DNA of 64,000 nt, from contig CAIRFN010000006.1 in assembly GCA_903877885.1 (NCBI GenBank), positions 3,342 to 67,341 on the forward strand. Reading direction: 5' to 3'. Shown piece by piece: positions 1 through 64,000 of the stretch. The position numbers were made by a program, and so were the translations under genes. The notes under the pieces were generated by a model. It did not search any database. It was not told the origin of the DNA and was given only the letters and a program-made list of their open reading frames with translations. This DNA is from an uncultured Candidatus Berkelbacteria bacterium (GTDB lineage Bacteria; Patescibacteriota; UBA1384; UBA12157). How positions within the stretch are numbered: the first letter of the stretch is position 1; each line of letters opens with the position of its first letter.

Positions 1-1217
1 TTAACGGTGTCATCACTGAACCTAAAGTTTCCAATCCTAAATTAAGTGGTGTGACATCAAGTAATAATAAATCTTTAACTTCACCAGTCATCACGCCACC
101 TTGAATGCCGGCACCGAGGGCAACGCATTCATCAGGATGGACTTCTTGGCTTGGCTCTTTACCAAAGATTTTTTTAACTGTTTCTTTAATCAAAGGCATG
201 CGGGTTTGACCACCAACTAAAATGACTTCTTTAATATCAGCCATAGAAATTTTGGCTTCTTCAACCACTTTTTTACAAATTCCTTCGGTTTTGCTAATTA
301 ATTCCCCAGTGAGTTGCTCAAGTTTAGCTCTGGTTAATTTTTTAACCAAATGTTTTGGGCCATTGCTATCGGCAGTAATAAATGGCAAATTGATTTCACT
401 TTCCATGTTGGTTGAAAGTTCAATTTTGGCTTTTTCGGCCGCTTCTTTAACCCGTTGCAAAGCCATGGCATCGTTTCGCAAATCGACACCTTCTTCAGCT
501 TTAAAATCATCAACAATCCAGTCCATTAATTTTTGGTCTAAATCATCGCCGCCGAGGTGAGTGTCGCCGCCAGTCGATAAAACTTCAAACACGCCGTCGC
601 CGATATCCAAAACAGTGATGTCGAAAGTTCCGCCACCAAAGTCATAAACCGCGACTTTACCTTCTTTGTGCTTGTCTAAACCATAAGCCAAAGCCGAAGC
701 AGTTGGTTCGTTGATAATGCGCTCGACTTCTAACCCGGCAATCTGGCCGGCATCTTTTGTTGCTTGGCGTTGCGAATCATTAAAATAGGCTGGCACAGTA
801 ATAACCGCTTTGGTCACTTTTTCGCCTAAGTAATTTTCAGCGTCTTTTTTAAGTTTTTCCAAAATAAAAGCCGATATTTCTTGAGGCGTGTATTCTTTAC
901 CTGACATGACGACTTTGACACCTTCGCCAGCGCGAACGATTTTGTAAGGCATCAGTTTGATGTCTTTTTGGACTTCGGCATCGTCAAAATGACGGCCGAT
1001 CAAGCGTTTCACTGAATAGATCGTATTTTCTGGATTAGTGACCGCTTGGCGTTTGGCCAGTTGGCCAACAAGACGTTCACCATTTTTGGCTTGAGCCACA
1101 ATTGATGGACAAATGTTGCCGCCTTCGGCAGTAGGGATAACTTTCGGTTTGCCGCCTTCAACAACGGTCACTACCGAGTTGGTTGTACCTAAATCGATAC
1201 CAATAACTTTACTCATA
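1..1217 (-). CDS. dnaK: Chaperone DnaK (Hsp70), N-terminal ~405 aa; C-terminus lies beyond the window edge
   Basis: Reverse-complement translation from ATG at 1217..1215 gives [16 protein letters not shown]...[18 protein letters not shown], the canonical Hsp70 N-terminus including the GIDLGTT and DxGGGTFD motifs. Not in the ORF track because it runs off the window. Confidence 0.9.
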
Positions 1218-1390
1218 GAAACTCCTCTATTGTGTCATCGCGAGGAGCCGAAGCGACGTGGCGATCTTTAAATTAGATTGCCGCACTCCTTGCGGTCGTT
1301 CGCAATGACTATTAATTTACTTTTATCCTTATATGTAAAGTATACTTTACATTCAAAAAGTTTGTCAAGAGGGCTAATTTATTATTTAGT

Positions 1391-1861
1391 TCAAATACCT
1401 TTACTCACTCTTACTTTTGCCGGTTTGATCACGCGGCCAGCAAATTCCCAACCGCTTTCGGCTTCGGTGATGATGTGATCAGCGGGAATTTCGGCATTTT
1501 CTTCATAGGAAATGGCTTCATGCAAGTTTGGGTTAAACTCGCCGGAAACATCGATTTTTTTAAGTCCTTCTTGGGCCAAAATATCTTCAAGTTGTTTTTC
1601 AATTTGTTTGATGCCGGAAATGGCCGGATCAGTTATGTCTAAATGCTCGAAGGCGCGACCAAAATTATCGAGAACTGGGGTGATTTTAGTTAAAATTTCC
1701 GCTTTGGCAAAATTAATCATGTCCAATTTTTGCGTTTCAGTACGTTTGCGGTAATTATCAAAATCAGCCTGGCAGCGTTGCCAACCTTCCTGAAATTCTT
1801 TCAACTTAATATCAGTTTCTGTTTTTATTTCTTCGTTTGTTTGTTCTTGTTTCTTTTTCAT
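1391..1861 (-). CDS. grpE: Nucleotide exchange factor GrpE
   Basis: 156 aa ORF immediately upstream of dnaK on the same strand. It has the coiled-coil N-terminus and GrpE-like C-terminus (…FDNYRKRTE…LHEAI…GRVIKPAKVRV). Confidence 0.8.
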   Translation of the reverse strand: MKKKQEQTNEEIKTETDIKLKEFQEGWQRCQADFDNYRKRTETQKLDMINFAKAEILTKITPVLDNFGRAFEHLDITDPAISGIKQIEKQLEDILAQEGLKKIDVSGEFNPNLHEAISYEENAEIPADHIITEAESGWEFAGRVIKPAKVRVSKGI

Positions 1862-1932
1862 ATACTAAGTATATCGTAAATTTTTTAGCCTGTAAATACG
1901 AACGTGTTTTAAATAAGTGATACGATGGAATT

Positions 1933-3396
1933 ATGCAAATCGGACGATCGAAATTCACAATCGGAGTCTTGATCGGATTTTTAAGCGGGATTTTTTTAGC
2001 TAACTTTATGCCGATTAATTTATGGTGGATGGCCAGATTTTTGATTGTTTTAATCGTTTTAATGCTGGTTTTCTGGTCTAACATTTTGCGACGCTTAATT
2101 ATCTTTTGTCTTTTGGGATTAGTTTTAGGCTTAAGTTATTTTAAGATTTATGACTTAAGAGCATCTTACCATCAACTTGTCTATGGTCAAAAAATGGCCA
2201 TTTCTGGGCAAATTCAGGAACCACCAAAAATTAAACCAACGCAAATCCAGGCGATAATTAGTTACAATGGCGCGAAAATTTTAGTTAATTTACCACGCTA
2301 CCCGGAATATCAATTTGGTGATATTTTAAGTTTCAAAGGGGAGATTACCGATCCCAAAACCATCAAACCAATCGATAATTTCAATTACGGCCAATATTTG
2401 ATTGGCCAAAACATTCGCGGCTGGGTCAAAAACCCTGACACAGATACGATCACCGTAAGACGACCTCCGAGGTCGTCGAACAGTGTTAAATTCAAAAAAA
2501 CAATTTTTCAAACCAGTCAAAAATTTCAAGAAAGTTTAACTAAAACTTTGCCCGAGCCATATGCTTCGTTTCAAATCGGTTTAATTTTGGGTAATCGCAC
2601 GACGCAAATTCCCGATTCGCTGACATCGGCCTTTAATCGGACTGGTACAACTCATATTATTGCTGTAAGCGGTTACAATATTACCATTATTATTTCTATG
2701 CTCGCACTCTGTTTCGCTTTATTTTCTAGGCGGCTGGCTTTTTGGTTAACCTTAATTTTTATCGGTATTTTTATTGTGATGACCGGCGCCTCCGCTTCGG
2801 TAGTGCGCGCCGGAATTTTAGGCGGCTTGGTCGCTTGGGGCAGGTTAGAAGGCCGGCGGATTAATCATTTGATTCTACTTTTATTCGTGACATTCATCAT
2901 GTTACTTTTTAATCCTTACCAAATTCACACCGATGCTTCATTCCAATTATCGTTTCTAGCTTTTGCTGGATTAATTTATGTTTCGCCAATGATCCAAAAC
3001 TTTAGAATCGTTTCAAAATTACCAGAAACCATTCGTGCGGTTTTTTCTGAAACCATGGGTGCGCAAATCGCTTGCTTTCCAATTCTAGTTTATAATTTCG
3101 GCATTATCTCTCTGGTGGCACCAATCGTAAATTGTTTAATCTTGCCTTTTGTGCCACTTTCAATGTTGTTAGGATTTATCGCCGGTATTGGTGGTATGAT
3201 TTGGCTTAAACTTGGTCAGTTGTTGGCTGATATCGCTTGGATAATATTAAAGTATATAATAGTTGTAGAGACCTATTTTTCCCAAATTTCTTGGGCAGCG
3301 ATTTCTTTCAAAACCGCCGAGTGGTTCTGGATACCGATTTATTATGTGGTGATTATTTTATTAATTAATAATAATCATGAAAAATCTAAGATCTAG
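1933..3396 (+). CDS. comEC: ComEC/Rec2 DNA internalization channel, N-terminal membrane part (DUF4131 + competence domain)
   Basis: 487 aa polytopic membrane ORF with the ComEC-type motif region ...FNRTGTTHIIAVSGYNI...; followed in a different frame by the MBL domain ORF. Confidence 0.65.
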   Translation: MQIGRSKFTIGVLIGFLSGIFLANFMPINLWWMARFLIVLIVLMLVFWSNILRRLIIFCLLGLVLGLSYFKIYDLRASYHQLVYGQKMAISGQIQEPPKIKPTQIQAIISYNGAKILVNLPRYPEYQFGDILSFKGEITDPKTIKPIDNFNYGQYLIGQNIRGWVKNPDTDTITVRRPPRSSNSVKFKKTIFQTSQKFQESLTKTLPEPYASFQIGLILGNRTTQIPDSLTSAFNRTGTTHIIAVSGYNITIIISMLALCFALFSRRLAFWLTLIFIGIFIVMTGASASVVRAGILGGLVAWGRLEGRRINHLILLLFVTFIMLLFNPYQIHTDASFQLSFLAFAGLIYVSPMIQNFRIVSKLPETIRAVFSETMGAQIACFPILVYNFGIISLVAPIVNCLILPFVPLSMLLGFIAGIGGMIWLKLGQLLADIAWIILKYIIVVETYFSQISWAAISFKTAEWFWIPIYYVVIILLINNNHEKSKI

Positions 3397-4237
3397 ATTA
3401 CAACTTATCTTTACTTCTTTAATTATTTTGGCCATAATCGTTTGGGCTGGCGTTTTTAGTTCTTACAAAGCTGATTCGGCGAGCAACTTGAAAATTTATT
3501 TTCTAAATGTCGGGCAAGGCGATAGCGAATATATTAAATTACCATATGGTCAAGATATTTTAATCGATGGCGGCCCGGATAATTCGGTTCTTTCAGAACT
3601 CGGAAAAGTGATGGCTTTTGGCGATCGCGAAATCAATTTAGTGGTTTTAACCCATCCGCATGCTGATCATATTTCTGGCTTAGTCGAAGTTTTAAAGCGC
3701 TATAAGGTCGATGAGGTCTGGGAAAGCGGGGTAGACTATCCGTCATCTGTTTATGATACTTGGAAAACAGAAATTTCAGCTCAAAAAATTCCCGATCAAT
3801 TTGTGACAATTGGTACTCAAAAAACCTTTGATAATATTAATTTTAAGGTTCTCTATCCCCTGTCTAGCTTAAAAAATTCTAAAATAGATAATGCGAATAA
3901 CGCTTCGGTCGTGACCGAACTGGATTTTAACCAATTTTCTGCTCTTTTTACCGGCGATTTGGAAAAAACCGTTCAACCGGAAATTTATGATAAACTTCAT
4001 GCCGTAACAGTTTTAAAAGTCGACCACCACGGTTCGACTAATGGCACTGATGATAATTGGCTGAAAATTCTGCGTCCGGCCGTTGCTGTGATCGAAGTCG
4101 GATATAATAATACTTATGGTCATCCGGCGCCTTCAACCATCGATTTACTTAAAAGCTATGCCGCTCAAATTTACCGTACCGATCAAGACGGCACAATTGA
4201 AATCGAATCTGATGGTGTCAATTGGGTTGTTAAATAA
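3377..4237 (+). CDS. ComEC C-terminal metallo-beta-lactamase domain protein (separate ORF, 20-nt overlap with the upstream ORF)
   Basis: 286 aa with an N-terminal TM helix, then VLTHPHADHISG (HxHxDH MBL motif) and DHHGS; domain order matches the C-terminal part of ComEC. Confidence 0.65.
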   Translation: MKNLRSRLQLIFTSLIILAIIVWAGVFSSYKADSASNLKIYFLNVGQGDSEYIKLPYGQDILIDGGPDNSVLSELGKVMAFGDREINLVVLTHPHADHISGLVEVLKRYKVDEVWESGVDYPSSVYDTWKTEISAQKIPDQFVTIGTQKTFDNINFKVLYPLSSLKNSKIDNANNASVVTELDFNQFSALFTGDLEKTVQPEIYDKLHAVTVLKVDHHGSTNGTDDNWLKILRPAVAVIEVGYNNTYGHPAPSTIDLLKSYAAQIYRTDQDGTIEIESDGVNWVVK

Positions 4238-4268
4238 AAAAATGTTAAAATAAAATAAAGGAGAAAAA

Positions 4269-4850
4269 ATGGATTTTTTAATTTATGCTAACCAAGAAAG
4301 AGTAACCAAGTTGCTTCTAGCTGTTATACCGGTAACAGTGCTAATTTATTTTTTTACTTATCAATTTTCCAAATGGTTTTTCAACGAACTTATCAAACAA
4401 AAGTTTTCTTTTGGTCAATTTTTCCAAATATTATTAATGATTGGTCTGATTTTAACTTCTATTGTTCTTACTTTAGTTATTGCAATTTACTTATATCGAT
4501 CGTTTCGGCCAACGCCGCTTTTGACTTTAAAAAACGACCAGCTTATTTGGCAAGATATTTTTTACAAAAAAGAAATAACTTTCGAAAGCATTAAAAACGC
4601 TCAAATTAAAACAGAAAATATTAGTACGAGTAGTGAAGGATATTATCCAACTTATGCTAATTTTCTAAAAATTAATTATTCTCAAAATGGAAAGAATAAA
4701 GTTTATGATATTCCTATGATTAATCTAAGTGTCAAACTTGAAGATTTAACAGCCGCTTTAACAACCAGAGGTATTTTGGTGACCGTTAATCAGAATAGTA
4801 TTGATGAAGCTAAGAACGAAAAATGGCCTCATCAAAATTTTGGTAATTAA
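4269..4850 (+). CDS. Hypothetical membrane protein
   Basis: 193 aa ORF with two predicted N-terminal TM helices and an RBS-like GGAG upstream; no recognisable domain. Confidence 0.4.
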   Translation: MDFLIYANQERVTKLLLAVIPVTVLIYFFTYQFSKWFFNELIKQKFSFGQFFQILLMIGLILTSIVLTLVIAIYLYRSFRPTPLLTLKNDQLIWQDIFYKKEITFESIKNAQIKTENISTSSEGYYPTYANFLKINYSQNGKNKVYDIPMINLSVKLEDLTAALTTRGILVTVNQNSIDEAKNEKWPHQNFGN

Positions 4851-4938
4851 ATAAAATAAAGTCAGTTAAATTTATTAATTCTTTCAAGGAGTCCGATGGT
4901 TTTGATTAGTGGATTAAGGCTAATCTACAGCTCAAACT

Positions 4939-5298
4939 TTAGTTTGCTTTTACGATATTTTCGTCAACAATCTTAATTACAAACCAAGCTACAACAAAAG
5001 CAATGGCCGCTGATATCAAATCTACAAATAACATTAGACTGACGATACCAGTGAGAACAATCCCCAGAATAGTCATTGTCGTAGGCTTATGCTTATACAT
5101 TTTAATAAATAAAGCCATAATAATTCCTGGATTTATAAAAGCAATTATAGCTGATATAATACCGATAATAACTAAACCTAAAAGAGATTTATCTGAGTAT
5201 TCGCCGGCCATAGTAAATAGTGTCATAAACAAAAATAATGGCTGCAAGATAAGAAGTGCCCAGGCCCAAACTTTTGCTTTTTCATAACTAATTTTCAT
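4939..5298 (-). CDS. Hypothetical small polytopic membrane protein
   Basis: 119 aa, strongly hydrophobic; abuts the downstream minus-strand ORF. Confidence 0.35.
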   Translation of the reverse strand: MKISYEKAKVWAWALLILQPLFLFMTLFTMAGEYSDKSLLGLVIIGIISAIIAFINPGIIMALFIKMYKHKPTTMTILGIVLTGIVSLMLFVDLISAAIAFVVAWFVIKIVDENIVKAN

Positions 5299-5300
5299 TT

Positions 5301-5897
5301 TTAATTCTCCCAGGCATCAGGATTTTTATCGACTTGGATGCCAATATCAGCAACTTTATTTTGGCCATTTTCTTTAATCACAACTAAGCTAAAAATCGAA
5401 GGTACCGTACCAGCAGTGAATTTTTTTCGAAAAAGAATTTGTGGTTCGTTTGTTTTTGGATCTTTGCTAACAGTGACAAAAGGATTTTCGTCAAATTTGG
5501 CAGTTTGGAAAATATCCGAATAATTTTTAATATATTCTTTAAAATTTTCATTCTTGTATTTTTCTTTGTAAGAAGTCGAAAGTAGCGTTTCTAATTCAGT
5601 TACATCATTAGCTTTAATTTTCGTAATAAAGTCCTCACAAAAAGGTTTCATCGCATCAGCTTGATTGCTTAAATCTAAAGAGTTAGAAATGTCATCACTT
5701 TGAGAAACGTTGGTATAGTTTGGTCCTGTTGGCATCATTTTAACTTCCTTACTAGTAATAACCGCGCCGATGATCATTAAAATAATAAAAATTCCAATGA
5801 TTGATCCAATCGGAATAACAATCCAAAGCCACCAGCGTTTTGGTTTAGTCTGGGCTGGTTGTGCTTGTTCTGGTTTTTGTTCTGTTAGATTTTCCAT
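5301..5897 (-). CDS. Hypothetical membrane-anchored protein
   Basis: 198 aa; N-terminal Pro/Gln-rich region then a single TM helix. Confidence 0.4.
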   Translation of the reverse strand: MENLTEQKPEQAQPAQTKPKRWWLWIVIPIGSIIGIFIILMIIGAVITSKEVKMMPTGPNYTNVSQSDDISNSLDLSNQADAMKPFCEDFITKIKANDVTELETLLSTSYKEKYKNENFKEYIKNYSDIFQTAKFDENPFVTVSKDPKTNEPQILFRKKFTAGTVPSIFSLVVIKENGQNKVADIGIQVDKNPDAWEN

Positions 5898-6008
5898 TTT
5901 CTCCTTTTTTCTCCTTTTTAATTTACTTTAATTATAAATCATTAGTAAACACTGGTCAAAGGAAAAAAATGATGGTATATTAGCATTAGATTCAAAGAGG
6001 AATAAAAT

Positions 6009-6749
6009 ATGTCAGGACATTCAAAATGGTCTAAAATTAAACGGGCAAAAGGTGCGAGCGATGTTAAGCGCAGCGCTTCTTTTTCTAAATTAGCCAATGC
6101 CATTATCGTTGCCGCCAAAAATGGCGGCGGCAATCCGGATTCAAATTTCAGTTTAAAAATGGCGATGGATAAGGCTCGTGTTGGTTTAATGCCTAAAGAT
6201 AATATTGAGCGAGCAATTAAGCGCGGCACAGGCGAATTGGGTGGTGCGGTGGTGGAAGAAGCTTTGTATGAAGCGATTGGCCCAGATGGCACCGGTATCT
6301 TAATCGAGGCGGCTACTGACAATAAAAATCGGACAACTCCAGATATTAAAAATACTCTAAATAAATTTAATGCTAAATTTGCTTCGGCCGGCGCAGTGGC
6401 TTATCAGTTTAATAAACTAGGTAAAATCGTTGTGGATTTAACTAACCATGATCGCGAAGAGGTAGAACTGATGGCGATTGACGCTGGTAGCGAAGATTTT
6501 GCTGAATATGATGAAGATTTGGCGATTTTTACCAAACCAACCGAACTCGATCAGGTCCGAAAATCACTCGAAGCCCAAGGGTTGGTGATTAAAGAAGTCG
6601 GACTTTCTTGGGAACCAAAAGATCTAATTACGATTGAAAATAAAGACGTGGCCGATAAATTAATGAATTTAGTAGAAACTCTGGAAGAACTAGATGATGT
6701 GACGGCTGTTCATATTAACTTTGATATTCATGAAAAATTGTTAGATTAG
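6009..6749 (+). CDS. yebC: YebC/PmpR family DNA-binding transcriptional regulator
   Basis: N-terminus MSGHSKWSKIKRAKG and overall 246 aa are typical of the YebC (DUF28) family; conserved ruvC neighbour. Confidence 0.9.
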   Translation: MSGHSKWSKIKRAKGASDVKRSASFSKLANAIIVAAKNGGGNPDSNFSLKMAMDKARVGLMPKDNIERAIKRGTGELGGAVVEEALYEAIGPDGTGILIEAATDNKNRTTPDIKNTLNKFNAKFASAGAVAYQFNKLGKIVVDLTNHDREEVELMAIDAGSEDFAEYDEDLAIFTKPTELDQVRKSLEAQGLVIKEVGLSWEPKDLITIENKDVADKLMNLVETLEELDDVTAVHINFDIHEKLLD

Positions 6750-6779
6750 CGTTTGCTATAAAATATTAAGGAGTGGAAT

Positions 6780-7292
6780 TTGAGAATACTCGGAATTGAT
6801 CCTGGGACGGCTCGATGTGGTTGGGGTGTCATTGATGTTAGCAAGCATGATGGCAGAGTTACCTATGTCAAACACGGTTGTATTGAAAGCGACAAAATGA
6901 TTAATACTCAAGACAGATTGGTTAAAGTCCATCGCAATATTTGTGATTTAATTCAAGAATACAAACCAGATCAAGTTTCGCTGGAGCTTTTGTTTATGTT
7001 TAATAATCAGAAAACCGTGATGAAAATCTCTGAAGCCCGCGGGGTAATTTTGCTGGCTTGCGGCCAAAATGGGCTTAAAGACCAAACTTATGAATATACA
7101 CCGGGCCAGGTAAAATTAGCGGTGACTGGTTCAGGTCGGGCGGATAAAAAGTTGGTTGTTGAAGAGGTAAAAAAAGCTTTTCCAGAAGCGGCGGTGAGTT
7201 CCGGTAAAAAAGATGGCTTTGATGATGCGGCTGATGCTTTAGCTGTAGCTATGGCTCGCTTTCACAAATATATTGAAGAAGAAATAAAGTAA
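6780..7292 (+). CDS. ruvC: Crossover junction endodeoxyribonuclease RuvC
   Basis: MRILGIDPGTARCGWGVID N-terminus (RuvC catalytic Asp motif), 170 aa, directly downstream of yebC as in many bacteria. Confidence 0.9.
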   Translation: MRILGIDPGTARCGWGVIDVSKHDGRVTYVKHGCIESDKMINTQDRLVKVHRNICDLIQEYKPDQVSLELLFMFNNQKTVMKISEARGVILLACGQNGLKDQTYEYTPGQVKLAVTGSGRADKKLVVEEVKKAFPEAAVSSGKKDGFDDAADALAVAMARFHKYIEEEIK

Positions 7293-7392
7293 TTAGATAA
7301 TTCAGAATTCATAATTTTATATTGAGAATTAATACAATAATTCATCATTCTGCATTATGCATTAAATAATTTAACCGACAAAGGAGGTTATT

Positions 7393-8364
7393 TTGCCTAA
7401 ACTTAGACAAAATATTGTGACCAGCGAATGGGTAGTAATTTCACCAGAACGATCAAAACGACCAGAAGATTATGTCATGGCCGCCGCGCCAAAACACGGT
7501 ATTCCGGCTGATTGCCCTTTTTGTATCGACAATGCCAATGCTTATCAATTTAGTATTAAAGAAGCGGAAACCGAAAATATCTACGTTATTCCCAATAAAT
7601 ATCCGGCTTTTGTGCACGATGACAGTATTATTTCCGAAGGCGACGGTTTTTATGAAGACACCAAAAGTATTGGTGGCCATGAAGTGATGGTGATTAAAAA
7701 ACATGATCAAGATATTTTTGATGATGGTAAAGCGATTATTGAAGAATTAATCGGTGTCTATCAAAGCCGTTATTTACATTATGCCGAGGATCCGACCAAT
7801 GAATATACGATGATTATTCATAATCATGGTCCAGAATCTGGCGCTTCGATTGAGCATCCGCACTCGCAACTTTTTTCTTCAGCGGTGATGCCTAGTTATA
7901 TTAAAAGAGAACTTGATGGCGCGAAAAAATATTTTGATGAGAATCAAAAATGCGTTTTTTGTGAAATTAATCGTGAAGAAAAAGAAAGCGGCTATCGCTT
8001 AGTTTATGAAAACGATCAGTTTATGGTTTACACTTTTTTTGCTTCGCGTTTTCCTTTTGAAATGTGGATCAGTCCGAAAAAACATCAATCAAATTTTGAA
8101 AAAATTAATGACGAAGAAAAAAAACTTTTAGCCGAAGCCTTACATCATGCGATTAAAAAATTAAACAAAGCTTTGAACTTTCCACCCTTTAATTTTTGGA
8201 TCCATACTAATCCTCATCATCAAGAAGAAACCAGCGAATTCTATCATTGGCATATTGAAATTGCCCCACGGGTTAGTAAATTCGGGGGTTATGAACTTGG
8301 TTCGGGCACAGTTATTGACGTTGTCAGTCCGGAAATCGCCGCTCAATTTTTAAAGAAAGATTAA
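7393..8364 (+). CDS. Galactose-1-phosphate uridylyltransferase-like (GalT/HIT superfamily)
   Basis: CPFC zinc motif near the N-terminus and the HPHSQ (HxHxQ) active-site motif; 323 aa; sits upstream of the glycosyltransferase cluster. Confidence 0.7.
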   Translation: MPKLRQNIVTSEWVVISPERSKRPEDYVMAAAPKHGIPADCPFCIDNANAYQFSIKEAETENIYVIPNKYPAFVHDDSIISEGDGFYEDTKSIGGHEVMVIKKHDQDIFDDGKAIIEELIGVYQSRYLHYAEDPTNEYTMIIHNHGPESGASIEHPHSQLFSSAVMPSYIKRELDGAKKYFDENQKCVFCEINREEKESGYRLVYENDQFMVYTFFASRFPFEMWISPKKHQSNFEKINDEEKKLLAEALHHAIKKLNKALNFPPFNFWIHTNPHHQEETSEFYHWHIEIAPRVSKFGGYELGSGTVIDVVSPEIAAQFLKKD

Positions 8365-8427
8365 ACTTTACTCAATCGCTTGATTATTAAGGCAAATTAG
8401 CGTATAATCAGGTAAAGTAAGGTCTTA

Positions 8428-9726
8428 ATGAACAGAAAAATACGAGTTTTACTATTATTAAAATTTCCGCTCTATGGTGGCGGAAGTGGTGCTTTCACTC
8501 GTCGGCTGGCTCAAAAATTAGTTGAGACCGGCCGTTTTGACGTTGCCATTGCCGCGCCAGACAAACGCCAAATTCCAGGGATTAAAGTTTACCAAATTAA
8601 ACCAGCCTTTAAAGCGGTTTTTGAAAGCCATCCTGAATGGAAGCGGGCAGTTAAATATAGTGAACTAACTAGTCCAGAATTTAATCGCCAATATCTTTCT
8701 TTTATGAAGGCAATTACGGCTGTAGTTGAGGATTTTAGACCAGATGTTATTCATGTTAATCATGCCCATTTTTTAACTTGGCTGGCTTCCTTTATTAAAT
8801 CTATTTTTGGTATTACCTTTATTGTTTCGGTCCATGGCACAGATATTTACAATACCACTATTGATCGCCGATATTTGGTTTTGCTTCGACAAGCTGTGGA
8901 ACGGGCCGAGCAAATTATTGCGGTTTCACCGCATACTAAAAAATGGTTTTTGAAAGTTTGCGGTAAAAAATTAGCCAAAAAAACCCGAACTATTACTCAC
9001 GCGATAAATGCTGAAACATATGCTATTGAACCAGAAAATTTAACTATTGATGAAAAATATAAGCTTAAAGGTAAAAAATTAGTTTTATTTGTTGGCCGTT
9101 TAACTCGGGAAAAAGGCGTCGAATATTTAATTAAAGCAGCTAAAGATATTCAGGCCGAGATTTTTATTATTGGTGATGGCGTGCGCAAAGATTATCTGGT
9201 TAATTATGCAAAATTGATTGAGACTAAAAATGTCCGTTTTTTGGGTTATTTTGGCAAGAAAAATGCTGATTATTTGAAAGAATTTTATCATCGAGCTGAC
9301 GTTTTAGTTTTGCCTTCGGTTGTTGATGAATCTTTGGGCCTAGTAGTTTTGGAAGCGATGGCTGCTAAAACGCCAGTGGTTGCTTCTAATAAAGGTGGTA
9401 TTCCTTTAGTTATTAAAGATGGCTATAATGGGTTTTTAATTCGAGCCCGTAGTCCTAAAGCAATTTACGAATCAGTCAACAAGATTTTGCAAAACGAAAA
9501 ATTAGCGCAAAGATTAGGTCAAAATGCTTACAAAACAGTGATCGAAAAATTTGACTGGAATGTGGTGGTGCCACAGTTTGAATCGGTTTATAATAAAGCT
9601 GCGGAGATGACTAAAAAATTGCAGTCCAACTTAAAGAAATCTATTTTCGACCGCGAAGATTTGGTTCGCGAACAAATCGAACTTAAAGAAAAAATCGATT
9701 ACGATATTAATGTATTCGATAGTTAA
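8428..9726 (+). CDS. Glycosyltransferase family 4 (GT-B, group 1)
   Basis: 432 aa; C-terminal ...LPSVVDESLGLVVLEAMAAKTPVVASNKGGIPLVIKDGYNGFL typical of GT4 E-x7-E enzymes. Confidence 0.75.
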   Translation: MNRKIRVLLLLKFPLYGGGSGAFTRRLAQKLVETGRFDVAIAAPDKRQIPGIKVYQIKPAFKAVFESHPEWKRAVKYSELTSPEFNRQYLSFMKAITAVVEDFRPDVIHVNHAHFLTWLASFIKSIFGITFIVSVHGTDIYNTTIDRRYLVLLRQAVERAEQIIAVSPHTKKWFLKVCGKKLAKKTRTITHAINAETYAIEPENLTIDEKYKLKGKKLVLFVGRLTREKGVEYLIKAAKDIQAEIFIIGDGVRKDYLVNYAKLIETKNVRFLGYFGKKNADYLKEFYHRADVLVLPSVVDESLGLVVLEAMAAKTPVVASNKGGIPLVIKDGYNGFLIRARSPKAIYESVNKILQNEKLAQRLGQNAYKTVIEKFDWNVVVPQFESVYNKAAEMTKKLQSNLKKSIFDREDLVREQIELKEKIDYDINVFDS

Positions 9727-9737
9727 AAAGGAGGAAC

Positions 9738-10733
9738 ATGGTTAAAGCTTCGATTATCATTCCAACTTATAAGCGACCTCAAGAAACTGCTGATTGTTTG
9801 AAATTTTTAAGCAATAGCTTAGGATTTGGACAGGAATTTTTATTGGAAGTAATTATTGTTGATAGCTCTCCAGATAAAAAAACTTTTTCCGAAATTAAAA
9901 AATATCAGGAAATTTTCGAACTAAAATATTTACATTTGCGAAAAAAAACTTTGCCTGGTCAAGCGCGCAATATTGGAATTAAAATAGCAAAAAATGAATT
10001 AATTATCATGCTGGACTCTGATATTGAAATTATGCCAGTCACAATTGGTCGAATGATTAATTATTTAAAAAATCATCCGACAGTTTCCAGATTAACCGGA
10101 AAAACCATTTTTTCATCTGGAGAAAATAAAGGCCAAATAGATCGTCCTACTAAGTGGGATCGGCAGGTTATGATCGACCGAACTAATTATATCGAAGGAA
10201 TTTATGGTCGCTATGAAGCTTTTTACAAAACGCCGTTTTTGTCAATTGGCGGATATGACAAAATTTTCGATGTTTGCGGCGAAGGTACGGATCTTTCGAT
10301 TCGTTTTTGGCGGGCTGGCTTTCCTTTGGCAATCGATGAAAATATCATTGCTTACCACAACACTGAAGCGCCGGAAAGTTTGCGTCGGACAGTTATTAAC
10401 AAAATGACCGCAATGTATCGCTCGCTTTTTATTGTAGCCTACAAATATGGTGTTAAGGAATTAGAATCAAGCCCAAATTTTGTTAAATCTCATCAGGAAC
10501 GAGAAGCCGCTTACGGTGAAACGATTGAATTTCATTCGATTGTTTCAGCCGCTGAATCAATCGAATGGTTTAAGAAAAATTATTCTGATTTAGTAAAAAG
10601 TAAAAAAGCCGTTCCAAAATTATTTGATTTTAAACCGTTTGATGTTTTTTCTGATCAAAAACTTTTTGCTCAATGCATAAACCAAGCTTTAGAAATAAAT
10701 GCCAAAAGCTATAAAAAAGTTTTTACTAATTAG
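9738..10733 (+). CDS. Glycosyltransferase family 2
   Basis: Begins SIIIPTYKRPQE... with a DSD (DxD) motif, typical of the GT-A fold; 331 aa. Confidence 0.65.
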   Translation: MVKASIIIPTYKRPQETADCLKFLSNSLGFGQEFLLEVIIVDSSPDKKTFSEIKKYQEIFELKYLHLRKKTLPGQARNIGIKIAKNELIIMLDSDIEIMPVTIGRMINYLKNHPTVSRLTGKTIFSSGENKGQIDRPTKWDRQVMIDRTNYIEGIYGRYEAFYKTPFLSIGGYDKIFDVCGEGTDLSIRFWRAGFPLAIDENIIAYHNTEAPESLRRTVINKMTAMYRSLFIVAYKYGVKELESSPNFVKSHQEREAAYGETIEFHSIVSAAESIEWFKKNYSDLVKSKKAVPKLFDFKPFDVFSDQKLFAQCINQALEINAKSYKKVFTN

Positions 10734-10740
10734 GAGGACA

Positions 10741-11859
10741 ATGAAAATTGCTATTGTTTCCACAATTCATAATGCTATTTCACCCGCTTTTTCTGGTGGA
10801 ATTGAAGTTTTTAACGCCAGTTTACTTAAGGAATTAACTCGACGTGGTCACGATGTTACGATTTTTGCTTCTGGAGAATCTAAAGTTGAAGGTAAACTTT
10901 ATCCGGTTTGTCCTCAAGCTCTTTTCCAAAGCGGAATTGATCCAAACGAATCTCAAGGTATGAGAAAGCTGATTTATCTTGAAAACCATTATTATATTCA
11001 GACAATCGAATATATTAAAAAAAATAATTTTGATATTATTCATCACAGTCACACTTCATTTTTGCCAATGTATTTAGCTTATAAAGCCCAAATTCCTCAA
11101 ATTTTAACTATTCATATGACTGCAAATTCCAACATTACTTTAAATCAAGATTTGACAGAAATTTTTCATAATAATGGAGAAATTGGTCTAATTTCTATTT
11201 CCAAGCGTCAAGAAGAAATTCTAAATGATCTTAAGTTTTTTAAAAATGTTTATAATGGAATAAATCTGGAAAATCTTGATTATAATAAAATACCTGAAGA
11301 TTATTTTGCCTGGCTTGGTAGAATCGCGCCAAACAAAGGCACAAAAGAAGCTGTGGAAATTGCGCTCAAAGCTGATGTTAAATTGAAACTGGCTGGAGAT
11401 ATTGGTGTTGGTAAAGTTGTGACCGATTATTTTGCTCAAATAAAACCATTTTTAGAAAATAAAAAAATCGAATTTTTAGGTAAAGCAGATGCTAAATTAA
11501 GAAATAGTTTGTTAGGTGGCGCTAAAGCTTTGCTTTTTCCAATTCAATGGGAAGAGCCGTTTGGTCTGGTAATGATTGAAGCGATGGCTTGTGGTACGCC
11601 GGTGATTGCTTTTAATCTCGGTGCGGTTTCGGAAATCGTGGTTGACGGTAAAACAGGTTTTATCATTGCGCCTGGCGATCAAAATGCCATGGCTGAGGCG
11701 ATTAAAAAAATTAATAATATGCCGGAAGATGAATATCGCCAAATGCGCCAAAATTGTCGTAAACACATTGAAGATAATTTCACTATTGAAAAAATGGTAA
11801 ATAATTACGAACAAGTTTATAAAGAGATTCTAATTGACTGGTCAAATAAAACTTTGTAG
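10741..11859 (+). CDS. Glycosyltransferase family 4
   Basis: Start chosen at ATG 10741 downstream of a GGAGG RBS; C-terminal EPFGLVMIEAMACGTPVIAFNLGAVSEIVVDGKTGF GT4 motif. Confidence 0.7.
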   Translation: MKIAIVSTIHNAISPAFSGGIEVFNASLLKELTRRGHDVTIFASGESKVEGKLYPVCPQALFQSGIDPNESQGMRKLIYLENHYYIQTIEYIKKNNFDIIHHSHTSFLPMYLAYKAQIPQILTIHMTANSNITLNQDLTEIFHNNGEIGLISISKRQEEILNDLKFFKNVYNGINLENLDYNKIPEDYFAWLGRIAPNKGTKEAVEIALKADVKLKLAGDIGVGKVVTDYFAQIKPFLENKKIEFLGKADAKLRNSLLGGAKALLFPIQWEEPFGLVMIEAMACGTPVIAFNLGAVSEIVVDGKTGFIIAPGDQNAMAEAIKKINNMPEDEYRQMRQNCRKHIEDNFTIEKMVNNYEQVYKEILIDWSNKTL

Positions 11860-11883
11860 AATATACTGAATAAAGGAGGCTAA

Positions 11884-13383
11884 ATGAAAAAAGACAATTA
11901 CAAAGAAAAACTTCGCGTTCTCCATATTACTTCGGAACTAACTCCGATTGCTAAAGCTGGTGGCTTGGGCGATGTCGTTGGTCAGCTTCCAAAAGAAATG
12001 GCTCGCCAATTTCATATCGAAATTCGGATTATTATGCCGAAGTATAAATTTTTAGATTTGGAAAAATATCCGGCGGAAAAGATCATTACCGATTTAAAAA
12101 TCGCTAGTCCTACCGGCGGTTGGTGGAAAATTTCGGTTTGGAAAACACTTATTCCGGAAACAATTATTCCAGTCTATTTGATTGAAAATAACGAAGTTTT
12201 CAATGCCGATGATATTTATAAACACAAGCCAACGAAAATTTCCAGTCATCCTTTTTTCTTTTTATCGACTGTAGCTTTAGAGTTCATAAAAATTATCGAC
12301 TGGCAACCAAATATTATTCATTGCCATGACGGTATGATGGGTTTGGTACCAAAACTTTTAAAAACTGTTTACAAAGATGATCTATTCTATCAGAAAATCG
12401 CCAGTGTTTTAACGATCCATAATTTACAATTTCAGCCATGGTTTCAATTTAGCGAAGCGAAAAGTGTTGGTCTAAAGCAATCAGATTTTAAACCCACTTC
12501 AAAATTTTTAAAACTTAAAGTGGCTAATGTTATGGCCGAAGCGATTGCTAATGCTGATATGATCAACACAGTTAGTTTGACCTATGCTAAAGAAGTTTTG
12601 ACTAAAAAGTATGGTGCCAGTTTGGATAAATTGCTACGAACTAAGAAAAAGCAATTTACCGGTATCTTAAACGGAGTTGATTATTCTCATTTTGATCCAC
12701 GGACAAACCCTGATGTTCCAGTTAAATATTGGCTTGATTCGCTGGATAAAAAAACAGAAAATAAATTATATTTACAAAAAAAATTAGGTTTAATTCAATC
12801 AGCGAGCATTCCGCTAATCTGCGTAATCAGCCGCTTAACTGATCAAAAAGGTGTTGGTTTAATCGAAGAGGTTTTAAAAAATTTGGTTAATATGGGGGCA
12901 CAGTTTGTGATTTTGGGTAGCGGCGGCAAGTCGGTAGAAAAGATTTTTGTTAAAGCAGAAAAAGATTATCCAAAAGAAATTGCGGCTGAAATTGGTTTTG
13001 ATGCCGATTTTGCTCAAACTATTTATGCTGGTGCTGATATGATTTTAATGCCAAGTCAATTTGAGCCATGCGGATTATCGCAAATTATTGCCATGCGTTT
13101 TGGTACAATTCCGATTGTGCGAAAAACTGGCGGATTGGCTGACACGGTTCGCGATGGCTACACCGGTTTTGTTTTTAAACATTACGATAAAAATGCATTT
13201 TTATGGGCGATTAGCCGGGCAGTTGATGTTTATTATAAACAAAAAGATTATTGGAAAAAGATGCAAATCATGGGTATGAAAAAAGATTTCTCTTGGAAAA
13301 ATTCTGCCAAAAAATATATTTGGTTATATAAAAAAGCAATTAGAAATAAGAAAAAATATCTCGAAGGATTAAATGACAAATAA
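11884..13383 (+). CDS. glgA: Glycogen/starch synthase-like glycosyltransferase (GT5)
   Basis: N-terminus LRVLHITSELTPIAKAGGLGDVVGQLPK (the KxGGL motif) and C-terminal KTGGLADTVRDG, both GlgA hallmarks. Confidence 0.8.
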   Translation: MKKDNYKEKLRVLHITSELTPIAKAGGLGDVVGQLPKEMARQFHIEIRIIMPKYKFLDLEKYPAEKIITDLKIASPTGGWWKISVWKTLIPETIIPVYLIENNEVFNADDIYKHKPTKISSHPFFFLSTVALEFIKIIDWQPNIIHCHDGMMGLVPKLLKTVYKDDLFYQKIASVLTIHNLQFQPWFQFSEAKSVGLKQSDFKPTSKFLKLKVANVMAEAIANADMINTVSLTYAKEVLTKKYGASLDKLLRTKKKQFTGILNGVDYSHFDPRTNPDVPVKYWLDSLDKKTENKLYLQKKLGLIQSASIPLICVISRLTDQKGVGLIEEVLKNLVNMGAQFVILGSGGKSVEKIFVKAEKDYPKEIAAEIGFDADFAQTIYAGADMILMPSQFEPCGLSQIIAMRFGTIPIVRKTGGLADTVRDGYTGFVFKHYDKNAFLWAISRAVDVYYKQKDYWKKMQIMGMKKDFSWKNSAKKYIWLYKKAIRNKKKYLEGLNDK

Positions 13384-14335
13384 ATTACCACAAACCCTTG
13401 ATTTTTTATTAGATAAAAATTGGATCGAAGATTTTTTTAATCAAAATGTTGAAAAAATAATCGGTCGTCAAGCAGAAATTACAGTTAAAGAAGTGAAACG
13501 TTCAAAATCATATGCGCCGGAATCTTTCGCCATGTATTATTCCGTTTTAGTTAACGCTCAAGAAACTTTCTGGCGTGTGTCTGCTTCAACTAAGCAAGAT
13601 CGTTTTTTGCCATTTCAGGCGATGAGTTTTGTTTATAAAAATGGTTTTAACGAAGGCGATATTAGAACGCCACAACCATATTATTTCTTTTCCAAATATA
13701 ATTTTTACATTTATCAAGATGTTTCTGGCCACATGTTAACAAGTTTTTTAAAACAAAAAGATCAAGAATTGGAAAAGAAAATGTTCAAAGCTGGGGAAGT
13801 TTTAAAAAAATTTCATCTTTTACCAACACCGGATTTTGCCCTTTCAAAATTGCAATGGGATTTTCAAAAAGAAAAAATTTTAGAATACGCGCCAGAAATT
13901 AAACAAATTTTTGAAGAACCGTTAACTAAAGCTTTAGAAAAAATTACCATTAACGGTAAGAAATTATGCCATGGTGATTATCAAACCGAAAATTTAATTT
14001 TTGGTCATTTAACTTATCTTATCGATTTTGGTTCGGTTGTCACGGCTCACAAAGAAGCGGATATCGCTAGTTTCATCAGTCAACTAGCCGTGATGCTAAA
14101 ACGTTTTGGTGATATCAATGATTTTGATAATTTATCAAAATCATTTTTTGACGGCTATGGCGCAGATTTTGAAAACGAATTTTTCGAGTCTTATTGTTTT
14201 CTTTATCGATTACAGATTCTACAAGCCTTAATTATTATGTATGAGGTTGACCCAACGGTGGACAAGGAAGAGATTAAGCAAACTATAGAATTTTTATATA
14301 ATAAAATTAAACTCGATAATGAACCTCGAAACTAA
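13373..14335 (+). CDS. Phosphotransferase-family (APH/choline-kinase-like) protein
   Basis: HGDYQTENLIF (catalytic loop) and LIDFGS (DFG-like) motifs; 320 aa. Confidence 0.5.
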   Translation: MTNKLPQTLDFLLDKNWIEDFFNQNVEKIIGRQAEITVKEVKRSKSYAPESFAMYYSVLVNAQETFWRVSASTKQDRFLPFQAMSFVYKNGFNEGDIRTPQPYYFFSKYNFYIYQDVSGHMLTSFLKQKDQELEKKMFKAGEVLKKFHLLPTPDFALSKLQWDFQKEKILEYAPEIKQIFEEPLTKALEKITINGKKLCHGDYQTENLIFGHLTYLIDFGSVVTAHKEADIASFISQLAVMLKRFGDINDFDNLSKSFFDGYGADFENEFFESYCFLYRLQILQALIIMYEVDPTVDKEEIKQTIEFLYNKIKLDNEPRN

Positions 14336-16370
14336 AGTTCAACTTTTAACTGGCGTTGGGCCAAAGACGGTACAAAAATTAGAAAGGTTGGGGATTAATT
14401 CGGTCCGCGACCTTCTTTTTAATTGGCCACGCACGTGGCAGGATTTTAGTTCACCACGCGATATTTCAAGTTTAAGAATTAATGATGAAGCAATTATTAA
14501 AGCAAAAATAAAATCTGTTAAAGAAATTAGAACCAGAAATCGCTGGATGAGTATTATCGAAGCCAATTTGGTTGACGATAAAAATTATGAAATTAAAGCG
14601 ATTTGGTTTAATCAAACTTTTTTAAAAAGTGTTTTACGTGTTGATGATGAATGGCTGTTTTTAGGTAAAATTGGTTGGGATTTTAAAGCTAAACAAAAAA
14701 CTTTAGCCGTCAGTCAAATGGAAAAAGAAGCAGTTATTCTACCAGTTTATTCTGAAACTCCCGGCATAACCAGCAAATTTTTACGCAAATTAATCAAACC
14801 GATTTTAAGCGAAATCGATGCCATAATCGACGATTATTTGCCAGACGAAATCAGAGGATTTTTACTAGACTTACGAACAACGCTTAAGTACATTCATTTT
14901 CCTAACTCCAATGAAAGTTTGGCTAAAGCTAAAAATCGACTCGCTTTTGACGAATTATTTTTAATTGCTCTAAGATTTCTAACCATCAAAAAAGAATTGC
15001 AACAAAATGTGGCGCCGCCGATGCAAATCGATGAAAAAGTTTTGCAAAATTTTACTAAAAAATTGCCATTTAAATTAACTGATGCTCAACGAAAAGTTGC
15101 TTGGGAAATAATTCAGGATTTGGCTAAAAATGTGCCAATGAACCGATTACTGGAAGGCGATGTTGGTTCCGGAAAAACCGTGGTGGCTGCCATGGCTGTG
15201 CTCGTCGCTGCTAAAAATAATTTACAAACAGTCTGGCTTGCGCCAACTGAAATTTTAGCCAATCAACATTATCAAAATATAAAACCGTTGATACACCTCG
15301 TAGGTGTATCAACTGGTTTGTATACCTCGGCCAATAAAATTGCCGATACCCAAAAAGATGATTTAATTATTGGAACACATGCGGTTTTGCAAAAAAATGT
15401 TTCTTTCCCAAATTTGGGCTTAATTATTATTGATGAACAACATCGATTTGGCGTCAAGCAACGCGCTCATCTTCGAAAACCCATACTAACTTCCACCTTT
15501 AGGCAAGCGGTTAGTATGGAAAAAGTTACAATCCCGCATTTACTTAGTATGACAGCCACGCCAATTCCGCGAACACTGGCTTTGGCACTCTATGGCGATT
15601 TAGATCTTTCGATTATCGATCAAATGCCGGCTGGACGACAAACAATTATTACTAAAATTATTAATGAAAAGAATCGCCAAAAAACCTACGATTTTATACG
15701 ATCGGAAATTAAAAATGGTCGCCAAGCTTTTGTTATTTGTCCTTTAATCGAAACTGGCGAAGTAACTACTGGAAAATTATTTGATACCGATCGCAAATCA
15801 GTCATGGAAGAATATAAAAAATTATCAGAACAGATTTTTCCAGAATTTAAGATTGGATTCTTGCATGGCAAAATGAAATCAAAAGAAAAAGAAGCGGTGA
15901 TGAACTCGTTTCACGAACGTGAGCTAAGTATCTTAGTTTCGACTGCCGTGGTGGAAGTGGGGATTGATGTTCCCAATGCCACTGTCATGATGATTGAAAG
16001 CGCTGATCGATTTGGATTAGCACAACTGCATCAATTTCGCGGCCGGGTCGGCCGCGGTAAACATCAATCGTATTGTTTTTTATTAAGCGATTTACGAAGC
16101 GAAAAGTCTGCACAAAGGCTAAAAGCAATGGAAGATTGTTTTGATGGTTTTAAATTAGCCCAAATTGATTTAGAATTAAGAGGCTCGGGCGAAGTAGTCG
16201 GGCTCAAACAATCTGGGCTTGATAATTTAAAAATGGCATCACTTTCCGACACGATTTTAATCGGTGAGGCCCGCGCTGCGGCGCAAAAAATTGTCGAAGA
16301 CGGCATTGAAAAATATCCTTTACTTTGCGCTAAATTAAAAGAGTTTGAAATAGAAAAACATTTGGAATGA
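14319..16370 (+). CDS. recG: ATP-dependent DNA helicase RecG
   Basis: 683 aa; Walker A GDVGSGKT, DEQHRFGV, and the helicase C-terminal motifs QLHQFRGRVGRG. Confidence 0.9.
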   Translation: MNLETKVQLLTGVGPKTVQKLERLGINSVRDLLFNWPRTWQDFSSPRDISSLRINDEAIIKAKIKSVKEIRTRNRWMSIIEANLVDDKNYEIKAIWFNQTFLKSVLRVDDEWLFLGKIGWDFKAKQKTLAVSQMEKEAVILPVYSETPGITSKFLRKLIKPILSEIDAIIDDYLPDEIRGFLLDLRTTLKYIHFPNSNESLAKAKNRLAFDELFLIALRFLTIKKELQQNVAPPMQIDEKVLQNFTKKLPFKLTDAQRKVAWEIIQDLAKNVPMNRLLEGDVGSGKTVVAAMAVLVAAKNNLQTVWLAPTEILANQHYQNIKPLIHLVGVSTGLYTSANKIADTQKDDLIIGTHAVLQKNVSFPNLGLIIIDEQHRFGVKQRAHLRKPILTSTFRQAVSMEKVTIPHLLSMTATPIPRTLALALYGDLDLSIIDQMPAGRQTIITKIINEKNRQKTYDFIRSEIKNGRQAFVICPLIETGEVTTGKLFDTDRKSVMEEYKKLSEQIFPEFKIGFLHGKMKSKEKEAVMNSFHERELSILVSTAVVEVGIDVPNATVMMIESADRFGLAQLHQFRGRVGRGKHQSYCFLLSDLRSEKSAQRLKAMEDCFDGFKLAQIDLELRGSGEVVGLKQSGLDNLKMASLSDTILIGEARAAAQKIVEDGIEKYPLLCAKLKEFEIEKHLE

Positions 16371-16807
16371 TGGAAAATTTTGACGAAATAATTTATAAAT
16401 ATCGATTTATTATTGGCGGCGCGCTGATTGTTATAATTTTGATCGGTTCTGGCGTAATTTTCTTTAACTACTATAATCAAAATCAGCAAAAAAAAGAAAA
16501 CCAAAAATTGGCTAATTTAAAACAAGAAAATGATCAGTTGCGTCAGGAGCTTTCCGCTCAAAACACTAAACAAGTCGCTGGTGTGCAGACGATTAATCAA
16601 AATCAAGGCAGTAAAATTAATTTAAATACAGCCACAGCCGAAGAATTAGATAAAATTCCGGGAGTGGGTCCAGCTCGCGCTAAAGCGATTTTAGATTATC
16701 GCAGTGAACACGGCAGTTTTAAAACCATCGAAGAAATCAAAAACATCAAAGGTATCGGCGATAAAAGTTTTGAAAATATTAAAGATTTAATAACGGTAGG
16801 AGAATAA
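16367..16807 (+). CDS. comEA: Competence protein ComEA (helix-hairpin-helix DNA-binding)
   Basis: N-terminal TM helix; C-terminal INLNTATAEELDKIPGVGPARAKAILDYR...IKGIGDKSFENIK tandem HhH. Confidence 0.8.
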   Translation: MMENFDEIIYKYRFIIGGALIVIILIGSGVIFFNYYNQNQQKKENQKLANLKQENDQLRQELSAQNTKQVAGVQTINQNQGSKINLNTATAEELDKIPGVGPARAKAILDYRSEHGSFKTIEEIKNIKGIGDKSFENIKDLITVGE

Positions 16808-17398
16808 ATGGAAGAGCAATTAAGATCAATAGAGCAAGAAAAAATTAAAACAATTGGAGATGTAGAAAAAATTGGTTCGAGTGGCGCATTAATAAAAAAC
16901 ACAGAACAAATAAAAGAATTAGTTGAAGAGCCTTTAATCCTTGCTTGCCAAATTTTGTATGATAAAAATATCCAAACAGTGGCAAGTAACGCTAATTGCG
17001 AAGGTGAGCAAGGCGAGGCTAGTATTGGAATTGATTGGAATAGTTTATCGGAACAAAACCGTAAAATTGCTGAAAGTCTTGGGCTAACTCCGATTCAGAA
17101 TGAATTTGGTCAAACAATTTCTTTTACAATGCCAATTACAAAAAATACAGTTCTGGAACAAGTGGAAGATTATTTTTCAAAACTTGCTCAAATGTTTGTT
17201 CTGCAAGAACCCTCATGGATACCAAGATATTCGATTGACGATCTTAAAACTATTTATGGCTATCCAGAAAATGAAGAGGCTGAGCCAAGTGAATTTGTTG
17301 AATCAGGCTATTTTTACGATGATGTGTTAAAAACGTTTTATGAAAGCGAAGACCATTATCGAAAAATAAATGAATGGCAGAAATCGGAGAATAAATGA
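16808..17398 (+). CDS. Hypothetical protein
   Basis: 196 aa ORF translationally coupled to comEA and to the next ORF. Confidence 0.4.
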   Translation: MEEQLRSIEQEKIKTIGDVEKIGSSGALIKNTEQIKELVEEPLILACQILYDKNIQTVASNANCEGEQGEASIGIDWNSLSEQNRKIAESLGLTPIQNEFGQTISFTMPITKNTVLEQVEDYFSKLAQMFVLQEPSWIPRYSIDDLKTIYGYPENEEAEPSEFVESGYFYDDVLKTFYESEDHYRKINEWQKSENK

Positions 17399-18129
17399 CA
17401 ATTGAAGAATTTGCCAAAATAAATAATGTTCCAGTTTTAAATAGCCATTCGGTTTTTCCAGATTTTTATGTCACACATGCTTTGGTTGACGAGAAAGCAC
17501 TTGATGAAGATTTTTTGTTATGTTCAGACTTACTAACAGATAAACAATTTTCTTTGAAAATTGATGAATATTTAAACACAACCAAATATGTCTTTCTTGC
17601 TTTAGGCAAAGGTTATTTAAAAACAAAAGATTCTATTGGTCTTATTTACGATCCTTTTGAACTTTCTAAAATAAAAGGTGCTAATATTGTAATGCAAGAT
17701 TTATTATACGAATTAGAAAAAACAGACATCTTGGCAAGTTTTTGTTTAAAAAATAAAAAAGAAATTGAGGAAATAATTTCTGCTGATGACGCACAAATAT
17801 TATTTTATTCAATCGAGCATAAAGAAAGTTTGCTAATTTTTAGTGACAAAACTTCTTTACAATACAGAGCCACGATTATTTTCGATCGCTTGCTAAAATC
17901 TATGTCAGAAAATTTAGAGCAGGAATTAAAACAAGCTATTAAAACTGAAATCAGCGATAAATTTACGATTTTTAATGATTTAGAAAGTAAAATCAAAGAA
18001 ATCTTTTCGACTGAAAAAAGTTTTATTAATTTATTTTTTGATCAAACTTCAGAAGAAAGAATGTTCGAGCTTCGAGTTCCTGAAAAACATGAAATTATAA
18101 AAGGCCTAATTGCTGTTTACAGAAGTTGA
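17395..18129 (+). CDS. Hypothetical protein
   Basis: 244 aa ORF; start overlaps the stop of the upstream ORF. Confidence 0.4.
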   Translation: MTIEEFAKINNVPVLNSHSVFPDFYVTHALVDEKALDEDFLLCSDLLTDKQFSLKIDEYLNTTKYVFLALGKGYLKTKDSIGLIYDPFELSKIKGANIVMQDLLYELEKTDILASFCLKNKKEIEEIISADDAQILFYSIEHKESLLIFSDKTSLQYRATIIFDRLLKSMSENLEQELKQAIKTEISDKFTIFNDLESKIKEIFSTEKSFINLFFDQTSEERMFELRVPEKHEIIKGLIAVYRS

Positions 18130-18220
18130 ATTAAAAGTAATTTTCAGGTATAATAATCAAAGGATGTAAATAATTTTTAAAATTCATGATTCATACTTCT
18201 TGATTCATGATTCAATTTTA

Positions 18221-18307
18221 GCCCGGGTGGAGAAATTGGTAAACTCGTATGATTTAGGATCATATGCTGTAAAAAGCTTGGAGGTTCAAGTCCTCTCCCG
18301 GGCACCA
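18221..18307 (+). tRNA. tRNA-Leu(TAG), type II, CCA encoded
   Basis: Manual cloverleaf: acceptor GCCCGGG/CCCGGGC, anticodon stem TATGA/TCATA with loop TTTAGGA, long variable arm, T-loop TTCAAGT. Confidence 0.8.
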
Positions 18308-18333
18308 AATTAGAAATGAAGTATTGAGAAATT

Positions 18334-18504
18334 ATGAACGATAATAATGACTTAGATGAATTGGAAGACGAGCTAAAGCAAGAAGAAGCCGAAGAAGATT
18401 TGACTGGACATAAAGTTTCGGGTCATTCGGTTTTTGAACTTGAACGAATTATTAAAGAAAAATCTAAAGATAAAGCTGACAAAGAACTCGAAGATAAAAA
18501 TTAA
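18334..18504 (+). CDS. Hypothetical small acidic protein (56 aa)
   Basis: ATG 18334 to TAA 18502..18504, MNDNNDLDELEDELKQEEAEEDL...; below the ORF-track size cutoff, so speculative. Confidence 0.25.
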   Translation: MNDNNDLDELEDELKQEEAEEDLTGHKVSGHSVFELERIIKEKSKDKADKELEDKN

Positions 18505-18517
18505 GAATATTCAAGTT

Positions 18518-19432
18518 ATGCCTAAAATTAATGAACTCGATAAAAAAGTTTTGGCCATTGTTGGTCCGACTGGTTCAGGTAAAACCGCCTGGGCTAGAGT
18601 TTTGGCACAAAAATTTGACGGTAAATTAATTTCGGTCGATTCTCGACAAATTTACAAAGGTATGGATATTGGCACAGCCAAAGACACAAGTTTTCCTCAA
18701 GACTTAATTGATATTGTTGATCCAAGTTATAATTTTACTTTGGCTGATTTTCAAAAAACCGCTACCGAACTAATCGAGCAATATTTAGCGAGTAAAAATC
18801 TACCGATTTTGGTCGGTGGCACTGGTTTGTATTTGGATTCGATTGTGTTTGGTTATGTTCTGCCTGACTTACAAAAAGAAAGTTTAAAGCTGCGCGAGGA
18901 ATTAGAAAAATTATCAGCCGAAGAAATTTTAGCAAAATTAAAAACCGTTGATCCTGAATCGGCCGCCACGATCGATCCGCAAAATGTTCGTCGATTAATC
19001 CGCGCGCTTGAGGTTAGTTTACTTAGCTCACGTTCGTTTAGTAAGCAAAAAAGAAAAACTAAATCTAAATTTAATACTTTGGTGATTGGTATCGATATTC
19101 CAAGAGAAACTTTGTATGCCAAAATCGACGCTCGGGTGGAAAAAATGATTAAAGATGGTTTGGTTGAAGAAGTGCGAAACTTAATTAAAAAATATCCTAC
19201 TGATTTGCCGGCTCTTAATACGATCGGTTATAGAGAAATAATCGATTATTTAAAAAATCGCCAAACTTTACCAGAGGCAATTCAACAAATCAAATATCAT
19301 ACTCACGCTTATGTTCGTCGTCAAATGACCTGGTTTCGTCGCAATGAAAGTATCAAATGGGTTAAAACCATTGCCGAAGCCGAAAAATTGGTTAAAAACT
19401 TTCTTGTTCGTCAAACTACTCTTGACATTTGA
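18518..19432 (+). CDS. miaA: tRNA dimethylallyltransferase MiaA
   Basis: VLAIVGPTGSGKTAWARVLAQKFDGKLISVDSRQIYKGMDIGTAK P-loop/MiaA signature. Start placed at ATG 18518 (MPKINELDKK...), in frame with track ORF 18434. Confidence 0.85.
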   Translation: MPKINELDKKVLAIVGPTGSGKTAWARVLAQKFDGKLISVDSRQIYKGMDIGTAKDTSFPQDLIDIVDPSYNFTLADFQKTATELIEQYLASKNLPILVGGTGLYLDSIVFGYVLPDLQKESLKLREELEKLSAEEILAKLKTVDPESAATIDPQNVRRLIRALEVSLLSSRSFSKQKRKTKSKFNTLVIGIDIPRETLYAKIDARVEKMIKDGLVEEVRNLIKKYPTDLPALNTIGYREIIDYLKNRQTLPEAIQQIKYHTHAYVRRQMTWFRRNESIKWVKTIAEAEKLVKNFLVRQTTLDI

Positions 19433-19501
19433 CTGAAAATCTGTCATACTTTCCATATCCTATTCATTCGCAGCAAGGTCGCTGCAAAAGGAGTTACAGT
19501 T

Positions 19502-19792
19502 ATGGAAGTTTTACGTGTTTCGGCAAAGTCCAATCCGAATTCGGTAGCTGGTGTCCTCGCTGGTGTGATCCGTGAACAAGGCGCCGCCGAATTACAGACC
19601 ATCGGTGCCGGTGCTTTAAACCAAGCGGTTAAAGCTCTGGCTATCGCCCGTGGCTTTATGGCTCCGAGCGGTGTCGACCTGATTTGCCGGCCAGCCTTCA
19701 CGGACTTGTTGGTTGATGGCGCCGAGCGCACCGCCATTCGTCTGATGGTCGAACCCGCGCCCGAGAAGTTGCGCGGACCGCTCGCTCTTTGA
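19502..19792 (+). CDS. spoVS: SpoVS-family protein (stage V sporulation protein S homolog)
   Basis: MEVLRVSAKSNPNSVAGVLAGVIREQGAAELQTIGAGALNQAVKALAIARGF... closely resembles SpoVS. Gene GC is far higher than its flanks. Confidence 0.8.
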   Translation: MEVLRVSAKSNPNSVAGVLAGVIREQGAAELQTIGAGALNQAVKALAIARGFMAPSGVDLICRPAFTDLLVDGAERTAIRLMVEPAPEKLRGPLAL

Positions 19793-19810
19793 CCTCGTTT
19801 GCCAGGCAGT

Positions 19811-19856
19811 CGTATCGAAAGATATAATGACTGCCTGGCTTTTTTAAAATTTGAAT
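19811..19856 (+). terminator. Rho-independent terminator after spoVS
   Basis: GCCAGGCAGTC...GACTGCCTGGC stem followed by TTTTTT. Confidence 0.6.
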
Positions 19857-19885
19857 TTTCGTTACAAAAGGCGCAAAATAAATAT

Positions 19886-20638
19886 ATGCGCTATTCTCAC
19901 ATTTTACACAAAAGTCGGGGTAAGCATACTCTTTTTAACTGGCAATCAATTTTGACTGTTTTTTTGATTTTAGCGGTTTTTACAACCGTAGTATCGTTAT
20001 CAGGAACGATTCATTTAGATAAAATCGCTTTTGTCGGCGGTCTGATTGCTAGTTTAAGCCGGGTTGTCATCGCCTATATGATTGCTTTTGTTTTGGCGAT
20101 TCTTATCGCTCTAATTGTTGTTTCCAATAAAACCGTCGAAGCCTTACTACTACCAGTCTTTGATGTTTTACAGAGTTTCCCAAGTTTTATTTTGTTTCCG
20201 GTTTTAGTTGTGGCTTTAAATAATCAGCCAAACACGGTGATTGTTTTTGTGCTAGTCATCACCATGATTTGGCCTTTGCTGTTTGCGATTATCTCTGGCA
20301 TTAAAGGGCGTCGAAATGATTTGGAAGAGGCGGCAACAGTCTTTGGCGCGGTGGGATTAAAAAGATTTTATGAATTTACTTTGCCAATGTTAATGCCATC
20401 GATTATTACCGGTTCGATTGTAAGTTGGGGCGAAGGTTGGGAATTTATCATTGGTGCAGAACTTTTGGTTCATACTAATTTTGGTGTTGGCCAATATTTA
20501 GGATTTCTGGCTGACTCCAAACAAAATCAACCTTTAGTCTTTGGGATTATTTTACTTTTATTCTTCTTATTCATCTTAAATAAATTAATCTGGTTACCGC
20601 TTTTACATGCCAGCACAGAATATCAGGCGGACGCATGA
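19886..20638 (+). CDS. ABC transporter permease (binding-protein-dependent, NitT/TauT-like)
   Basis: Six TM helices and an EAA-like loop; start at ATG 19886 just after the spoVS terminator. Confidence 0.7.
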   Translation: MRYSHILHKSRGKHTLFNWQSILTVFLILAVFTTVVSLSGTIHLDKIAFVGGLIASLSRVVIAYMIAFVLAILIALIVVSNKTVEALLLPVFDVLQSFPSFILFPVLVVALNNQPNTVIVFVLVITMIWPLLFAIISGIKGRRNDLEEAATVFGAVGLKRFYEFTLPMLMPSIITGSIVSWGEGWEFIIGAELLVHTNFGVGQYLGFLADSKQNQPLVFGIILLLFFLFILNKLIWLPLLHASTEYQADA

Positions 20639-21354
20639 GTATAATTGTTACTTTGGAAAAAGCCAATAAATATTTTGATGATAATTCGGTTTTGCGCGAT
20701 GTTAATTTTGACATTGAAAAAGGTGAATTTCTGTCGCTGGTTGGTCCATCAGGTTGCGGTAAATCCACGTTACTGCGTGTGCTTTTAGGTTTCGAAAAAC
20801 TCGATCATGGTAAAATGACAATCGAACCAAACCTTAAAAAAACTTTAGTTTTTCAAAATTTTGCCCTTTTTCCATGGTTAACCGTGTTTGAAAATATTAG
20901 TTTTGGTCTTAAAATGCAAGGTATGCCAAAGGTAGATATTGATAGAAAAGTCACCGATATTTTGCATGAATTAGATCTTCATGGCGCCCAAAATTTACAT
21001 CCGAAAGAATTGTCTGGTGGTATGAAACAAAGAGTTGGTTTGGGCCGCGCTTTGGTCATGGATCCAGATATTTTATTTTTAGATGAACCGTTTAGTGCGG
21101 TGGACGCTTTTACGGCTAGGGATTTACGCCAAAAACTTTTGGAAATTTGGGAAAAACGTAAAATTACGGTTGTGATGGTAACACATCTAATCGAAGAAGC
21201 AATTGAGCTTTCTGACCGAGTGATTGTAATGTCTAGTGATAAAAATCAAGATTCGATTGTAGAAATCTATACTAATAAATTAGCTCGTCCTCGTGACAAT
21301 CGTTCAAAAGAATTTTTTAACGAAGTTGATTTTTTGGAAACTAAAATTAAATAA
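20635..21354 (+). CDS. ABC transporter ATP-binding protein
   Basis: Walker A GPSGCGKST, ABC signature LSGGMKQR, Walker B ILFLDEP. Confidence 0.85.
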   Translation: MSIIVTLEKANKYFDDNSVLRDVNFDIEKGEFLSLVGPSGCGKSTLLRVLLGFEKLDHGKMTIEPNLKKTLVFQNFALFPWLTVFENISFGLKMQGMPKVDIDRKVTDILHELDLHGAQNLHPKELSGGMKQRVGLGRALVMDPDILFLDEPFSAVDAFTARDLRQKLLEIWEKRKITVVMVTHLIEEAIELSDRVIVMSSDKNQDSIVEIYTNKLARPRDNRSKEFFNEVDFLETKIK

Positions 21355-21365
21355 CAGGAACTATT

Positions 21366-22874
21366 ATGCCTTTAGCCAAAGTTAACTCGGCAGCCGTAAT
21401 TGGATTGGATGCTTCGCCAGTTGAAGTGGAAGTGGATATTTCAAACGGTCTGCCGTCTTTTAGTATTGTGGGACTGCCGGACAAAGCGATTGAAGAATCG
21501 AAAGAGCGAGTTCGCTCGGCGATTAAAAATTCTGGAGCAAATTTTCCAATGAGCCGAATTACAGTTAATTTAGCGCCAGCCGATATTAAAAAAGAAGGTC
21601 CAGCTTATGATTTGGCTATTGCCTTAGGAATACTTGTTGCTGATGGCCAAATTCCAGATATCAGCGAAGATATTTTATTGGTTGGCGAACTGGCTTTGAA
21701 TGGTCGACTTCGACACATCAACGGCATTTTACCGATTGCCATTAGTTTAAATAAGAAGTACTCACAAATCATTTTACCAAAAATCAATGCCGAAGAGGCG
21801 AGTCTGGTTGAAGATATGAATATTTTACCAGCCGAAACTTTGAAAGATTTAATTTATTATTTTAAAAAAGAAAAAATTCTACCCTTTTATACCAAGAAAA
21901 TCACAATCAAAGAAAGAGACGATTACGAGTTTGATTTTGCTTTCATTAAAGGTCAGGAACAAGCTAAACGGGCCTTGGAAATTGCCGCTTCGGGCGGCCA
22001 CAATTTGATTTTTTGTGGGCCGCCCGGATCTGGTAAAACCTTACTGGCTCGAACTATTCCCTCAATTTTACCCAAACTAACCAAAGAAGAAATTTTGGAA
22101 GTGACGAAAATTTATTCTGTTGCCGGACTCTTATCAAACGATTTGCCAATTATCTATGAACGGCCGTTTCGTGCACCGCACCATACCACTTCCAGTGTTG
22201 CCTTGGTTGGTGGCGGCGCCTATCCGCGGCCGGGTGAAATTACTTTAAGTCATCGTGGCGTCTTGTTTATGGATGAATTTGCCGAATTTCCTCGTTCAGT
22301 CTTGGAAGCTTTGCGTCAACCCTTGGAAGACGGCGTGATTACAGTCAGTCGTGCACAAGGTTCAATTACTTATCCAGCCAAATTTATTTTAGTGGCAGCG
22401 CAAAACCCGTGTCCTTGTGGCTATTTGGGGGATTTGAAAAAGCATTGTATTTGTACGCCAGTTCAAATTTTACGTTATCAAAAACGTGTTTCTGGGCCAC
22501 TCCTTGATCGAATCGATATTCATATTGAAGTTCCTCGAGTCGATTACGAAAAGCTTTCTTCGAATGAAATTGCCGAAAGTTCCAAAAAGGTTAGAGAACG
22601 AGTCGAATCTGCCAGGTTAATTCAACTTAAAAGATTTGGTAAGACTAATTCGGAAATGTCGCCGCGAGAAATTAAAAAATATTGCGCGCTCGCGCCTGAC
22701 GTTCAAGAGATTTTAAAATTGGCTATGGCTCAATATGATTTGTCGGCTCGTCAATATACGCGGATTTTGAAAGTCGCTCGAACAATTGCTGATTTGGCTG
22801 AATCAGAAAATATCGAAAAAGAGCACTTAATGGAAGCGATTCATTATCGAGCCAAAGAAAAAAGCACTTATTGA
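21366..22874 (+). CDS. comM: YifB/ComM family Mg-chelatase-like AAA+ ATPase
   Basis: N-terminal Lon-like domain (AAVIGLDASPVEVEVDISNGLPSFSIVGLPD), Walker A GPPGSGKT; 502 aa. Confidence 0.9.
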   Translation: MPLAKVNSAAVIGLDASPVEVEVDISNGLPSFSIVGLPDKAIEESKERVRSAIKNSGANFPMSRITVNLAPADIKKEGPAYDLAIALGILVADGQIPDISEDILLVGELALNGRLRHINGILPIAISLNKKYSQIILPKINAEEASLVEDMNILPAETLKDLIYYFKKEKILPFYTKKITIKERDDYEFDFAFIKGQEQAKRALEIAASGGHNLIFCGPPGSGKTLLARTIPSILPKLTKEEILEVTKIYSVAGLLSNDLPIIYERPFRAPHHTTSSVALVGGGAYPRPGEITLSHRGVLFMDEFAEFPRSVLEALRQPLEDGVITVSRAQGSITYPAKFILVAAQNPCPCGYLGDLKKHCICTPVQILRYQKRVSGPLLDRIDIHIEVPRVDYEKLSSNEIAESSKKVRERVESARLIQLKRFGKTNSEMSPREIKKYCALAPDVQEILKLAMAQYDLSARQYTRILKVARTIADLAESENIEKEHLMEAIHYRAKEKSTY

Positions 22875-22881
22875 ATATGTT

Positions 22882-22920
22882 AAACCATATATCCCACCTC
22901 CAGGGTGGGCTATATGGTTA
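22882..22920. repeat. REP-like palindrome TAACCATATATCCCACC-TCCA-GGGTGGGCTATATGGTTA, a member of the window's REP family
   Basis: Near-perfect 17-bp inverted arms. Lies between the convergent comM and small minus-strand ORF, so may act as a bidirectional terminator. Confidence 0.7.
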
Positions 22921-23095
22921 CAAAAAAACCGGCTGCTAAGAGACCGGCCAGGACAGTGAGCACCTGGATAACATTAGTGGCGAAATTTTCGACCTTAGAA
23001 ACATCAGGCGCATCGGCCAGCGCCGGACTGATTGAAGCGAACACTACGAGAAGTGTACCGCCCAAATAAACAATGAGGGATCGGAAAAGACTCAT
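22910..23095 (-). CDS. Small secreted/membrane protein (signal peptide then hydrophobic C-terminus; possibly pilin-like)
   Basis: 61 aa: MSLFRSLIVYLGGTLLVVFASISPALA | DAPDV...VLTVLAGLLAAGFFVTI. Confidence 0.35.
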   Translation of the reverse strand: MSLFRSLIVYLGGTLLVVFASISPALADAPDVSKVENFATNVIQVLTVLAGLLAAGFFVTI

Positions 23096-23358
23096 ACAAA
23101 TCCTTTCTTCCCTCCAAGTTAAAATATATTTTATCTACAAAATAATTTTAATCCAAACTCATCTATTAATTATGGCATATCAGAGTAAGCGCTTTCTTGT
23201 CAATAGGGCGTCGACAGATTAAGTATGATAATTTCATATTTCAAACCTTATAAAATTGATAACGGGATATCCGTAAGGGCGTTAGAATATATTTTATGGG
23301 CAATTTAGATTTTGTAAATATTCCTGAATTAAAACCAATAATTTGATATAATTACTTT

Positions 23359-24129
23359 ATGGAACTAATTAGAGTTAATACAAAAGAAATTTTTACAAAA
23401 ACCAATTTGCCTGGGGCCGATTATGTAATTAACCAATATGTCGGTTGTGAACACAATTGTGCTTATTGTTATGCCAAATTTATGTCTCGCTGGAAAAAAC
23501 ATGGTCAGTGGGGCACGTGGGTCGAAGCCAAAATGAACGCTCCAGAGTTAGTAAAAAATAAAACTGTTTCTGGCTGGGTGTTTATGAGTTCCGTCTCAGA
23601 CGCCTATCAACCAATCGAGAAAGATCTTAAATTAACTAGACATGTATTAGAAAACCTAGACAAAAGAATAAAACTCTCTATTTTAACAAAATCAGACTTA
23701 GTTTTAAGAGATATTGATCTACTTAAACAATTTAAAGATTCGGAAATCGGTCTCACAATTAATACTTTTGTCGGTAAAGAAAAAGATATTTTTGAACCTA
23801 ATTCACCTTCAAATCAAAAAAGAATTGAAGCTCTTAAGATTCTTAAAGAAAACGGTTTAAAAACTTATGCTTTTATTAGCCCGTTAATACCTGGCTTGAT
23901 TGATCTGGAAAAACTAATAGATGAAACTCGAGAATTTGTAGATTATTATTGGTTAGAAGTGTTGAATTTAAGAGGAGCTGGCAAAGAATTTTCCAATATT
24001 TTAGAAACAGACTATCCGAAAAGTTTTCGAATACTAAAAAAACCTGACTTGTTCAATCAATTTATAAATGAGTTAAAAATCATTTGTAAGAAAAAAGGAA
24101 TCAAAGTCAGAGGATTCGAGGAGCACTAG
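23359..24129 (+). CDS. Radical SAM protein, SplB/DNA-photolyase-like (COG1533-type)
   Basis: GCEHNCAYCYA (CxxxCxxC radical-SAM cluster motif) near the N-terminus; 256 aa. Confidence 0.65.
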   Translation: MELIRVNTKEIFTKTNLPGADYVINQYVGCEHNCAYCYAKFMSRWKKHGQWGTWVEAKMNAPELVKNKTVSGWVFMSSVSDAYQPIEKDLKLTRHVLENLDKRIKLSILTKSDLVLRDIDLLKQFKDSEIGLTINTFVGKEKDIFEPNSPSNQKRIEALKILKENGLKTYAFISPLIPGLIDLEKLIDETREFVDYYWLEVLNLRGAGKEFSNILETDYPKSFRILKKPDLFNQFINELKIICKKKGIKVRGFEEH

Positions 24130-24593
24130 CTCATTTTAGCTTCCCACTCTTTTATAATATCCAAGCATTCGTTCTCAAAATCACCGATATATTCAAGCTC
24201 TATTTGACGATTATTTTTACTATTTATTTCACTGTTTACATTAAAACCTTCATAGAAATTTTTTCCAATCATTTCTTCAGTTCTTTTGCAACCATAAACA
24301 ATCTTCGAAATATTAGCCCAATTTGCCACTGAAAAACACATCAAACACGGTTCTAACGCAGCATACAATATACAACCGGACAAATCTGTTGTCCCAAGTT
24401 TTTTACATGCTTTCCGAATAGCGGAAGTTTCCGAATGTTCCGTTGGATCATTTAATTGTCTGCCAAGACTAATTCCTTCAGAGATTATTTCGCCATCTTT
24501 TACGACCACGGCACCAGCTGGAAATCCGCCTTGCTCAAATGAAATTTTTGCTTGCTTGATTGCTTCTTTAAGAAATATTTTATTTTGTTCCAT
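24126..24593 (-). CDS. CMP/dCMP-type nucleoside deaminase (TadA-like)
   Basis: HSE...PCLMC zinc-binding deaminase motifs; 155 aa. Confidence 0.75.
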   Translation of the reverse strand: MEQNKIFLKEAIKQAKISFEQGGFPAGAVVVKDGEIISEGISLGRQLNDPTEHSETSAIRKACKKLGTTDLSGCILYAALEPCLMCFSVANWANISKIVYGCKRTEEMIGKNFYEGFNVNSEINSKNNRQIELEYIGDFENECLDIIKEWEAKMS

Positions 24594-24901
24594 ACTTAAA
24601 TATTAAACTATTTTGAAATTTAAAAATAGGCCCGAACTATTTGCAAACCTAATTACTTTGTGATAAGCCTAACTTATATGAGGAGGGGCAATTTTATTTT
24701 CAAGAGGTTGAATACCCCGTCAGCTTGCTGCGGGGATGAAAACCTATGAAAACAAACTTTTCCGCAGGAATACCGCTTTACCTAAAGGCGTCAGCTTGTT
24801 GCGAGGTAGTTTATGGCAGGGAGAATTTATGGAATCCTTCCAAAAAATCAATTTAATTGCCGCCCTGAAGTTCTCGCCCCAACTGACAGATCTGTTTAAT
24901 T

Positions 24902-24942
24902 TAACCTTATATAGCCCACCCTGGAGGTGGGCTGTGGTATAA
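24902..24942. repeat. REP-like palindrome, inverted orientation (…AGCCCACC-CTGGA-GGTGGGCT…)
   Basis: Loop CTGGA is the reverse complement of the TCCAG loop in the downstream copy. Confidence 0.65.
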
Positions 24943-24949
24943 TAAATAG

Positions 24950-25621
24950 ATGAATACAAGAAAAACACAATTAACCAACGATCAGCATTACCATATTTTT
25001 AATCGAAGTATAGCGAAATTTGTCATTTTTAATAATGATGATGATTATCTTCGAATGAAAGAGATGTTGAATCTATATCGTTTTGCTGATTTTAATTATA
25101 AATACTCTAAATTTATAATTTTGGATGCGAATCATCAGTCAGCAATTATTCATGATATTACTAAGAAAAATGATTTACTGGTCGAGATAGTGGCGTATAG
25201 TTTAATGCCAACGCATATTCATTTGGTTTTAAAACAGGTGGCTGATGGCGGAATTACAAAATTTATGGGCAAAATTTCTAATAGTTATACTCGATATTTT
25301 AATATCAAACATCATCGTAAAGGTCCACTTTGGGAAGATCATTTTAGAAATGTTTTGGTTTCAAGAGATGAACAAATGTTACATCTAACACGTTACATTC
25401 ATTTAAATGCTAGTTCGGCTGGTTTAGTTGAAAATCCTTCTGACTGGCCATATTCTTCTCTAAAAGAATATACCGACCAAGATGATTATGGATTTTGCGA
25501 TTTTAAGGATGTTATTGATATAGTACCGGCAAAATATAAAAAATTTGTTTTAGATTATAAGGATTATCAACGACAAATTTCTTTAATCAAAACCATTCTA
25601 ATTGATGATTATTCAGGATAA
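24950..25621 (+). CDS. REP-associated tyrosine transposase (RAYT; IS200-like Y1 HUH transposase)
   Basis: HUH motif PTHIHLVL and catalytic Tyr region LTRYIHLN; 223 aa; flanked by inverted REP hairpins. Confidence 0.75.
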   Translation: MNTRKTQLTNDQHYHIFNRSIAKFVIFNNDDDYLRMKEMLNLYRFADFNYKYSKFIILDANHQSAIIHDITKKNDLLVEIVAYSLMPTHIHLVLKQVADGGITKFMGKISNSYTRYFNIKHHRKGPLWEDHFRNVLVSRDEQMLHLTRYIHLNASSAGLVENPSDWPYSSLKEYTDQDDYGFCDFKDVIDIVPAKYKKFVLDYKDYQRQISLIKTILIDDYSG

Positions 25622-25624
25622 TCT

Positions 25625-25657
25625 AACCATATATCCCACCTCCAGGGTGGGCTATAA
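25625..25657. repeat. REP-like palindrome (TAACCATATATCCCACC-TCCAG-GGTGGGCTATA)
   Basis: Same sequence as the 22882 copy; immediately follows the RAYT stop codon. Confidence 0.7.
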
Positions 25658-25709
25658 TTTCGGTAGAAATTTCGGCGACTTTAGTCTATATGGTTAAGCA
25701 CTTATTAGT

Positions 25710-26036
25710 CTATTGAATATGAAGAAGTTTAAAGAGGAAATTGCCAAAAGTTAAGAGAACGTGATGTTTCTGATCTAAAATGGCTAGCACCAAAATTGCG
25801 ACAGCCAAAACTGCAACCACAATACCGGTTTTAGCTAAATCAGCTTTAATTTGTTTTAAGTTTTGAATTTCAACAACTGGTTTAGCGATGTTCGCGGCCA
25901 GATTTTTTTTAATCGATTCGCTCGGCTCAAGTTTGGTATTTCCAACCGTTTCAGCTTTATTGCTAGTTTGGGCAATCTGATTTAATACTTGGTTCTTGAT
26001 TTGGCGAACAAATTTAGCTTTGTTTTTCTTTGACAT
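25710..26036 (-). CDS. Hypothetical protein with C-terminal TM helix
   Basis: 108 aa ORF downstream of tRNA-Cys on the minus strand. Confidence 0.3.
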   Translation of the reverse strand: MSKKNKAKFVRQIKNQVLNQIAQTSNKAETVGNTKLEPSESIKKNLAANIAKPVVEIQNLKQIKADLAKTGIVVAVLAVAILVLAILDQKHHVLLTFGNFLFKLLHIQ

Positions 26037-26069
26037 TTGATTCCTTTGGATTCTATTTCAACCAATAAT

Positions 26070-26144
26070 TGGAGGCGTCGCCGGGACTTGCACCCGGGTA
26101 CGCGGTTTTGCAGACCGCTCCCTGAACTGCTCGGGCACGACGCC
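26070..26144 (-). tRNA. tRNA-Cys(GCA), CCA encoded
   Basis: Reverse complement GGCGTCG-TG-CCCG...GCGGT-CTGCAAA-ACCGC...CCGGG-TGCAAGT-CCCGG-CGACGCC-T-CCA folds as a canonical cloverleaf. Confidence 0.8.
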
Positions 26145-26145
26145 A

Positions 26146-26805
26146 TTACTTATAATAATTTTTATATATTAAGTTTTTTCGGTTTAGAAATAGATTATTA
26201 CTTTCTTCATAAATTTTGTCAAGAACTATTTTGGAATCATGAGTATAATATCTTAGTTGATAGCTATCCTTACAAAATAAAACAGGTCTTTTTTTAATTT
26301 GTAAAAATTTCGATAGCTTTTCTGATAAATTTTCCAGGAACAAGGAATTGCCGCAGGTAAAAACAGTTAATAGTAAATTATTTTTTGTTAAAAATACTGA
26401 ACCATCTCCGTCAAAATACCCTCTGACAAAATGCGGAAAAAATAATGTAGGAATTTCAGGAAATTTAAGTGTTAATGATTTTCGTGTTGTGACACCGAGA
26501 TTAATTAGATCATCAAATATTTTATGATCGCCAATTCTTAATAAGTATAAAACTTTCGAGAAATAAGTACTTTTTTTAAAGTTGATTTTAATAGGTTTTC
26601 TTAACTGTAATTTATGACTCGAGTTCAATATTTTTTTAATTTTTAACAATATTTCTTCGTCTTTGCTTGTTATCCTAAGATATTTCCCTCTTAAATATGA
26701 TGCATCTTCCAAACTTCCATCAGCAAAAATATACCCCAATATATAAGCCATTTCTGGAGTCCATTTTTCAAAGAAACTAGAATTAACTTGATATTTAATG
26801 CCCAT
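26146..26805 (-). CDS. LAGLIDADG homing endonuclease, double-motif single-chain
   Basis: Motifs ILGYIFADGSL and VRGYFDGDGSV about 100 aa apart; 219 aa. Sits 1 nt from tRNA-Cys and 6 nt from the upstream tRNA on the same strand. Confidence 0.8.
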   Translation of the reverse strand: MGIKYQVNSSFFEKWTPEMAYILGYIFADGSLEDASYLRGKYLRITSKDEEILLKIKKILNSSHKLQLRKPIKINFKKSTYFSKVLYLLRIGDHKIFDDLINLGVTTRKSLTLKFPEIPTLFFPHFVRGYFDGDGSVFLTKNNLLLTVFTCGNSLFLENLSEKLSKFLQIKKRPVLFCKDSYQLRYYTHDSKIVLDKIYEESNNLFLNRKNLIYKNYYK

Positions 26806-26811
26806 ATTTAT

Positions 26812-26886
26812 TGGAGCGGGTAACGGGAGTCGAACCCGTATCTCATCCTTGGCAAGGACGTATAAGAACCGTTATACGATACCCGC
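26812..26886 (-). tRNA. Putative tRNA-Gly(GCC), CCA encoded, slightly atypical D-arm
   Basis: Reverse complement GCGGGTA...CGTCC-TTGCCAA-GGATG...ACGGG-TTCGACT-CCCGT-TACCCGC-T-CCA: acceptor, anticodon (GCC) and T arms fold well, but the D-arm spacer is irregular. Needs tRNAscan-SE. Confidence 0.5.
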
Positions 26887-26972
26887 GTGCCATATGCAAT
26901 TATCATTTTACACTGTACTTTTATATTATAGCATCTTTACTTCTTCTCGTAAATACATTATATTATTGTCAT

Positions 26973-27188
26973 ATGCAAAATATCTTAAATTATATTCAAA
27001 TTTGTGTCGGTATTCTTCTGATTACCAGCATTTTACTCCAGCATCGTGGTACCGGCCTTGGTGGTGCTTTTGGTGGCGAAGGTAATGTTTACCGCAGCCG
27101 CCGTGGTGCCGAAAAATTTCTCTTTAATGCGACTGTCGCCCTGGCTGTGATTTTTGTTGGCCTGGCAGTTGCTCATATCGTTCTTTAA
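26973..27188 (+). CDS. secG: Preprotein translocase subunit SecG
   Basis: MQNILNYIQICVGILLITSILLQHRGTGLGGAFGG… is the SecG signature (TM helix + GLGGAFGG). Start chosen at ATG 26973, in frame with track ORF 26811; the upstream part of that track ORF overlaps the tRNA. Confidence 0.8.
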   Translation: MQNILNYIQICVGILLITSILLQHRGTGLGGAFGGEGNVYRSRRGAEKFLFNATVALAVIFVGLAVAHIVL

Positions 27189-27204
27189 GTTCTAAGGAAA
27201 CCAA

Positions 27205-28584
27205 ATGCAAAACAAGGATTGGTTTAGTTTTAGTAAAATCAAAAAATACTTTTACCGTCAGACTTGGACTGGGATCAAGACGGTTCATGAACGTTTGACT
27301 CAAATCGATCAAGCGATAATTTTTGTTTTGATTTTGGCAATTTTTGCGTCAGGCTTTTTTATTTGGCGTAATCATTGGATTAAAACTACTTATGAAGTTC
27401 CGGCAAATGGCGGAACTTTGGTTGAGGGAATTGTCGGCGAACCCAAAAATTTGGATCAATATTTAGCCAGATTGACTAGCGCGGGTTTAACTAAACTTCA
27501 GCCAACTGGTGAAGTCAAAGGCGATTTAGCTGAAAGTTGGCAAGTTTCAACAGATAATAAAACATTTGATTTTAAATTGCGTGATGGGGTTAGTTCCCAA
27601 GATCTTTCAAATCAACTTCAAGCATCAAATATTTGGCCAAATATTGAAGTTGCCACCCCAACCGATGATCATATTCAATTTAAATTTAAAGCTCCATTTA
27701 GCCCATTTTTATACACTTCGACTGAACCGGTTTTTAATCTTGGACCATATAAAATCACTAAAGAAGATAAAACTCAAATTACATTGGTGGCGCGTGATGA
27801 TTATTGGCAGGGAAGACCTTATATTGATAAAATTATTGTTCGACTTTATCCGAATGAAGATGCTTTAATTCGGGCCGCTAAAAGTCATCAGATTATGAAT
27901 TACGTTATTGTCGATAAAAACGAGTGGCGAACCAGTAATTCTAATCTATTGGAAATGGCCTTACCAAAGCAATTAGATCTTTTCTTTAATATGAATAATG
28001 CTGATTTGAAAAATAAAGCTTTACGCCAGGCTTTGCGTGATAATAAACCAGCCGACAAGGCATATAAATTTACTTTAGTTACCTCTGACACGACTAAAAA
28101 TATACAGATGGCCGAACAAATTAAAGCTCAATACGCGGCTTTAAAGGTTGATGTTACGATTCAAAAATACAGCAATGTTGTTTTGCAGAAGGATATTATT
28201 CCCAAACGGAGTTACGATATACTACTCTATGGTTTGGATTACGGTCCTGATCCTGATCCGTATCCATTTTGGCATTCGTCGCAAATTGCTTCAACTAAAA
28301 ATCCGACCGGGATGAATTTATCAAATTATTATAATAAATCAGCTGACCGGTTGCTCGAAGATGCACGTCAAACTTTTGATTTTAAGGTGCGCGAAGATAA
28401 ATATAATCAATTTAATAAGATTTTAGATGATGATGTACCATATATAAAATTGTTACAAGAGTCGATGGATTATGTGGTTAGCCCCAATGTAAAAGGTTTG
28501 GATAAGATTTTTGGCTTTAGTGAAACCGACCGATTCTTAAATGTGAACCAGTGGTATTTAAAGACAAAGAGAATTAAAAAATGA
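27205..28584 (+). CDS. Extracellular solute-binding protein, family 5 (OppA/DppA-like), membrane-anchored
   Basis: N-terminal TM anchor; 459 aa with periplasmic SBP_bac_5-like organisation. Assigned by overall similarity, weakly. Confidence 0.5.
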   Translation: MQNKDWFSFSKIKKYFYRQTWTGIKTVHERLTQIDQAIIFVLILAIFASGFFIWRNHWIKTTYEVPANGGTLVEGIVGEPKNLDQYLARLTSAGLTKLQPTGEVKGDLAESWQVSTDNKTFDFKLRDGVSSQDLSNQLQASNIWPNIEVATPTDDHIQFKFKAPFSPFLYTSTEPVFNLGPYKITKEDKTQITLVARDDYWQGRPYIDKIIVRLYPNEDALIRAAKSHQIMNYVIVDKNEWRTSNSNLLEMALPKQLDLFFNMNNADLKNKALRQALRDNKPADKAYKFTLVTSDTTKNIQMAEQIKAQYAALKVDVTIQKYSNVVLQKDIIPKRSYDILLYGLDYGPDPDPYPFWHSSQIASTKNPTGMNLSNYYNKSADRLLEDARQTFDFKVREDKYNQFNKILDDDVPYIKLLQESMDYVVSPNVKGLDKIFGFSETDRFLNVNQWYLKTKRIKK

Positions 28585-28631
28585 CATCGTAATGTCATCC
28601 TGAGCCGCTATCCGGCGAAGGATCTTAATTT

Positions 28632-28717
28632 GCCCGAGTGGTGAAACGGTATACACGCATGCTTCAGGTGCATGTGATCGCAAGGTCGTGGAGGTTCAAC
28701 TCCTCTCTCGGGCACCA
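28632..28717 (+). tRNA. tRNA-Leu(CAG), type II, CCA encoded
   Basis: GCCCGAG...CATGC-TTCAGGT-GCATG, long variable arm, GGAGG-TTCAACT-CCTCT, CTCGGGC-A-CCA. Confidence 0.8.
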
Positions 28718-30769
28718 TCAATATTTTACTTGATAAATTCTAGTTTGATTTTGGTCATAGATTTTTGAGAAATTTTCCGGATGTTTTACTAAATCAATTT
28801 CAAGAACATTGGTTTCTGGTGTAATAATAAACTGAATTTTATATTTTTTAATTAAATTTAATTTGTTCTCAAAGCTAATATTTGTAAAAATTGAATCGAT
28901 CTTTTTTTGATTGGTAGAACGTGGATAGGCAGCCATAAAATTGTCGGTCAAAAGCGGTAAAATATCGGTCGTGTAATCATTAGCTAATATCACTGATTTG
29001 GCTGGAATTTTTGAATTTACAAAATCAATCATATTTTGGCCACCGATAGAATCTAATTCTAATTTAGTATGATCGGCATCATATTTTTCAGGTTTTTGAG
29101 CTAAATCGATATAAGCTGGCGAAAAGAAAAAGAAAAGAATAACAGTAGCTAATAAAAAGATTATTAAATAATTTTTAAAATGATCTTTAATGAAATTATT
29201 GAAATTGATTTTCGTTTGCCAAAGACAAATGAGAGAAATAATCGCGATGATTATTATTAATAAAAACCAATAATAATTATTTAATAAATTTGTGAGATTT
29301 AAATTTACAAAAGTCTTGTTATATAAGTTTGAAATAAAATGAAACTTTTGTTCTAGAAATATTTCGATTAAGAAAACTAAACTCAAACCAATATTCAATA
29401 TTTTTTGCCATTTAATTTCAGTAATTATAGAATCTAAATAACTTAAAAATAAGGTTAAACAAACACCCCAAATCGCGAAATCCCAAGTGACGTAACTATC
29501 TAAACGTGATAAAAAAACTGACCCAAAAATATGCAAAAATAAAATTTGTATAAAACTTAAATTAAAAAAATAAATAATTGGCAAAACCAAAAACAAGCTA
29601 AAAATAAAAACTAGTCGTATGTTTTTTCGAATTAAGAAAATCAAAACAGGAAAAATCAAAAAAGTAATTTTACTAAATAAAAATAAATTATTAAACGTTG
29701 GCTGGCTGATTTCTTCCGATAATTCTTGGTTAAAGTTAAACAAATGCCAGTGCCAAAATATTAGAAAAAATACTAAAACAATAATAAAATAACTAGCTAA
29801 AATAGCTAGAGACTTTTTAAATAAAATTTTCAAATTCTCATTTTTGAAAGAAAAAATTCCAAAAGTTAAAACAAAAAAACTGTAAATTAGGCCAAAATAA
29901 ATAAATTGTAAACTATGAATAAGGCTGGTAAAAAAAAGTAGCAACCAAAAAATTGTTAATATTTTTTGATTATTTTGTTCAAAAATGTATTTTAAACTTA
30001 AGCCAAATAAAAGCGGTATTAAAATAAAAAGTCCAAGTGTATTTGGCACGGCTAGGCGTTCAAACAGATAACTATGATTAAAAAGTAAAATCGTAATTAG
30101 AAAAAAACTTAAACTAAGGGCGGATAGAGTTCTGTTTTGAAAAATTAAACTTAGTAGCCAGGCCCAAATAATGATAACAAAAATGCTTAAGGGAATAAGC
30201 GCGGCTTGCCAGATGATAAAAATATCAGTTTTGCAAATATGACTTATTAGCGCCAAAAAAATGTGCCAAAGCGGAAAACTGTAAACGGGATGAAAAATAT
30301 TTGTGCCAATAAAATTAAGATTCTTGATACTTAAAGCTTGGCCACTGACCGCCTTTTTCATAATCGCCAAATGGAAAAATGATTCTTCTTCGAAAATAGC
30401 GCCGTGACTTTGCGCTACGTAAATCGTAAAAATGGCTAAAATAATTGGCAAAATCCAAATAAAATTTTCTTTAAAAAAGTTAAAATTAATTTTCCATTCA
30501 AGATTAAATCGGTCCGGAATTTTAACTTTGCTAACTACAACCAAAACAAAAAATCCAATAAAATAAAAAATAACGAGTTCGCCAATATTTAAATTTGTTA
30601 AAAGCCCAATAGCCGTTAGAAACATATTCCAAATGAAACTCAAAATAAACCAAGAAATAATTTTTTCTAGTAAGTTGTTTTTAGACCAAAAATTAAAAAT
30701 TAGAGCCAAGAAAAAACCTGGCAAAAGCATTAAAATAAATAAAATTATCGCCGAGTAAAACATGACCAC
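28718..30769 (-). CDS. Large polytopic membrane protein (≥12 TM) with C-terminal extracytoplasmic domain; possibly a GT-C-type glycosyltransferase
   Basis: 683 aa, extremely hydrophobic N-terminal 540 aa, soluble C-terminal ~140 aa. The function is a guess from architecture only. Confidence 0.4.
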   Translation of the reverse strand: MVMFYSAIILFILMLLPGFFLALIFNFWSKNNLLEKIISWFILSFIWNMFLTAIGLLTNLNIGELVIFYFIGFFVLVVVSKVKIPDRFNLEWKINFNFFKENFIWILPIILAIFTIYVAQSHGAIFEEESFFHLAIMKKAVSGQALSIKNLNFIGTNIFHPVYSFPLWHIFLALISHICKTDIFIIWQAALIPLSIFVIIIWAWLLSLIFQNRTLSALSLSFFLITILLFNHSYLFERLAVPNTLGLFILIPLLFGLSLKYIFEQNNQKILTIFWLLLFFTSLIHSLQFIYFGLIYSFFVLTFGIFSFKNENLKILFKKSLAILASYFIIVLVFFLIFWHWHLFNFNQELSEEISQPTFNNLFLFSKITFLIFPVLIFLIRKNIRLVFIFSLFLVLPIIYFFNLSFIQILFLHIFGSVFLSRLDSYVTWDFAIWGVCLTLFLSYLDSIITEIKWQKILNIGLSLVFLIEIFLEQKFHFISNLYNKTFVNLNLTNLLNNYYWFLLIIIIAIISLICLWQTKINFNNFIKDHFKNYLIIFLLATVILFFFFSPAYIDLAQKPEKYDADHTKLELDSIGGQNMIDFVNSKIPAKSVILANDYTTDILPLLTDNFMAAYPRSTNQKKIDSIFTNISFENKLNLIKKYKIQFIITPETNVLEIDLVKHPENFSKIYDQNQTRIYQVKY

Positions 30770-30871
30770 ATCATATAGATTCTAACGTTCGTCCGCAAGG
30801 CGTTTGACAAGCTGAAAAATAGTTGAGATGATAATTAAAAGATTAATTTAACGAACTAAAAAGGAGACGGG

Positions 30872-32008
30872 GTGACTAAAAGATTAAAGATTCTACTATC
30901 GATCTGGGTGGTTGTCATGATGGTATCAGCCGGCGGGCTTTTTATGTATCAAAAACAATTAAGGAGTTCGGCCGATACGTTATCACCGTTTAGTTCTTTA
31001 AGTCATCATCATGGAACACCGAAGCCACGTCCATCAAGTCCTTATATTGGTCTAAATCATAATCACAAAAACTTTTTAATAGTAACAACTAATCCAGCTT
31101 CTAGTGTGAGTACAACTAGTGCTACACTAAATGGATCAGTTAATAAGCAAGCGGCAAATCGAGGTTTTGTGCTTTACACTGGTTCAACTTGTGTCACTGG
31201 TCCGCATTATTTTGATTCTGCAATTGGCGGTATCGGAAACTTCTCTCAAACGTTAAAAACAACAAGTTCTTTTACTTTGCAACCGAACACAGCCTATTCA
31301 TATAAGGCCTATGCTAGTGCTGTATCTGGCGGTTTGAGCCTTTATGGTAACTGTGTCCCATTTACAACTACATCTACAAATCCGGTTATTGCCACTTATA
31401 CCATTACGTCATCAGCAACTTCACTATCAGCGAATTATACTGGTACGATTACGCCTTTAGGTAACACCACTGTTCAATTAGGTAAAAGTCAACAATATAT
31501 AATTAAGTCAAATGCAGGCTCAAACCAATTTGATGTTTTAGTTGATGGTAAATCTATTGGTGCGGCGCAGCTTTACACCTTTACCAATGTAACTACTAAT
31601 CATACGATTGTAGTAAATTTTGGGCCAATTCCGGTCGTACCAACTCCAACTCCAAAACCAACACCGACAGTACCTAAACCAACTCCAACTCCTACACCTA
31701 CACCAACAATTATTCCACAAGCTATGGCCAGTGGTATAGTCACTTATTCTAGCGCAGCTTCATCTGGTGCAATCGTAACGATCGCGAAAACCGGTATTGT
31801 TACTATTTTGAAAACTTTGACTACAGATACCAAGGGTATCTACCAAGTCACCGGCTTAGCGGCGGGTAACTATTCAGCTACAGCTAAACAGCATATCTGC
31901 ACAAAGTATTTCTTCTTTATTAATATTTGTCGCGATTATACTGGTACAGCCAATTTCACTTTAACGGCTGGCAAAAATACGGTTATTCCAAATATTGTCT
32001 TAAAATAA
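30872..32008 (+). CDS. Secreted/cell-surface protein with Pro-Thr-rich linker
   Basis: N-terminal TM/signal; low-complexity PTPTPKPTPTVPKPTPTPTPTPT linker; Thr/Ser-rich beta-type domains. Confidence 0.5.
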   Translation: MTKRLKILLSIWVVVMMVSAGGLFMYQKQLRSSADTLSPFSSLSHHHGTPKPRPSSPYIGLNHNHKNFLIVTTNPASSVSTTSATLNGSVNKQAANRGFVLYTGSTCVTGPHYFDSAIGGIGNFSQTLKTTSSFTLQPNTAYSYKAYASAVSGGLSLYGNCVPFTTTSTNPVIATYTITSSATSLSANYTGTITPLGNTTVQLGKSQQYIIKSNAGSNQFDVLVDGKSIGAAQLYTFTNVTTNHTIVVNFGPIPVVPTPTPKPTPTVPKPTPTPTPTPTIIPQAMASGIVTYSSAASSGAIVTIAKTGIVTILKTLTTDTKGIYQVTGLAAGNYSATAKQHICTKYFFFINICRDYTGTANFTLTAGKNTVIPNIVLK

Positions 32009-32053
32009 ATTAAAGATAATATATTAAAAAAGACCCAATAATATGGGTCTTTT

Positions 32054-33301
32054 TTAATTAGCGCAAGATTTTCCGGCTAAATATCCGGAGCTCCAGGCCC
32101 ATTGTAAATTAAAACCACCAGAGTCGCCGTCGACATCCAAAATCTCGCCAGCGAAATAAAGGCCGGGCACAATTTTTGATTCCAGAGTTTTAACATCAAC
32201 TTCATCTAAATTAACACCGCCGTGGGTAACTTGCGCTTCTTTAAATGGTCGAACGCCAGAGATTGTTAATTCGATGTTTTTTAAAATTTTACTGATATTT
32301 ATGCGATCAACTTTGGAAACTTCGGCCGCTTTTTTGTCAGGATTAATTTTTAAGATTGATAAAATAATTGGCGCTAAATTTGAAGGGATTAAGCCAGCTA
32401 AAACATTTTTAATTTGTTTGGCGCCATTTGAAGAAATAATCGAAATAATTTTTTCATCTAATTTTTTAAGTTCCATTTCCGGAAATAAATCTAAACTGAT
32501 TTTAACATCTGATTTACCTAAAAACGGTCCAATAAAACCAGCTTGAGCCATAGCTGCTGGGCCAGAAAGTCCAAAGTGGGTGAATAACGAATCACCATAT
32601 TTTTCGTGAATTTTTTCATTATTAACTATTGTTTTAACATTAGCTTCAACTTTTAAACCTTGAACATCTTTAATCCAAGTTTCTTTTATTTCGATGGGCG
32701 ATAGAGCAGGGTAGAGGTCGGCTATTGTGTGCCCCATTTTGGTGAGCCAGAAATACGCATCCCCCGAAGTTCCTAAGTGTTCAGCGGATTTGCCGCCAGT
32801 GGTTAAAATTAATTTATGCGTAATTATTTCTCGACTATCTTGTAGAACTATTTTAAACGCTTCCCCTACTTTTTCGATTTTTCGAACTTGATTACCAAGA
32901 ACTATATCAATATTTTGATTTTCAATTTCGCCGATTAGAGCATCAACCACGCTACTGGCCTGATCACTTCGTGGAAAAATTCGGCCCAAATTTTCTTCCT
33001 TCAAAATTAGTCCCAGATTTTCAAAAAAATTCATTGTGGTAAACTGATCAAAATTTTTCAAAACCGACTCAATGAATTGAGAATTTCCACCGTGATAGCG
33101 GCTAACATCAGCGAATTTATTAGTCAAATTACAGCGACCGTTACCGGTCGCAAGGACTTTTCGACCTAGTTGAGGATTTTTTTCAATCAAAATCACACTA
33201 GCTTTATTTTTACTAGCTGTGATTGCGGCCATCATACCAGAGGCACCGCCGCCAACAATGGCAATGTCATATATTTTTTGATTTAATTTACTCATATCCA
33301 A
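32054..33301 (-). CDS. HI0933/BaiN-family FAD-dependent oxidoreductase
   Basis: YDIAIVGGGASGMMAAITASK dinucleotide-binding motif and ...GRCNLTN, characteristic of the HI0933-like family; 415 aa. Confidence 0.8.
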   Translation of the reverse strand: MDMSKLNQKIYDIAIVGGGASGMMAAITASKNKASVILIEKNPQLGRKVLATGNGRCNLTNKFADVSRYHGGNSQFIESVLKNFDQFTTMNFFENLGLILKEENLGRIFPRSDQASSVVDALIGEIENQNIDIVLGNQVRKIEKVGEAFKIVLQDSREIITHKLILTTGGKSAEHLGTSGDAYFWLTKMGHTIADLYPALSPIEIKETWIKDVQGLKVEANVKTIVNNEKIHEKYGDSLFTHFGLSGPAAMAQAGFIGPFLGKSDVKISLDLFPEMELKKLDEKIISIISSNGAKQIKNVLAGLIPSNLAPIILSILKINPDKKAAEVSKVDRINISKILKNIELTISGVRPFKEAQVTHGGVNLDEVDVKTLESKIVPGLYFAGEILDVDGDSGGFNLQWAWSSGYLAGKSCAN

Positions 33302-33489
33302 AATATTATAGCATAAAAATTCGGTTTTGTCGACCCTAAAAAGCTAAAAAACCTCACCTCCACTTCCGCCTTTAGGCATGCAGTGGCGGTGGTCGAAAAT
33401 TCATCTCAGTCTTTACAATCAAATTTGATAGTGGTATTTTAACAAAGGGAGCTCTACGACAATTATGTCCGAAATAGCTCTCTTTTTGT

Positions 33490-33954
33490 GTGATTAGAAT
33501 TCAAGGGGGAAGCATGAGCAATGCAACTCTGGTTCACAAGAATTGGCCAACATTCCCAATCATCAGACTGGACATCACTAGTCCAGAAATTGGCAAGCAT
33601 TTGGCAGACTACATCAGACAGATGTTCAAGGTTTGCTTCAAAAACGGAATTGATGTTGATAGCCTTTGTCTAAACGGTGGCTATCTGATAGTTGGCCACA
33701 AGCCAGGATTTGGTACATCAAAACTGGCACCAACTAGTGAATCCCACTGGCAATTTGTGATTGCGATCGATCCATTGCTTACTGGCTCGGAGCGAACAAG
33801 AGCTATTCTTGGAGCAATCGCTGACAGTTTTTTCTACGATCGCAGTTTGCGCTTACCAAGGTCTTTTGTTGATGACAATGAAGTCTCGACTCATCCGAGA
33901 GCGATAAGAATTCGAAACGCCTTTGTCGAATCGATCATGTCGTACTCTGACTAA
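33490..33954 (+). CDS. Hypothetical protein (GC richer than its surroundings)
   Basis: 154 aa ORF followed by a strong terminator; no recognisable motif. Confidence 0.35.
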   Translation: MIRIQGGSMSNATLVHKNWPTFPIIRLDITSPEIGKHLADYIRQMFKVCFKNGIDVDSLCLNGGYLIVGHKPGFGTSKLAPTSESHWQFVIAIDPLLTGSERTRAILGAIADSFFYDRSLRLPRSFVDDNEVSTHPRAIRIRNAFVESIMSYSD

Positions 33955-33962
33955 ATTACTTT

Positions 33963-33991
33963 CTCCTCCAGGGTAACTTGGAGGTTTTTTT
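33963..33991 (+). terminator. Rho-independent terminator (CCTCCAGGGTAACTTGGAGG + T7)
   Basis: Hairpin plus T-run; the stem sequence resembles the REP core CCTCCAGGG. Confidence 0.55.
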
Positions 33992-34035
33992 GTTGATTTT
34001 TTTAGGAATTTAAGGTATGATGGAGATACAAGTGT

Positions 34036-34122
34036 GCCCAGGTGGCGGAATTGGTATACGCTTAGCCTTGAGGTGGCTATGGGAGCAATCCCGTGCAGGT
34101 TCAAGTCCTGTCCTGGGCACCA
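34036..34122 (+). tRNA. tRNA-Leu(GAG), type II, CCA encoded
   Basis: GCCCAGG...TAGCC-TTGAGGT-GGCTA, long variable arm, GCAGG-TTCAAGT-CCTGT, CCTGGGC-A-CCA. Confidence 0.8.
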
Positions 34123-35633
34123 AATGAGACAGGTTCGCTGTTTAAGACCAATATTGAGGTATAAACAGGGCTAATTTCGGTGTTTAATAAGCGTTTTTCA
34201 TTATATCGCAATCCGGTGGGGTATATTGAACACAAGAGCGCCCGCTTCTGTTCCAGGTTTGATTTTTGATATGTTTCCACTAAATTCGCTAATTTCGTTT
34301 CGATAAATTTTATAATGAGCTCCAAGCTGTATTTGCGTAGCAAGTCGTCATTTTTGGTAATCTGAATGTCTCTCACCTTTTCTTCGACGATTTTGTTTTG
34401 TTCTTTAAACATTTCATCGGAATAAACACCCGATAAATTCTTTTCGATCAACGCCTGCCGAAATTCATACAGTTTTTTCAGTTCATCGTCCGCCTGAGCT
34501 CTTCTTTTAACCAATTCCGAGGCCCGACTGTAGTATTTTGTCCGAAGATAGGAAATAAATAATTCGATAGTTTTCTTTTTCGGAGCCACTTTGCCCAACT
34601 CTTCAATCGTTGCTTCCTCCAACAATCCTGCGGCCACATTTGAGCCGCTACAACGATGGGAACAGAAATAATGGGCGTAATGCTTCCTTTTCCCTTTACA
34701 CCAACCGCCGGTCATTGAGGCGCCACACTTGCCGCATTTTATAATTCGTCTTAATGGAAAATCGGGATTGTCTGGATTTCTTCTGGCCAGCGGCGCCGAT
34801 ATATTGACGTTTCTGCCATCCAGGACGGCCTGCACCCGATAAAATTGTTCCTCGGTTACCATCGGCGGGTGCTGACCTTGAGTTTCCAGTCCATGCTTTT
34901 TGGAGACGATTTTACCGATATAAAATTTATTGCGGAAAATTCTACTCAACTCTTGTGGGTATATTTTTCCGCCTTTACCGCTTGTAATGCCTTTTTCGTT
35001 GAGAATTACGGCCAGCTGCCGCAAAGTTTTGGTACCGGTAGCCGTTTGAGCCCAAGTTTCTTGCCAAATATCCCAAGTTTTGGAGTCTTTAATGGCATAA
35101 CCGCTTTGAGATATATAGCCAGGAGGTACGCAGCCGTTACTTGGGAGACCTGCCCAAAACCTGGCACGCATACCGTTTTTAGTTCGTTCGCTTCGGACAT
35201 CATTATCCATTTGAGCAAAACCGGCCAGCATCGTTTCGACGAATTTTTCCGTCGGGCTGTTGCCGGTCGGCTCGGTCACGGAAAGCAGTTTAATTTCCGA
35301 TTCCATCAACTTTTTCCTGATAGCCAAATAGTCCGCCGTTTGGCGCGAAATTCGGTCTAATCGGTAAACAATCACCGCGTCGACCTCTTTCCGATGTTTT
35401 CGACAATACTCTAACATCTCAATTAATACTGGTCGACCGGTAATCGTTTTGGCGGATCGTCCCTCTTCACGAAAAACCTGTAAAATTTCGATTTCCCGGC
35501 GTTCCGCTTCCTTGCGGCAAATGTCCTCCTGTGTTTCCAGCGAATAATTGCCGACTTGTTCTTCGGTTGAGACCCGAAGATAAACCACCGCCTTGGATGG
35601 TTGTTGGGTTTTACCGGCTGTAAAATGCTCCAT
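34101..35633 (-). CDS. Large serine recombinase (resolvase catalytic domain + recombinase domain + zinc ribbon); candidate integrase of an integrated element
   Basis: N-terminus AVVYLRVSTEEQ (catalytic Ser), ...DAVIVYRLDRISR; C-terminal Cys cluster CGKCGASMTGGWCKG...HYFCSHRC. The 3' end overlaps the tRNA-Leu(GAG) 3' end by ~22 nt. Confidence 0.85.
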   Translation of the reverse strand: MEHFTAGKTQQPSKAVVYLRVSTEEQVGNYSLETQEDICRKEAERREIEILQVFREEGRSAKTITGRPVLIEMLEYCRKHRKEVDAVIVYRLDRISRQTADYLAIRKKLMESEIKLLSVTEPTGNSPTEKFVETMLAGFAQMDNDVRSERTKNGMRARFWAGLPSNGCVPPGYISQSGYAIKDSKTWDIWQETWAQTATGTKTLRQLAVILNEKGITSGKGGKIYPQELSRIFRNKFYIGKIVSKKHGLETQGQHPPMVTEEQFYRVQAVLDGRNVNISAPLARRNPDNPDFPLRRIIKCGKCGASMTGGWCKGKRKHYAHYFCSHRCSGSNVAAGLLEEATIEELGKVAPKKKTIELFISYLRTKYYSRASELVKRRAQADDELKKLYEFRQALIEKNLSGVYSDEMFKEQNKIVEEKVRDIQITKNDDLLRKYSLELIIKFIETKLANLVETYQKSNLEQKRALLCSIYPTGLRYNEKRLLNTEISPVYTSILVLNSEPVSFGAQDRT

Positions 35634-36108
35634 TTTGTCCCTCCTTTGTTAATTGCTTTAATGTTTTGCCATCAAAAACTTGTTTTTCGTACTCGTCAAG
35701 CCAAGAATCTAAAAGAAATTGAAACTCGGCGATATAGACTCCCAATTCTTCATCAGGAACTCCAGCCACTTCTTCCCCAAGAATCTTTCTGGCTTTTTGA
35801 AGCTTGGTCTCTTCTTTCTTGTCTAAAAATATGGTGTTAAGCGTCTCTTCATCAATGTTTCTTCTGTCGTTAGTAAAATCCATCATTACAGCGGGGCTTT
35901 TTATGGAAGGTGGAACGGTAGGGCGGTTAATTATTGGGATATCCAATAAGGCTGTGCTGCCGGTATTTTGTTCAATTGATTTTAATTGAGATAACTGCAA
36001 TTTAACCTCCAAAGTATCGCTATATTTATATAATACTATCGTAATAGCGATACTGTCAAGAGGGTGAATTGAACCTGTAATAAGTGCGAGAAGTGGCTTT
36101 GAGATCAA
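35611..36108 (-). CDS. Hypothetical protein upstream of the recombinase (possible excisionase/RDF position)
   Basis: 165 aa ORF overlapping the recombinase start; function not recognisable. Confidence 0.3.
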   Translation of the reverse strand: MISKPLLALITGSIHPLDSIAITIVLYKYSDTLEVKLQLSQLKSIEQNTGSTALLDIPIINRPTVPPSIKSPAVMMDFTNDRRNIDEETLNTIFLDKKEETKLQKARKILGEEVAGVPDEELGVYIAEFQFLLDSWLDEYEKQVFDGKTLKQLTKEGQNGAFYSR

Positions 36109-36249
36109 AATATTATAAGTTATCCACAGGACTTTTTGTGGTCATAATAAGCAAGCAAAAAATTGACAATTTATGAGATCATCTGTTAGTATGCAGGTGA
36201 ATTAACAAGCGATAATTTCTAAAGTAAAACGGAGGGGAAGGAGTATGTT

Positions 36250-39129
36250 TTGGACATATTTTCCTACCTCGAACAAAACGATCAGATCAAAAACTATCAG
36301 CCGACACCTCAAGACGGCAAATTCGTGGCCGATCTGTTTAACGCCTTTCACCACCACCTGCCACTCGATTTTCTTCAAAAGTCATTCGTGATCTCTATTT
36401 TATTTCCGGGAACCGTTTCGTCAAAATTAGCCTTTTTCTCATATTTATCATCTCTATCGTCGCTCTCATTCGCGCCGATTTTTGTAATTATCGGTATTAT
36501 CGCTCTCTTATTTATCCTTTACCTGATATTCAAATTGTTCGGCCACAAACTGATTAAAAAAGAACCTCTTGCTTATTTGATGCTCACGTTTCCATCCAAT
36601 ACTGAAAAGTCCGCCTACGCGACAGAGCAGCTCTTTTCGCTCTTTCACGCTTTAGCCGGACAGCGTTCCTTTTTTCAAAGAATTTTAAGATCAAAAACAG
36701 AGTATTCTTTGGAAATCGTGTCGAGCCGAGAATTGGGAATAAGATATGTTATGAGTGCGCCCGCTTCCGATGCCGAAATCATCGCAAAAAGCCTTATCTC
36801 TTTTCTACCAGGTCTCTCAATCGAGGAAATTGAAGATTATCTGCCGGACAATTTTGTCTCCGATTCTTTTAAAGAAAAACAAAAAGCGGGTATCGGTATC
36901 ACCGAACTGAAATTAAAAAACGATTTCGCACTGGCCTTGGAAAAAAACAAGGTGTTGGCTGAACACGACACGATCGCCTATTTAGCCGGCAATATGACCA
37001 AACTCGCATCTGGCGAAGAGATGGTTTTTCAAATCGTCTTGACGCCCATAACCGATTCCGCCCACGGTAAAATTATGAAGCGCGTCTTAGAAATCGAAAA
37101 TAAAATTTATACCAATCAACCGCTATCGGGGGAACTGCACAAAAGTGCAATCGAGGCATCTTTATCGTGGCCGGCGGCTGTCTTCGAATGGCTCGGTGGT
37201 CTTGTCGGAGCTTTTGCCAGAACCGTTTCGGACGTGATTGGGCATTTTTTAGGTGGCTCGCAGGAATATCATGATCCGGTTTCGCAACGGTCAACTCTTT
37301 TAGCCGCCCAGCGTCAGGAGATTATTAACCCTTACGAACAGGAACTGCAAATAAGGGTTAAGGAAAAACTGGGTCAGCCGATGTTTGAAACCTCGCTTCG
37401 CCTATATGTTCGCGTCAAAAACAAGCGAGAATACGGTTTAAGAGTTTCAGGCTTTCTGGCCTCGCTCGGACAGCTTTCAGGTCGTCATCAATCATTGGTC
37501 GTCAAATCTCCGGGGTGGTTTACTTCGGTCAAGTCTGTACTCTCGGCGTTCCAGGGCCGAGAATTGTCTTCGGCCCACAATCCGATTCTTTCGGCCTCGG
37601 AACTGGCCGATCTCTATCATTTCCCATATGCAGGCACGACCAAAACCGAGGATCTTGTTAAAAGCAAAAATAATCCGCTGCCGGCGCCGTTATCGTTTAA
37701 ACAGGCTTCGACCGAGTTTGATAATGTCTTTGCTAAAAACCTTTACGGAGGCTCCGAAACTTTAATCGGACAAACCCTGGAAGAACGCCGGCGCCACACC
37801 TATATTTTAGGGGCGACGGGTTCGGGTAAAACAACCTTGTTGTCGACCATGATTTACAACGATATTGCCAATGGCAAGGGGGTAGCCGTAGTCGATCCGC
37901 ACGGACAACTGGTGGAGAATCTTTTACGGGTAATTCCCGAAGAACGCATCAAAGACGTGGTATGGTTCGCGCCCGACGACGACGGATATCCCGTCGCCTT
38001 AAACTTGTTGGAACTCGAATATGATAACACTCTTACTTCGAGTCAGCTTGAAAAACGAAAGTCTCTGGTGGTAAGCAGTATCGTCTCCATTATTAAAAAG
38101 TTTTATCCCGTAAATTCGTTCGGCCCGAGAATGGAATATGTTTTAAAAAACGCGATTCTAACCGCTCTGGAAACGCCTGAGCCGACACTGCAAACGGTTC
38201 TCGACATTTTAACCAAAGAGGCTTATCGCAAGGAGGTGATGAAAACTTTGGAAAACGAAACTTTAAAAGACTACTGGACTTACGAATTCGCCAAATACGG
38301 CGACCTTCAAAGAAACACTGTCGTCTCTCCGATTACCAACAAAATCGGCGGACTCTTAAGCTCGCCGATTAATCGCAACATCCTGCTTCAAAAGAAAAGC
38401 AAGTTGGATTTTGACGAGGTTTTGAATTCTGGTAAAATTCTGCTCTGTGATTTAAGCAAAGGTAAAATCGGCGAAGACGAATCAAGCTTTTTCGGCTCGC
38501 TGGTCATTGCCAAAATCCAGTTGGCGGCGCTCTCCAGGGCCAGGATTCCGGAAGAAAAACGAAAAGATTTTTACCTCTATGTCGACGAGTTTCAAAACTT
38601 CGCGACTAAAAGTTTCGGCGAATTGGTCTCGGAAGCCAGGAAATACCGGCTTTCAACGATTTTGGCGCATCAGTCGATTTCGCAGATCGAAGACCAAAAT
38701 ATCGTCAAAACGATCCTAGCCAACGTCGGCACGGTCATTTGTTTTAGAACGGCCAATCCCGAAGACGAGCAATTCATTCTGCCGATCTTTTCGCCCGAAG
38801 TTTCCAAACACGAAATCGGAAACTTGCCGCTTTACAACTTTTACCTGAAAATATCGGTGGGCAAACCCCAAGACGCTTTCCTAGCACAGGCAGATGATTT
38901 TACAATTGAAAGTAACGAGAAAACCGCCGAAGACACGATCAACCGTTCTCGCAAACAATACGCCGTGCCAGTCGAGACATTAAAGAAACCGCGGGCGGTG
39001 AAAACGGAGAATGAAGAAATCAAAAAAGTTAAGACTAAAGCTATCGCAAAAAAACCGATCAAACAGCCGGAAACCGAACCCGAATTAGAGCCGAAAACGG
39101 AGTCCGAAAACGGGAAAATTTGGTGGTAG
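36250..39129 (+). CDS. Membrane-anchored FtsK/HerA/TraG-VirD4-like P-loop ATPase (candidate DNA-translocation or coupling protein)
   Basis: 959 aa; N-terminal TM helices, Walker A ILGATGSGKTTLL, Walker B-like FYLYVDEFQNFA, Lys/Glu-rich C-terminal tail. Confidence 0.55.
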   Translation: MDIFSYLEQNDQIKNYQPTPQDGKFVADLFNAFHHHLPLDFLQKSFVISILFPGTVSSKLAFFSYLSSLSSLSFAPIFVIIGIIALLFILYLIFKLFGHKLIKKEPLAYLMLTFPSNTEKSAYATEQLFSLFHALAGQRSFFQRILRSKTEYSLEIVSSRELGIRYVMSAPASDAEIIAKSLISFLPGLSIEEIEDYLPDNFVSDSFKEKQKAGIGITELKLKNDFALALEKNKVLAEHDTIAYLAGNMTKLASGEEMVFQIVLTPITDSAHGKIMKRVLEIENKIYTNQPLSGELHKSAIEASLSWPAAVFEWLGGLVGAFARTVSDVIGHFLGGSQEYHDPVSQRSTLLAAQRQEIINPYEQELQIRVKEKLGQPMFETSLRLYVRVKNKREYGLRVSGFLASLGQLSGRHQSLVVKSPGWFTSVKSVLSAFQGRELSSAHNPILSASELADLYHFPYAGTTKTEDLVKSKNNPLPAPLSFKQASTEFDNVFAKNLYGGSETLIGQTLEERRRHTYILGATGSGKTTLLSTMIYNDIANGKGVAVVDPHGQLVENLLRVIPEERIKDVVWFAPDDDGYPVALNLLELEYDNTLTSSQLEKRKSLVVSSIVSIIKKFYPVNSFGPRMEYVLKNAILTALETPEPTLQTVLDILTKEAYRKEVMKTLENETLKDYWTYEFAKYGDLQRNTVVSPITNKIGGLLSSPINRNILLQKKSKLDFDEVLNSGKILLCDLSKGKIGEDESSFFGSLVIAKIQLAALSRARIPEEKRKDFYLYVDEFQNFATKSFGELVSEARKYRLSTILAHQSISQIEDQNIVKTILANVGTVICFRTANPEDEQFILPIFSPEVSKHEIGNLPLYNFYLKISVGKPQDAFLAQADDFTIESNEKTAEDTINRSRKQYAVPVETLKKPRAVKTENEEIKKVKTKAIAKKPIKQPETEPELEPKTESENGKIWW

Positions 39130-39293
39130 GCGTTACCACCAACAAATGACGGGTTTTGAGATTAAAACAATGGAATGTTTTCGCATTAACCTTATACAAG
39201 GAGGAGTAGGTAGGGATTGGCATAAGTATAAGTAAAAAAACAAAAATACAAACAAACTGCAACACAACAACATCAATCAAATTAAAAACTCCA

Positions 39294-40070
39294 ATGACTA
39301 AACTACCCTCAATTACCAAAACACAAGAAAATATTATCCAACTCATCTATCGCTTCAGATTTCTTAATCGAATCCAAATACAAAAATTACTCAAAATTAA
39401 ATCGGTCAGTAAACTCAATTACTATCTAAAAGACCTGACCGAAAAAGAATATCTTAAGCGATCACATGAAGATACGTTCCCAAACAAACTTCGGCCGGCC
39501 GTTTACCATATCGGCCCAAACGGGATCCGGTTTTTGAGATCGCAAGATAATTGCGAAGCCGAAGCGATCAAGAATCTTTATCGGGAAGATAATCGATCAA
39601 GCAGTTTTAGGGATTGTTGTCTTCTGCTGGCCGATATTTACCTCGGATTTGAAAACCGCCAAGACAAAGATGTCCAATCGATCATGCAGATGAGAAGCGA
39701 TTATCCGGCCCATCCGCTCAAAGATATACTTAGCGATCTCAAGCCTTCCGCCTATGTTGCCCAAAAGAAATCTGGCAAGACTAAACGGTCCTTTTTGGAA
39801 ATTTTGTACGATCTGCCGGATCAATATTTAAGGCAAAGAATAAAGCAATATCTTAAATTTTATCGAGGAAGCGTTTGGGAATCAGAAACGAAAACGGATT
39901 TCCCGACGATTATGATCGTCTGCCCCAATGACAGAGTTCTGGCCTACGTCAGACATTACGTCAAAACAAAGCTCGCACAATTCGACGGATCGGATTTGAT
40001 CATCGATTTGACCACGTCCGATAAGGTTAAAGAGTTTGGCCTTACCAGTGATATTTGGAAGAAAATTTAA
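39294..40070 (+). CDS. Hypothetical protein with N-terminal winged-helix region (possibly replication-relaxation-like)
   Basis: 258 aa; ...ENIIQLIYRFRFLNRIQIQKLLKIKSVSKLNYYLKDLTEKEYLKR HTH-like N-terminus. A weak call. Confidence 0.3.
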   Translation: MTKLPSITKTQENIIQLIYRFRFLNRIQIQKLLKIKSVSKLNYYLKDLTEKEYLKRSHEDTFPNKLRPAVYHIGPNGIRFLRSQDNCEAEAIKNLYREDNRSSSFRDCCLLLADIYLGFENRQDKDVQSIMQMRSDYPAHPLKDILSDLKPSAYVAQKKSGKTKRSFLEILYDLPDQYLRQRIKQYLKFYRGSVWESETKTDFPTIMIVCPNDRVLAYVRHYVKTKLAQFDGSDLIIDLTTSDKVKEFGLTSDIWKKI

Positions 40071-40086
40071 GCAATAAATTTCGCTT

Positions 40087-40794
40087 GTGTTTCTATCGGC
40101 GATAAAATTTGCTATAGTTTGGGCAAGAAAGGATAATATGGAAATATTCGTTGAAGAATATCTGGCGAAATCGGTGCCGAATACAAAACAGTGGGTTGAA
40201 AAAATTATTGACAAATGCGCCAGGAGAATAAAATTTAAGGATGCCAAAATCGGTGTTTTTCTAACGCCGGGATCGAATGGCTTGGAAGATGTCAACGGTA
40301 TCGGAGGGTACTGCCCTTCGAGCGCTCTTGTCGAGATAAGCGTCGATTTAAATCATCCGAATTTTGATTTTGATTCGCTTAAATTAACTTTGGCTCACGA
40401 ACTTTACCATCTCGCGCGCCGACAATCGGGAATCAAAATCGGCGAGAGTACGGTTTTAGAATGCCTAATCAGCGAAGGGTTGGCCGATCGATTTGTCTAC
40501 GAAACTTACGGATTAACACCCGTCTGGATTTCTAAACTAGGTGGAACGGATGCGGCCAAGTTACTAAAGAAAATATCCCCAATTTTGGATGAAAAAATTG
40601 ATGATGAAATTTACAACGATTGGTTTTTAAGCGGTTCAAAGAAACTAGGCGTTGCTAAATGGTCGGGCTACTCGCTTAGTTACGCGTTAGTGTCGCAGAT
40701 ATTAAAGAAGGATAAAAAGTTGAATTCCATATCATTTTTAGATGTTCCCGCGAAAGAAATCGCCGATATAACCACTTTGTATGATAAAGTATGA
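40087..40794 (+). CDS. HExxH-motif protein (putative zinc-dependent peptidase, DUF2268-like)
   Basis: LAHELYHLARRQ contains HELYH (HExxH); 235 aa. Confidence 0.4.
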   Translation: MFLSAIKFAIVWARKDNMEIFVEEYLAKSVPNTKQWVEKIIDKCARRIKFKDAKIGVFLTPGSNGLEDVNGIGGYCPSSALVEISVDLNHPNFDFDSLKLTLAHELYHLARRQSGIKIGESTVLECLISEGLADRFVYETYGLTPVWISKLGGTDAAKLLKKISPILDEKIDDEIYNDWFLSGSKKLGVAKWSGYSLSYALVSQILKKDKKLNSISFLDVPAKEIADITTLYDKV

Positions 40795-40845
40795 ATTTCA
40801 ACCACAAAAAAAGCCCGGAAGTCTGGAAACTCCCGAGCCTTTTAA

Positions 40846-41178
40846 TTAGTACTCTTTGGCAAGCATTATAGTCACAACCCGTTTGCATGTATCTGAAAGC
40901 GGATCCTCAAAATGTGTTAAAGTCGGATCAAAGTAATCGATCTTCCAAAGTACTCTTTGACCTTTCCAATCAAAATATCCCAAATCGTGCCAGCCGTAAA
41001 AATCATCATGCTTGTTAAACTTATTAAAAGAACGGACTGCATAAAGCAATTCTTCAATATCCGGTAATTCAGCCGCCTTGTTAGTTAATACAACATTTAA
41101 ACCTAGCTGTCGGGCAACATCGTTGCGCCTCGCCATCTCTTTGAACTTATTTTCCTGATTATCCATTTTAACCTCCAA
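40846..41178 (-). CDS. Uncharacterised protein, paralog of the adjacent ORF
   Basis: 110 aa; shares ...LLxAVRxFxxFxxxDDxYGxHDxG...WxxQRVxWKIDYxD...DPxSxxCxRxxTxMLAxEY with the 41240..41650 ORF. Confidence 0.45.
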   Translation of the reverse strand: MEVKMDNQENKFKEMARRNDVARQLGLNVVLTNKAAELPDIEELLYAVRSFNKFNKHDDFYGWHDLGYFDWKGQRVLWKIDYFDPTLTHFEDPLSDTCKRVVTIMLAKEY

Positions 41179-41239
41179 TAATTAAATTAAATTAAAGAAA
41201 AAGGCCTGAAAGTCACCACAACTTCCAGGCCCTCATCTC

Positions 41240-41650
41240 TCAATACTCCTCAGCCAGCATCACCGTTAACCTGCGCTGGCACTCCGGAGATGTCGGGTCT
41301 TGCCAATAGCCCAATGATTGATCGTAGTAATCAATCTTCCAAAAAACTCTTTCCCGCTGCCAAATGAGCGAACCGAAGTCATGCTCACCATAGGGATCAT
41401 TGTCATCGGTAAACCGATCGTAATCGCGCACCGCGGCTAGTAACCCTTCGGGATCCGGTAAGTCCCGTGCTCCAGAAGTCATTAACACTCCATATCCCAT
41501 CCTACGGAACCCATCGTTCTTTTGCGCCACGTCCAAAGTTTGTACACAGTTCATTTTGACCTCCATTCTATTATCTTTAATCTCAAGAACAAGCGTATCG
41601 ACCTTCCGCCTGTCGACTGGAAGGCAAGGACAGCACGCTAAAATAGTCAA
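41240..41650 (-). CDS. Uncharacterised protein, paralog of the 40846..41178 ORF (N-terminally extended)
   Basis: 136 aa; C-terminal 100 aa align with the neighbouring ORF. Confidence 0.45.
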   Translation of the reverse strand: MTILACCPCLPVDRRKVDTLVLEIKDNRMEVKMNCVQTLDVAQKNDGFRRMGYGVLMTSGARDLPDPEGLLAAVRDYDRFTDDNDPYGEHDFGSLIWQRERVFWKIDYYDQSLGYWQDPTSPECQRRLTVMLAEEY

Positions 41651-41833
41651 GGTGGAGTCCTACCTTAATGAAAGTATTTAATAGTCAAAAGAACCGACCT
41701 TGACGATTTTAGACCTGTCCTTACGATGGGAAGACTGGGCGGAAGAAAAGAAACCCACCATTGACAAAATCTTGACGCCAGTGATGGGGGGGTAAAATGA
41801 AAATAGGAAAGCTATTAAAAAAGGAGTAACAAT

Positions 41834-42214
41834 ATGTCAAATTTAGAAAGTGAACAAGGAGAATTTAAATCAGAAGAAGAAAGACAAGCCGCAGAAGGTT
41901 TTGAAGCACCGGTTAATGGCCAACAAGAAATCAAAGAAACTGAAAATATCACTGTCCCGGAAAGAAATGGAAGAAATTTTATTCAGTCTATGCGAGAAAA
42001 ATTTCCCAAGATATCCGATGAAGACAAAAAAGCAATTACGGCAGGCATCCTGAGTGGTCTTATGGCGGTTACGGGAGTTGGCATGGCTCTTGGCGCAGGC
42101 ATTGATAAAGGGCTTACCGGAGCAGAAGCAATAGAGTTGGCTTCAGCTGGTGCTGGTTTTATGATGACGGGAATAATTGCATTAGGATCATTAGGGCAGA
42201 GAAGAACGCAATAA
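41834..42214 (+). CDS. Small acidic protein with Gly-rich hydrophobic C-terminus
   Basis: 126 aa, RBS AAAGGAG; N-terminal GEFKSEEERQAAEGFE motif shared with the 43444 ORF. Confidence 0.4.
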   Translation: MSNLESEQGEFKSEEERQAAEGFEAPVNGQQEIKETENITVPERNGRNFIQSMREKFPKISDEDKKAITAGILSGLMAVTGVGMALGAGIDKGLTGAEAIELASAGAGFMMTGIIALGSLGQRRTQ

Positions 42215-42227
42215 AAAGGAGATTATA

Positions 42228-42530
42228 ATGAACAATGATTTGAATTTAATCGAATTATCAAATAAAACTAAAAATGTACTAGTATCGGTTGGTTTTTCAG
42301 AAGAAGAAGCGAACAACCAATTAATGGACTTGTCGGAAATTATTACATCCGCTTTTGCTCAAAAAATGACAGACAAATCACTGTTAAACAACCCCGAAGA
42401 GACAAGAAGAATATTTTTTGAAACCGCTAAACCAATAGTTAAAGAATATCTTCAGAATATTAGTCAAAGTCTGAACGACGACGAAAAGAAAAAGCTATTT
42501 GATCAAATTAATAACTTGCCCGAAAAATAG
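42228..42530 (+). CDS. Hypothetical small protein
   Basis: 100 aa, RBS AAGGAG; no recognisable motif. Confidence 0.35.
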   Translation: MNNDLNLIELSNKTKNVLVSVGFSEEEANNQLMDLSEIITSAFAQKMTDKSLLNNPEETRRIFFETAKPIVKEYLQNISQSLNDDEKKKLFDQINNLPEK

Positions 42531-42561
42531 ATAAACGACGAAAATAAAGAAGGAGACAAAG

Positions 42562-43428
42562 ATGGGCGAATCACTGGGCTACATGCCAGAGGAAGAAATT
42601 GCAAAATTTGAAAAAGAACCTACGCAAGCTGAGCAACCTGTCGGGAATGAGCCCGGCGACCGGTTTGACGAACTTTTACTTGAACAGTTAGGACAATTTG
42701 AAAGAACTCAAACAGAACAGTTTCAAGCTACGAATGAAAGTTTGGAAAATTTTGTCAGAGAAATTAATGAAAAATTTTCTGCCGAAGATCAGAGAGAAAT
42801 CTACGATGCACTAACTTTAATGTTTACTCTGCATATTTATCAAAAAGATCGGCCAGAAGGAAGCCCTTATGTCAGTCACCCTCTGGCTGTTGCCCAAAAA
42901 GCCATCGGTATGTCGCCCAACCCGGACAAAGGATTGGTTATCGCAGCCTTAATGCATGATTCGGTTGAAGATCAAGCCGATAAATTAGCGTCTCTGACCG
43001 AGCAGACTGACACATCTCTAACGGACGAGCAAAAAGCTTTGACGGAAATTCAAACCAAATACGGTGAGAGAGTGGCAAATATTGTCTCACATCTATCAAA
43101 TCCCGATTTTGATGCCGTTTTAGCTAGTCAAGGTATTACCAAAGAAAATTCTCAATATAAAGAATTAAAAAATAAACTTTATGCCGAACATGTAGCGGAA
43201 GCCATTGAAGATCCTGATGTTTTGCGGATTAAATTGGCGGATTTTTCCGAAAACGCTTTAAAATTATCAAAATTACCAACCGAGACAGATGCTCAGATAA
43301 AGCAAAAACAAAAATATATTGATAAATACGTGCCGGTTATGAAAATTTTCGCCGATCGCCTGCAACGCGACAATCTTTTTCCGGAATATCAAACAGCATT
43401 AATTGAAGAATATAACAAATTAAAATAA
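42562..43428 (+). CDS. RelA/SpoT-type HD-domain protein (small alarmone hydrolase-like, (p)ppGpp pyrophosphohydrolase fold)
   Basis: ...YDALTLMFTLHIYQKDRPEGSPYVSHPLAVAQ...VIAALMHDSVEDQ matches the SpoT/Mesh1 HD motifs (HxxQ…YxxHP…HD…ED). Confidence 0.65.
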   Translation: MGESLGYMPEEEIAKFEKEPTQAEQPVGNEPGDRFDELLLEQLGQFERTQTEQFQATNESLENFVREINEKFSAEDQREIYDALTLMFTLHIYQKDRPEGSPYVSHPLAVAQKAIGMSPNPDKGLVIAALMHDSVEDQADKLASLTEQTDTSLTDEQKALTEIQTKYGERVANIVSHLSNPDFDAVLASQGITKENSQYKELKNKLYAEHVAEAIEDPDVLRIKLADFSENALKLSKLPTETDAQIKQKQKYIDKYVPVMKIFADRLQRDNLFPEYQTALIEEYNKLK

Positions 43429-43443
43429 CTAAAAAGGAGAAAA

Positions 43444-44067
43444 ATGTCAATTGAAGACAATGGCGAGTTCAAGTCTAAAGAAGAAAAACAAGCGGCCGAA
43501 CAGTTTGAATTAGAACAAGAGAATACTTCTTCACAAAACGAATTACAAACAGATCCTGTACTCGGTGAAGTCGATGCTTTTCTTGAAAGATGCAGATCAG
43601 GGCTTTCACAAGAAGAATCTAAACGTACAGGCAACGGATCAATCATATCTGAAATTCGTAATGCTACTCAAGAATGGAAAGATTTAGCCGCCAAATACAA
43701 TGAGTTATCCAATCAGATTCAAGGAGAAGATAGGACTGCGACAGAAGCAGAGTGGTCTGAACTAAATAAACTACAAAATAAGATAACTAAAAAACAAGCA
43801 GAAGCTATCTCAAATTACAATAAAGTTGCTAACGGCCTTTTACTGCCAAATAAAACAGAGCAGCATTCTAGAGGTGAAGCAGAAAAATCAAGACAAGAGG
43901 TTGACGATGCATACTGGCATATGCGACATGCCGAGCTTAATGGCGATCCCGATGATTTAACCGAGGCAAGATCTAATTACAAAAAATTATCCGAGGAACA
44001 TCAAACTCGTTCAAGCGATGTCAGACAAGACGAGAGAGATTTCGACGATCAAATGTCTGGAAGATAA
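43444..44067 (+). CDS. Hypothetical acidic protein (shares N-terminal motif with the 41834 ORF)
   Basis: 207 aa; MSIEDNGEFKSKEEKQAAEQFE... Confidence 0.4.
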   Translation: MSIEDNGEFKSKEEKQAAEQFELEQENTSSQNELQTDPVLGEVDAFLERCRSGLSQEESKRTGNGSIISEIRNATQEWKDLAAKYNELSNQIQGEDRTATEAEWSELNKLQNKITKKQAEAISNYNKVANGLLLPNKTEQHSRGEAEKSRQEVDDAYWHMRHAELNGDPDDLTEARSNYKKLSEEHQTRSSDVRQDERDFDDQMSGR

Positions 44068-44086
44068 CAAATAGAGAAGGAGAAAA

Positions 44087-44602
44087 ATGGACGAACAGCA
44101 AAATGAAAAAGAGCAAGCTTCGTTTGAAGAAAGCTTGAGCGATGAGCAAAGAAAAAAAATGGCAGGACAGATTACCGAATTGGGTGGCCAATTGCATGAC
44201 GAATGGCGCGCACCAAGAAAACAAGAAGACGGCACATTCGAGCCGCGAATAAAAACGACAAAAGATCAAGCTTGGATTGAAAAAAACGGAACCGACCAAA
44301 TAGATATCGCAAATAACTCTTATGAAAATTTACCGGAAGATTGGAAAGGCGAAAACAAAGCTTCAGCCGAAGTAGCAATTCCGGAAATTTATAAAGCTAT
44401 TTCTGAAGGAAAAGAATTAGATGATCAATTTATTGAAGAAACGAGCGATATAATTCATCAAAAATGGCTTGAGAGAAACGGTAGCTGGGCTCCCGCAGAA
44501 CAAAATAAACCATATGCGGAACTTTCCGAAGAAGAAAAAGAAAAAGACCGCGCAATTGTCAGAAAAGCGGTTGAAACTTATAAAGAAAACGCTACCAACT
44601 AA
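44087..44602 (+). CDS. Hypothetical acidic protein
   Basis: 171 aa, RBS GAAGGAG; followed by a terminator. Confidence 0.4.
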   Translation: MDEQQNEKEQASFEESLSDEQRKKMAGQITELGGQLHDEWRAPRKQEDGTFEPRIKTTKDQAWIEKNGTDQIDIANNSYENLPEDWKGENKASAEVAIPEIYKAISEGKELDDQFIEETSDIIHQKWLERNGSWAPAEQNKPYAELSEEEKEKDRAIVRKAVETYKENATN

Positions 44603-44623
44603 AGATAAAAACATGTAAATTGA

Positions 44624-44666
44624 CCCGCAAAGTAAATCGCAAGATCGAAATGCGGGTTTTTGTTTT
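44624..44666 (+). terminator. Rho-independent terminator
   Basis: ACCCGCA...TGCGGGT stem + TTTTGTTTT. Confidence 0.55.
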
Positions 44667-44893
44667 GGCCTGTTTGTTTTATAAATGTCATTTTTAGATC
44701 TAAGCCGTAAATGACATTTTCCGCGAGAGCGAGCCGAAGCGAGATCTCTATACAATTAGAAGACAGGTGGAAGAAAACCCTTGATTTTTCTTGAATTATC
44801 CGTAGCTTTTCGCTACGATAAGATTGAGATTATTATACAAAATCATTTGATTAATTCTGGTGGATTCCCTGAAACAATAAGGAGAATAAAAGG

Positions 44894-47800
44894 ATGGGTG
44901 AATTTCAAAATCATAGTGTAGAATTTGATAATTTAGGTGGATTAACTTCTGAAGATCGGCAAGCAATTTTGATGCGAGGCGATTTAAGAAAGCGCAGTCA
45001 AGAACTCAAGGTTAACGCGCTTAATTTAAATCCACCAGAAAGTACGCCTGAACACAAAGCTTACTACGAACGAATTTTATCTTTAGTAAACCGTGAGGCA
45101 GATGGCGAAGAAAAGATGGATCCAGCTCAAGCCGAAGCCACTTTGGATGAAAAAGAAAAAGGTATGCGTGTTAAGATCGCCACCATGGGAGAAATTGCTC
45201 CTAACTTTGGCGGCTACTTGTATGCTAACTTAGCAAAATATGAGCAACTTGCCGGACAAGATTTTTCAGAGGATTTATCCAAATCAAAAGAATACATGGA
45301 CCGAGCGACTCATATTCCAAAACTCGTGCCTTCAAACCTGCTGCCGGATGCAATTACGCTTGGTATTCAAAAAAGATTTTTAGATACTCAAGAATTGCCA
45401 AGCAAAGAAAAAATTGCTCAAGCCGCCCAAATGGATCCAGAACTTATTAAATCATATGCTTTAGTTCTCCATGAAAATGAACGTGAAGATTTTCTAAAAC
45501 TTATCCCTGAGGATCAACGCCGCCAGATTGGTATTGAACTAGACACATCGGTGTCGAGTGTTTTACACCAATCGTTAATTGAAAAAAATACACCAGAAGA
45601 AGAGCAACGCCGCCAAGTCAGAATGCGTTTATTTAGAGAGTTAAGAAGCTCTCTATCAGAAACTGATCCGTCGGACAAAAAAACAGTTCAATTAATGGGT
45701 GAAGCTTTAGGAACTCTTGGCGAAGATGCCAGACAGTTGATCTTGGAACTCATTCGGGATGAAACGGATAGTCGAGAAGAAGGTGTAGATAGACAAACAG
45801 ATCATTTGCCCCGAATCATGAAAGTGATGATAGATAATTTTGATGATTGGCGTGGCAACGATATTATTTTGCAAACAGCAGCGTCTCCAGAATTAAATCA
45901 TCATATGTCTATTTATCTATTTGGCAAACTGGTAGATAAAGGATACTTACCAAAAGATGTTGCCGATTGGTGGAACACAAGAAAAACAACTGCTTCCAAT
46001 GAGGGTCGTGAGCCAGATGATGAAAAATTTAGGCTCGATATCCTAAAAGGTACGGTTGATGAATTAGGAGTTATTCCTAATAAAGAAATTTTGGAATTCA
46101 TTTCAAAGGATGAAAACTGGCAAGGTGATGATGGGCAAACAGTTCCGGTTTCCGAGCGTTTTGAAAGAATTGCCTCATCTCAAGCAGAATTCAGTGGAGT
46201 TAAGTCTAACAGTGAGCTAGTAGATTTACTAAAAAATAATGAAAACAAAGCGATGATTTATTTCCTTCTTCACGGCGGAGATGATCGCTTTAATTTAATT
46301 AACAATTATAGTTTTGATAAATTTAAGGAAATGCTTGGACTTATATCCGATTTGGAAATAAATGAACGACCGATTCAAAGTTTCAAAGAAACCTTGCTAA
46401 ATTCTGGAATGAACGAGGGTCAAGCAAATGATGTTATTACCAGACTAAGAGCAGGCCATTTTCCACTGCCAAATTCACAACAGGCATATCAAGAGGTTAG
46501 CTTTGAAATCTCGGAAAATGCTGCTTTAAATAATGCTAACGGCGAAATCGGTCAGGTTTTGGGTAAAGATCAGTTGGGCGTGGTTTTAACTTTCCCAATG
46601 TATCGTGAATACTTGGAAGCCGACGGGAGCGAACAAGCACAAGAAATGTTTGCCAGAATGCAGCAAGCCACTACTTTTACCGACAGACAGGCAATAATTG
46701 CCGAGATAAACGGATTATATCCGGATTTTCAAGAGAGAATTAAAAACGATTTGCAAGATTCTTGGATTAAATTCGGCGATAAAATGGTTATTGAAACAAC
46801 TCTGGATCAAGTTTTAACCAGCGATCAAATCCAGATTCATGGCGAAGAATTATTGCCTAAACTAGATGCTAAAAGAATTGATTTAAAACGCATAAATAAA
46901 GAATTGCTTATTGCCTTAAAGAGTGAAAATAGAAATGTTTCGGATCTAAACAGTGAAATTTCTCGTAAAAAGAAAGCCAGAACTGGCCTTGAACAAGGAT
47001 TGGCCAGGCAAACTGATGTAGGCAAGCGCGGTGAGCTTCAAAGAAAAATTGACGAAATCGATTCAGATATTGCTAACTTAGAAACTCGTCGTGCTGCAGT
47101 TGGAGAAATGAAAGTTGATGATCGTTTTACGGGATTAAGCAAGGAAGAAAAAGAGGCTGAAGTTGATCGCTTAAGCCAAGAAATAATTGCTTTGACCGAA
47201 AAAAGCCCGAGCGCGATTTTTACATTCATTACCATGCAGGTTTTAGGCGAACAAAGGTTAAGAGAAAACGATATTACTTTAGTCAAAGAAATGGAAAGCC
47301 ATTTGCAGGGACCGTTTCAAACTATCAATGATGTTCTGACCTATGAACGACCAAAAACAGAAAGCAAAAAACGAACCCGTGTTGGTTTACAATATTTGGA
47401 TAAAGTTGATCGTTTGGCAACTATGGTCCGTTTTGCCGACAGTAAAATTTGTTGTTTTTCCAGCTCTAATTATGAGATGCGGGTTCAACATAATACGCCT
47501 AATAAAATTTGGGTGGCTTCGATTAATAAAGACCCAATGAGTTTTGTTCTTTCGATGGAAATGCCTCAAGTCCAAACTGATCAACCAGGCAAAAAGGTAA
47601 ATGAAAACATCGGGTTTATCTTTGGCAGTTTTGCTCAAGATAATGAGGGCAAACTTGGCGTCATGATGAACGGCATTTACTACGCCCCTGGCATTGAAGA
47701 CGCAAGACAAGTCGAACAAATTATGGGTGGAGTTGAGAAAATTTTCGAGGGCTTACCCATTAATACCGAAGTGATAGCAACCCAATATGGCGGTTCAGTT

Positions 47801-47986
47801 AAAATGCCGGAGAGTTTTTCAACGGAACCGATTGAGATGACACGATTAAGAGCTATTGACGACGGTCGTGGTAGGCCGGAGTCAATGATATATGATGATT
47901 TGGCGACTGGTACCGATTTAAACAAACCTCATATGTATGGCGGCTCCGCTTGGCACAGATCGCTAGAAGGTAGGACTAATGGGTGA
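44894..47986 (+). CDS. Large hypothetical protein (1030 aa) heading the tandem paralog array
   Basis: Long ORF with a good RBS (AAGGAGAATAAAAGGATG); its stop overlaps the start of the first paralog. No domain recognisable by eye. Confidence 0.5.
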   Translation: MGEFQNHSVEFDNLGGLTSEDRQAILMRGDLRKRSQELKVNALNLNPPESTPEHKAYYERILSLVNREADGEEKMDPAQAEATLDEKEKGMRVKIATMGEIAPNFGGYLYANLAKYEQLAGQDFSEDLSKSKEYMDRATHIPKLVPSNLLPDAITLGIQKRFLDTQELPSKEKIAQAAQMDPELIKSYALVLHENEREDFLKLIPEDQRRQIGIELDTSVSSVLHQSLIEKNTPEEEQRRQVRMRLFRELRSSLSETDPSDKKTVQLMGEALGTLGEDARQLILELIRDETDSREEGVDRQTDHLPRIMKVMIDNFDDWRGNDIILQTAASPELNHHMSIYLFGKLVDKGYLPKDVADWWNTRKTTASNEGREPDDEKFRLDILKGTVDELGVIPNKEILEFISKDENWQGDDGQTVPVSERFERIASSQAEFSGVKSNSELVDLLKNNENKAMIYFLLHGGDDRFNLINNYSFDKFKEMLGLISDLEINERPIQSFKETLLNSGMNEGQANDVITRLRAGHFPLPNSQQAYQEVSFEISENAALNNANGEIGQVLGKDQLGVVLTFPMYREYLEADGSEQAQEMFARMQQATTFTDRQAIIAEINGLYPDFQERIKNDLQDSWIKFGDKMVIETTLDQVLTSDQIQIHGEELLPKLDAKRIDLKRINKELLIALKSENRNVSDLNSEISRKKKARTGLEQGLARQTDVGKRGELQRKIDEIDSDIANLETRRAAVGEMKVDDRFTGLSKEEKEAEVDRLSQEIIALTEKSPSAIFTFITMQVLGEQRLRENDITLVKEMESHLQGPFQTINDVLTYERPKTESKKRTRVGLQYLDKVDRLATMVRFADSKICCFSSSNYEMRVQHNTPNKIWVASINKDPMSFVLSMEMPQVQTDQPGKKVNENIGFIFGSFAQDNEGKLGVMMNGIYYAPGIEDARQVEQIMGGVEKIFEGLPINTEVIATQYGGSVKMPESFSTEPIEMTRLRAIDDGRGRPESMIYDDLATGTDLNKPHMYGGSAWHRSLEGRTNG

Positions 47987-48878
47987 AAATTTAGAGCCTT
48001 TTGAAATTCAACGCGAGGCATTAGCTGAAAGATTAAAACTCAAAGAACAATGGGAGTCACAGATTAGTATTCTTAATGAAACAGGAATTCTACAATTGCT
48101 CCCAGAAAGTCAGGAGCTAGGGATCGTTGGTATTGATGGTGAAGAATATCCAATTCCAGATTATAAAGAAATCATAGATCGTCTTACACCAGAAAAAGCA
48201 CAAATTCTGGAGCAGAAAATTGAACAAGGGTTTAGTAAAATGCTATTAGTGCCTTTTGGTATGTCCATGGAGACCTTAGCTCAAAGGTACAGAGAAGTAG
48301 TTCTTAAAAAAAGTAATGAAGAAACTCTTTTGGATACTGATGGTTTAAGGATTGAGTTAGACAAAAATAACCCCTTCCCAAACCTAATATCCCTGAACAC
48401 TGACATCGATAAAAGACTGTCCTACTATCCAAGTAATTTTGAGGAGCAAGAGGGCTTCACTAAGTCTGAGATACTCAGTAGAGGTGCCGGGTTTAAGATC
48501 GAGTTTATCGAGGATCGACCAGACTTATCTGATAACCGGCAAGCTCAAGGTGGAAGATTCAGTCCACCATCCAGGAGTATGCCAGCCAGGTATCTAGAGA
48601 TAATCCAGAACGATGAAAACATGTCGAATGAACAAGGATGGACGATGGAAACGTGGTTAACATATGCTATTACGAATTTAAAAGAAAGAAACCAACAAAT
48701 TGATAGTAATCGTTGGGGAAAGTTTTCTTGGCTTTTGGGCGCCTATTTCCCAGCACAAGCTCCTAGTGTGCCAATAGTGATGTATGCAGGTTGGTCTAAA
48801 GGCAAAGCAGAATTATTTAGTGGTGAATTTGATGATAGGTCAACCAACGCTAGTCTACGTACTTCAGTGGAGATATAA
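47979..48878 (+). CDS. Tandem paralog 1 of the 7-member family (no variable repeat)
   Basis: Conserved N-terminus LEPFEIQREALAERLKLKEQWESQISILNETGILQLLPESQELGIVGIDGEEYPIP; C-terminus ...ASLRTSVEI. Confidence 0.6.
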   Translation: MGENLEPFEIQREALAERLKLKEQWESQISILNETGILQLLPESQELGIVGIDGEEYPIPDYKEIIDRLTPEKAQILEQKIEQGFSKMLLVPFGMSMETLAQRYREVVLKKSNEETLLDTDGLRIELDKNNPFPNLISLNTDIDKRLSYYPSNFEEQEGFTKSEILSRGAGFKIEFIEDRPDLSDNRQAQGGRFSPPSRSMPARYLEIIQNDENMSNEQGWTMETWLTYAITNLKERNQQIDSNRWGKFSWLLGAYFPAQAPSVPIVMYAGWSKGKAELFSGEFDDRSTNASLRTSVEI

Positions 48879-48880
48879 CT

Positions 48881-49798
48881 ATGAATAATGAATCATTACA
48901 ACCATTTGAAATTCAACGTGAAGCGTTAGCTGAGCGATTGAATCTAAGAGAACAGTGGGAATCACAAGTTAAAATCTTGAATGAGACTGGTATTTTGGAG
49001 ATCCTTCCAGAGGCCCAAGAGTTGGGAATCATTGGTATTGACGGTCGAGAGCATCCAGTACCAGATTTTCAGGAAATTATGTCTCGAATTTCGCCGGAGC
49101 AGATGGAAGTCTTAGAGAAAAAGAATGAGCAAGGATTCAATAAAATGGTCCTAGTTCCTTTTGCTGTACCGCTAGACATATTGATTGATCGATACAAAAA
49201 GCTTCTTATTGAAAAAGATGCGGAAGGATCACTCTCATCAACTGATGGTTCAAAACTTAATCTCGATCGCGACCAACCAATCTATGTTTGGGACAAATAT
49301 ACCGGTGCTGATGCAAGCGGTGAGTTAGTTTATTTCCCGAATACATTTGATCAACAAAATCACGGTGGTAAAACAAAAAATACCCTAATACAAGAAGGTA
49401 AATCTTGGCAATTTGAATTACTTGAAGAAAATATTAATATCCCTGCTAAAGGTCAGGGAGAGATACTTGACGGCCGCAAACAACTAGAAGCCGGACAATC
49501 ACCAAATCAATATTTAAAAGAATTACAAATCGATCCTCAATATCAAAATGAGGTCGGCTTGACACCAGAAGCATGGTTGGTTTTAGCTATAACCCAATTA
49601 AAAGAAAACCATGGCCAAATTGACGATTATCAAGGTCAAGGCAAAATAAATTTTCTTACGGGTGCCTATTTCCCCGGTTCTGACAGTGTCCCGCGCGCGC
49701 GCTGGAGCCGTGACGGTCGTCGGGCGTTCTTGGACAGGAGCGTTCCCTCTGGCTCGCTTTCGAGCATTGGGTGTCGCTCCTCGGTGGAAATTCAGTAA
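48881..49798 (+). CDS. Tandem paralog 2; DGR target gene carrying variable repeat VR1 at its 3' end
   Basis: Same conserved N-terminus. The last ~38 codons (…VPRARWSRDGRRAFLDRSVPSGSLSSIGCRSSVEIQ) are the VR copy of the template repeat. Confidence 0.7.
   Translation: MNNESLQPFEIQREALAERLNLREQWESQVKILNETGILEILPEAQELGIIGIDGREHPVPDFQEIMSRISPEQMEVLEKKNEQGFNKMVLVPFAVPLDILIDRYKKLLIEKDAEGSLSSTDGSKLNLDRDQPIYVWDKYTGADASGELVYFPNTFDQQNHGGKTKNTLIQEGKSWQFELLEENINIPAKGQGEILDGRKQLEAGQSPNQYLKELQIDPQYQNEVGLTPEAWLVLAITQLKENHGQIDDYQGQGKINFLTGAYFPGSDSVPRARWSRDGRRAFLDRSVPSGSLSSIGCRSSVEIQ
49676..49789 (+). repeat. DGR variable repeat VR1
   Basis: ~114 bp matching the template repeat at 54708..54821, except at the template's adenine positions (all 17 differences fall on them). 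Confidence 0.8.
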
Positions 49799-49893
49799 TT
49801 TGATATTTGGCTTTTAAACTTTCTTTTTTCTTTATCTTTGATTCGGTATCCCGCCTTCGGCGGGCCACTGCAAAAATTTTAAAGGAGATAGAT

Positions 49894-50781
49894 ATGGAGA
49901 GTAATATGAGTGAAAATCTTCAACCATTTGAAATACAGCGCGAAGCACTTGCTGAACGGCTAAAACTCAAAGACCAGTGGGCATCACAGGTTAAGATGCT
50001 GAATGAAGCGGGTGTTTTGGAATTGCTTCCAGAGAGTCAGGAGCTAGGAATTATCGGAATTGATGGACAAGAATATGCAATACCTAGTTATGAACAAATT
50101 TTAGGTCGTATTACTCAAGGAAAAGCTGAGATTTTAGAAAATCAAACAGAAAACGGTTATAAGCAATTAATTTTAACTCCTTTCGCAATGCCTTTGAGGC
50201 AACTGTGTAAATTAGTTGAAGGATCATTTAAGAAAGTCTTATCAGAAAACCAAGTTGTTGATGCTTATGGAAGTGATGAAAGAATCAATTCTGATAACTT
50301 TATTGAAGATAATGGAAATATTCTCGATTCCGATATTAACGGAGAAATGGTTTACTACCCAAACTCAGACGATAGCAAAGACGGTTTGACAAAAATAGAT
50401 TGCATTAAAGAAAATGGTGGTTGGGAAATTGATTTTATTGCCAAAGAACCTCAGAAATACATACAAGATATCAACAAGCAAAAAAAGGCCATGGTGCAAG
50501 GTGGATTTAGAGGATTAACTCTTGAAAGCTGGTTGACTCAGTCAATGAATTTTTTCCAGAACGAGAAAAAGTTTTCAGATTATCTCGAACCATGTCTTTT
50601 GGCGGGATCGTCTCTGCGAGAGAAGAGGACTATCCCGGCAGCATGGTTTGCTGATAATCGATCTAATTACAAAGGTAAATATTTAGTAATAAAAACTTTA
50701 GAAGAAAATCGTAATCAAAATAAAGCATTTGGCGGTTTTTCGCAAACTGACGGAAATGCGCGTTTCAGCGTGAATTTATAA
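49894..50781 (+). CDS. Tandem paralog 3
   Basis: Start chosen at ATG 49894 after RBS AAAGGAG; the ORF track starts earlier at 49807. N-terminus MESNMSENLQPFEIQREALAERLKLKDQW... Confidence 0.6.
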   Translation: MESNMSENLQPFEIQREALAERLKLKDQWASQVKMLNEAGVLELLPESQELGIIGIDGQEYAIPSYEQILGRITQGKAEILENQTENGYKQLILTPFAMPLRQLCKLVEGSFKKVLSENQVVDAYGSDERINSDNFIEDNGNILDSDINGEMVYYPNSDDSKDGLTKIDCIKENGGWEIDFIAKEPQKYIQDINKQKKAMVQGGFRGLTLESWLTQSMNFFQNEKKFSDYLEPCLLAGSSLREKRTIPAAWFADNRSNYKGKYLVIKTLEENRNQNKAFGGFSQTDGNARFSVNL

Positions 50782-50790
50782 AGGGAAAAT

Positions 50791-51675
50791 ATGAATGAAT
50801 CCTTACAACCATTTGAAGTCCAAAGAGAAGCTTTAACTGAAAGGCTAAAACTCAAAGAGCAGTGGGAATCGCAAATAAAAATACTTAACGAAGTTGGAAT
50901 TCTTGAAATTCTACCTGAAAGTCAGGAGCTGGGAATCATTGGAATTGATCAAAAAGAATATCCAATCCCCAATTATGAAGATATTCTTAATAAAATTACT
51001 CAAGAACAAGCAGACTTAGTAACCCAAAAAACTGAACAGGGGTTTAATAAGTTAATATTGGTTCCCTTCGCTAAATCCCTTCAAGAAACCATAGAACTCT
51101 ATGCTAGATTATTAGTCCAAAAAAAACACGAAAAGACCCTTGTAGGGGCTGAAAACGAAGAATTTGACCTCGATATCAATAATCCTATCGTTGATATGAC
51201 TAAAAATGATTCTTTGTTTTATATTCCATCAAATGGAAAAAGATTCACGAAATCGGAATTTCTTGTAAGCGAAATGCGTTACCCGGGTTGGCAAGTCGCA
51301 TTAATCGAAGATTCTCCCGTCCCGTTCGAGAAAGATTCAGATAAAAAGGAATATGGCTACAAACAACCAAATGGCGATTTAGTAAGAGATTGGAGTCATC
51401 AGCTAAAGCTAATGAAAGAGAACGAATCTTATATCGGCGAAGAGGAAATATCTCCAGAGGCATGGCTTGCATATGCCATCACTAACTTAAAGGAAAAAAA
51501 CCAGCAGATTGATTTTCAAAATGAATCAATTGACAGGTGTTGGCTTGGTGCTTTTAGTAAAAAAGGAGAAACTGTTTACTCTTTATTTAAAAACAATCAA
51601 ATTAACTTTCATATCTATTCTCCCTTTGAGAGGGAGAAATCAAAAGCTATTTTTAGGTCGGTCGTACAGATTTAA
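50791..51675 (+). CDS. Tandem paralog 4
   Basis: MNESLQPFEVQREALTERLKLKEQWESQIKILNEVGILEILPESQELGIIGID... Confidence 0.6.
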   Translation: MNESLQPFEVQREALTERLKLKEQWESQIKILNEVGILEILPESQELGIIGIDQKEYPIPNYEDILNKITQEQADLVTQKTEQGFNKLILVPFAKSLQETIELYARLLVQKKHEKTLVGAENEEFDLDINNPIVDMTKNDSLFYIPSNGKRFTKSEFLVSEMRYPGWQVALIEDSPVPFEKDSDKKEYGYKQPNGDLVRDWSHQLKLMKENESYIGEEEISPEAWLAYAITNLKEKNQQIDFQNESIDRCWLGAFSKKGETVYSLFKNNQINFHIYSPFEREKSKAIFRSVVQI

Positions 51676-51704
51676 ACTATTTAAATTTAGATTGAAAAGG
51701 TAAT

Positions 51705-52592
51705 ATGAATGAATCATTACAACCATTTGAAATCCAAAGAGAATCCTTAGCTGAAAGACTAAAACTAAAAGACCAATGGGAATCTCAAATTCGTGTACTA
51801 AATGAGGCTGGTATTTTAGAAATTCTTCCTGAAAGCCAAGAATTGGGAGTTATTGGCGTTGATGGTCAGCAATATCCGATACCAGAATACTCTGATGTGC
51901 TTAACCAACTAACACCAGAAAATTTGGAATTATTAGAGGCAAAACAGGAAGAAGATTATAACAAACTAATTATTACGCCGTTTGCGATGCCTTTAAAACA
52001 ACTAATTGATAGATATTCTTCTCTTCTAAAGAGAAAAGACAAAACAGGAGAACTTAAAGATTCACAAGGAAATAGTATAAATATATCTGACGGTGATGAA
52101 CCTATTAAGTTACCTGTTAAACTTATCGAAGATGGTTACGATGACACACTCTTGTATTTTGGAAAATTGGGCGAAGAACAAGAGACTGGTAAAACAAAAA
52201 AGAAATCGATAGAGCAAGGAAAAATTTGGCACTTTTGTCTGGTTCAGGATACAAACTCTCTTGAAAACAAGAGGATTGAGACGAAAATCGATTCTTATCT
52301 TCAAGAAGGCGGTTTATCTGGATATACGCTTGAAGATTGGTTGATGCATGCAATTACGAATTTGCAAGAAAGTGGAAAACAAATAGATTGCACTGATTCC
52401 AAAGAAATAATCCCAAATTGGTTAATGGGATCGTACCTTCCAAAAGATGATTGTTATTTCAGAGCAGCCTATGATATTCACGATCCCTCTTCTACTGGCG
52501 CTGTCATCGGCGGCGCAAAAGGAGAAATTTTGAAAAGTCGAAAGAATTTTATTAATTTTAGAAACTTGATTGAGCTAGGAAGCAATTTATGA
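51705..52592 (+). CDS. Tandem paralog 5
   Basis: MNESLQPFEIQRESLAERLKLKDQWESQIRVLNEAGILEILPESQELGVIGVDG... Confidence 0.6.
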   Translation: MNESLQPFEIQRESLAERLKLKDQWESQIRVLNEAGILEILPESQELGVIGVDGQQYPIPEYSDVLNQLTPENLELLEAKQEEDYNKLIITPFAMPLKQLIDRYSSLLKRKDKTGELKDSQGNSINISDGDEPIKLPVKLIEDGYDDTLLYFGKLGEEQETGKTKKKSIEQGKIWHFCLVQDTNSLENKRIETKIDSYLQEGGLSGYTLEDWLMHAITNLQESGKQIDCTDSKEIIPNWLMGSYLPKDDCYFRAAYDIHDPSSTGAVIGGAKGEILKSRKNFINFRNLIELGSNL

Positions 52593-53506
52593 ATGAATCC
52601 TTGCAACCTTTTGAAACCCAGTGTGAGGCACTTGCCGAACGATTAAAACTCAAGGAACAGTGGGAATCACAGGTTCAGTTTCTCAATGAAGTAGGTATTT
52701 TAGAATTATTACCTGAATCGCAAGAATTGGGCATTGTTGGAATTGATGGTCGGGAATACCCAGTTCCTGAATATTCGGAGATAATGCAAAAAATCACCCC
52801 GGAAAAGGCGGAGATTTTGGAAAGAAAATCCGAACAAGGATTTAATAAAATGCTCTTAGTGCCTTTCGCGATACCTTTAGAAAGGTTGATAGATCGTTAT
52901 GAACGAGAATTAGTTAAACAATCTGAAAATGGCGGTGTAATCAATTCTAATGGTGAAAAGATAGAAATTAATCCGAAAAATCCAATAACTTTTATGGATA
53001 ATGAATTTAAAAGCTCAGATCTAACTAAAAAGTTAGCCTACTACCCAACTCATCCCGATTATGGTGGCGAAACGAAATCAGAAATAATTTCAAAAGATAG
53101 CCCCTGGAAATTTCATTTTGTTGAAGATTTAGACCATATTCCTCAGCAAGAGGAAGGTCAAACTATTGGCGGCAGAAAACAGCTTGAAACAGGTATGAGT
53201 CCAAGACAATATTTACTTCAGGTACAACGAAATGCTATGTATTCGAACGAACAAGGTATGACACCAGAAGACTGGCTTTGTAATGCAATTTTAAATTTAA
53301 GAAATAACGGAAAGCAAATTGATAGCGCTGGAAGAAACGGTCAAACTTGTTATTTAATCGGTTCTGGTTATCAATATGGCCCGTCAGGTGAAGAAATAGC
53401 TAGTGCTGGATGGGGTCGCATAAAAAGTGATTCTGCTTTTTTGGGTGCCGACTTCAATAGTGAATCACAACAAAATTTTGGCGTTAGAACTGTAGTAGAA
53501 ATCTAA
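52589..53506 (+). CDS. Tandem paralog 6
   Basis: MNESLQPFETQCEALAERLKLKEQWESQVQFLNEVGILELLPESQELGIVGIDG...; C-terminus ...NFGVRTVVEI. Confidence 0.6.
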   Translation: MNESLQPFETQCEALAERLKLKEQWESQVQFLNEVGILELLPESQELGIVGIDGREYPVPEYSEIMQKITPEKAEILERKSEQGFNKMLLVPFAIPLERLIDRYERELVKQSENGGVINSNGEKIEINPKNPITFMDNEFKSSDLTKKLAYYPTHPDYGGETKSEIISKDSPWKFHFVEDLDHIPQQEEGQTIGGRKQLETGMSPRQYLLQVQRNAMYSNEQGMTPEDWLCNAILNLRNNGKQIDSAGRNGQTCYLIGSGYQYGPSGEEIASAGWGRIKSDSAFLGADFNSESQQNFGVRTVVEI

Positions 53507-53515
53507 AGGAATATT

Positions 53516-54421
53516 ATGACAGAAAACTTACAACCATTCGAAATTCAACGCGAAGCATTTGCCGAGCGGTTAAATCTGAAAGAACAATGGGAATCACAGG
53601 TCAAAATACTTAATGAAGTAGGTATTCTTGAGATACTGCCCGAAAGTCAGGAATTAGGGATCATTGGTATTGACGGTCAAGAGTATCCAGTACCAGATTT
53701 CCAGGAAATTATGTCTCGAATTACCCCAGAACAGATGGAAGTTTTAGAAAAGAAAAATGAGCAAGGTTTTAACAAAATGCTTATTACTCCCTTTGGCATG
53801 CCTCTGGACATCCTAATTAGTAGGTATAAAGAACTCTTACTTAAAAAAGATTCTGAAAGCACGTTACTGGCTACCGATGGCTCGAAACTTGATCTTGATA
53901 GAAATGAACCAACATGGGTTTGGGAAGGATACAACGGTGCTGACGCAAACGGAGGGCTAGTTTATTTTCCAGAAAGCTTCACCCAAAATCATGAGGGGCA
54001 AACTAAACAAGAGATATTGGCTAACTCAGGTGCTTTCAAAATCGAGTTTATTGAAGATACGCCAGACATGCCTCGAAACGAACAAACTCAAGGCGGCCGC
54101 ATTAAACCTACTCCAGGTAAAAAAGCGTCTCAGTATCTTGAAATCATGCAAAACGATGAAAATATGACCAACGAGCATGGTCTCACCCCTGAAACATGGC
54201 TGACTTATGCTATTACTAACTTAAAAGAAAGAAACCAACAAATAGATGACTGGCAAGGTCAAGGTAAGGGTTCCTGGCTTACCGGTGCTTATTTCCCGGC
54301 TTCTGGCTTTGTCCCGTGCGCGGACTGGGACCGTGACGCTCGTCTGGCGTACTTGGACGGGAGCGGTCCCTCTGTCTCGTTTTCGGGCTTTGGGTGTCGC
54401 TCCTCGGTGGAAATAAAATAG
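53516..54421 (+). CDS. Tandem paralog 7; DGR target gene carrying variable repeat VR2 at its 3' end
   Basis: Conserved N-terminus; C-terminal …VPCADWDRDARLAYLDGSGPSVSFSGFGCRSSVEIK is the VR copy. Confidence 0.7.
   Translation: MTENLQPFEIQREAFAERLNLKEQWESQVKILNEVGILEILPESQELGIIGIDGQEYPVPDFQEIMSRITPEQMEVLEKKNEQGFNKMLITPFGMPLDILISRYKELLLKKDSESTLLATDGSKLDLDRNEPTWVWEGYNGADANGGLVYFPESFTQNHEGQTKQEILANSGAFKIEFIEDTPDMPRNEQTQGGRIKPTPGKKASQYLEIMQNDENMTNEHGLTPETWLTYAITNLKERNQQIDDWQGQGKGSWLTGAYFPASGFVPCADWDRDARLAYLDGSGPSVSFSGFGCRSSVEIK
54311..54412 (+). repeat. DGR variable repeat VR2
   Basis: Matches the template repeat except at its adenine positions; shares the identical 3' end GGGTGTCGCTCCTCGGTGGAA. 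Confidence 0.8.
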
Positions 54422-54707
54422 TTTTGAAATTTGTTCTTTAATTTTTCTTTATATTTTTAACTTTAGGTGCTGGCGTTAGCCAGCTAGACGCAATTGGGCT
54501 AATGAACCCGCCTTGGGCGGGGCGCCCAAAATTTGTTTTAGAAAATAAGTGAAACTTCGCTAACCGCGAACACTTTCGAAAAACAGCAAACAAATGAATT
54601 TCCACGTGAGCCCCGTTCATTCCGATTTGAGAGGAATGAAATATGAAAGCTAATTCTAAATTGGATGGCTGCGGCTGTCTGATGAATAATGCGGCGGGGT
54701 CACAAAT

Positions 54708-54821
54708 GGTTCTGACAATGTCCCGAACGCGAACTGGAACCGTGACGATCGTCAGGCGAACTTGAACAGGAACGATCCCTCTAACTCGAATTCGAACATT
54801 GGGTGTCGCTCCTCGGTGGAA
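54708..54821 (+). repeat. DGR template repeat (TR), non-coding, rich in AAC codons
   Basis: GGTTCTGACAATGTCCCGAACGCGAACTGGAACCGTGACGATCGTCAGGCGAACTTGAACAGGAACGATCCCTCTAACTCGAATTCGAACATTGGGTGTCGCTCCTCGGTGGAA. Every mismatch to VR1 and VR2 lies at an A of this copy. Confidence 0.85.
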
Positions 54822-54842
54822 GTTCTTTTTGTTTTAAGAAAG

Positions 54843-55884
54843 GGCTTAATATCAAAAACGTGCACCTAGTTTTGCAAAATATAGTTAATTATTTTGTCTT
54901 TTAGTTCTTTGGTAAAGCCTCTGTGAATGTTTACTTTTTGTTTTAGCCAACTAAAACTGCCCTCTAAAGAATTGGTGGTTTTGGGGATATTAAGTTCAGG
55001 ATATTTTAGATACGTAAAAAGATATGGCAAATTAGTTTTAAGGCTTCTAAAAGCCGCTCGCGTTCTCTTGTGAGTATAATGCCATCGGTTTGTAATTTGG
55101 TCGGTTGTTCTCTCCTTTAGAAACTCTTGCCACTTTTGGTGCCATAGGAGTAGTTTTTGGGTAAATTCTTTCTCGGTGGCATAGGTCAAAGTATCGCTAA
55201 TAGCTTTGAGTTCTAAGCTTGCTTCTAACTTTGGGTTTAAGGTTAAATAACGCTGGATAATTTGTTTTTGATGAAAATGACACATCTGGACTGGGACATC
55301 TAAAAATAGATTTCTCACTCCGGGTCTGCCATCCAAAACAATAGCTTTAAACTTAAAGCCTTGATTTTCTAGGGTAATTCTTCCCATTAGGTACTCGTTG
55401 ATTGTCTCGAATATAACAGGTTTGAAATAGAGATTACGTTTGAGCTCGACCGCTCTAAAAACCAGAAAACCGTATGCTCTGCCAAAGAAAGTAGCATCGA
55501 CAACAAAAACTAGACCATCAGGTGTGGTCTTCTTTTTAATGGTTTTCGCTTTCTCGATTTTAGTTCTAACCCAGTTGATGCTTTTGCCGTACTCGCAAGA
55601 GAGATTCTTGAGAGTCTGGCGCTTTCCGACATATTTTCCCAGGATAATTTGTTCTAATTTTTGAGGTCTGGATTTCGTTTGAAAATAACTTTGGCAATCT
55701 TTGCAAAAATATCTTTGCTTTTTTGCCGAGCGAGTACTTTTACCCTTTTTTACGCAACGATTTGAACTGCATTTAGGACAGTTTTTTTAACCATGTTTAC
55801 ATCCTCCTGTAAATTAACTTTAAATTACTGGTTCAAATATATCACATTCAGGTTAAGTTAGGTGCACGTTTTTGATATTAAGCC
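54843..55884 (-). mobile_element. IS1-family-like insertion sequence (1042 bp) with 26-bp terminal inverted repeats and 8-bp target-site duplication TAAGAAAG
   Basis: IRL GGCTTAATATCAAAAACGTGCACCTA (54843..54868) is the exact reverse complement of IRR (55859..55884). The direct repeat TAAGAAAG sits at 54835..54842 and 55885..55892. Confidence 0.8.
54866..55794 (-). CDS. IS1-like transposase (InsA-type zinc finger fused to DDE domain); reading frame requires a -1 shift in an A7 run at codon 4
   Basis: After RBS AGGAGG and ATG at 55794, the 0-frame stops after 14 codons. The -1 frame gives ...CPKCSSNRCVKKGKSTRSAKKQRYFCKDCQSYF... (the IS1 InsA C-x2-C…QRY-x-C-x2-C finger). It continues to ...TNSLEGSFSWLKQK... 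and a stop at 54866. Confidence 0.6.
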
Positions 55885-56202
55885 TAAGAAAGAGATCGAA
55901 TCCATCCGCCAAGCATGCGGCCGATTTCTCTTAAATCAGATTGCGCTTGGAAAATTTTGGTTTCATTCCCTAAATGCAGTTCCAAGCAGGCTCTTAGTTT
56001 CAGAGTAATTATTTCTAATCGGCCGGAAGCTTTAAGGAGATAAGAAGATTTTAGGGTTTTCGGCGCATTTTTAGCCATAATTAGCTCTTCAAGCAGATCC
56101 AAAATCGAATTTTCAAGACTCATGCCCAAAGAATAGCGCCATCTTTTTTCGAGCTTGGCGTTAAATTCAAGAATGAATTTATATAAATCGTAGGATTGAT
56201 TA

Positions 56203-56222
<20 letters not shown>
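55884..56222 (-). CDS. avd: DGR accessory variability determinant (Avd-like four-helix-bundle protein)
   Basis: 112 aa; ...RWRYSLGMSL... and C-terminal ...EIGRMLGGWIRSLS resemble Bordetella bAvd (…EVGRILGSWIARV…). Adjacent to the RT gene. Confidence 0.7.
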
Positions 56223-57214
<992 letters not shown>

Positions 57215-57246
57215 TTAAAACTTGCTCGCTTATAGTTTTTATAATA

Positions 57247-57972
57247 TCACCGCCTATTGTGTGCGGTTTCGATGAAGCGTTTGATTAGCAACTTAATACC
57301 AAGTTTTATAACCTGATAACCGTTCAATAAGCACCATAATAACGCCGGAAATATGACTCCCGTTAAAAACGTCTTGATTGTCTGGAAAAAGTTGTATTTC
57401 GAGTTTGCGACTAAACTCCGGTATAATCTCTCGTACTGGAATTTGTAGCCTTCGACCATTTTTTTGTTTAAATCAAGATAGGTCATAACCTGCATGGCCG
57501 CGTTTTCGTCTACGATTCGACGCATCATTTCCCGACTTTCCCTTTGGGACAAAATATTCAGACTTCCTTCCCAAAGTATTTCTCGATCAATAACGGCCAC
57601 CTTTTCATGAATCAATCCGGGTAGTTGGAAAACACAGACTCCCAACTCTTCGTAATCTTTTATAGCACAGGAAATCTCTGTTCGCATTAGATAGTCGTGC
57701 TCCTCAAGAGGACGAGTGAAGATAAAAACACAAATATTTCTTCTTCGAAGCTCAGTTAATGATTTTCTGAAAAACTCCGATCGGAACTTGCTTACAAATG
57801 GACTGTAAATGATAATTTCTTTTTTGGCCTTGAGCATATCTTGGACGAAAACCCGATAAAATGTCCTTTCATTATAAAGATCGAGTTTTTGTAATTCATG
57901 TAATTTTTTGGCGTCGATTTCGTTCTGGATGTTCATCAAATGTTGTCTATGCGCCGGCGAATTAATTGGCAT
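57247..57972 (-). CDS. Phospholipase D-family (single HKD motif) nuclease-like protein with hydrophobic C-terminus
   Basis: ...LIHEKVAVIDREILWEGSLNI... = HxK(x)4D(x)6GSxN motif; 241 aa. Confidence 0.6.
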   Translation of the reverse strand: MPINSPAHRQHLMNIQNEIDAKKLHELQKLDLYNERTFYRVFVQDMLKAKKEIIIYSPFVSKFRSEFFRKSLTELRRRNICVFIFTRPLEEHDYLMRTEISCAIKDYEELGVCVFQLPGLIHEKVAVIDREILWEGSLNILSQRESREMMRRIVDENAAMQVMTYLDLNKKMVEGYKFQYERLYRSLVANSKYNFFQTIKTFLTGVIFPALLWCLLNGYQVIKLGIKLLIKRFIETAHNRR

Positions 57973-58047
57973 GGTTTTCTCCTTTTTGTTAAAACTATCG
58001 TTCGAAGTCTTTTAATATTTTGGTTTTTATGATACTATGACCTCATA

Positions 58048-58254
58048 ATGGATAATGAAAAAGCAAGAATTAATCTGGTTGGCAAACTTCGTAAAGAAAG
58101 AGAAAAGGCAAGACTGACTCAGGCAGAAGTTGCCACGGCTTCTGGTATTGGCATAAATTATTATGCTCAGATTGAGCGTGGCGAAGTAAATTTCTCGGTT
58201 GAAAAGTTGCTAAGCATAATGAAGAAGCTGAAAATAAAGTCGATAGATATCTAA
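58048..58254 (+). CDS. XRE-family helix-turn-helix transcriptional regulator
   Basis: 68 aa; ...LTQAEVATASGIGINYYAQIERGEVNFSVEKLLSIMKKL is a Cro/CI-type HTH. Confidence 0.7.
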   Translation: MDNEKARINLVGKLRKEREKARLTQAEVATASGIGINYYAQIERGEVNFSVEKLLSIMKKLKIKSIDI

Positions 58255-58397
58255 TCTGGTTAATCTTTTTCCTTGTATGTGCTCACTAAAAAACTGAGCC
58301 ACCTTAAAAGGTGTTCAAATGAAAGTGCATCAAGGGCACCAAACAAAAAACAGACCAGAGTTTTTAATCTAAAAATTCCAGTCTGTTTTTTAGTTTC

Positions 58398-58540
58398 TTA
58401 ACCATATGTTACCACCTCCAAGGTGGCAACGTGGTAAATTTTAACCATATAGCCCACTTCCGAAGTGGGCTGTGAAGTGGGCTGTGACAGGTTAATAACC
58501 ATAGATTCCACCTCTAAGGTGGACAGTGATAAGGTTATGA
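58398..58540. repeat. Cluster of three REP-like palindromes, each preceded by TAACCATA
   Basis: TTACCACC-TCCAA-GGTGG..., AGCCCACT-TCCGA-AGTGGGCT (plus a partial duplication AAGTGGGCTGTG) and TTCCACC-TCTAA-GGTGGA. Compensatory changes in the stems (CCCACC/GGTGGG vs CCCACT/AGTGGG) maintain the hairpins. Confidence 0.7.
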
Positions 58541-58656
58541 TTATTGTTCGAGCCCGCAGGCGAGAACTAATATAAATTTGTCATTGCGTAACGATTTTTC
58601 CCAAACAAAAAACCGCATTTATCCAACTTGATATTTGCGGTTTCTTAAGATTGCTA

Positions 58657-59274
58657 TTATTTCGTAAATTTGAAAGTTTGAAGAATCTGGTCGAACTGAG
58701 TGTAATCTATATTTCCTCTTGAAATAACATATGTCTGAGAATTATTTGCAATGACTACAGCTTCTATCCTTTTACTATTATCTTCTCTTACAGGGTCATT
58801 ACTGAATATTTTAATACCCTTGATATCATCTAACACATAATCCTCTTTCTGGCTATACGAAATACTATAACCAGTTTTTTCATAAATTTGTTCTGGGGTA
58901 AGGGATTCAATATTAATGCTAAATCCAATTTTTTTACCCTTATCGTCAAATGAAACAATATTTAGGTAATATTTGTTTTGTTCCACAGCACCGCTTGTGA
59001 TAGTTTCTGTGATATCTTTTGGGCTAAAATTATTAGGGTACTTTATCGAATAGCTATATTTAGAATTTGTATAAGTTTGCCATTCAGTAGTTGATGTACT
59101 TAAATTTGTTGGTGTGGCTGTTGCAGTATTATTTGACGGAATGGTAGTTGATACTTCTGGTTTGCTAATTGATTTTGAATAAACGATGTAACCAATTAAA
59201 CCGATGATAATTACAACCAAAATGCCAACTAACCACTTCAGGGTGGTATTAGAACCTGATTTGTTCTGTTCCAT
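58657..59274 (-). CDS. Hypothetical membrane-anchored secreted protein
   Basis: 205 aa; N-terminal TM helix, Thr/Asn-rich linker. Confidence 0.4.
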   Translation of the reverse strand: MEQNKSGSNTTLKWLVGILVVIIIGLIGYIVYSKSISKPEVSTTIPSNNTATATPTNLSTSTTEWQTYTNSKYSYSIKYPNNFSPKDITETITSGAVEQNKYYLNIVSFDDKGKKIGFSINIESLTPEQIYEKTGYSISYSQKEDYVLDDIKGIKIFSNDPVREDNSKRIEAVVIANNSQTYVISRGNIDYTQFDQILQTFKFTK

Positions 59275-59460
59275 TTTTCCTCCTCAAATTTTATTTAGTT
59301 TAATTCTACTACTACTACTTTACAACAAAATAGACTAAAAAATATCAGTTTGTATTAAAGCCATTGAAAAATAAGGCAAAATCAGGTAAAATAAAGAAGG
59401 AATGGGCGGTTGGCTCAGTTGGTAGAGCGCTTCGTTTATTTACCCCGTTAAATAGATTCC

Positions 59461-59532
59461 GGCCGCTTAACTCAGCGGTAGAGTACTTCGTTTACATCGA
59501 AGGAGTCGCAGGTTCGAATCCTGCAGCGGCCA
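59461..59532 (+). tRNA. tRNA-Val(TAC), no encoded CCA
   Basis: GGCCGCT-TA-ACTC-AGCGGTA-GAGT-A-CTTCG-TTTACAT-CGAAG-GAGTC-GCAGG-TTCGAAT-CCTGC-AGCGGCC-A folds as a canonical cloverleaf. Confidence 0.8.
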
Positions 59533-59731
59533 AATTTAACGGGGCAAGTCGAGAGGGTCAGAGGCTCGCTTTGCTCCGACTTCCGTCGGCGAATCCTCTA
59601 TTGCCCACCACCTTGTTATTAGGTTACCTTTATGGTAAGATAAATATATCTTAAATATCAGCCTCCTAATACAATAAATTTTCGATAGATTTGCATTTGA
59701 TCTTTGTTTGAACAAGTGAGATAATATTTTT

Positions 59732-60424
59732 ATGAATAGTCTCATCAGTTCAAAAGAAAGAGTCATATCTTTACGAAAAGAAGGTAAAAGTTATGGAGAA
59801 ATAAATAAGATTTTAGGATTACCTAAAAGCACTTTATCAACCTGGCTAAAAGATTTGCCGATTTCTAAAAAGGTAAGAGAGAAAAATATTAATAATGCTA
59901 AATCTGTTTGGGCTAAAAATATTATAGAGTTTAATAAATTACGCTCTGAAAAATACCAAAAAGATACACAATTACTATTAGATAATTTTTCTTTACAAGT
60001 TCCTTTGGTTTCAAAAGATATTCTATTTTTTATCGGTTTGTCGTTATTTTGGGCTGAAGGTGGAAAAAGAGAAAAATGGAGTGTAATATTCGTCAATTCC
60101 GATCCAATAATGGTCAAAGCGATGATGAGATTTTTCAGAGAAGTTTGCTTTGTTCCGGAAGAAAAATTCAGACTAAGAATGCACATCTACCCAAATATCG
60201 ATGAAAATGAAGCTAAAGAATTTTGGTCAAAGATAACCAAATTACCATTAACGCAATTTGGAAAGTCACAAACTCAAATCAGTAAAAGTAGCCAGCATAA
60301 AAGACCAATAAATAGGTTGCCATATGGAACCTTAAATATAAGAATTGGAGATGCCAGCCTAAATAAGAAAATAAAAGGATGGCTTTTAGGATTAGGTAAA
60401 CAATTTAACAATATGCCTGGGTAG
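59732..60424 (+). CDS. HTH + LAGLIDADG-like (I-SceI-type) homing endonuclease-like protein
   Basis: N-terminal HTH (…SYGEINKILGLPKSTLSTWLKDL…); ...IGLSLFWAEGGKREKW resembles the second LAGLIDADG block of I-SceI (LAYWFMDDGGKWDY). The stop overlaps the 5' end of tRNA-Phe. Confidence 0.5.
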   Translation: MNSLISSKERVISLRKEGKSYGEINKILGLPKSTLSTWLKDLPISKKVREKNINNAKSVWAKNIIEFNKLRSEKYQKDTQLLLDNFSLQVPLVSKDILFFIGLSLFWAEGGKREKWSVIFVNSDPIMVKAMMRFFREVCFVPEEKFRLRMHIYPNIDENEAKEFWSKITKLPLTQFGKSQTQISKSSQHKRPINRLPYGTLNIRIGDASLNKKIKGWLLGLGKQFNNMPG

Positions 60425-60697
60425 CTCAGTGGTAGAGCACATGACTGAATTTTCGGTCCACTCGACAGTAATGTCGATGTGAGAATCGGGTGAATTCGGG
60501 GAAACCTCGCAAATCGCGGGTCAATCCCGAGCCGAGCCTCGGTGGGTTTAAGTATCGAGGAAGGTGTAGAGACTAATAGGTGAGTCCCAACAATAATCCT
60601 ATAAATAGCGCCCGACTTCCCTCTGGGAAGATGAGATAGTCCACCACGTAATTGGAAAATCATGGTGTCGGCAGTCCGATCCTGCCCCCAGGCACCA
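60415..60697 (+). tRNA. tRNA-Phe(GAA) interrupted by a 208-nt group I intron in the anticodon loop (exons 60415..60446 and 60655..60697; CCA encoded)
   Basis: Exon 1 is GCCTGGG-TA-GCTC-AGTGGTA-GAGC-A-CATGA-CT. Exon 2 is GAAAA-TCATG-GTGTC-GGCAG-TCCGATC-CTGCC-CCCAGGC-A-CCA. The intron ends in G after a 5' exon U, and contains group I R-like (GGTGTAGAGACTAATAG) and S-like (GATGAGATAGTCC) elements. Confidence 0.75.
60447..60654 (+). ncRNA. Group I self-splicing intron (no ORF) within tRNA-Phe
   Basis: Conserved R/S core elements and terminal G; too short to encode an endonuclease. Confidence 0.65.
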
Positions 60698-60717
60698 GCA
60701 TAAATTTATCAAAGGTG

Positions 60718-60760
60718 ATAAATAGTTTCGGCAGTTCGCCTTTAGGTATAGTTCCTGCCC
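60718..60760 (+). repeat. Duplicated tRNA 3'-end fragment (TCGGCAGTTCGCCTTTAGGTATAGTTCCTGCCCCCAGGCACCA)
   Basis: Ends with the same CCTGCCCCCAGGCACCA as tRNA-Phe, 21 nt downstream of it; an att-site-like direct repeat. Confidence 0.6.
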
Positions 60761-60822
60761 CCAGGCACCAAATTATATCACTGCTAAAAATATTAGTAGT
60801 GAATGTTTAGTATTGGAAAAAC

Positions 60823-61245
60823 ATGAAAATACCAAGCTTAATTAATTTCAAAGATTTAGTGAGTTTCACCCGAATTTTTGAAATTACGCCAAGTGGTACG
60901 GGCAAATATCTTTATTTAGGGATTTTGTTCAGTCTTGGCTTAATTACCGCTTGTGTGATCTGGTTTTTCAATCACTTAATCAAAAAAGATTGGCAAAATC
61001 TTTACGCGAAAATCACCGGTTTATTAGCCACGATTAGTATTATTGGCTTGGTTTTAATCGCGCTTCGGTATCAGCAAGTGCCATATCTTGGCAGCCGCTT
61101 ATTGATGGATATTCTAGGTTTAATTACAGTTTTTTGGATTATTGATATTGTCAGATACCGCTATGTCACTATTCCTGAAGAATTGGGTAAGCGCCAGAAA
61201 AAAGCCGAATTTACTAAATATCTGCCCAAAAATTACAAAATTTGA
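60823..61245 (+). CDS. Hypothetical membrane protein
   Basis: 140 aa with three predicted TM helices. Confidence 0.4.
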   Translation: MKIPSLINFKDLVSFTRIFEITPSGTGKYLYLGILFSLGLITACVIWFFNHLIKKDWQNLYAKITGLLATISIIGLVLIALRYQQVPYLGSRLLMDILGLITVFWIIDIVRYRYVTIPEELGKRQKKAEFTKYLPKNYKI

Positions 61246-61270
61246 TTTTCAAAGAAAGGAAATATATATC

Positions 61271-62416
61271 ATGTCAAACGAACCACAGTCGATGAAAGAT
61301 TTGGTGGCCGATTATGCCAACAGATTAGTCCCATTCAAACAAGGAGATGTTGTTGAAGTTAAAATCCTAGAAGTCAGCCGAACCCGCGCGTTAGTGGATG
61401 TGGCTGGACTCTCTTTGGGTTATATTCCGGAAAAAGAAATGTCGCCGGAAATGGGTGAAATGAAGCCTGGCGATAAAGTCTTGGCTTATGTTTTAGTTTT
61501 GGAAAACCCAGATGGTTATTGTATTTTGTCTTTAAAACGCGCTGATAAAGAACGCGTTACCAAAATTCTGGAAGAAAAATTCACTAGCGGCGGAGTACTT
61601 CCGGTTAAATGTCACGACGCTAACCGCGGCGGTTTGCTTTGTGCCTATGGTGAATACGAAGGATTCTTACCAGTTTCCCAATTAGCATCCTCACATTATC
61701 CAAAAGTTTCTTCAGGTGATAAAGATGAAATTTTGGCTAAACTTCGCCAATTATTGAATCAGACTTTTCAAGTTAAAATCATTTCTTTTGAACCAAATAA
61801 TAATAAATTGATTTTCTCGGAAAAAGCGGCAGGGGATTCTGTTCAACAAGAAAAAATTAAAAACTATCAACTTGGCGATATTTTAGAAGGCGAAATTACC
61901 GGTATTGTTGATTTCGGTTTGTTTATTAGTCTTGGTGAAGTTGAAGGTTTGGTCCACATTACCGAAGTTGCTTGGGGTCATATCGATAATTTACGCGATA
62001 TGTTCAAGGTTGGTCAAAAGGTTAAAGTCCAAATTATCTCTACTGAAAATAATCGTTTGTCACTTTCGATTAAACGGTTGATTGAAGATCCTTGGATTAA
62101 AACTGTTGAAAAATACAAAGTTGGCGACAAAGTTAAAGCTAAAGCGACTCGCAATACTCCATTTGGCGCTTTTGTTACTTTCGATGGTTTAGACGGTTTG
62201 GTTCATAAAACAAAAATGGGCGGCCGAGAAATCGAAGTTGGTTCTGAATACGATTTCTATATCGTTTCGATTGAACCAGAACTTCATAAATTGAATCTCT
62301 CCATGGATGAAGCCGGTTCTGAAGAAGTATCAAAAGAAGAATCAAACGCAAAACCAGCTAAAAAAGCCAAAGCTACTAAAAAAACAGCTAAAGCTAAAAC
62401 CAAAAAATCTAAATAA
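61271..62416 (+). CDS. rpsA: 30S ribosomal protein S1 (four S1 domains, Lys-rich C-terminal tail)
   Basis: Start at ATG 61271 after AAAGGAAAT; repeated S1-domain pattern (…GDVVEVKILEV…, …GDKVLAYVL…, …GDILEGEITGIVDFGLFISL…, …GDKVKAKATRNTPFGAFVTF…). Confidence 0.85.
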   Translation: MSNEPQSMKDLVADYANRLVPFKQGDVVEVKILEVSRTRALVDVAGLSLGYIPEKEMSPEMGEMKPGDKVLAYVLVLENPDGYCILSLKRADKERVTKILEEKFTSGGVLPVKCHDANRGGLLCAYGEYEGFLPVSQLASSHYPKVSSGDKDEILAKLRQLLNQTFQVKIISFEPNNNKLIFSEKAAGDSVQQEKIKNYQLGDILEGEITGIVDFGLFISLGEVEGLVHITEVAWGHIDNLRDMFKVGQKVKVQIISTENNRLSLSIKRLIEDPWIKTVEKYKVGDKVKAKATRNTPFGAFVTFDGLDGLVHKTKMGGREIEVGSEYDFYIVSIEPELHKLNLSMDEAGSEEVSKEESNAKPAKKAKATKKTAKAKTKKSK

Positions 62417-62447
62417 CAAAATTTAGTAAAAAATACGGAGGTGGTTC

Positions 62448-62927
62448 ATGATTGTCACTTGGCAAGGCGGACAGGATTTTACTTTAAAATCCAAAGGTAT
62501 AAACGTGGTCTTGAAAGATAAACCAAAACTAGGGGATATGGTTATCGACGAGCCAGGCGAATATGAAATTGGCGGTGTCCAACTCGATTGGATCGACGGC
62601 GTTGTTCAAGTTTATTTAGAAGGTTTAAATGTCAGCCATATTAAAAAAGGTAAAGTTTTATCTGACGAAGAGTTAGAAAAGTTAAATGGGATTGATATAT
62701 TGCTGATTGGCGTTGGTGGCGGTGAATTCACTGAAACAAAAACTGCTCATGCCGTGGTCAACCAAATTGATCCATCAGTGGTAATTCCGATGTATACCAA
62801 CCCGATCGAAGATTTTATTAAAGAAGAGGGGGGCGCGTCCGAACCTCTGGCTGAATACAAAGTTACTAAGCCAGAATTGCCGATTGATGGTCGAAAAATC
62901 GTCATCCTCAATGCTGAATCTAAATAA
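62448..62927 (+). CDS. Hypothetical protein
   Basis: 159 aa ORF with RBS GGAGG; no domain assigned. Confidence 0.4.
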   Translation: MIVTWQGGQDFTLKSKGINVVLKDKPKLGDMVIDEPGEYEIGGVQLDWIDGVVQVYLEGLNVSHIKKGKVLSDEELEKLNGIDILLIGVGGGEFTETKTAHAVVNQIDPSVVIPMYTNPIEDFIKEEGGASEPLAEYKVTKPELPIDGRKIVILNAESK

Positions 62928-62961
62928 AACCCCAATTCACAAAGTTATCGCCAGGTTTGCA

Positions 62962-63894
62962 ATGGCAGAAAAAATTCTGTTGATTATTCACGAAACTCCT
63001 GATGGCGATACTTTGGCTGCGGCCACAGTTTTATCTAAAGTTCTTAAAAAAATGGGTAAAAGTCCGGCGATGGTTTGTAAAGATTTGATTCCTAAACCAT
63101 TTCTTTTTTTGCCAGAAGTAAGCGAAATCCACCACGATCTTTTATTCGGCGATTATGATTTGCTGGCCGTGATTGATTGTGGCGATATCAAGCGAACTGG
63201 TTTTGCCGACCGACTTAAAAAATTTTCTAAAACAAAATCCAAAACAATTATCAATATTGATCATCATCCCAAAAATGATTTGCATAAAATTGCCCATTTG
63301 AACTTAGTTGATTATGAGGCGTCATCGACTTCAGAAATTGTTTATGAATTGTGTCAAAAGATGAATGCCGATTTGGATAAAAATCTGGCGACAGCTCTTC
63401 TAACCGGAATTTACACTGATACCGGCGGTTTTAAACATTCCAATACTTCGGATAAAACTTTGCGGATTGCCGGCGAACTATTGCGAAGTGGTGGTAAAAT
63501 TAAAACTATCACAGAAAATATTAGCTTGAATAAGACTGTGCCGGCCTTAAAACTTTGGGGTTTAGCCTTAAAGCGAATGCATCGTCATCCAAAATTAGGT
63601 ATTGTTTCATCGGTCATTACGCGTGAAGATTTGACTAATTGTGGTGCGACTGATGATGATTTAGCAGGGGTCGTTAATTTAATCAACACTGTACCAGATG
63701 CCAAAGCGGCGATTTTGTTTCATGAAACACAAGACAAAAAAATCCGCGCCTCGCTTCGAACCGAAAGCGATTCGGTTGATGTCTCGCGCCTAGCTAATAT
63801 TTTCGGCGGCGGCGGACATAAAAGAGCGGCTGGTTTTACGATCGATGGTTATTTAAAAACCACCGATAACGTCTGGCAGATTGTATTAAATTGA
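62962..63894 (+). CDS. nrnA: DHH-family phosphoesterase (NrnA-like oligoribonuclease/pAp phosphatase)
   Basis: ...LLIIHETPDGDTLAAA... (DHH motif I), ...INIDHHPKN (DHH); start placed at ATG 62962, in frame with track ORF 62884. Confidence 0.75.
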   Translation: MAEKILLIIHETPDGDTLAAATVLSKVLKKMGKSPAMVCKDLIPKPFLFLPEVSEIHHDLLFGDYDLLAVIDCGDIKRTGFADRLKKFSKTKSKTIINIDHHPKNDLHKIAHLNLVDYEASSTSEIVYELCQKMNADLDKNLATALLTGIYTDTGGFKHSNTSDKTLRIAGELLRSGGKIKTITENISLNKTVPALKLWGLALKRMHRHPKLGIVSSVITREDLTNCGATDDDLAGVVNLINTVPDAKAAILFHETQDKKIRASLRTESDSVDVSRLANIFGGGGHKRAAGFTIDGYLKTTDNVWQIVLN

Positions 63895-63917
63895 GTTTTA
63901 AGGTATAATAATAGTGT

Positions 63918-64000
63918 GCCCGAGTGTTGGAACGGTAGACAATCATCGCTTAAAACGATGCGACTCGAAAGGGTCATGCGAGTTCGAATCTCGCCTCGGG
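63918..64000 (+). tRNA. tRNA-Leu(TAA), type II, truncated by the window end
   Basis: GCCCGAG...CATCG-CTTAAAA-CGATG, long variable arm, GCGAG-TTCGAAT-CTCGC, CTCGGG…. Confidence 0.75.

Follow-up and report, generated by a model that had tools for sequence, protein, structure and literature searches.

An SAH-type RelA/SpoT-family hydrolase, a RyR-repeat partner and tagged neighbours in an apparently native Patescibacteria operon beside a mobile island

The stretch of DNA analyzed here (the window) is 64 kb long. Five plus-strand ORFs occupy positions 41834–44602 (Table 1), each with an AAGGAG-type ribosome-binding site and each encoding a protein of pI 4.6–4.7. All five were present as described in an earlier note on this DNA. 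A terminator-like hairpin lying 50 nt past the last gene, of a kind whose counts are not above shuffled expectation, probably marks the end of the five-gene unit. The acidity which the earlier note had singled out in the four small flanking ORFs is real but not special to them. All 13 consecutive proteins encoded between 41834 and 54421, including the hydrolase, have a pI of 4.5–5.0 (the median for the other 52 ORFs of the window is 8.9), and the acidity of the 126-aa protein is confined to its N-terminal half.

Table 1. Features of the five-gene unit and of the adjacent island (window coordinates).
Feature	Position	Strand	Basis or remarks
Adjacent integrated island, outside the operon	33490-41650		High GC3, Pfam, tRNA
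126-aa protein	41834-42214	+	N-terminal tag, residues 7-24 = GEFKSEEERQAAEGFE; acidic linker; hydrophobic, Gly-rich C-terminal half (hydropathy)
100-aa acidic protein, no tag	42228-42530	+	ORF call
288-aa putative stand-alone RSH-family HD pyrophosphohydrolase (SAH type)	42562-43428	+	HD_4, conserved residues, predicted fold
207-aa acidic protein	43444-44067	+	N-terminal tag, residues 5-22 = GEFKSKEEKQAAEQFE
171-aa protein (o171), conserved partner; two RyR-type repeats as one predicted RyR-repeat-like domain	44087-44602	+	Profile, fold, synteny
Terminator-like hairpin, then T-rich tail	44652-44673	+	Consensus scan; counts not above shuffled expectation

The 126-aa protein is probably a small membrane hairpin, as predicted from its sequence, because its C-terminal half contains two hydrophobic, glycine-rich segments (residues ~67–90 and ~97–120). 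Searches of Pfam, NCBIfam, PADLOC and PHROG returned no match to it. The 100-aa protein has no detectable relatives in any library searched or in any fetched locus. The 207-aa gene is placed between the hydrolase and the hydrolase's usual partner gene, o171; its product has no relatives in the related loci and only sub-threshold matches to WXG100 and crAss001_48.

The 288-aa ORF contains the motif HxxQ..R..SPYVSHPLAVA..AALMHDSVED and had been read as a SpoT/RelA-type HD hydrolase lacking a synthetase domain, with a search against PF13328 proposed as a check. Indeed, the protein matched Pfam HD_4 (PF13328) with an E-value of 7.9e-13 and 48.9 bits, above the cut-off of 27.2 bits. The long-enzyme model TIGR00691 aligned at positions 7–136 only of its 687 positions and scored 50.5 bits against a family cut-off of 499 bits, while an overlapping generic HD model stayed below its own cut-off. 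No SYNTH (RelA_SpoT), TGS or ACT domain was found in the ORF, and its credible matches are to HD-type models only. In a phmmer search of PDB sequences, all matches up to E 0.06 were hydrolase domains of Rel, RelA, SpoT, MESH1 and SAH proteins; the only unrelated ones were three weaker matches. Additionally, we aligned 35 homologues, in which H91, Q94, R97, H106, H132, D133, E136, K224, D227 and N231 are invariant, D137 is nearly invariant and the PY-x-x-HP motif is conserved. The catalytic His-Asp residues are thus in place, and HMMER alignments put the His/Asp metal ligands and the ED pair in register with the Rel hydrolase motifs. In the register of 1vj7, we take the conserved residues to correspond to RelSeq R44, H53, H77, D78, E81, D82, D144 and N148 (Hogg et al. 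2004 numbering).

The predicted structure agrees with this assignment. The AF2 model of the hydrolase has a pLDDT of 90.7, and the top 32 Foldseek matches in the PDB are all RSH hydrolases, with TM scores (target-normalized) of 0.72–0.76 to MESH1 and to the Corynebacterium and Leptospira SAHs. A better match to a non-alarmone HD family, which would have spoken against the original assignment, was not seen among the best sequence or fold matches. Judged by its sequence and model, the 288-aa ORF truly encodes a ppGpp-type hydrolase of the RelA/SpoT family, stand-alone and of SAH architecture, and by homology it would act on alarmones of the (p)ppGpp or (p)ppApp type. Since the closest structures include MESH1 with NADPH and with PAPS, its substrate may also be something other than an alarmone.

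Like the window hydrolase, the known SAHs (metazoan MESH1, C. glutamicum RelH 7qod, Leptospira SAH 7qoe and P. aeruginosa SAH 6yvc) consist of one HD_4 domain and lack synthetase and regulatory domains, and they share with it the H..HD..D metal site, the ED pair, the RxxGxPY..HP motif and the fold. However, they are about 180 residues long rather than 288, and identity is 20–24%. The window hydrolase is set apart by a disordered, tagged N-terminus (residues 1–30 of the AF2 model, bearing a degenerate tag, GYMPEEEIAKFEKE), by extra helices which surround the MESH1/SAH-like core in the model (two N-terminal, residues 31–73, and two C-terminal, within residues 243–287), and by a segment between ED and KLAD that is ~28 residues longer and has the family-specific motifs LSNPDF and LYAEHV. 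The hydrolase domain of long RSH Rel/SpoT enzymes is among the best sequence matches (5xnx, E 1e-7; SpoT 7qps and 7qpr), but the window hydrolase lacks their SYNTH, TGS and ACT domains. Only 37 clusters of the family were found; the two named members are from a Patescibacteria MAG and a Daviesbacteria genome. Jimmy et al. 2020 name 11 SAH subfamilies, and the main text of that paper does not mention CPR lineages.

The last gene of the unit, which the earlier note had counted only among its small acidic ORFs, encodes a widely conserved partner. The o171 family comprises about 255 matched protein clusters at 55–75% identity, and all of its named members are Patescibacteria. Among 11 distinct loci (identical contigs counted once), five have an o171 homologue at most one gene downstream of the hydrolase, and in four (L094, L012, L007 and L093) it follows directly. 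The pairing is not obligatory, because family members also sit far from any hydrolase in L098 and L101. Against Pfam RyR (PF02026), o171 scored 15.7 bits, below the gathering score of 27.4, and the same weak match recurred in four of five family members. The family profile identified RyR repeats among PDB sequences at E 2.8e-4. The AF2 model of o171 (pLDDT 94.9) finds only RyR repeat domains among its top 39 Foldseek matches in the PDB, at TM scores of 0.45–0.54 and with probabilities reaching 1.00. As in known RyR repeat domains (PF02026; the B. thetaiotaomicron ‘putative ryanodine receptor’ 3nrt and 6uag; RyR Repeat12 and Repeat34), there are two repeats with (L/I)H..W and PY.EL.EEEKE.DR signatures, but with a score below the Pfam threshold and a TM of only about 0.5, o171 represents a distinct, highly conserved family. 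Thus, o171 is a conserved partner gene with, by profile and model, a RyR-repeat fold, and we suggest that it is functionally linked to the hydrolase. By their PDB entry titles, RyR3 repeat domains have been solved with ATP (6uhh) or ADP (9l9b). We know of no function for bacterial RyR-repeat proteins.

The 126-aa and 207-aa proteins share a GEFKS..EE..QAAE..FE motif at the N-terminus, as had been pointed out from the sequence. In our comparison, 13 of 18 residues are identical (pairwise E 9e-6), with nothing alignable beyond the motif. Seven of the identical codons, counted on the alignment, differ at synonymous third positions; the motif is therefore conserved as a peptide and is not a recent DNA duplicate. 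What had been missed is that it also occurs at the N-terminus of the hydrolase itself and, elsewhere, on unrelated proteins. In the homologue alignment, the hydrolases P0003, P0004, P0006, P0007, P0008 and P0025 begin with this motif, and it is present on part of the o171 family. A 29-position profile, which matches residues 6–32 of the 126-aa protein and residues 1–30 of the 207-aa protein, was searched against 1.84 billion proteins and yielded eight matches, every one of which starts at residue 1. Six of these eight are unrelated proteins; the carriers are mostly unannotated, and the few named ones are Patescibacteria. As judged from these alignments, the shared motif is a local variant of a portable N-terminal tag of ~30 residues carried by unrelated proteins, with the canonical form M-S-E-K-Y-K-P-S-x-E-E-I-x-K-A-E-x-M-M-T-D-E-Q-K-x-M-S-E-x-R-E. 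Short N-terminal targeting peptides are known from the encapsulation peptides of microcompartments and the capsid-targeting sequence of phage T4. By analogy rather than membership, the tag is comparable to these, being a short peptide at the extreme N-terminus, followed by a linker, on otherwise unrelated proteins. In contrast to them, the tag has no sequence similarity to such peptides, and no microcompartment or capsid genes lie nearby.

To the left of the operon is an integrated island whose gene content by Pfam includes a large serine recombinase, a T4 coupling protein (T4CP), Replic_Relax, a DUF2268 Zn-protease and two DUF3768 genes, with a tRNA-Leu(gag) at 34036–34122 near its left end. 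Attachment sites were looked for and none were found. The operon and the DUF3768 genes are divergently transcribed. The earlier note had placed the hydrolase within this element, but per-gene GC3 does not bear this out. Mean GC3 is 0.445 in the island versus 0.30 in the rest of the window (p = 2e-5) and 0.31 in the hydrolase cluster, which differs from the island (p = 3e-4) and not from the rest of the window (p = 0.47), although GC3 is indirect evidence for nativeness since old cargo can become compositionally native. Gene order in related loci was also informative. Relatives at 64–73% identity lie directly downstream of pgk in three loci, and in two of the three tig or tig-clpP follows: pgk-HD-tig-clpP in L092 (72% identity), pgk-HD-o171-tig in L094 (64%) and pgk-HD-o171 in L093. 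More distant relatives are found beside ribosomal-protein genes, as HD-o171-rplJ-rplL in L012 and rpmB-HD in L010. Because its GC3 is host-like and its relatives sit beside pgk and other housekeeping genes, the hydrolase looks like a native chromosomal gene which adjoins the mobile island and is not inside it.

We therefore favour, with a probability of roughly 0.55, a five-gene native Patescibacteria (CPR) operon beside the island, comprising an intact SAH-type hydrolase with a RyR-repeat partner and tagged neighbours. By homology, the hydrolase would bind Mn2+ through H106, H132, D133 and D227, and its E136-D137 pair would remove the 3'-pyrophosphate from alarmones of the (p)ppGpp or (p)ppApp type. 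It may be the cell's own means of removing such nucleotides, whether they are of endogenous origin or are forced on the cell by a toxin. The 171-aa RyR-repeat protein, some members of whose fold family bind adenine nucleotides, may act together with the hydrolase or regulate it. The common acidic N-terminal peptide on the hydrolase and on the 126-aa and 207-aa proteins would probably direct all three to a common partner or place.

The operon begins only 184 nt from the last island gene, which raises the alternative that the hydrolase is cargo of an integrative, T4CP-bearing element, either as a type IV antitoxin against a toxic alarmone synthetase or as a counter-defence enzyme removing alarmones or pyrophosphorylated tRNA. 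The acidic neighbours would then be anti-defence proteins, such as DNA mimics; ArdA and Ocr are acidic DNA mimics, and a series of small acidic proteins without annotation is reminiscent of an anti-defence islet. The SAHs that counter toxSAS enzymes (ATfaRel, PaSpo of phage SSU5 and PbcSpo of phage PVP-SE1) are also stand-alone RSH hydrolases, and such phage and toxin-antitoxin SAHs neutralize all toxSAS enzymes tested (PMC7229694); by analogy, the window hydrolase could in principle degrade (p)ppApp/(p)ppGpp or strip tRNA pyrophosphate. It also matches PHROG 990 at E 6e-19, and relatives occur near an IS200-type transposase and an RHS toxin cluster (L004) or near an HTH_38 gene and a Tad4-like gene (L007). 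Unlike the toxSAS-neutralizing SAHs, however, the window hydrolase has no adjacent toxSAS, is not in a phage, has no relatives in IMG/VR and lies outside the island by composition and by the context of its orthologues, the closest of which with informative context directly follow the housekeeping gene pgk. In agreement with the earlier note, which had seen no cognate synthetase, a RelA_SpoT synthetase domain is absent from the four neighbours and from all scanned ORFs of the window (the listed ORFs that reach 140 aa and do not lie within a longer one), and PADLOC gave no hit. Neither the hydrolase nor the T4CP has relatives in the IMG/VR viral-contig collection, and BFVD viral structures match the hydrolase at fold level, with 18–23% identity, no closer than cellular SAHs do. 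One of the acidic neighbours, o171, belongs to a chromosomal family spread across Patescibacteria. The role as mobile cargo suggested earlier is accordingly improbable, and the native operon is the better explanation.

A second alternative is that the main substrate of the enzyme is a 3'- or 2'-phosphorylated nucleotide other than an alarmone (for instance NADPH or PAPS, in line with reports on metazoan MESH1), which would make the enzyme a metabolic or house-cleaning phosphatase in a genome perhaps without alarmone synthetases. In favour of this, the structures matching best are those of human MESH1 in complex with PAPS (9chy) or NADPH (5vxa), no synthetase was seen in the window, a distant relative in L008 lies among the house-cleaning genes Maf, NUDIX and Ham1, and at least one Saccharibacteria genome is reported to be unable to make (p)ppGpp (PMC6031116). 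Against this, the conserved residue set is that of all alarmone hydrolases and nothing in it points to NADPH, and the genomic association with translation-related genes (tig, rplJ-rplL, rpmB) agrees with a role in alarmone biology. The ability to make (p)ppGpp is said to be encoded in most Saccharibacteria. Hydrolysis of (p)ppGpp and (p)ppApp has also been described for MESH1 and for bacterial SAHs (PMC7644958). We consider a mainly non-alarmone substrate unlikely. The tag could also be an export or delivery signal, making the hydrolase and its tagged neighbours effectors that an epibiotic bacterium delivers to its host cell; there, the hydrolase would destroy the host's stringent-response alarmones. 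This would account for a portable tag at residue 1 of unrelated proteins and for a disordered region (1–30) ahead of the folded hydrolase. Tagged genes cluster in the window, and in L095 a different N-terminal motif is common to four neighbouring genes; the same stretch holds thirteen acidic proteins and a DGR-diversified paralogue array. Patescibacteria T4SS-like machinery is thought to serve non-conjugation functions (PMC12102498). However, no link between the tag and a secretion machine is apparent, the 126-aa carrier of the tag resembles a membrane hairpin and not a secreted protein, tagged hydrolases occur in housekeeping contexts, and within the o171 family the tag is limited to some members. 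Furthermore, known T4SS signals are C-terminal. Delivery into a host is thus very improbable.

The hydrolase itself is a modest addition, since alarmone hydrolases on their own are well known: it would represent a lineage-specific, enlarged SAH clade of the candidate phyla radiation. Its recurrent pairing with a RyR-repeat protein provides a first functional lead for the o171 family, towards nucleotide or alarmone biology. The most novel lead of the analysis is the GEFKS-type N-terminal tag, a portable tag apparently of ultrasmall, host-dependent bacteria, and a recognizable tag would make the question of their protein targeting or export testable. Any role of the tag is conjectural. In its boldest form, a previously undescribed tag would mark unrelated, apparently Patescibacteria, proteins for one shared fate (export into the host cell, localization or regulated turnover), with the tagged hydrolase an effector that erases alarmone signalling outside the producer's cytoplasm; we regard this form as a long shot. 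Downstream of the operon lies a DGR with seven tandem target paralogues.

The 288-aa ORF encodes a protein that, judged from its residues, is a catalytically intact RSH hydrolase. It scored 48.9 bits against Pfam HD_4 (PF13328; gathering score 27.2) and its alignment to the 687-position NCBIfam RelA/SpoT model was confined to positions 7-136. In a sequence search of the PDB, all matches down to E 0.06 were Rel/RelA/SpoT hydrolase domains, MESH1 or small alarmone hydrolases (SAHs), and just three rows, all weaker than E 0.06, were unrelated. Residue conservation was read from an alignment of 35 hydrolase homologues, in which H91, Q94, R97, H106, H132, D133, E136, K224, D227 and N231 are invariant and D137 is nearly so. 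Through the 1vj7 register we take the conserved residues to be R44, H53, H77, D78, E81, D82, D144 and N148 of RelSeq, in a numbering reportedly that of Hogg et al. 2004; these residues bind Mn2+, form the catalytic pair or bind the nucleotide. An AlphaFold2 model built from the same alignment (mean pLDDT 90.7) was compared with the PDB using Foldseek, and RSH hydrolases filled the top 32 matches. Because sequence, conserved residues and fold all point to an RSH hydrolase, the small-alarmone-hydrolase assignment made in the earlier note stands, with HD_4 above its cut-off, metal and catalytic residues conserved and matches confined to RSH proteins. The note had also seen no synthetase domain alongside the hydrolase. 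Indeed, Pfam found no RelA_SpoT synthetase domain in the 64-kb window among the ORFs scanned, which were all those listed of at least 140 aa and not nested inside a longer ORF. An identical hydrolase protein is also recorded on a 445-kb contig.

Compared with typical SAHs, the hydrolase is about 100 residues longer. In the model, residues 1-30 are disordered and extra helices occupy 31-73 and 243-287, while the stretch from the ED to the KLAD motif is longer than in typical SAHs and carries the family-specific motifs LSNPDF and LYAEHV. The hydrolase is a new member of the already known RSH/SAH class, enlarged and specific to its lineage. Its family is small, with 37 clusters among 5.8 billion sequences, and the members with a named organism come from one Patescibacteria MAG and one Candidatus Daviesbacteria genome. 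A scan of genome collections gave a single relative, from Candidatus Daviesbacteria (44% identity). The pattern used to scan metagenomes, [AS]AL[LMI]HD[SAT]VE, was too general, yielding mostly remote HD_4 proteins and one useful locus, L012. We found nothing in the literature on SAHs in Patescibacteria.

The hydrolase gene is one of five ORFs that we treated as a single unit because each has a ribosome-binding site (AAGGAG-type, 6-9 nt before the ATG in all five), they are closely spaced, the next gene begins only at 44894, and a hairpin follows the last of them, although the terminator and promoter scans gave counts not above shuffled expectation. All five proteins have a pI of 4.6-4.7. Rfam detected no riboswitch or other RNA within or upstream of the operon. 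The 126-aa protein is probably a small membrane hairpin, since an acidic N-terminal half is combined with two hydrophobic Gly-rich segments. No relatives of the 100-aa and 207-aa ORFs were detected in Pfam, NCBIfam, PADLOC, PHROGs or the relatives' loci that we fetched, nor was there a PDB relative of the 207-aa protein. Its matches to WXG100 and crAss001_48 were weak and far below threshold, and we rejected it as a type VII substrate. In PHROGs the hydrolase was the sole protein with a match, and PADLOC matched none of ten proteins. The operon lies in a stretch (41834-54421) of 13 consecutive proteins at pI 4.5-5.0; the median for the other 52 ORFs of the window is 8.9. One member of this acidic run, downstream of the operon, is a 1030-aa protein (44894-47986) that matched nothing in the libraries searched.

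The interest of the locus lies in the partner protein o171, encoded by the last operon gene, and in a peptide at the N-terminus of its neighbors. In loci L094, L012, L007 and L093 the gene immediately after the hydrolase encodes an o171 homologue (50-67% identity); in the window, the 207-aa ORF separates the two genes. With identical contigs counted once, no more than one gene separates the hydrolase and o171 in 5 of the 11 distinct loci that have the hydrolase, which is far above chance for two single-copy genes. The o171 family yielded 255 hits at 55-75% identity, none with a Pfam assignment and all of the named ones from Patescibacteria; homologues also occur alone (L098 and L101). Against the Pfam RyR family, o171 scored a sub-threshold 15.7 bits, and a profile search of the PDB reached RyR repeats at E 2.8e-4. 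In a Foldseek search with the predicted model (pLDDT 94.9), the first 39 matches were all RyR Repeat12 or Repeat34 domains, and two of these entries are, by title, RyR3 Repeat12 in complex with ATP and ADP, respectively. Because of these matches, and because its neighbor is a nucleotide hydrolase, a putative nucleotide-binding role for o171 is a reasonable inference. Our literature search found neither a function for bacterial RyR domains nor a description of a hydrolase/RyR-repeat pairing.

The motif GEFKS.EE.QAAE.FE, which the earlier note had seen in the ORFs at 41834 and 43444, proved real: 13 of 18 residues are identical (pairwise E 9e-6), and outside it the two proteins are not alignable. 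Seven codons for identical residues differ at synonymous third positions, and it is therefore the peptide that is under selection. A recent DNA duplication as the source of the motif was rejected on account of these synonymous differences. A degenerate copy, GYMPEEEIAKFEKE, opens the hydrolase itself, so that the tag is carried by three of the five operon proteins. A clearer form, YRSKEEEIAAKEF, occurs in the hydrolase relatives P0003, P0004, P0006, P0007 and P0008, the relative P0025 begins with MSFEKFKPSSEEIKKAEGMMT, and part of the o171 family opens with M(S)xE.YKPSSEEVAKAEGMM(S/T)DEQ. We built a 29-position profile from 19 such N-termini and searched it against 1.84 billion representative proteins. 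Each of the eight hits with E no higher than 1e-3 starts at residue 1, and six of them are proteins of 133-310 aa that lack Pfam domains and are unrelated apart from the tag; a word-indexed search added just five further short proteins or fragments. Since the hits all begin at residue 1 and six are on unrelated proteins, the GEFKS motif is, on sequence evidence, one form of a portable, ~30-residue tag that sits at the very N-terminus. Within the window and the fetched loci, a local profile search turned up no additional tagged ORFs. In locus L095 (292-4395), from another lineage, the hydrolase (59% identity) and three adjoining unannotated genes share a different N-terminal motif, G.S.TPEG..EW.AS.E, which suggests that tags of this kind vary together among neighboring genes. 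A tag common to neighboring genes may be a recurring theme. For the portable tag of the window we found neither a link to any machinery nor a description in the literature.

The earlier note had placed the hydrolase within the element, and reading it as a mobile-element antitoxin or counter-defence enzyme rests mainly on the proximity of the operon, which begins 184 nt right of the last gene of the integrated island. In that island no mating-pair-formation genes are present, a direct-repeat search for attachment sites around it gave short chance-level repeats only, and no second copy of the tRNA-Leu 3' end was found there. Mean GC3 is 0.445 for the 8 island genes, 0.31 for the 13 genes of the acidic run and 0.30 for the 44 genes in the rest of the window; the island differs from the rest (p = 2e-5) and from the acidic run (p = 3e-4), whereas the run does not differ from the rest (p = 0.47). 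The operon is compositionally native. The gene orders of relatives confirm a chromosomal origin: pgk-HD-tig-clpP in L092 (72% identity), pgk-HD-(o171 homologue)-tig in L094 (64%), pgk-HD-(o171 homologue) in L093 (73%), HD-(o171 homologue)-rplJ-rplL in L012 (38%) and rpmB-HD in L010 (about 36%), where HD is the hydrolase; in L008 (about 40%) it lies near Maf, NUDIX and Ham1. Two other contexts are mobile or conflict-related and favor the antitoxin or counter-defence reading. In L004 (78-9705), the hydrolase P0012 (53% identity) adjoins an IS200-type transposase and a 2195-aa RHS/YD-repeat toxin with Tox-REase-9, probably accompanied by immunity genes. In L007 (78% identity), a 245-aa gene matching Pfam Tad4 (PF25186) lies at 3649-4386, ~1.2 kb past the hydrolase/partner pair, and is preceded by an HTH_38 gene. 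Against that reading, besides native GC3 and housekeeping neighbors, no relatives of the hydrolase were found in viral contigs, PADLOC was silent, and viral structures matched the hydrolase no more closely than cellular ones; viral contigs also held no relatives of the island coupling protein. We consider such a role improbable. Weighed together, these findings make the gene a native one that lies beside the island, and the view of the locus as SAH cargo with an open counter-defence role is only in part right: the SAH is supported, the mobile-element cargo is not.

We therefore favor, at a probability of about 0.55, a native alarmone hydrolase with a RyR-repeat partner and tag-directed placement. 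The hydrolase would strip alarmones of the (p)ppGpp or (p)ppApp type of their 3'-pyrophosphate within the cytoplasm of the cell that makes it, o171 would bind a nucleotide and modulate or complement the hydrolase, and the tag may take the proteins bearing it, one of which would sit at the membrane, to a shared partner or location. The top 32 structural matches include RelH, Leptospira SAH, SpoT, Rel and a (p)ppApp hydrolase, together with MESH1 bound to PAPS or NADPH; a non-alarmone substrate, as in MESH1, is unlikely, if the most credible of the alternatives. The tag could also direct the hydrolase out of the cell as an exported effector, which we regard as more doubtful still than the antitoxin or counter-defence role.

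Coordinates of the operon, the neighboring island and other features of the window
Feature	Position	Strand	Remarks
IS200-type Y1 transposase	24950-25621
LAGLIDADG endonuclease	26146-26805
Integrated island	33490-41650		from Pfam, tRNA and GC3
tRNA-Leu(gag)	34036-34122		island
Large serine recombinase	34101-35633		island
TrwB/TraG-type coupling protein (T4CP), 959 aa	36250-39129		island
Replic_Relax protein, DUF2268 Zn-protease, two divergent DUF3768 paralogues	within 33490-41650		island
126-aa ORF	starts 41834	+	first of five closely spaced ORFs
100-aa ORF	within 41834-44602	+	second of five; no detectable relatives
288-aa hydrolase ORF	42562-43428	+	third of five in 41834-44602
207-aa ORF	starts 43444	+	between hydrolase and o171
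171-aa ORF (o171)	44087-44602	+	conserved partner
Terminator-like hairpin	44652-44673		50 nt past last operon gene
Seven tandem acidic paralogues, 294-324 aa	47979-54421		no Pfam family
Variable repeat	49655-49833		3' end of paralogue 2
Variable repeat	54278-54456		3' end of paralogue 7
Template repeat	~54687-54865
bAvd	55884-56222	-
Reverse transcriptase, first ORF	56203-56844		RVT_1
Reverse transcriptase, second ORF	56810-57214		YGDD
Group I catalytic intron	60437-60664		Rfam 51.9 bits; gathering score 50

Beyond the operon, 47979-57214 is recognizable as a diversity-generating retroelement, because variable repeats match a template near bAvd and a split reverse transcriptase and depart from that template mainly at its adenines. 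Of the 26 adenines in the template, 17 are replaced in each variable repeat, and until the end of the repeat hardly any other base differs. Variable repeats that match the template occur in just two of the seven paralogues; the first 300 nt of the paralogues are 64-72% identical to paralogue 1. The reverse transcriptase consists of two overlapping ORFs in different frames (56203-57214), which could reflect a frameshift, a sequencing error or a decayed gene. The group I intron lies between an HTH-containing ORF (59732-60424) and an ORF at 60823-61245. Lastly, the IS200-type transposase and the LAGLIDADG endonuclease share a segment of very low GC (24950-26886) between tRNA-Cys and tRNA-Gly.

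Follow-up and report, generated by a model that had tools for sequence, protein, structure and literature searches.

A tandem array of predicted lectin-fold DGR-target paralogs and a conserved companion gene in a Patescibacteria genome

INTRODUCTION

Why should a bacterium keep seven adjoining, strongly diverged copies of one gene when a DGR rewrites only two of them, and what does the large gene that opens the same operon have to do with them? The question is raised by a locus in the window, the whole 64 kb stretch of Patescibacteria (CPR) DNA analyzed here. It touches on a wider one, because the targets of Patescibacteria DGRs usually have no recognizable membrane or conserved domain, and whether they are genuinely non-membrane-bound is still to be established (Roux et al. 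2021, PMC8144416).

RESULTS

The operon consists of eight plus-strand ORFs between positions 44894 and 54421, namely one 1030-aa gene (BIG) and then seven abutting paralogs of 294 to 305 aa (Table 1); the original prediction of such an operon was sound, and every one of its ORFs was found where it had been placed. BIG and paralog 1 overlap by 8 nt and paralogs 5 and 6 by 4 nt, and purine-rich AGG/GGAG-type stretches lie upstream of most paralog starts. In the case of paralog 3, AAAGGAGAT precedes the ATG at 49894, and initiation at the TTG at 49807 is improbable. The sole sizeable intergenic gap in the array (95 nt) follows the VR-carrying paralog 2, and terminator-like sites are located at 44652 and 54513. 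The 3' flanks of the two VR genes had been described as homologous; what they share is a short AT-rich stretch and a common GC hairpin, CCCGCCTT(C/G)GGCGGG, at 49850-49864 and 54507-54521, so the homology is only partial.

Table 1. Positions of the operon genes and of the DGR features in the window
Feature	Position	Strand	Description
BIG	44894..47986	+	1030 aa, acidic
Paralog 1	47979..48878	+	299 aa; no TR match; start overlaps BIG stop codon
Paralog 2	48881..49798	+	305 aa; DGR target, carries VR1
VR1	49677..49792	+	in paralog 2; 19 mismatches to TR, 18/19 at TR adenines
GC hairpin	49850..49864	+	CCCGCCTTCGGCGGG; inside the 95-nt gap after VR1
Paralog 3	49894..50781	+	295 aa; no TR match
Paralog 4	50791..51675	+	294 aa; no TR match
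Paralog 5	51705..52592	+	295 aa; no TR match; aberrant C-terminal end
Paralog 6	52589..53506	+	305 aa; no TR match
Paralog 7	53516..54421	+	301 aa; DGR target, carries VR2
VR2	54301..54412	+	in paralog 7; 21/21 mismatches to TR at TR adenines
GC hairpin and terminator-like stem	54507..54529	+	CCCGCCTTGGGCGGG, then terminator-like stem and T-run; closes operon
TR	54708..54824	+	encodes GSDNVPNANWNRDDRQANLNRNDPSNSNSNIGCRSSVEV; 29 adenines, 18 variable codons
IS element	54843..55884	-	1042 bp; between TR and avd stop codon
avd (bAvd, PF22296)	55884..56222	-	E 2.5e-10, above gathering score
DGR reverse transcriptase	56203..57214	+	RVT_1 matches on both halves

The locus has the almost wholly adenine-restricted TR/VR differences, the Avd and the DGR-type RT by which a DGR is recognized, the RT gene being frameshifted as assembled. 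The 64 kb window contains one TR and only two matches to it, VR1 and VR2, as expected from the earlier report of a DGR variable repeat in two of the paralogs. Judging from the mismatch pattern, TR appears to be copied by Avd and RT with adenine-specific errors that overwrite the VR in just two paralogs, 2 and 7, and about 3.5e16 protein variants could be made from it. Two other assemblies of the same organism (L055, identical to window positions 34894-55884, and L056) are 100% identical to the window through both VRs, each VR being the same across three independent assemblies. A second TR serving the other five paralogs was considered and rejected, as each C-terminus, searched by BLAST over the full 64 kb, matched nothing but itself. 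The IS element is bounded by perfect inverted repeats of 25 bp, has duplicated an 8-bp target, TAAGAAAG, and encodes a Zn-ribbon and DDE-type transposase.

As assembled, the RT gene lies in two frames, split at a (GA)18 tract (56722-56757). One more GA unit, or two fewer, yields an intact 337-aa RT, and the RT motifs IGNLTSQ and YGDD are present after the +1-unit correction. The RT gene was considered as a phase-variable gene switched by the length of a simple sequence repeat, for which both ON and OFF lengths would be expected. A (GA)n tract occurs in the RT gene of 16 distinct loci, and its length differs between near-identical contigs (14 units in L013, 13 units in L014). Among the 11 scorable tracts with n of at least 7, none is in frame and nine have the same +1 offset; the conserved tract puts the RT gene one repeat unit out of frame almost every time. 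A frameshift-stimulating RNA structure 3' of the tract was considered and rejected, since the signal is inconsistent (mean z -0.6 over 18 loci) and strong in the window only (z -3.5). If functional, the tract would to our knowledge be the first intrinsic control, a switch or a throttle, of DGR mutagenesis.

All seven paralogs can be aligned over their full length as a single fold, with a mean pairwise identity of 68% in alignment columns 1-100, 27% in the central part and 28% over the VR. The ~95-aa N-terminal module described earlier is real (33 of 115 positions are invariant across the paralogs), but "near-identical" was too strong a term for that 68%. The paralogs are under selection, with a pN/pS ratio of 0.25 in the module versus 0.69-0.76 elsewhere, and constraint is much stronger on the N-terminal ~95 residues than on the remainder. 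At their C-termini the paralogs end in RTSVEI, RSSVEIQ, RFSVNL, RSVVQI, RNLIELGSNL, RTVVEI and RSSVEIK (paralogs 1 to 7), so a similar motif in most of them, with paralog 5 as the outlier, had been fairly described.

The module DNA is 64-72% identical between paralogs, and pS between paralogs is saturated at 0.62-0.92, the sole exception being the VR of paralog 2 versus 7 (0.22). The nucleotide-identical copies by which assembly duplicates were to be recognized are not what we found, and because of these values duplication in the assembly is ruled out and the paralogs are old duplicates. A duplicated gene-plus-flank cassette had also been suggested for paralogs 2 and 7; their pS of 0.71-0.75 outside the VR and the shortness of the flank likeness argue against a recent duplication of this kind. 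Since the synonymous sites are saturated outside the VR, the similarity of the two VRs is explained by repeated overwriting by the common TR.

The AF2 model of paralog 7 (pLDDT 96.3, pTM 0.94; the structure predictions cover single chains) indicates that the C-terminal half of the paralogs is a C-type-lectin fold, as in known DGR variable proteins, and this C-type-lectin/FGE fold carries the VR at its C-terminal end (last ~39 codons). Pfam and NCBIfam gave zero matches to any paralog at E <= 1, and at that level none to FGE-sulfatase (PF03781), DUF1566 or another described target domain. Nothing was returned for any paralog by PADLOC and PHROGs, or by a PDB sequence search with the paralog family profile (A3). 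The seven proteins are acidic (pI 4.5-5.0) and all lack a signal peptide and any hydrophobic or membrane segment. The comparison with polymorphic effectors drawn earlier found no support, because the C-termini share one fold instead of being swapped toxins, the genes abut without small ORFs in between, and immunity-like genes, secretion signals and TM segments are absent. The companion analogy, a ligand-binding family whose N-part is constant and whose C-terminus varies, in part through the DGR, is supported by the predicted lectin fold and the two DGR targets.

With 564 clusters at 50% identity, the N-module family far exceeds the BIG family in breadth. In P0176, P0229 and P0236 a relative of the module-plus-lectin unit forms the C-terminal part of a fusion with an AAA_5 ATPase; these fusions are cytoplasmic with a DGR-type C-terminus and lie on short contigs, one adjoining a CobT_C/vWA-like gene and AbiEii. 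One further locus (L052) holds a tandem array of N-module proteins without BIG. In view of the fusions, the BIG-less array and the wider family, the N-module has no need of BIG.

BIG is all-alpha over residues ~19-817 (solenoid or bundles), followed at residues ~825-1023 by a conserved alpha/beta domain with the motifs RFADSKICCFSS, GFIFGSF, NGIYY, RLRA and YDD; D848, S849, C853 and the YDD motif are invariant. The databases and literature searched hold no annotation for it: Pfam, NCBIfam, PADLOC and PHROGs returned nothing, including any nuclease, helicase or nucleic-acid-binding family, and there was no PDB-sequence or fold match, nor one of the C-terminal profile (A6) to PDB sequences. An NTPase role was considered and is unsupported, because BIG has no Walker A motif. 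By visual reading, the C-terminal secondary-structure order b-a-a-b-b-b-a-b resembles GNAT, without a significant family or fold match; one distant relative has a weak match to Acetyltransf_3 (E = 0.15), and no acyl-CoA-binding motif Q/RxxGxG/A was seen by eye in the BIG consensus.

What the original prediction overlooked is that the 1030-aa gene is a conserved companion of this DGR clade in other genomes. In about 27 of the 32 informative loci, a BIG homolog flanked by targets stands directly downstream of the DGR RT. The recurring order is T-TR-Avd(-)-RT-BIG-T (L003-L006, L008, L010-L013, L016, L019, L022, L023, L025, L031-L033, L035, L037, L041, L042, L048 and L053). The protein is ~50% identical across Magasanikbacteria, Moraniibacteria, Buchananbacteria, Nomurabacteria and Parcubacteria MAGs. 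In three loci BIG stands with targets while RT and Avd are missing (L017, with 10 kb on each side, L007 and L009), and in L001/L002, where BIG and targets are also present, RT is reduced to a 53-aa remnant. BIG accompanies this type of DGR in many Patescibacteria and stays beside the targets where RT has been lost.

These arrangements also bear on a possible, though doubtful, alternative, that BIG is a DGR accessory factor (for cDNA handling, target-site recognition or integration) and the array a set of independent targets. BIG is mostly coupled to the RT gene and not to a target gene, so a retrohoming role fits as well: in those 27 or so loci it begins at or inside the last codons of RT, with overlaps of 40 nt in L003, 17 nt in L004, 8 nt in L005 and 7 nt in L006. 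It is also better conserved than the targets (~50% versus 30-45% identity). Against it, BIG stays intact beside intact targets where RT/Avd is absent or a remnant, as in L017, L007, L009 and L001; moreover, in the window BIG is separate from RT, and its translational coupling is to target 1. The absence of a Walker motif and of nuclease, helicase or nucleic-acid-binding family matches speaks against it too, as do BIG relatives of 1459-1641 aa (L028-L030) with no target-family, RT or Avd match in the stretch fetched. The neighbors of L028 (His biosynthesis, DUF2130 and membrane-protein genes) are uninformative.

DISCUSSION

The locus is probably a Patescibacteria (CPR) DGR cassette that has undergone expansion and rearrangement. 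On balance, we favor the explanation in which it is an old DGR-target array with BIG as the partner of the variable proteins, and it is this partnership that we infer. BIG would act with the variable proteins, not in retrohoming, as a common scaffold or effector, working through its alpha-solenoid body and the conserved Cys-containing alpha/beta domain. Docking would fall to the constant N-module that the small proteins have in common, and recognition to the exchangeable lectin-fold face. The five template-less paralogs, whose ORFs are intact and whose N-terminal ~95 residues are strongly constrained, may represent fixed specificities, and the array would be a repertoire of specificity subunits, two evolvable and five archived, serving one intracellular partner. 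The N-module may, however, do no more than support the lectin-fold unit structurally; the high pTM points to a single compact body, and this would weaken the docking idea. The occurrence of the N-module apart from BIG, and the long BIG relatives (L028-L030) with no target-family match in the stretch fetched, also count against the partnership.

A bolder version, which we offer only tentatively, is a novel intracellular system in which DGR-diversified lectin specificity subunits join a BIG effector or scaffold and RT is gated by (GA)n slippage. The slippage would then be a programmed -2 frameshift or a repeat-length switch, and diversification would be rare, with five frozen, archived specificities kept beside two evolvable ones.

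It is unlikely that there is no functional link at all, with BIG an unrelated fellow traveler, the TR-less paralogs decaying relics and the constrained N-terminus a requirement of the fold. Such decay would agree with the nearly neutral middle and VR regions (pN/pS 0.7-0.76 at saturation) and with paralogs 3 and 5, where the VR-equivalent region has indels and scaffold residues are lost; in paralog 3 the middle region has a deletion and the VR-equivalent region an insertion. The lack of any function for BIG from the searches points the same way. Yet seven ORFs are intact despite saturated synonymous sites, the spacing is tight and AGG/GGAG-type stretches stand before most starts, and BIG keeps its place across Patescibacteria classes at ~50% protein identity when its other neighbors are wholly different. 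Very improbable is a cargo of a conjugative or integrative element whose products act on another cell as episymbiont host-interaction effectors, for although Replic_Relax, two DUF3768 proteins and DUF2268 are encoded directly upstream of the array, a TraG/VirD4-like coupling protein and a serine recombinase farther upstream and an IS element within the cassette, in other genomes the cassette has housekeeping neighbors (genes for ribosomal proteins, FtsZ, PriA and enolase) and no linked transfer genes, and the paralogs have no secretion signal.

The explanation that we favor, an old target array with BIG as partner, can be set against known systems. Among the closest are the Patescibacteria "clade 2" DGRs of architecture B3, with target, TR, inverted avd and RT in this order (Wu et al. 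2018, PMC5758913; Roux et al. 2021, PMC8144416). Their targets, like those in the window, have no recognizable transmembrane or conserved domain, whereas the window has a rearranged order (BIG, 7 targets, TR, IS, avd, RT) and an unusually high number of targets. No mention of a conserved ~1030-aa gene after RT was found in either paper, and Paul et al. 2017 might mention the gene or the (GA)n tract. The locus gives the question of Roux et al. a handle, a target family defined structurally by lectin fold and constant N-module and found both in many copies, as a repertoire, and fused to AAA_5. A further handle is BIG itself, a large and highly conserved gene without annotation that moves with the cassette and is kept after RT is lost, and if BIG is indeed the partner of the variable proteins, this would be an entry point to the purpose of DGR diversification in episymbiotic bacteria.

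Mtd (Bordetella phage, 1yu0), TvpA (Treponema denticola, 2y3c) and TaqVP (Thermus aquaticus, 5vf4) are C-type-lectin-fold DGR variable proteins. The paralogs differ from them in having no Pfam membership, a distinct and strongly conserved ~95-residue N-module and a seven-gene tandem array. TvpA is a lipoprotein, and unlike it the paralogs have no lipoprotein or signal sequence. The NTPase-CLec conflict-system sensors are likewise DGR-diversified (Kaur et al. 2020, PMC7159879; Dore et al. 2024, PMC10907252; category g1/UVR4 of Wu et al.), and the AAA_5-fused relatives of our unit recall them, as does the sensor-plus-effector logic; in the window, by contrast, the lectin unit is a stand-alone protein of 300 aa and the putative effector or scaffold a separate one with no NTPase motif. 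In the cyanobacterial multi-target DGRs (Vallota-Eastman et al. 2020, PMC7517822), as here, one TR serves several paralogous targets and extra paralogs have ceased to match it, but the two differ in target family, in host lineage and in domain content, and of the two only the present system has the constant, putative partner gene.

The tandem array and its template repeat

The retroelement in this region is a diversity-generating retroelement (DGR) with one template repeat (TR), two current variable repeats (VRs), and accessory (Avd) and reverse transcriptase (RT) genes. The TR holds 29 adenines and 18 codons changeable by adenine mutagenesis, from which a diversity of about 3.5e16 protein variants was computed. 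The original prediction placed VRs in two of the seven tandem target-family genes (paralogs 1 to 7), and the TR indeed matches the 3' ends of paralogs 2 and 7, the final ~30 nt being identical across all three repeats. Elsewhere in the 64-kb window we found no further TR match, and the ends of the other five paralogs matched neither the TR nor any other template in the window.

Features of the DGR and the target array
Feature	Position	Strand	Description
BIG gene	44894-47986	+	ORF, 1030 aa
VR of paralog 2	49677-49792		19 mismatches to TR, 18/19 at TR adenines
VR of paralog 7	54301-54412		mismatches to TR at adenines 21/21
TR	54708-54824		116-117 nt; encodes GSDNVPNANWNRDDRQANLNRNDPSNSNSNIGCRSSVEV
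IS element	54843-55884		1042 bp; exactly between TR and avd stop codon
bAvd gene	55884-56222	-	PF22296; downstream of TR
RT gene	56203-57214	+	RVT_1; downstream of TR
(GA)18 tract	56722-56757		splits RT gene

The predicted positions of all eight ORFs, those of the paralogs and of BIG, the large protein encoded upstream of them, agreed with the ORF coordinates. The genes have an operon organization: paralog 1 (start 47979) overlaps the end of the BIG gene by 8 nt, and the paralogs abut or overlap throughout, as predicted, except after paralog 2, where the gap is 95 nt. The likeliest start of paralog 3 is ATG 49894, preceded by AAAGGAGAT, rather than the upstream TTG. Because terminator-like hairpins with T-runs flank the array (44652-44673 and 54513-54529) and a pattern scan of the + strand found none between the paralog genes, BIG and the seven paralogs would fit a single operon at the pattern level.

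Divergence of the paralogs

End-to-end alignment gave 37-58% identity to paralog 1, with mean pairwise identities of 68% over alignment columns 1-100, 27% in the middle and 28% in the VR-equivalent end. Even the best-conserved 300 nt are only 64-72% identical in DNA among copies, and synonymous differences are saturated in every pair (proportion 0.62-0.92), which together rule out assembly duplication. At saturated pS, pN/pS is 0.25 in the conserved first ~95 residues (N-module) versus ~0.7 elsewhere; the five paralogs lacking a TR match are intact and constrained.

When paralogs 2 and 7 are compared, synonymous sites are saturated (0.71-0.75) in the N-module and the middle but reach only 0.22 in the VR region, so the VRs have been homogenized by the shared TR. 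The homology proposed for the 3' flanks of these two genes has a real core: both flanks are AT-rich over a stretch and have a GC hairpin in common (CCCGCCTT(C/G)GGCGGG). It does not stand as a trace of recent gene duplication, which the saturated divergence outside the VR region excludes.

Identity and spread of the target family

The paralogs are acidic (pI 4.5-5.0) and have a lectin fold; by fold and anatomy they are DGR variable proteins, an identity of which we are highly confident. They matched no Pfam, NCBIfam, PADLOC or PHROG model and, judged by sequence, fall outside every described sequence family. The family is small (57 clusters among 5.8 billion), almost all metagenomic, with several members sharing a contig. 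An exhaustive profile search using just the N-module recovered 564 clusters at 50% identity, 310 of them at E <= 1e-10. Most matches are 300-420 aa long and carry the module at their N-terminus or close to it; in a few of 740-1098 aa (P0176, P0229, P0236) it is internal, behind an AAA_5 ATPase. In these three (745-1098 aa; loci L057 and L058), the ATPase is N-terminal and of MoxR/dynein type, and the N-module and lectin unit form the C-terminus; the neighbors of the fused gene at L057 include a CobT_C/vWA-like gene and one for an AbiEii toxin.

Another locus, L052, carries four tandem distant paralogs of 413-423 aa (5150-10186) directly 3' of an RNase H gene, so tandem arrays of the family are not unique to the window. 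Among the Pfam-annotated gene calls within 8 kb there, no BIG, RT or Avd was called.

Gene-order linkage of BIG to the variable proteins

BIG matched no family in any library; its homologs (63 clusters, ~50% identity) come from Patescibacteria MAGs and are all unnamed or "hypothetical". Its most conserved part is the C-terminal domain, with the motifs RFADSKICCFSS, W.ASI..DP.SFV, N.GF.FG.F, NGIYY, GG, RLRA and YDD, which are kept where the domain stands alone in proteins of 176-360 aa. By eye, strands and helices follow one another in this domain much as in a GNAT fold, a likeness that no test bore out. At locus L051, a chimeric ORF (5383-6333) joins an N-terminally truncated target protein, ending where its VR region begins, directly to BIG residues ~846-943 (RFADSKICCFSS...); it is either a cassette deletion remnant or a genuine fusion.

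Forty-two distinct loci containing a BIG homolog were retrieved and searched, using HMMs for the target family and for BIG plus the RT and Avd of the window as queries. Linkage of BIG to the DGR is conserved, and the recurrent order is target(+), TR, avd(-), RT(+), BIG(+) and a final target on either strand. In about 27 of the 32 loci whose upstream sequence is long enough, the end of the RT gene meets or runs into the start of BIG, with overlaps of 7-40 nt in L003-L006. Where both flanking targets are visible, the VRs of both differ from the local TR at adenines only (11/11 up to 19/19). Intact BIG also adjoins intact targets with no RT or Avd at L007, L009 and L017 (the last with 10 kb on either side), an RT remnant of only 53 aa precedes BIG at L001/L002, and the window's BIG gene, lying apart from the RT, is coupled to target 1. 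Because of the adenine-only VRs on both flanks, the occurrence of BIG without RT and this coupling to target 1, we tentatively favor a functional link of BIG with the variable proteins over a role in retrohoming, itself a plausible reading. Against strict dependence on BIG, the target family is wider than BIG, no BIG was called by the distant array beside the RNase H gene, and the longer BIG relatives at L028-L030 have no DGR in the stretch fetched.

A (GA)n tract in the RT gene

Adding one GA unit to the window's tract, or removing two, gives an intact 337-aa RT that aligns over its length with an unsplit homolog. Tracts occur at the same codon of the RT, immediately ahead of the GIPIGNLTSQ motif, in 16 separate loci (the window, L004, L005, L008, L010, L012, L013/L014, L019, L022, L023, L025, L031, L036, L037, L041 and L053; listed tracts 7-18 units), whose BIG proteins are only ~50% identical. 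None of the 11 scorable tracts with n >= 7 is in frame (chance at random phase ~0.012, or (2/3)^11); nine need a +1 (equivalently -2) shift and two a +2 shift. Where the tract is absent or has n = 5, the RT gene is one uninterrupted ORF. Clean adenine-specific VR differences occur at several loci with an out-of-frame tract, so the RTs there were active, at least at some earlier time.

Three readings would fit these sequences. A programmed -2 ribosomal frameshift is possible because, after a slip of two bases, GAG and AGA pair perfectly again; no consistent RNA structure was found downstream among the loci compared. Transcriptional slippage may fit as well, as may a DNA repeat-length ON/OFF switch on DGR mutagenesis, normally one unit from ON. 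Tract lengths in the near-identical contigs L013 and L014 are one unit apart. Our literature search found no published report of the tract.

The IS element and the neighborhood

Perfect inverted repeats of 25 bp bound the IS element, which is flanked by a target duplication of 8 bp (TAAGAAAG, 54835-54842 and 55885-55892). It encodes a Zn-ribbon plus DDE-type transposase that lacks an in-frame ATG downstream of an A7 run. Another assembly of the organism (L055) is identical through the IS end and then enters a restriction-modification region instead of avd/RT, indicating that the IS is multi-copy or the population heterogeneous. The window's IS/avd junction is probably correct, backed as it is by the target duplication and by the canonical order found in other genomes.

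Five small acidic genes upstream of BIG (41834-44602, +) are conserved together with the array in L055 and L056, a further assembly. Those at 41834 and 43444 share the starting motif GEFKSxEExQAAExFE, and 42562-43428 encodes an HD_4 domain protein. The outer neighbors are mobile-element- or defense-like. On the upstream side these are Replic_Relax, DUF2268 and a pair of DUF3768 genes (39294-41650), beyond which lie TraG-like and serine recombinase genes. Housekeeping genes surround the cassette in other genomes. Downstream of the RT (57247-57972) lies a PLD-type protein with a PADLOC MkoC/DrmC model match and a hydrophobic C-terminus.

Proposed mechanism and comparison with known systems

The paralogs may act as exchangeable units of recognition, of which two can still evolve and five are archived. 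Through the constant N-module they would contact a common partner, most plausibly BIG, whose conserved C-terminal domain would provide the output. We lean slightly toward this picture as a whole; docking through the N-module is, taken by itself, a rather doubtful idea.

The conserved large companion gene BIG, the definition of the target family and the array size with mixed active and frozen copies appear to be new against the literature read here. Known before were the fold, the logic of TR and VR, DGRs with several targets and a gene order of B3 type. The AAA_5-fused N-module proteins correspond to the NTPase-linked CPR DGR targets described by Wu et al. 2018 (PMC5758913). Roux et al. 2021 (PMC8144416) describe CPR clade-2 DGR targets as being without transmembrane or conserved domains. 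The paralogs agree with this description, since they contain no hydrophobic segment, the highest Kyte-Doolittle mean over 19 residues being 1.28.

Follow-up and report, generated by a model that had tools for sequence, protein, structure and literature searches.

CPR bacteria hold a large share of the known DGRs. In the Bordetella phage BPP-1, the spacer region 3' of the TR has reportedly been found by Handa et al. to be a structured non-coding part of the DGR template RNA. A further example of such a structured part was described in a 2017 paper (PMC5737381). On the target side, the BPP-1 VR is followed by a hairpin for which the structure of the stem matters and its sequence does not (Guo 2011, PMC3240598). 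A VR hairpin or cruciform is expected to have a stem of 7-10 bp, a 4-nt GRNA loop on the sense strand, and a position 4-34 bp past the VR (PMC3240598; PMC6602519), and a search rule of this kind is implemented in myDGR (PMC6602519). For Nanoarchaeota DGRs, Paul et al. (2015, PMC4372165) reported hairpins with trinucleotide GRA loops that are located inside the target gene. The targeting of terminator hairpins by group IIC introns has also been discussed (PMC3240598).

The window, the whole 64-kb stretch of DNA analysed here, has a G+C content of 37% and contains a genuine Patescibacteria (CPR) DGR with two VRs, a TR, bAvd, and RT, in which seven tandem target paralogs precede a leader and the TR, with a minus-strand avd and then the RT gene beyond them (Table 1). 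Because the TR/VR differences inside the repeats fall on TR adenines (18 of 19 mismatches for VR1, the remaining one being the IMH/IMH* G/A position at 49790, and 21 of 21 for VR2), both VRs are genuine targets. The original prediction had claimed as much, and it is this adenine-specific pattern, not the hairpins, that bears it out. Homologs of the RT number 2826 at E <= 1e-20, the named ones being CPR bacteria, and the RVT_1 domain was detected on both halves of the gene. An insertion sequence with a broken transposase frame begins 17 nt past the TR, and so the present sequence downstream of the TR is not ancestral; the element is absent at the same site in two relatives, L002 and L083.

Table 1. 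Features of the DGR locus, with positions counted from the first base of the window.
Feature	Position	Strand	Remarks
VR1	49676..49793	+	3' end of paralog 2 (gene 48881-49798); BLAST self-match to TR, 19 mismatches; TR/VR homology ends at 49793
VR1 hairpin, CCCGCC-TTC-GGCGGG	49850..49864	+	in the 95-nt gap from paralog 2 to paralog 3; truncated copy of leader helix P2
VR2	54301..54412	+	3' end of paralog 7 (gene 53516-54421); TR/VR homology ends at 54412
Hairpin 1, GCTGGC-GTTA-GCCAGC	54469..54484	+	57 nt past VR2; position of the relatives' post-VR hairpin
P1/P2 element	54494..54529	+	5' end of the TR leader; predicted in DNA and RNA folds
Conserved structured leader	54494..54707	+	between VR2 and TR; leader profile match, RNA fold
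TR	54708..54825	+	TR/VR self-match
Insertion sequence, 1042 bp	54843..55884	-	inverted ends, 8-bp target duplication TAAGAAAG; between TR and avd stop codon
bAvd accessory gene	55884..56222	-	Pfam PF22296 bAvd, E 2.5e-10
DGR reverse transcriptase	56203..57214	+	out of frame within (GA)18 tract 56722-56757
Third hairpin, CCCGCC-GGCA-GGCGGG	56777..56792	+	inside RT frame, codons PAGRRG, 19 nt past GA tract

The two G/C-rich hairpins predicted downstream of the VRs are both present: CCCGCCTTCGGCGGG 3' of VR1 and CCCGCCTTGGGCGGG (54507-54521; CCCGCC-TTG-GGCGGG) 3' of VR2, where base 54522, originally included, lies outside the stem. Each has a perfect 6-bp stem, all G/C, and a loop of 3 nt. Folded as DNA with their flanking pairs, the VR1 hairpin (36 nt) gave -7.4 kcal/mol and the VR2 hairpin (41 nt) -10.1 kcal/mol. 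The VR1 hairpin starts 56 nt past the end of VR1, which is 60 nt past its GGTGGAA core, and the VR2 hairpin starts 94 nt past the end of VR2, in agreement with the distances of 60 and 95 nt given before. When we searched the 64 kb for CCCGCCN4GCGGG with <=1 mismatch, only the 49850 and 54507 sites matched, yielding 4 strand matches against an expected 0.25, a number reached by none of 100 shuffles.

As had been predicted, no G/C-rich hairpin follows the TR: the region 54824-54940 folds like shuffled sequence (z 0.08), and a census of hairpins shows none from 54530 to 56776. At the junctions of the five non-VR paralogs, genes overlap by up to 4 nt or are at most 29 nt apart, which leaves no space for a hairpin. 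The CCCGCC stem is not exclusive to the targets, however, because it recurs a third time inside the RT gene.

These hairpins resemble the BPP-1 VR hairpin in being G/C-rich inverted repeats past the VR that are absent after the TR. Comparison with described DGR target hairpins nevertheless went against the original prediction on stem (6 bp versus 7-10), loop (3-nt TTC/TTG versus GRNA), and distance (56 and 94 nt versus 4-34). Two further differences from BPP-1 are that a second helix encloses the VR2 copy, whose conserved position is set by the TR, and that G.U pairs on the sense strand suggest RNA. The Nanoarchaeota hairpins are likewise short, with 3-nt loops, and linked to DGR targets in ultra-small uncultivated prokaryotes; unlike them, the hairpins here are intergenic, with sense loops TTC/TTG (antisense GAA/CAA) instead of GRA.

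The second helix that surrounds the VR2 hairpin, P1, consists of TTGGGC (54494-54499) paired with GCCCAA (54524-54529); it encloses the internal loop TAATGAA and then the VR2 hairpin, which is helix P2 of a conserved leader upstream of the TR. An nhmmer profile of this leader, built from 36 relatives with the window excluded, has its sole significant match in the window at 54506-54681 (E 2.4e-7), and the alignment begins exactly on ACCCGCCTTGGGCGGGGC. The VR2 copy matches the plan of the P1/P2 element as seen in relatives, with a P1 helix, a 5' internal loop of 7-8 nt, P2, and a 3' bulge of 2 nt, and it starts 214 nt upstream of the TR, within the relatives' range of 156-266 nt. The VR1 copy keeps P2 alone and lies 4.8 kb from the TR, outside that position. 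A covariance model of P1/P2 from the relatives gave a full-length match at 54492-54531 that had a low score (8.7 bits, E 4.6) and ranked sixth in the window, so that the assignment rests on the whole-leader profile, the position, and two close relatives; the window variant has other sequence in place of the conserved GAAUAG loop and GCUAC motifs. Further into the leader, TTTCCACGTGAG (54599-54610) is complementary to the TR 3' end; in other loci, the complementary sequence differs as the TR end differs. Leader and TR folded together as RNA gave a z of -3.17. A search of Rfam 15 at E <= 10 returned nothing relevant for window positions 49600-57300 or for 9000-10100 of a related locus (L011), and we found no description of the leader in Rfam 15 or in the literature searched.

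We compared 82 related loci, of which 63 have a detectable TR/VR pair. The usual order in these 63 is VR, ~300 nt, TR, ~325 nt, and RT, and the VR-TR spacers follow one common plan. The P1/P2 element is present in 36 distinct loci 156-266 nt upstream of the TR. One locus (L047) has no detected VR between the element and the TR. Among 30 relatives, 93% of cells in P1/P2 are paired and the covariation score is 0.64, compared to 0.24 in shuffles (0 of 500 reach 0.64) and <=0.14 with the partners slid; P1 pairing was a selection criterion for extracting the relatives, so only the P2 covariation, with up to 6 pair types at P2 pairs, is unbiased. The sense-strand G.U pairs of the family point to RNA. 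Of two close relatives, L002 reads cATGGC-ttatgaa-CCCGCC-tgg-GGCGGG-gc-GCCAT, with two compensatory P1 pairs, and the P1 of L083 (TTGGGC...GCCTAA) has one G.U pair.

The relatives' G/C hairpins fall into two classes by distance. A first hairpin lies 33-68 nt past the VR, often with a GNNA loop, and of the 19 that start <=70 nt past the VR, 15 have a T-rich tail. For those starting >70 nt past the VR, the T-rich tail is found in 0 of 12, and CT[AG]CC, the 3' strand of P1, comes next in 10 of 12. The counterpart of the first class at VR2 is hairpin 1, which precedes the CCCGCC hairpin and had been missed before. An identical hairpin 1 follows both VRs of L083, the nearest relative with two targets, where P1/P2 occurs only at the TR-adjacent VR. 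Measured as bases between the GGTGGAA core and the first stem base, the first G/C hairpin lies at 60 nt for VR1, 56 nt for VR2, and 62 nt for each VR of L083; thus, VR1 has the P2 copy where the others have hairpin 1.

In an alignment of these flanks (A5), the VR1 hairpin aligns with the P2 of VR2, L083, and L002, and a gap in the VR1 flank takes out hairpin 1, the 5' strand of P1, and the internal loop. The VR1 hairpin is a copy of P2 within a duplicated flank that has undergone a deletion. Taken together with the covariation and the departures from the canonical VR hairpin, we consider it likely that the hairpin at 54507-54521 serves as P2 of the TR leader, not as a target-marking DNA cruciform, and that the VR1 hairpin is its copy. 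The original view is supported in part: both VRs are genuine targets, but the place of the VR2 hairpin is conserved with respect to the TR.

The VR1 copy might be a functionless relic of the duplicated flank, its perfect stem owed to recent duplication, gene conversion, or chance, a view that we regard as rather unlikely but more credible than the other alternatives. Such a relic is compatible with the VR2 hairpin being P2, and having lost P1 and the internal loop, the VR1 copy cannot act as a leader element. In homologs, hairpins are lacking after many VR-like ends, and the DGR looks switched off, with the RT out of frame, an insertion sequence beside the TR, and VR1 and VR2 regions identical in four other assemblies. 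On the other hand, all 12 stem bases are identical between the VR1 and VR2 hairpins within flanks that are ~60-65% identical (read from alignments A1 and A5), which would be expected ~0.3% of the time; the stem is entirely G/C in a 37% G+C genome; and the deletion has brought the hairpin to within 4 nt of the hairpin 1 offset at VR2. Nevertheless, the VR1 copy could owe its persistence to gene conversion with the VR2 copy instead of selection.

The original prediction took both hairpins for DNA target-recognition hairpins or cruciforms 3' of the VRs, which would boost cDNA integration as in BPP-1. Part of this stands: the stem is found only in DGR parts of the window, with a G/C hairpin after each VR and none after the TR. 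Moreover, each VR of the sub-lineage has a G/C hairpin ~56-62 nt downstream, the VR1 stem is perfectly kept within a diverged flank, and VR1 was rewritten from the TR with the present flank in place. The antisense loop of VR1, GAA, also recalls the GRA trinucleotide loops of nanoarchaeal DGRs (PMC4372165). However, stem, loop, and distance all depart from the published values, the VR2 copy sits inside P1 as part of a leader conserved relative to the TR, and the sense-strand G.U pairs of the family favour RNA over a cruciform. The CCCGCC hairpin is missing at the remote VR of L083, and in more distant homologs of the target gene a G/C hairpin follows 1 of 3 VR-like ends in L088/L089 and none in L092 and L094, so that a hairpin at ~+60 is not a general requirement. 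High-confidence inverted repeats are present in only 34% of the DGRs surveyed (PMC5758913). We therefore think it improbable that both hairpins mark targets as DNA.

It is highly improbable that the hairpins are merely intrinsic terminators of the target genes, or hairpins that form or stabilise their RNA 3' ends, with no special DGR link. In favour of this reading, the relatives' first post-VR hairpin is terminator-like in its T-rich tail, a consensus scan flags an overlapping fold (TTGGGCGGGGCGCCCAA followed by AATTTGTTTT, 54513-54529), and VR2 closes the paralog array, where a terminator would be expected. Against it, no T run comes after either CCCGCC hairpin (tails CCACTGCAA for VR1 and GCGCCCAAA for VR2), the VR1 copy lies among co-oriented genes, with the next ribosome-binding site 30 nt further on, the stem occurs at no other gene end in the 64 kb, and the VR2 copy belongs to a covarying two-helix element whose hairpin class lacks T tails in relatives. 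Generic terminators were rejected on these grounds, the CCCGCC hairpins having no T tract, unlike rho-independent terminators, and being parts of the DGR.

With the VR2 hairpin as leader helix P2, the arrangement is probably explained as follows. In this RT clade, the ~300 nt from the TR-proximal VR to the TR usually comprise a terminator-like hairpin of the target gene and then a structured leader of ~210 nt, most likely transcribed with the TR and forming the 5' portion of that RNA. At its start is the two-helix element, in which P1 is formed around a 7-8 nt internal loop and the short G/C hairpin P2, and further on comes the segment that can pair with the TR 3' end. P2 (54507-54521) would then act in RNA, on the TR side, in folding of the template RNA or in protein binding. 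Duplication of a target gene together with its 3' flank placed a copy of P2 3' of VR1. Hairpin 1, the internal loop, and the 5' strand of P1 were later lost from that flank, ~40-50 nt in all, which left a bare P2 ~60 nt past VR1, at the offset of hairpin 1 at VR2 and at the L083 VRs. We infer that the VR1 copy was kept since a G/C hairpin is useful at that offset, either in retrohoming or in RNA 3'-end formation or stability.

Such a leader is like the described structured parts of DGR template RNAs in that conserved RNA structure adjoins the TR, pairing with the TR 3' end included, and presumably assists RT-Avd in using the template. Unlike the BPP-1 spacer, the structure lies upstream of the TR, has another architecture, and matches no Rfam 15 family. 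A bolder and distinctly doubtful proposal is that P1/P2 and the rest of the ~210-nt leader form an undescribed CPR DGR RNA domain upstream of the template that positions RT-Avd, the same hairpin being read both in the template RNA and, bare after VR1, at the target, so that one module would mark donor and recipient.

DGR annotation tools seek one type of hairpin directly 3' of the VR. Our results define a leader 5' of the TR that is conserved and shows covariation, and they suggest that, in CPR bacteria, a post-VR hairpin can instead belong to the leader of the template RNA. If this leader is needed for cDNA synthesis, the DGR mechanism would extend past the Bordetella phage model, and the leader would be relevant to reconstituting or engineering compact CPR DGRs.

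The account of a leader helix and its copy gives no explanation for the occurrence of the same stem within the RT gene (third hairpin, Table 1). This hairpin is absent from L002, whose RT is 72% identical, and is kept in L001 and L091, the RT of the latter being 86% identical. Simple-sequence repeats occur at one site in the RT genes of this clade, and these genes are often out of frame.

The locus is a real DGR (diversity-generating retroelement), with two variable repeats, VR1 and VR2, a template repeat (TR), an accessory gene (bAvd, or avd) and a reverse transcriptase (RT). Seven tandem paralog genes of ~300 codons each lie at 47979-54421. Eighteen of the 19 differences between VR1 and the TR are at TR adenines, and the remaining one is the G/A position distinguishing IMH* from IMH, the 3'-end segments of TR and VR; for VR2, all 21 differences are at TR adenines. 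Judged by these adenine-restricted differences, the TR has clearly served in the past as the source for rewriting both VRs, and the original prediction that both are genuine DGR targets holds. A C-terminal module is common to all seven paralogs, with a TR match only in paralogs 2 and 7; the remaining five touch or overlap the gene that follows, at junctions ranging from 4 nt of overlap to a gap of 29 nt. Pfam scans of three paralogs and of the upstream 1030-codon gene detected no domain, and an exact look-up of the Avd protein gave no match. The RT has many homologs, and those with names belong to Patescibacteria/CPR bacteria.

Features of the DGR locus and of the hairpins discussed (window positions unless a related locus is named)
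Feature	Position	Sequence	Description
VR1	49676-49793		3' end of paralog 2
VR1 hairpin	49850-49864	CCCGCCTTCGGCGGG	perfect 6-bp all-G/C stem, 3-nt loop
VR2	54301-54412		3' end of paralog 7
Hairpin 1	54469-54484	GCTGGC-GTTA-GCCAGC	between VR2 and the VR2 hairpin
VR2 hairpin	54507-54521	CCCGCCTTGGGCGGG	perfect 6-bp all-G/C stem, 3-nt loop
Leader/TR-end complement	54599-54610 and 54812-54825	TTTCCAC with GTGGAAA	
TR	54708-54825		
Insertion sequence (IS)	54843-55884		1042 bp, between TR and avd stop codon, 17 nt after TR
bAvd gene	55884-56222		minus strand, downstream of TR
RT			downstream of TR, out of frame inside (GA)18 tract
RT simple-sequence repeat	56722-56757; L001 893-926; L091 841-862		linker before G(I/M)PIGNLTSQ codons
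RT-internal hairpin	56777-56792	CCCGCC-GGCA-GGCGGG	stem identical to reported hairpins, inside RT frame, 19 nt after GA tract
Palindrome family	22883-22919, 24903-24943, 25625-25661, 58441-58481	AACCATATAT-CCCACC-TCCAG-GGTGGG-CTATATGGTT and variants	both orientations

Both G/C hairpins reported downstream of the VRs are present in the sequence as described, and DNA folds around them, flanking pairs included, gave -7.4 kcal/mol for VR1 (36 nt) and -10.1 kcal/mol for VR2 (41 nt). Within the 64 kb, no site other than these two matches the pattern CCCGCCN4GCGGG with at most one mismatch; counted as strand matches, 4 were observed versus 0.25 expected, and none of 100 shuffles reached 4. The window has a G+C content of 37% and contains 17 perfect hairpins with a stem of at least 6 bp and at least 5 G/C pairs. 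This census, together with a fold of the stretch downstream of the TR, bore out the claim that no G/C hairpin follows the TR. The census also contained hairpin 1, which was missing from the original observation.

Using an RT alignment, we fetched 80 genomic loci; TR/VR pairs were found by self-BLAST and kept if at least 80% of the mismatches fell on adenines of one copy. Such a pair was present in 63 of 82 loci (62 relatives and the window), and the usual order was VR, ~300 nt, TR, ~325 nt, RT. The VR-to-TR spacers follow one plan. They hold an A/T-rich stretch, in many cases a G/C hairpin with a T run after it, in many cases also a -10-like box, then xxGGYGAAUAGnnA-[G/C hairpin]-GCURCCxx and further conserved helices. 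The motif-flanked hairpin belongs to P1/P2, a two-helix element (P1 the outer helix, P2 the inner G/C hairpin) that opens a ~210-nt leader upstream of the TR. We located P1/P2 in 36 distinct loci, 156-266 nt upstream of the TR; at one locus, L047, no VR was detected between P1/P2 and the TR.

The VR2 hairpin sits in the same architecture. In the window, TTGGGC (54494-54499) pairs with GCCCAA (54524-54529) to form a P1, 214 nt before the TR, with TAATGAA, the CCCGCC hairpin and a 2-nt bulge inside it, in a variant without the GAAUAG and GCUAC motifs. A covariance model built from the relatives matched exactly this stretch, at only 8.7 bits (E 4.6, non-significant); the VR1 copy was not among its matches at E <= 10. 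Because the match was not significant, we relied on a sequence profile built from the complete leaders of 36 relatives, which matched the window only at 54506-54681 (E 2.4e-7), in an alignment that begins on the VR2 hairpin. The leader of L002, a locus from a different sample whose RT is 72% identical, starts with cATGGC-ttatgaa-CCCGCC-tgg-GGCGGG-gc-GCCAT, in which both partners of two P1 pairs differ, and L083, a relative with two targets, has TTGGGC...GCCTAA, with one G.U pair. From these comparisons, the best account of the VR2 hairpin is that it is the P2 stem-loop of a conserved, presumably functional TR leader RNA.

Covariation within P1/P2 was scored in an alignment of 30 sequences that excluded the window. 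In this alignment 93% of cells were paired, and the score was 0.64 compared to 0.24 for shuffles (0 of 500 reached 0.64) and at most 0.14 with slid partners; P1 pairing had been required in the extraction, which leaves the P2 statistics alone free of bias. As many as six pair types occur at P2 positions, and RNAalifold independently predicted both helices. Because G.U pairs occur on the sense strand, the sequences favour an RNA structure rather than a DNA cruciform. A search of Rfam 15 returned no matching family, with chance-level matches only.

A further part of the leader is the complement of the TR 3' end, the IMH* region. This segment lies ~100-120 nt upstream of each TR (loci L005-L079) and varies among loci together with the TR end: ACCCTTAG occurs with CTAAGGGT, and CCCATCAC with GTGATGGG. 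Exact complementarity of at least 8 nt was found in 34% of own pairs versus 11% of cross pairs. In the window, leader plus TR folds with the TTTCCAC and GTGGAAA segments paired in the minimum-free-energy structure (z -3.17). Pairing of the leader with the TR end would imply a long-range helix enclosing the TR in full.

The VR1 hairpin lies far from the TR. Over ~60 nt its flank can be aligned to those of VR2 and L083, and then has a gap of ~40-50 nt, in which hairpin 1, the P1 5' strand and the internal loop are gone, before the alignment picks up again on CCCGCC-TTN-GGCGGG. Given this alignment and gap, the VR1 hairpin is a P2 copy in a duplicated 3' flank, on the best account a truncated paralog of the VR2 stem-loop. 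L083 is the only other two-target relative of the sub-lineage found; it has GCTGGC-GTTA-GCCAGC after both VRs and P1/P2 only at the TR-adjacent VR. At all four VRs of the window and L083, a 6-bp G/C hairpin thus follows the GGTGGAA core at a distance of 56-62 nt; the one at VR1 is best read as a recycled P2 sitting where the lineage normally keeps its post-VR hairpin. The stem bases of the VR1 and VR2 hairpins are identical at 12 of 12 positions, in flanks roughly 60-65% identical as read from the alignments, which suggests that selection or gene conversion has acted on the stem; the VR1 copy is presumably retained.

The original prediction took the hairpins as target-recognition elements. Guo et al. 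described target hairpins that lie 4-34 bp from the VR and have G/C stems of 7-10 bp and, on the sense strand, 4-nt GRNA loops; in BPP-1 loop size and loop sequence are both critical (PMC3240598); myDGR applies the same rule (PMC6602519). Both reported hairpins differ from this in three respects, having a 6-bp stem, a 3-nt TTC or TTG loop, and distances of 56 and 94 nt from the VR. For the VR2 hairpin, which is best explained as the leader P2, the target-recognition reading is not supported; for the VR1 hairpin it may hold. High-confidence inverted repeats follow the IMH in only 34% of surveyed DGRs (PMC5758913). To ask how universal the hairpin is, we fetched distant target homologs (L088-L094), whose contigs hold no TR to confirm that the VR-like ends are active VRs. 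Most lack a G/C hairpin after these ends (one in three in L088/L089, none in L092 and L094), which counts against a general requirement for one.

Of 75 VR flanks, 27 have a hairpin, a higher share than the 23 of 167 at other gene ends whose flanks hold no ORF (p 1.4e-4). In the relatives, perfect hairpins starting within 70 nt of the VR have a T-rich tail in 15 of 19 cases; those starting farther away never do (0 of 12), and CT[AG]CC, the P1 3' strand, comes next in 10 of the 12. The leader P2 class, with 12 of 31 hairpins, accounts for much of the excess, and the remainder is terminator-like; general post-VR enrichment, though present, was not adopted as the explanation. As had been proposed, the two reported hairpins are themselves parts of the DGR rather than generic terminators. 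Nor do they belong to a genome-wide palindromic repeat, since the palindrome family of the window is unrelated in sequence; its four copies are intergenic and without a T run.

The RT-internal hairpin likewise came from the census. It is encoded by G/C-rich codons, unusual for a genome of 37% G+C, and is kept in L001 and L091 and absent from L002. A transposed P2 copy was considered and not adopted, given the lack of P1, the different loop and its absence from L002.

The TR-to-RT gap of ~325 nt is constant across the clade, which suggests that the order TR, minus-strand avd, RT is the rule there; if so, template RNA 3' of the TR would be antisense to avd. In the window this gap is interrupted by the IS, which has ~27-bp inverted ends, an 8-bp target duplication (TAAGAAAG) and a broken transposase frame, is inserted exactly at the avd stop codon, and is absent from the equivalent site in relatives. 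Contigs of near-identical genomes break or switch partner at the IS: L001 starts inside it, and L084 runs into different genes, which may be an artefact of assembly across the IS.

Four other assemblies carry identical VR1 and VR2 regions, and the RT is out of frame in the window and in two related assemblies. Because of this, and because of the IS beside the TR, the DGR looks switched off at present. The window RT would be in frame only with 16 or 19 GA units, compared to the (GA)18 present. A literature search found no report of such repeats in DGR RT genes. Out-of-frame genes number 6 of 12 where the RT repeat is 12 nt or longer, versus 3 of the 60 others, one of those with G9. The RT repeat resembles a recurrent on/off switch that acts on the hypermutation enzyme through strand slippage, with assembly slippage also possible. 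Repeats occur at the equivalent site in L004, L019, L027, L034, L039, L042, L045, L046, L072, L079, L080 and L081, and across the clade they differ in kind at this one site, for example (GA)6 to (GA)18, (CT)16, (GCAA)9-13 and G9-G10. The (GA)18 of the window, the (GA)17 of a near-identical genome from another sample and the (GA)11 of an 86%-identical RT all leave the gene out of frame.
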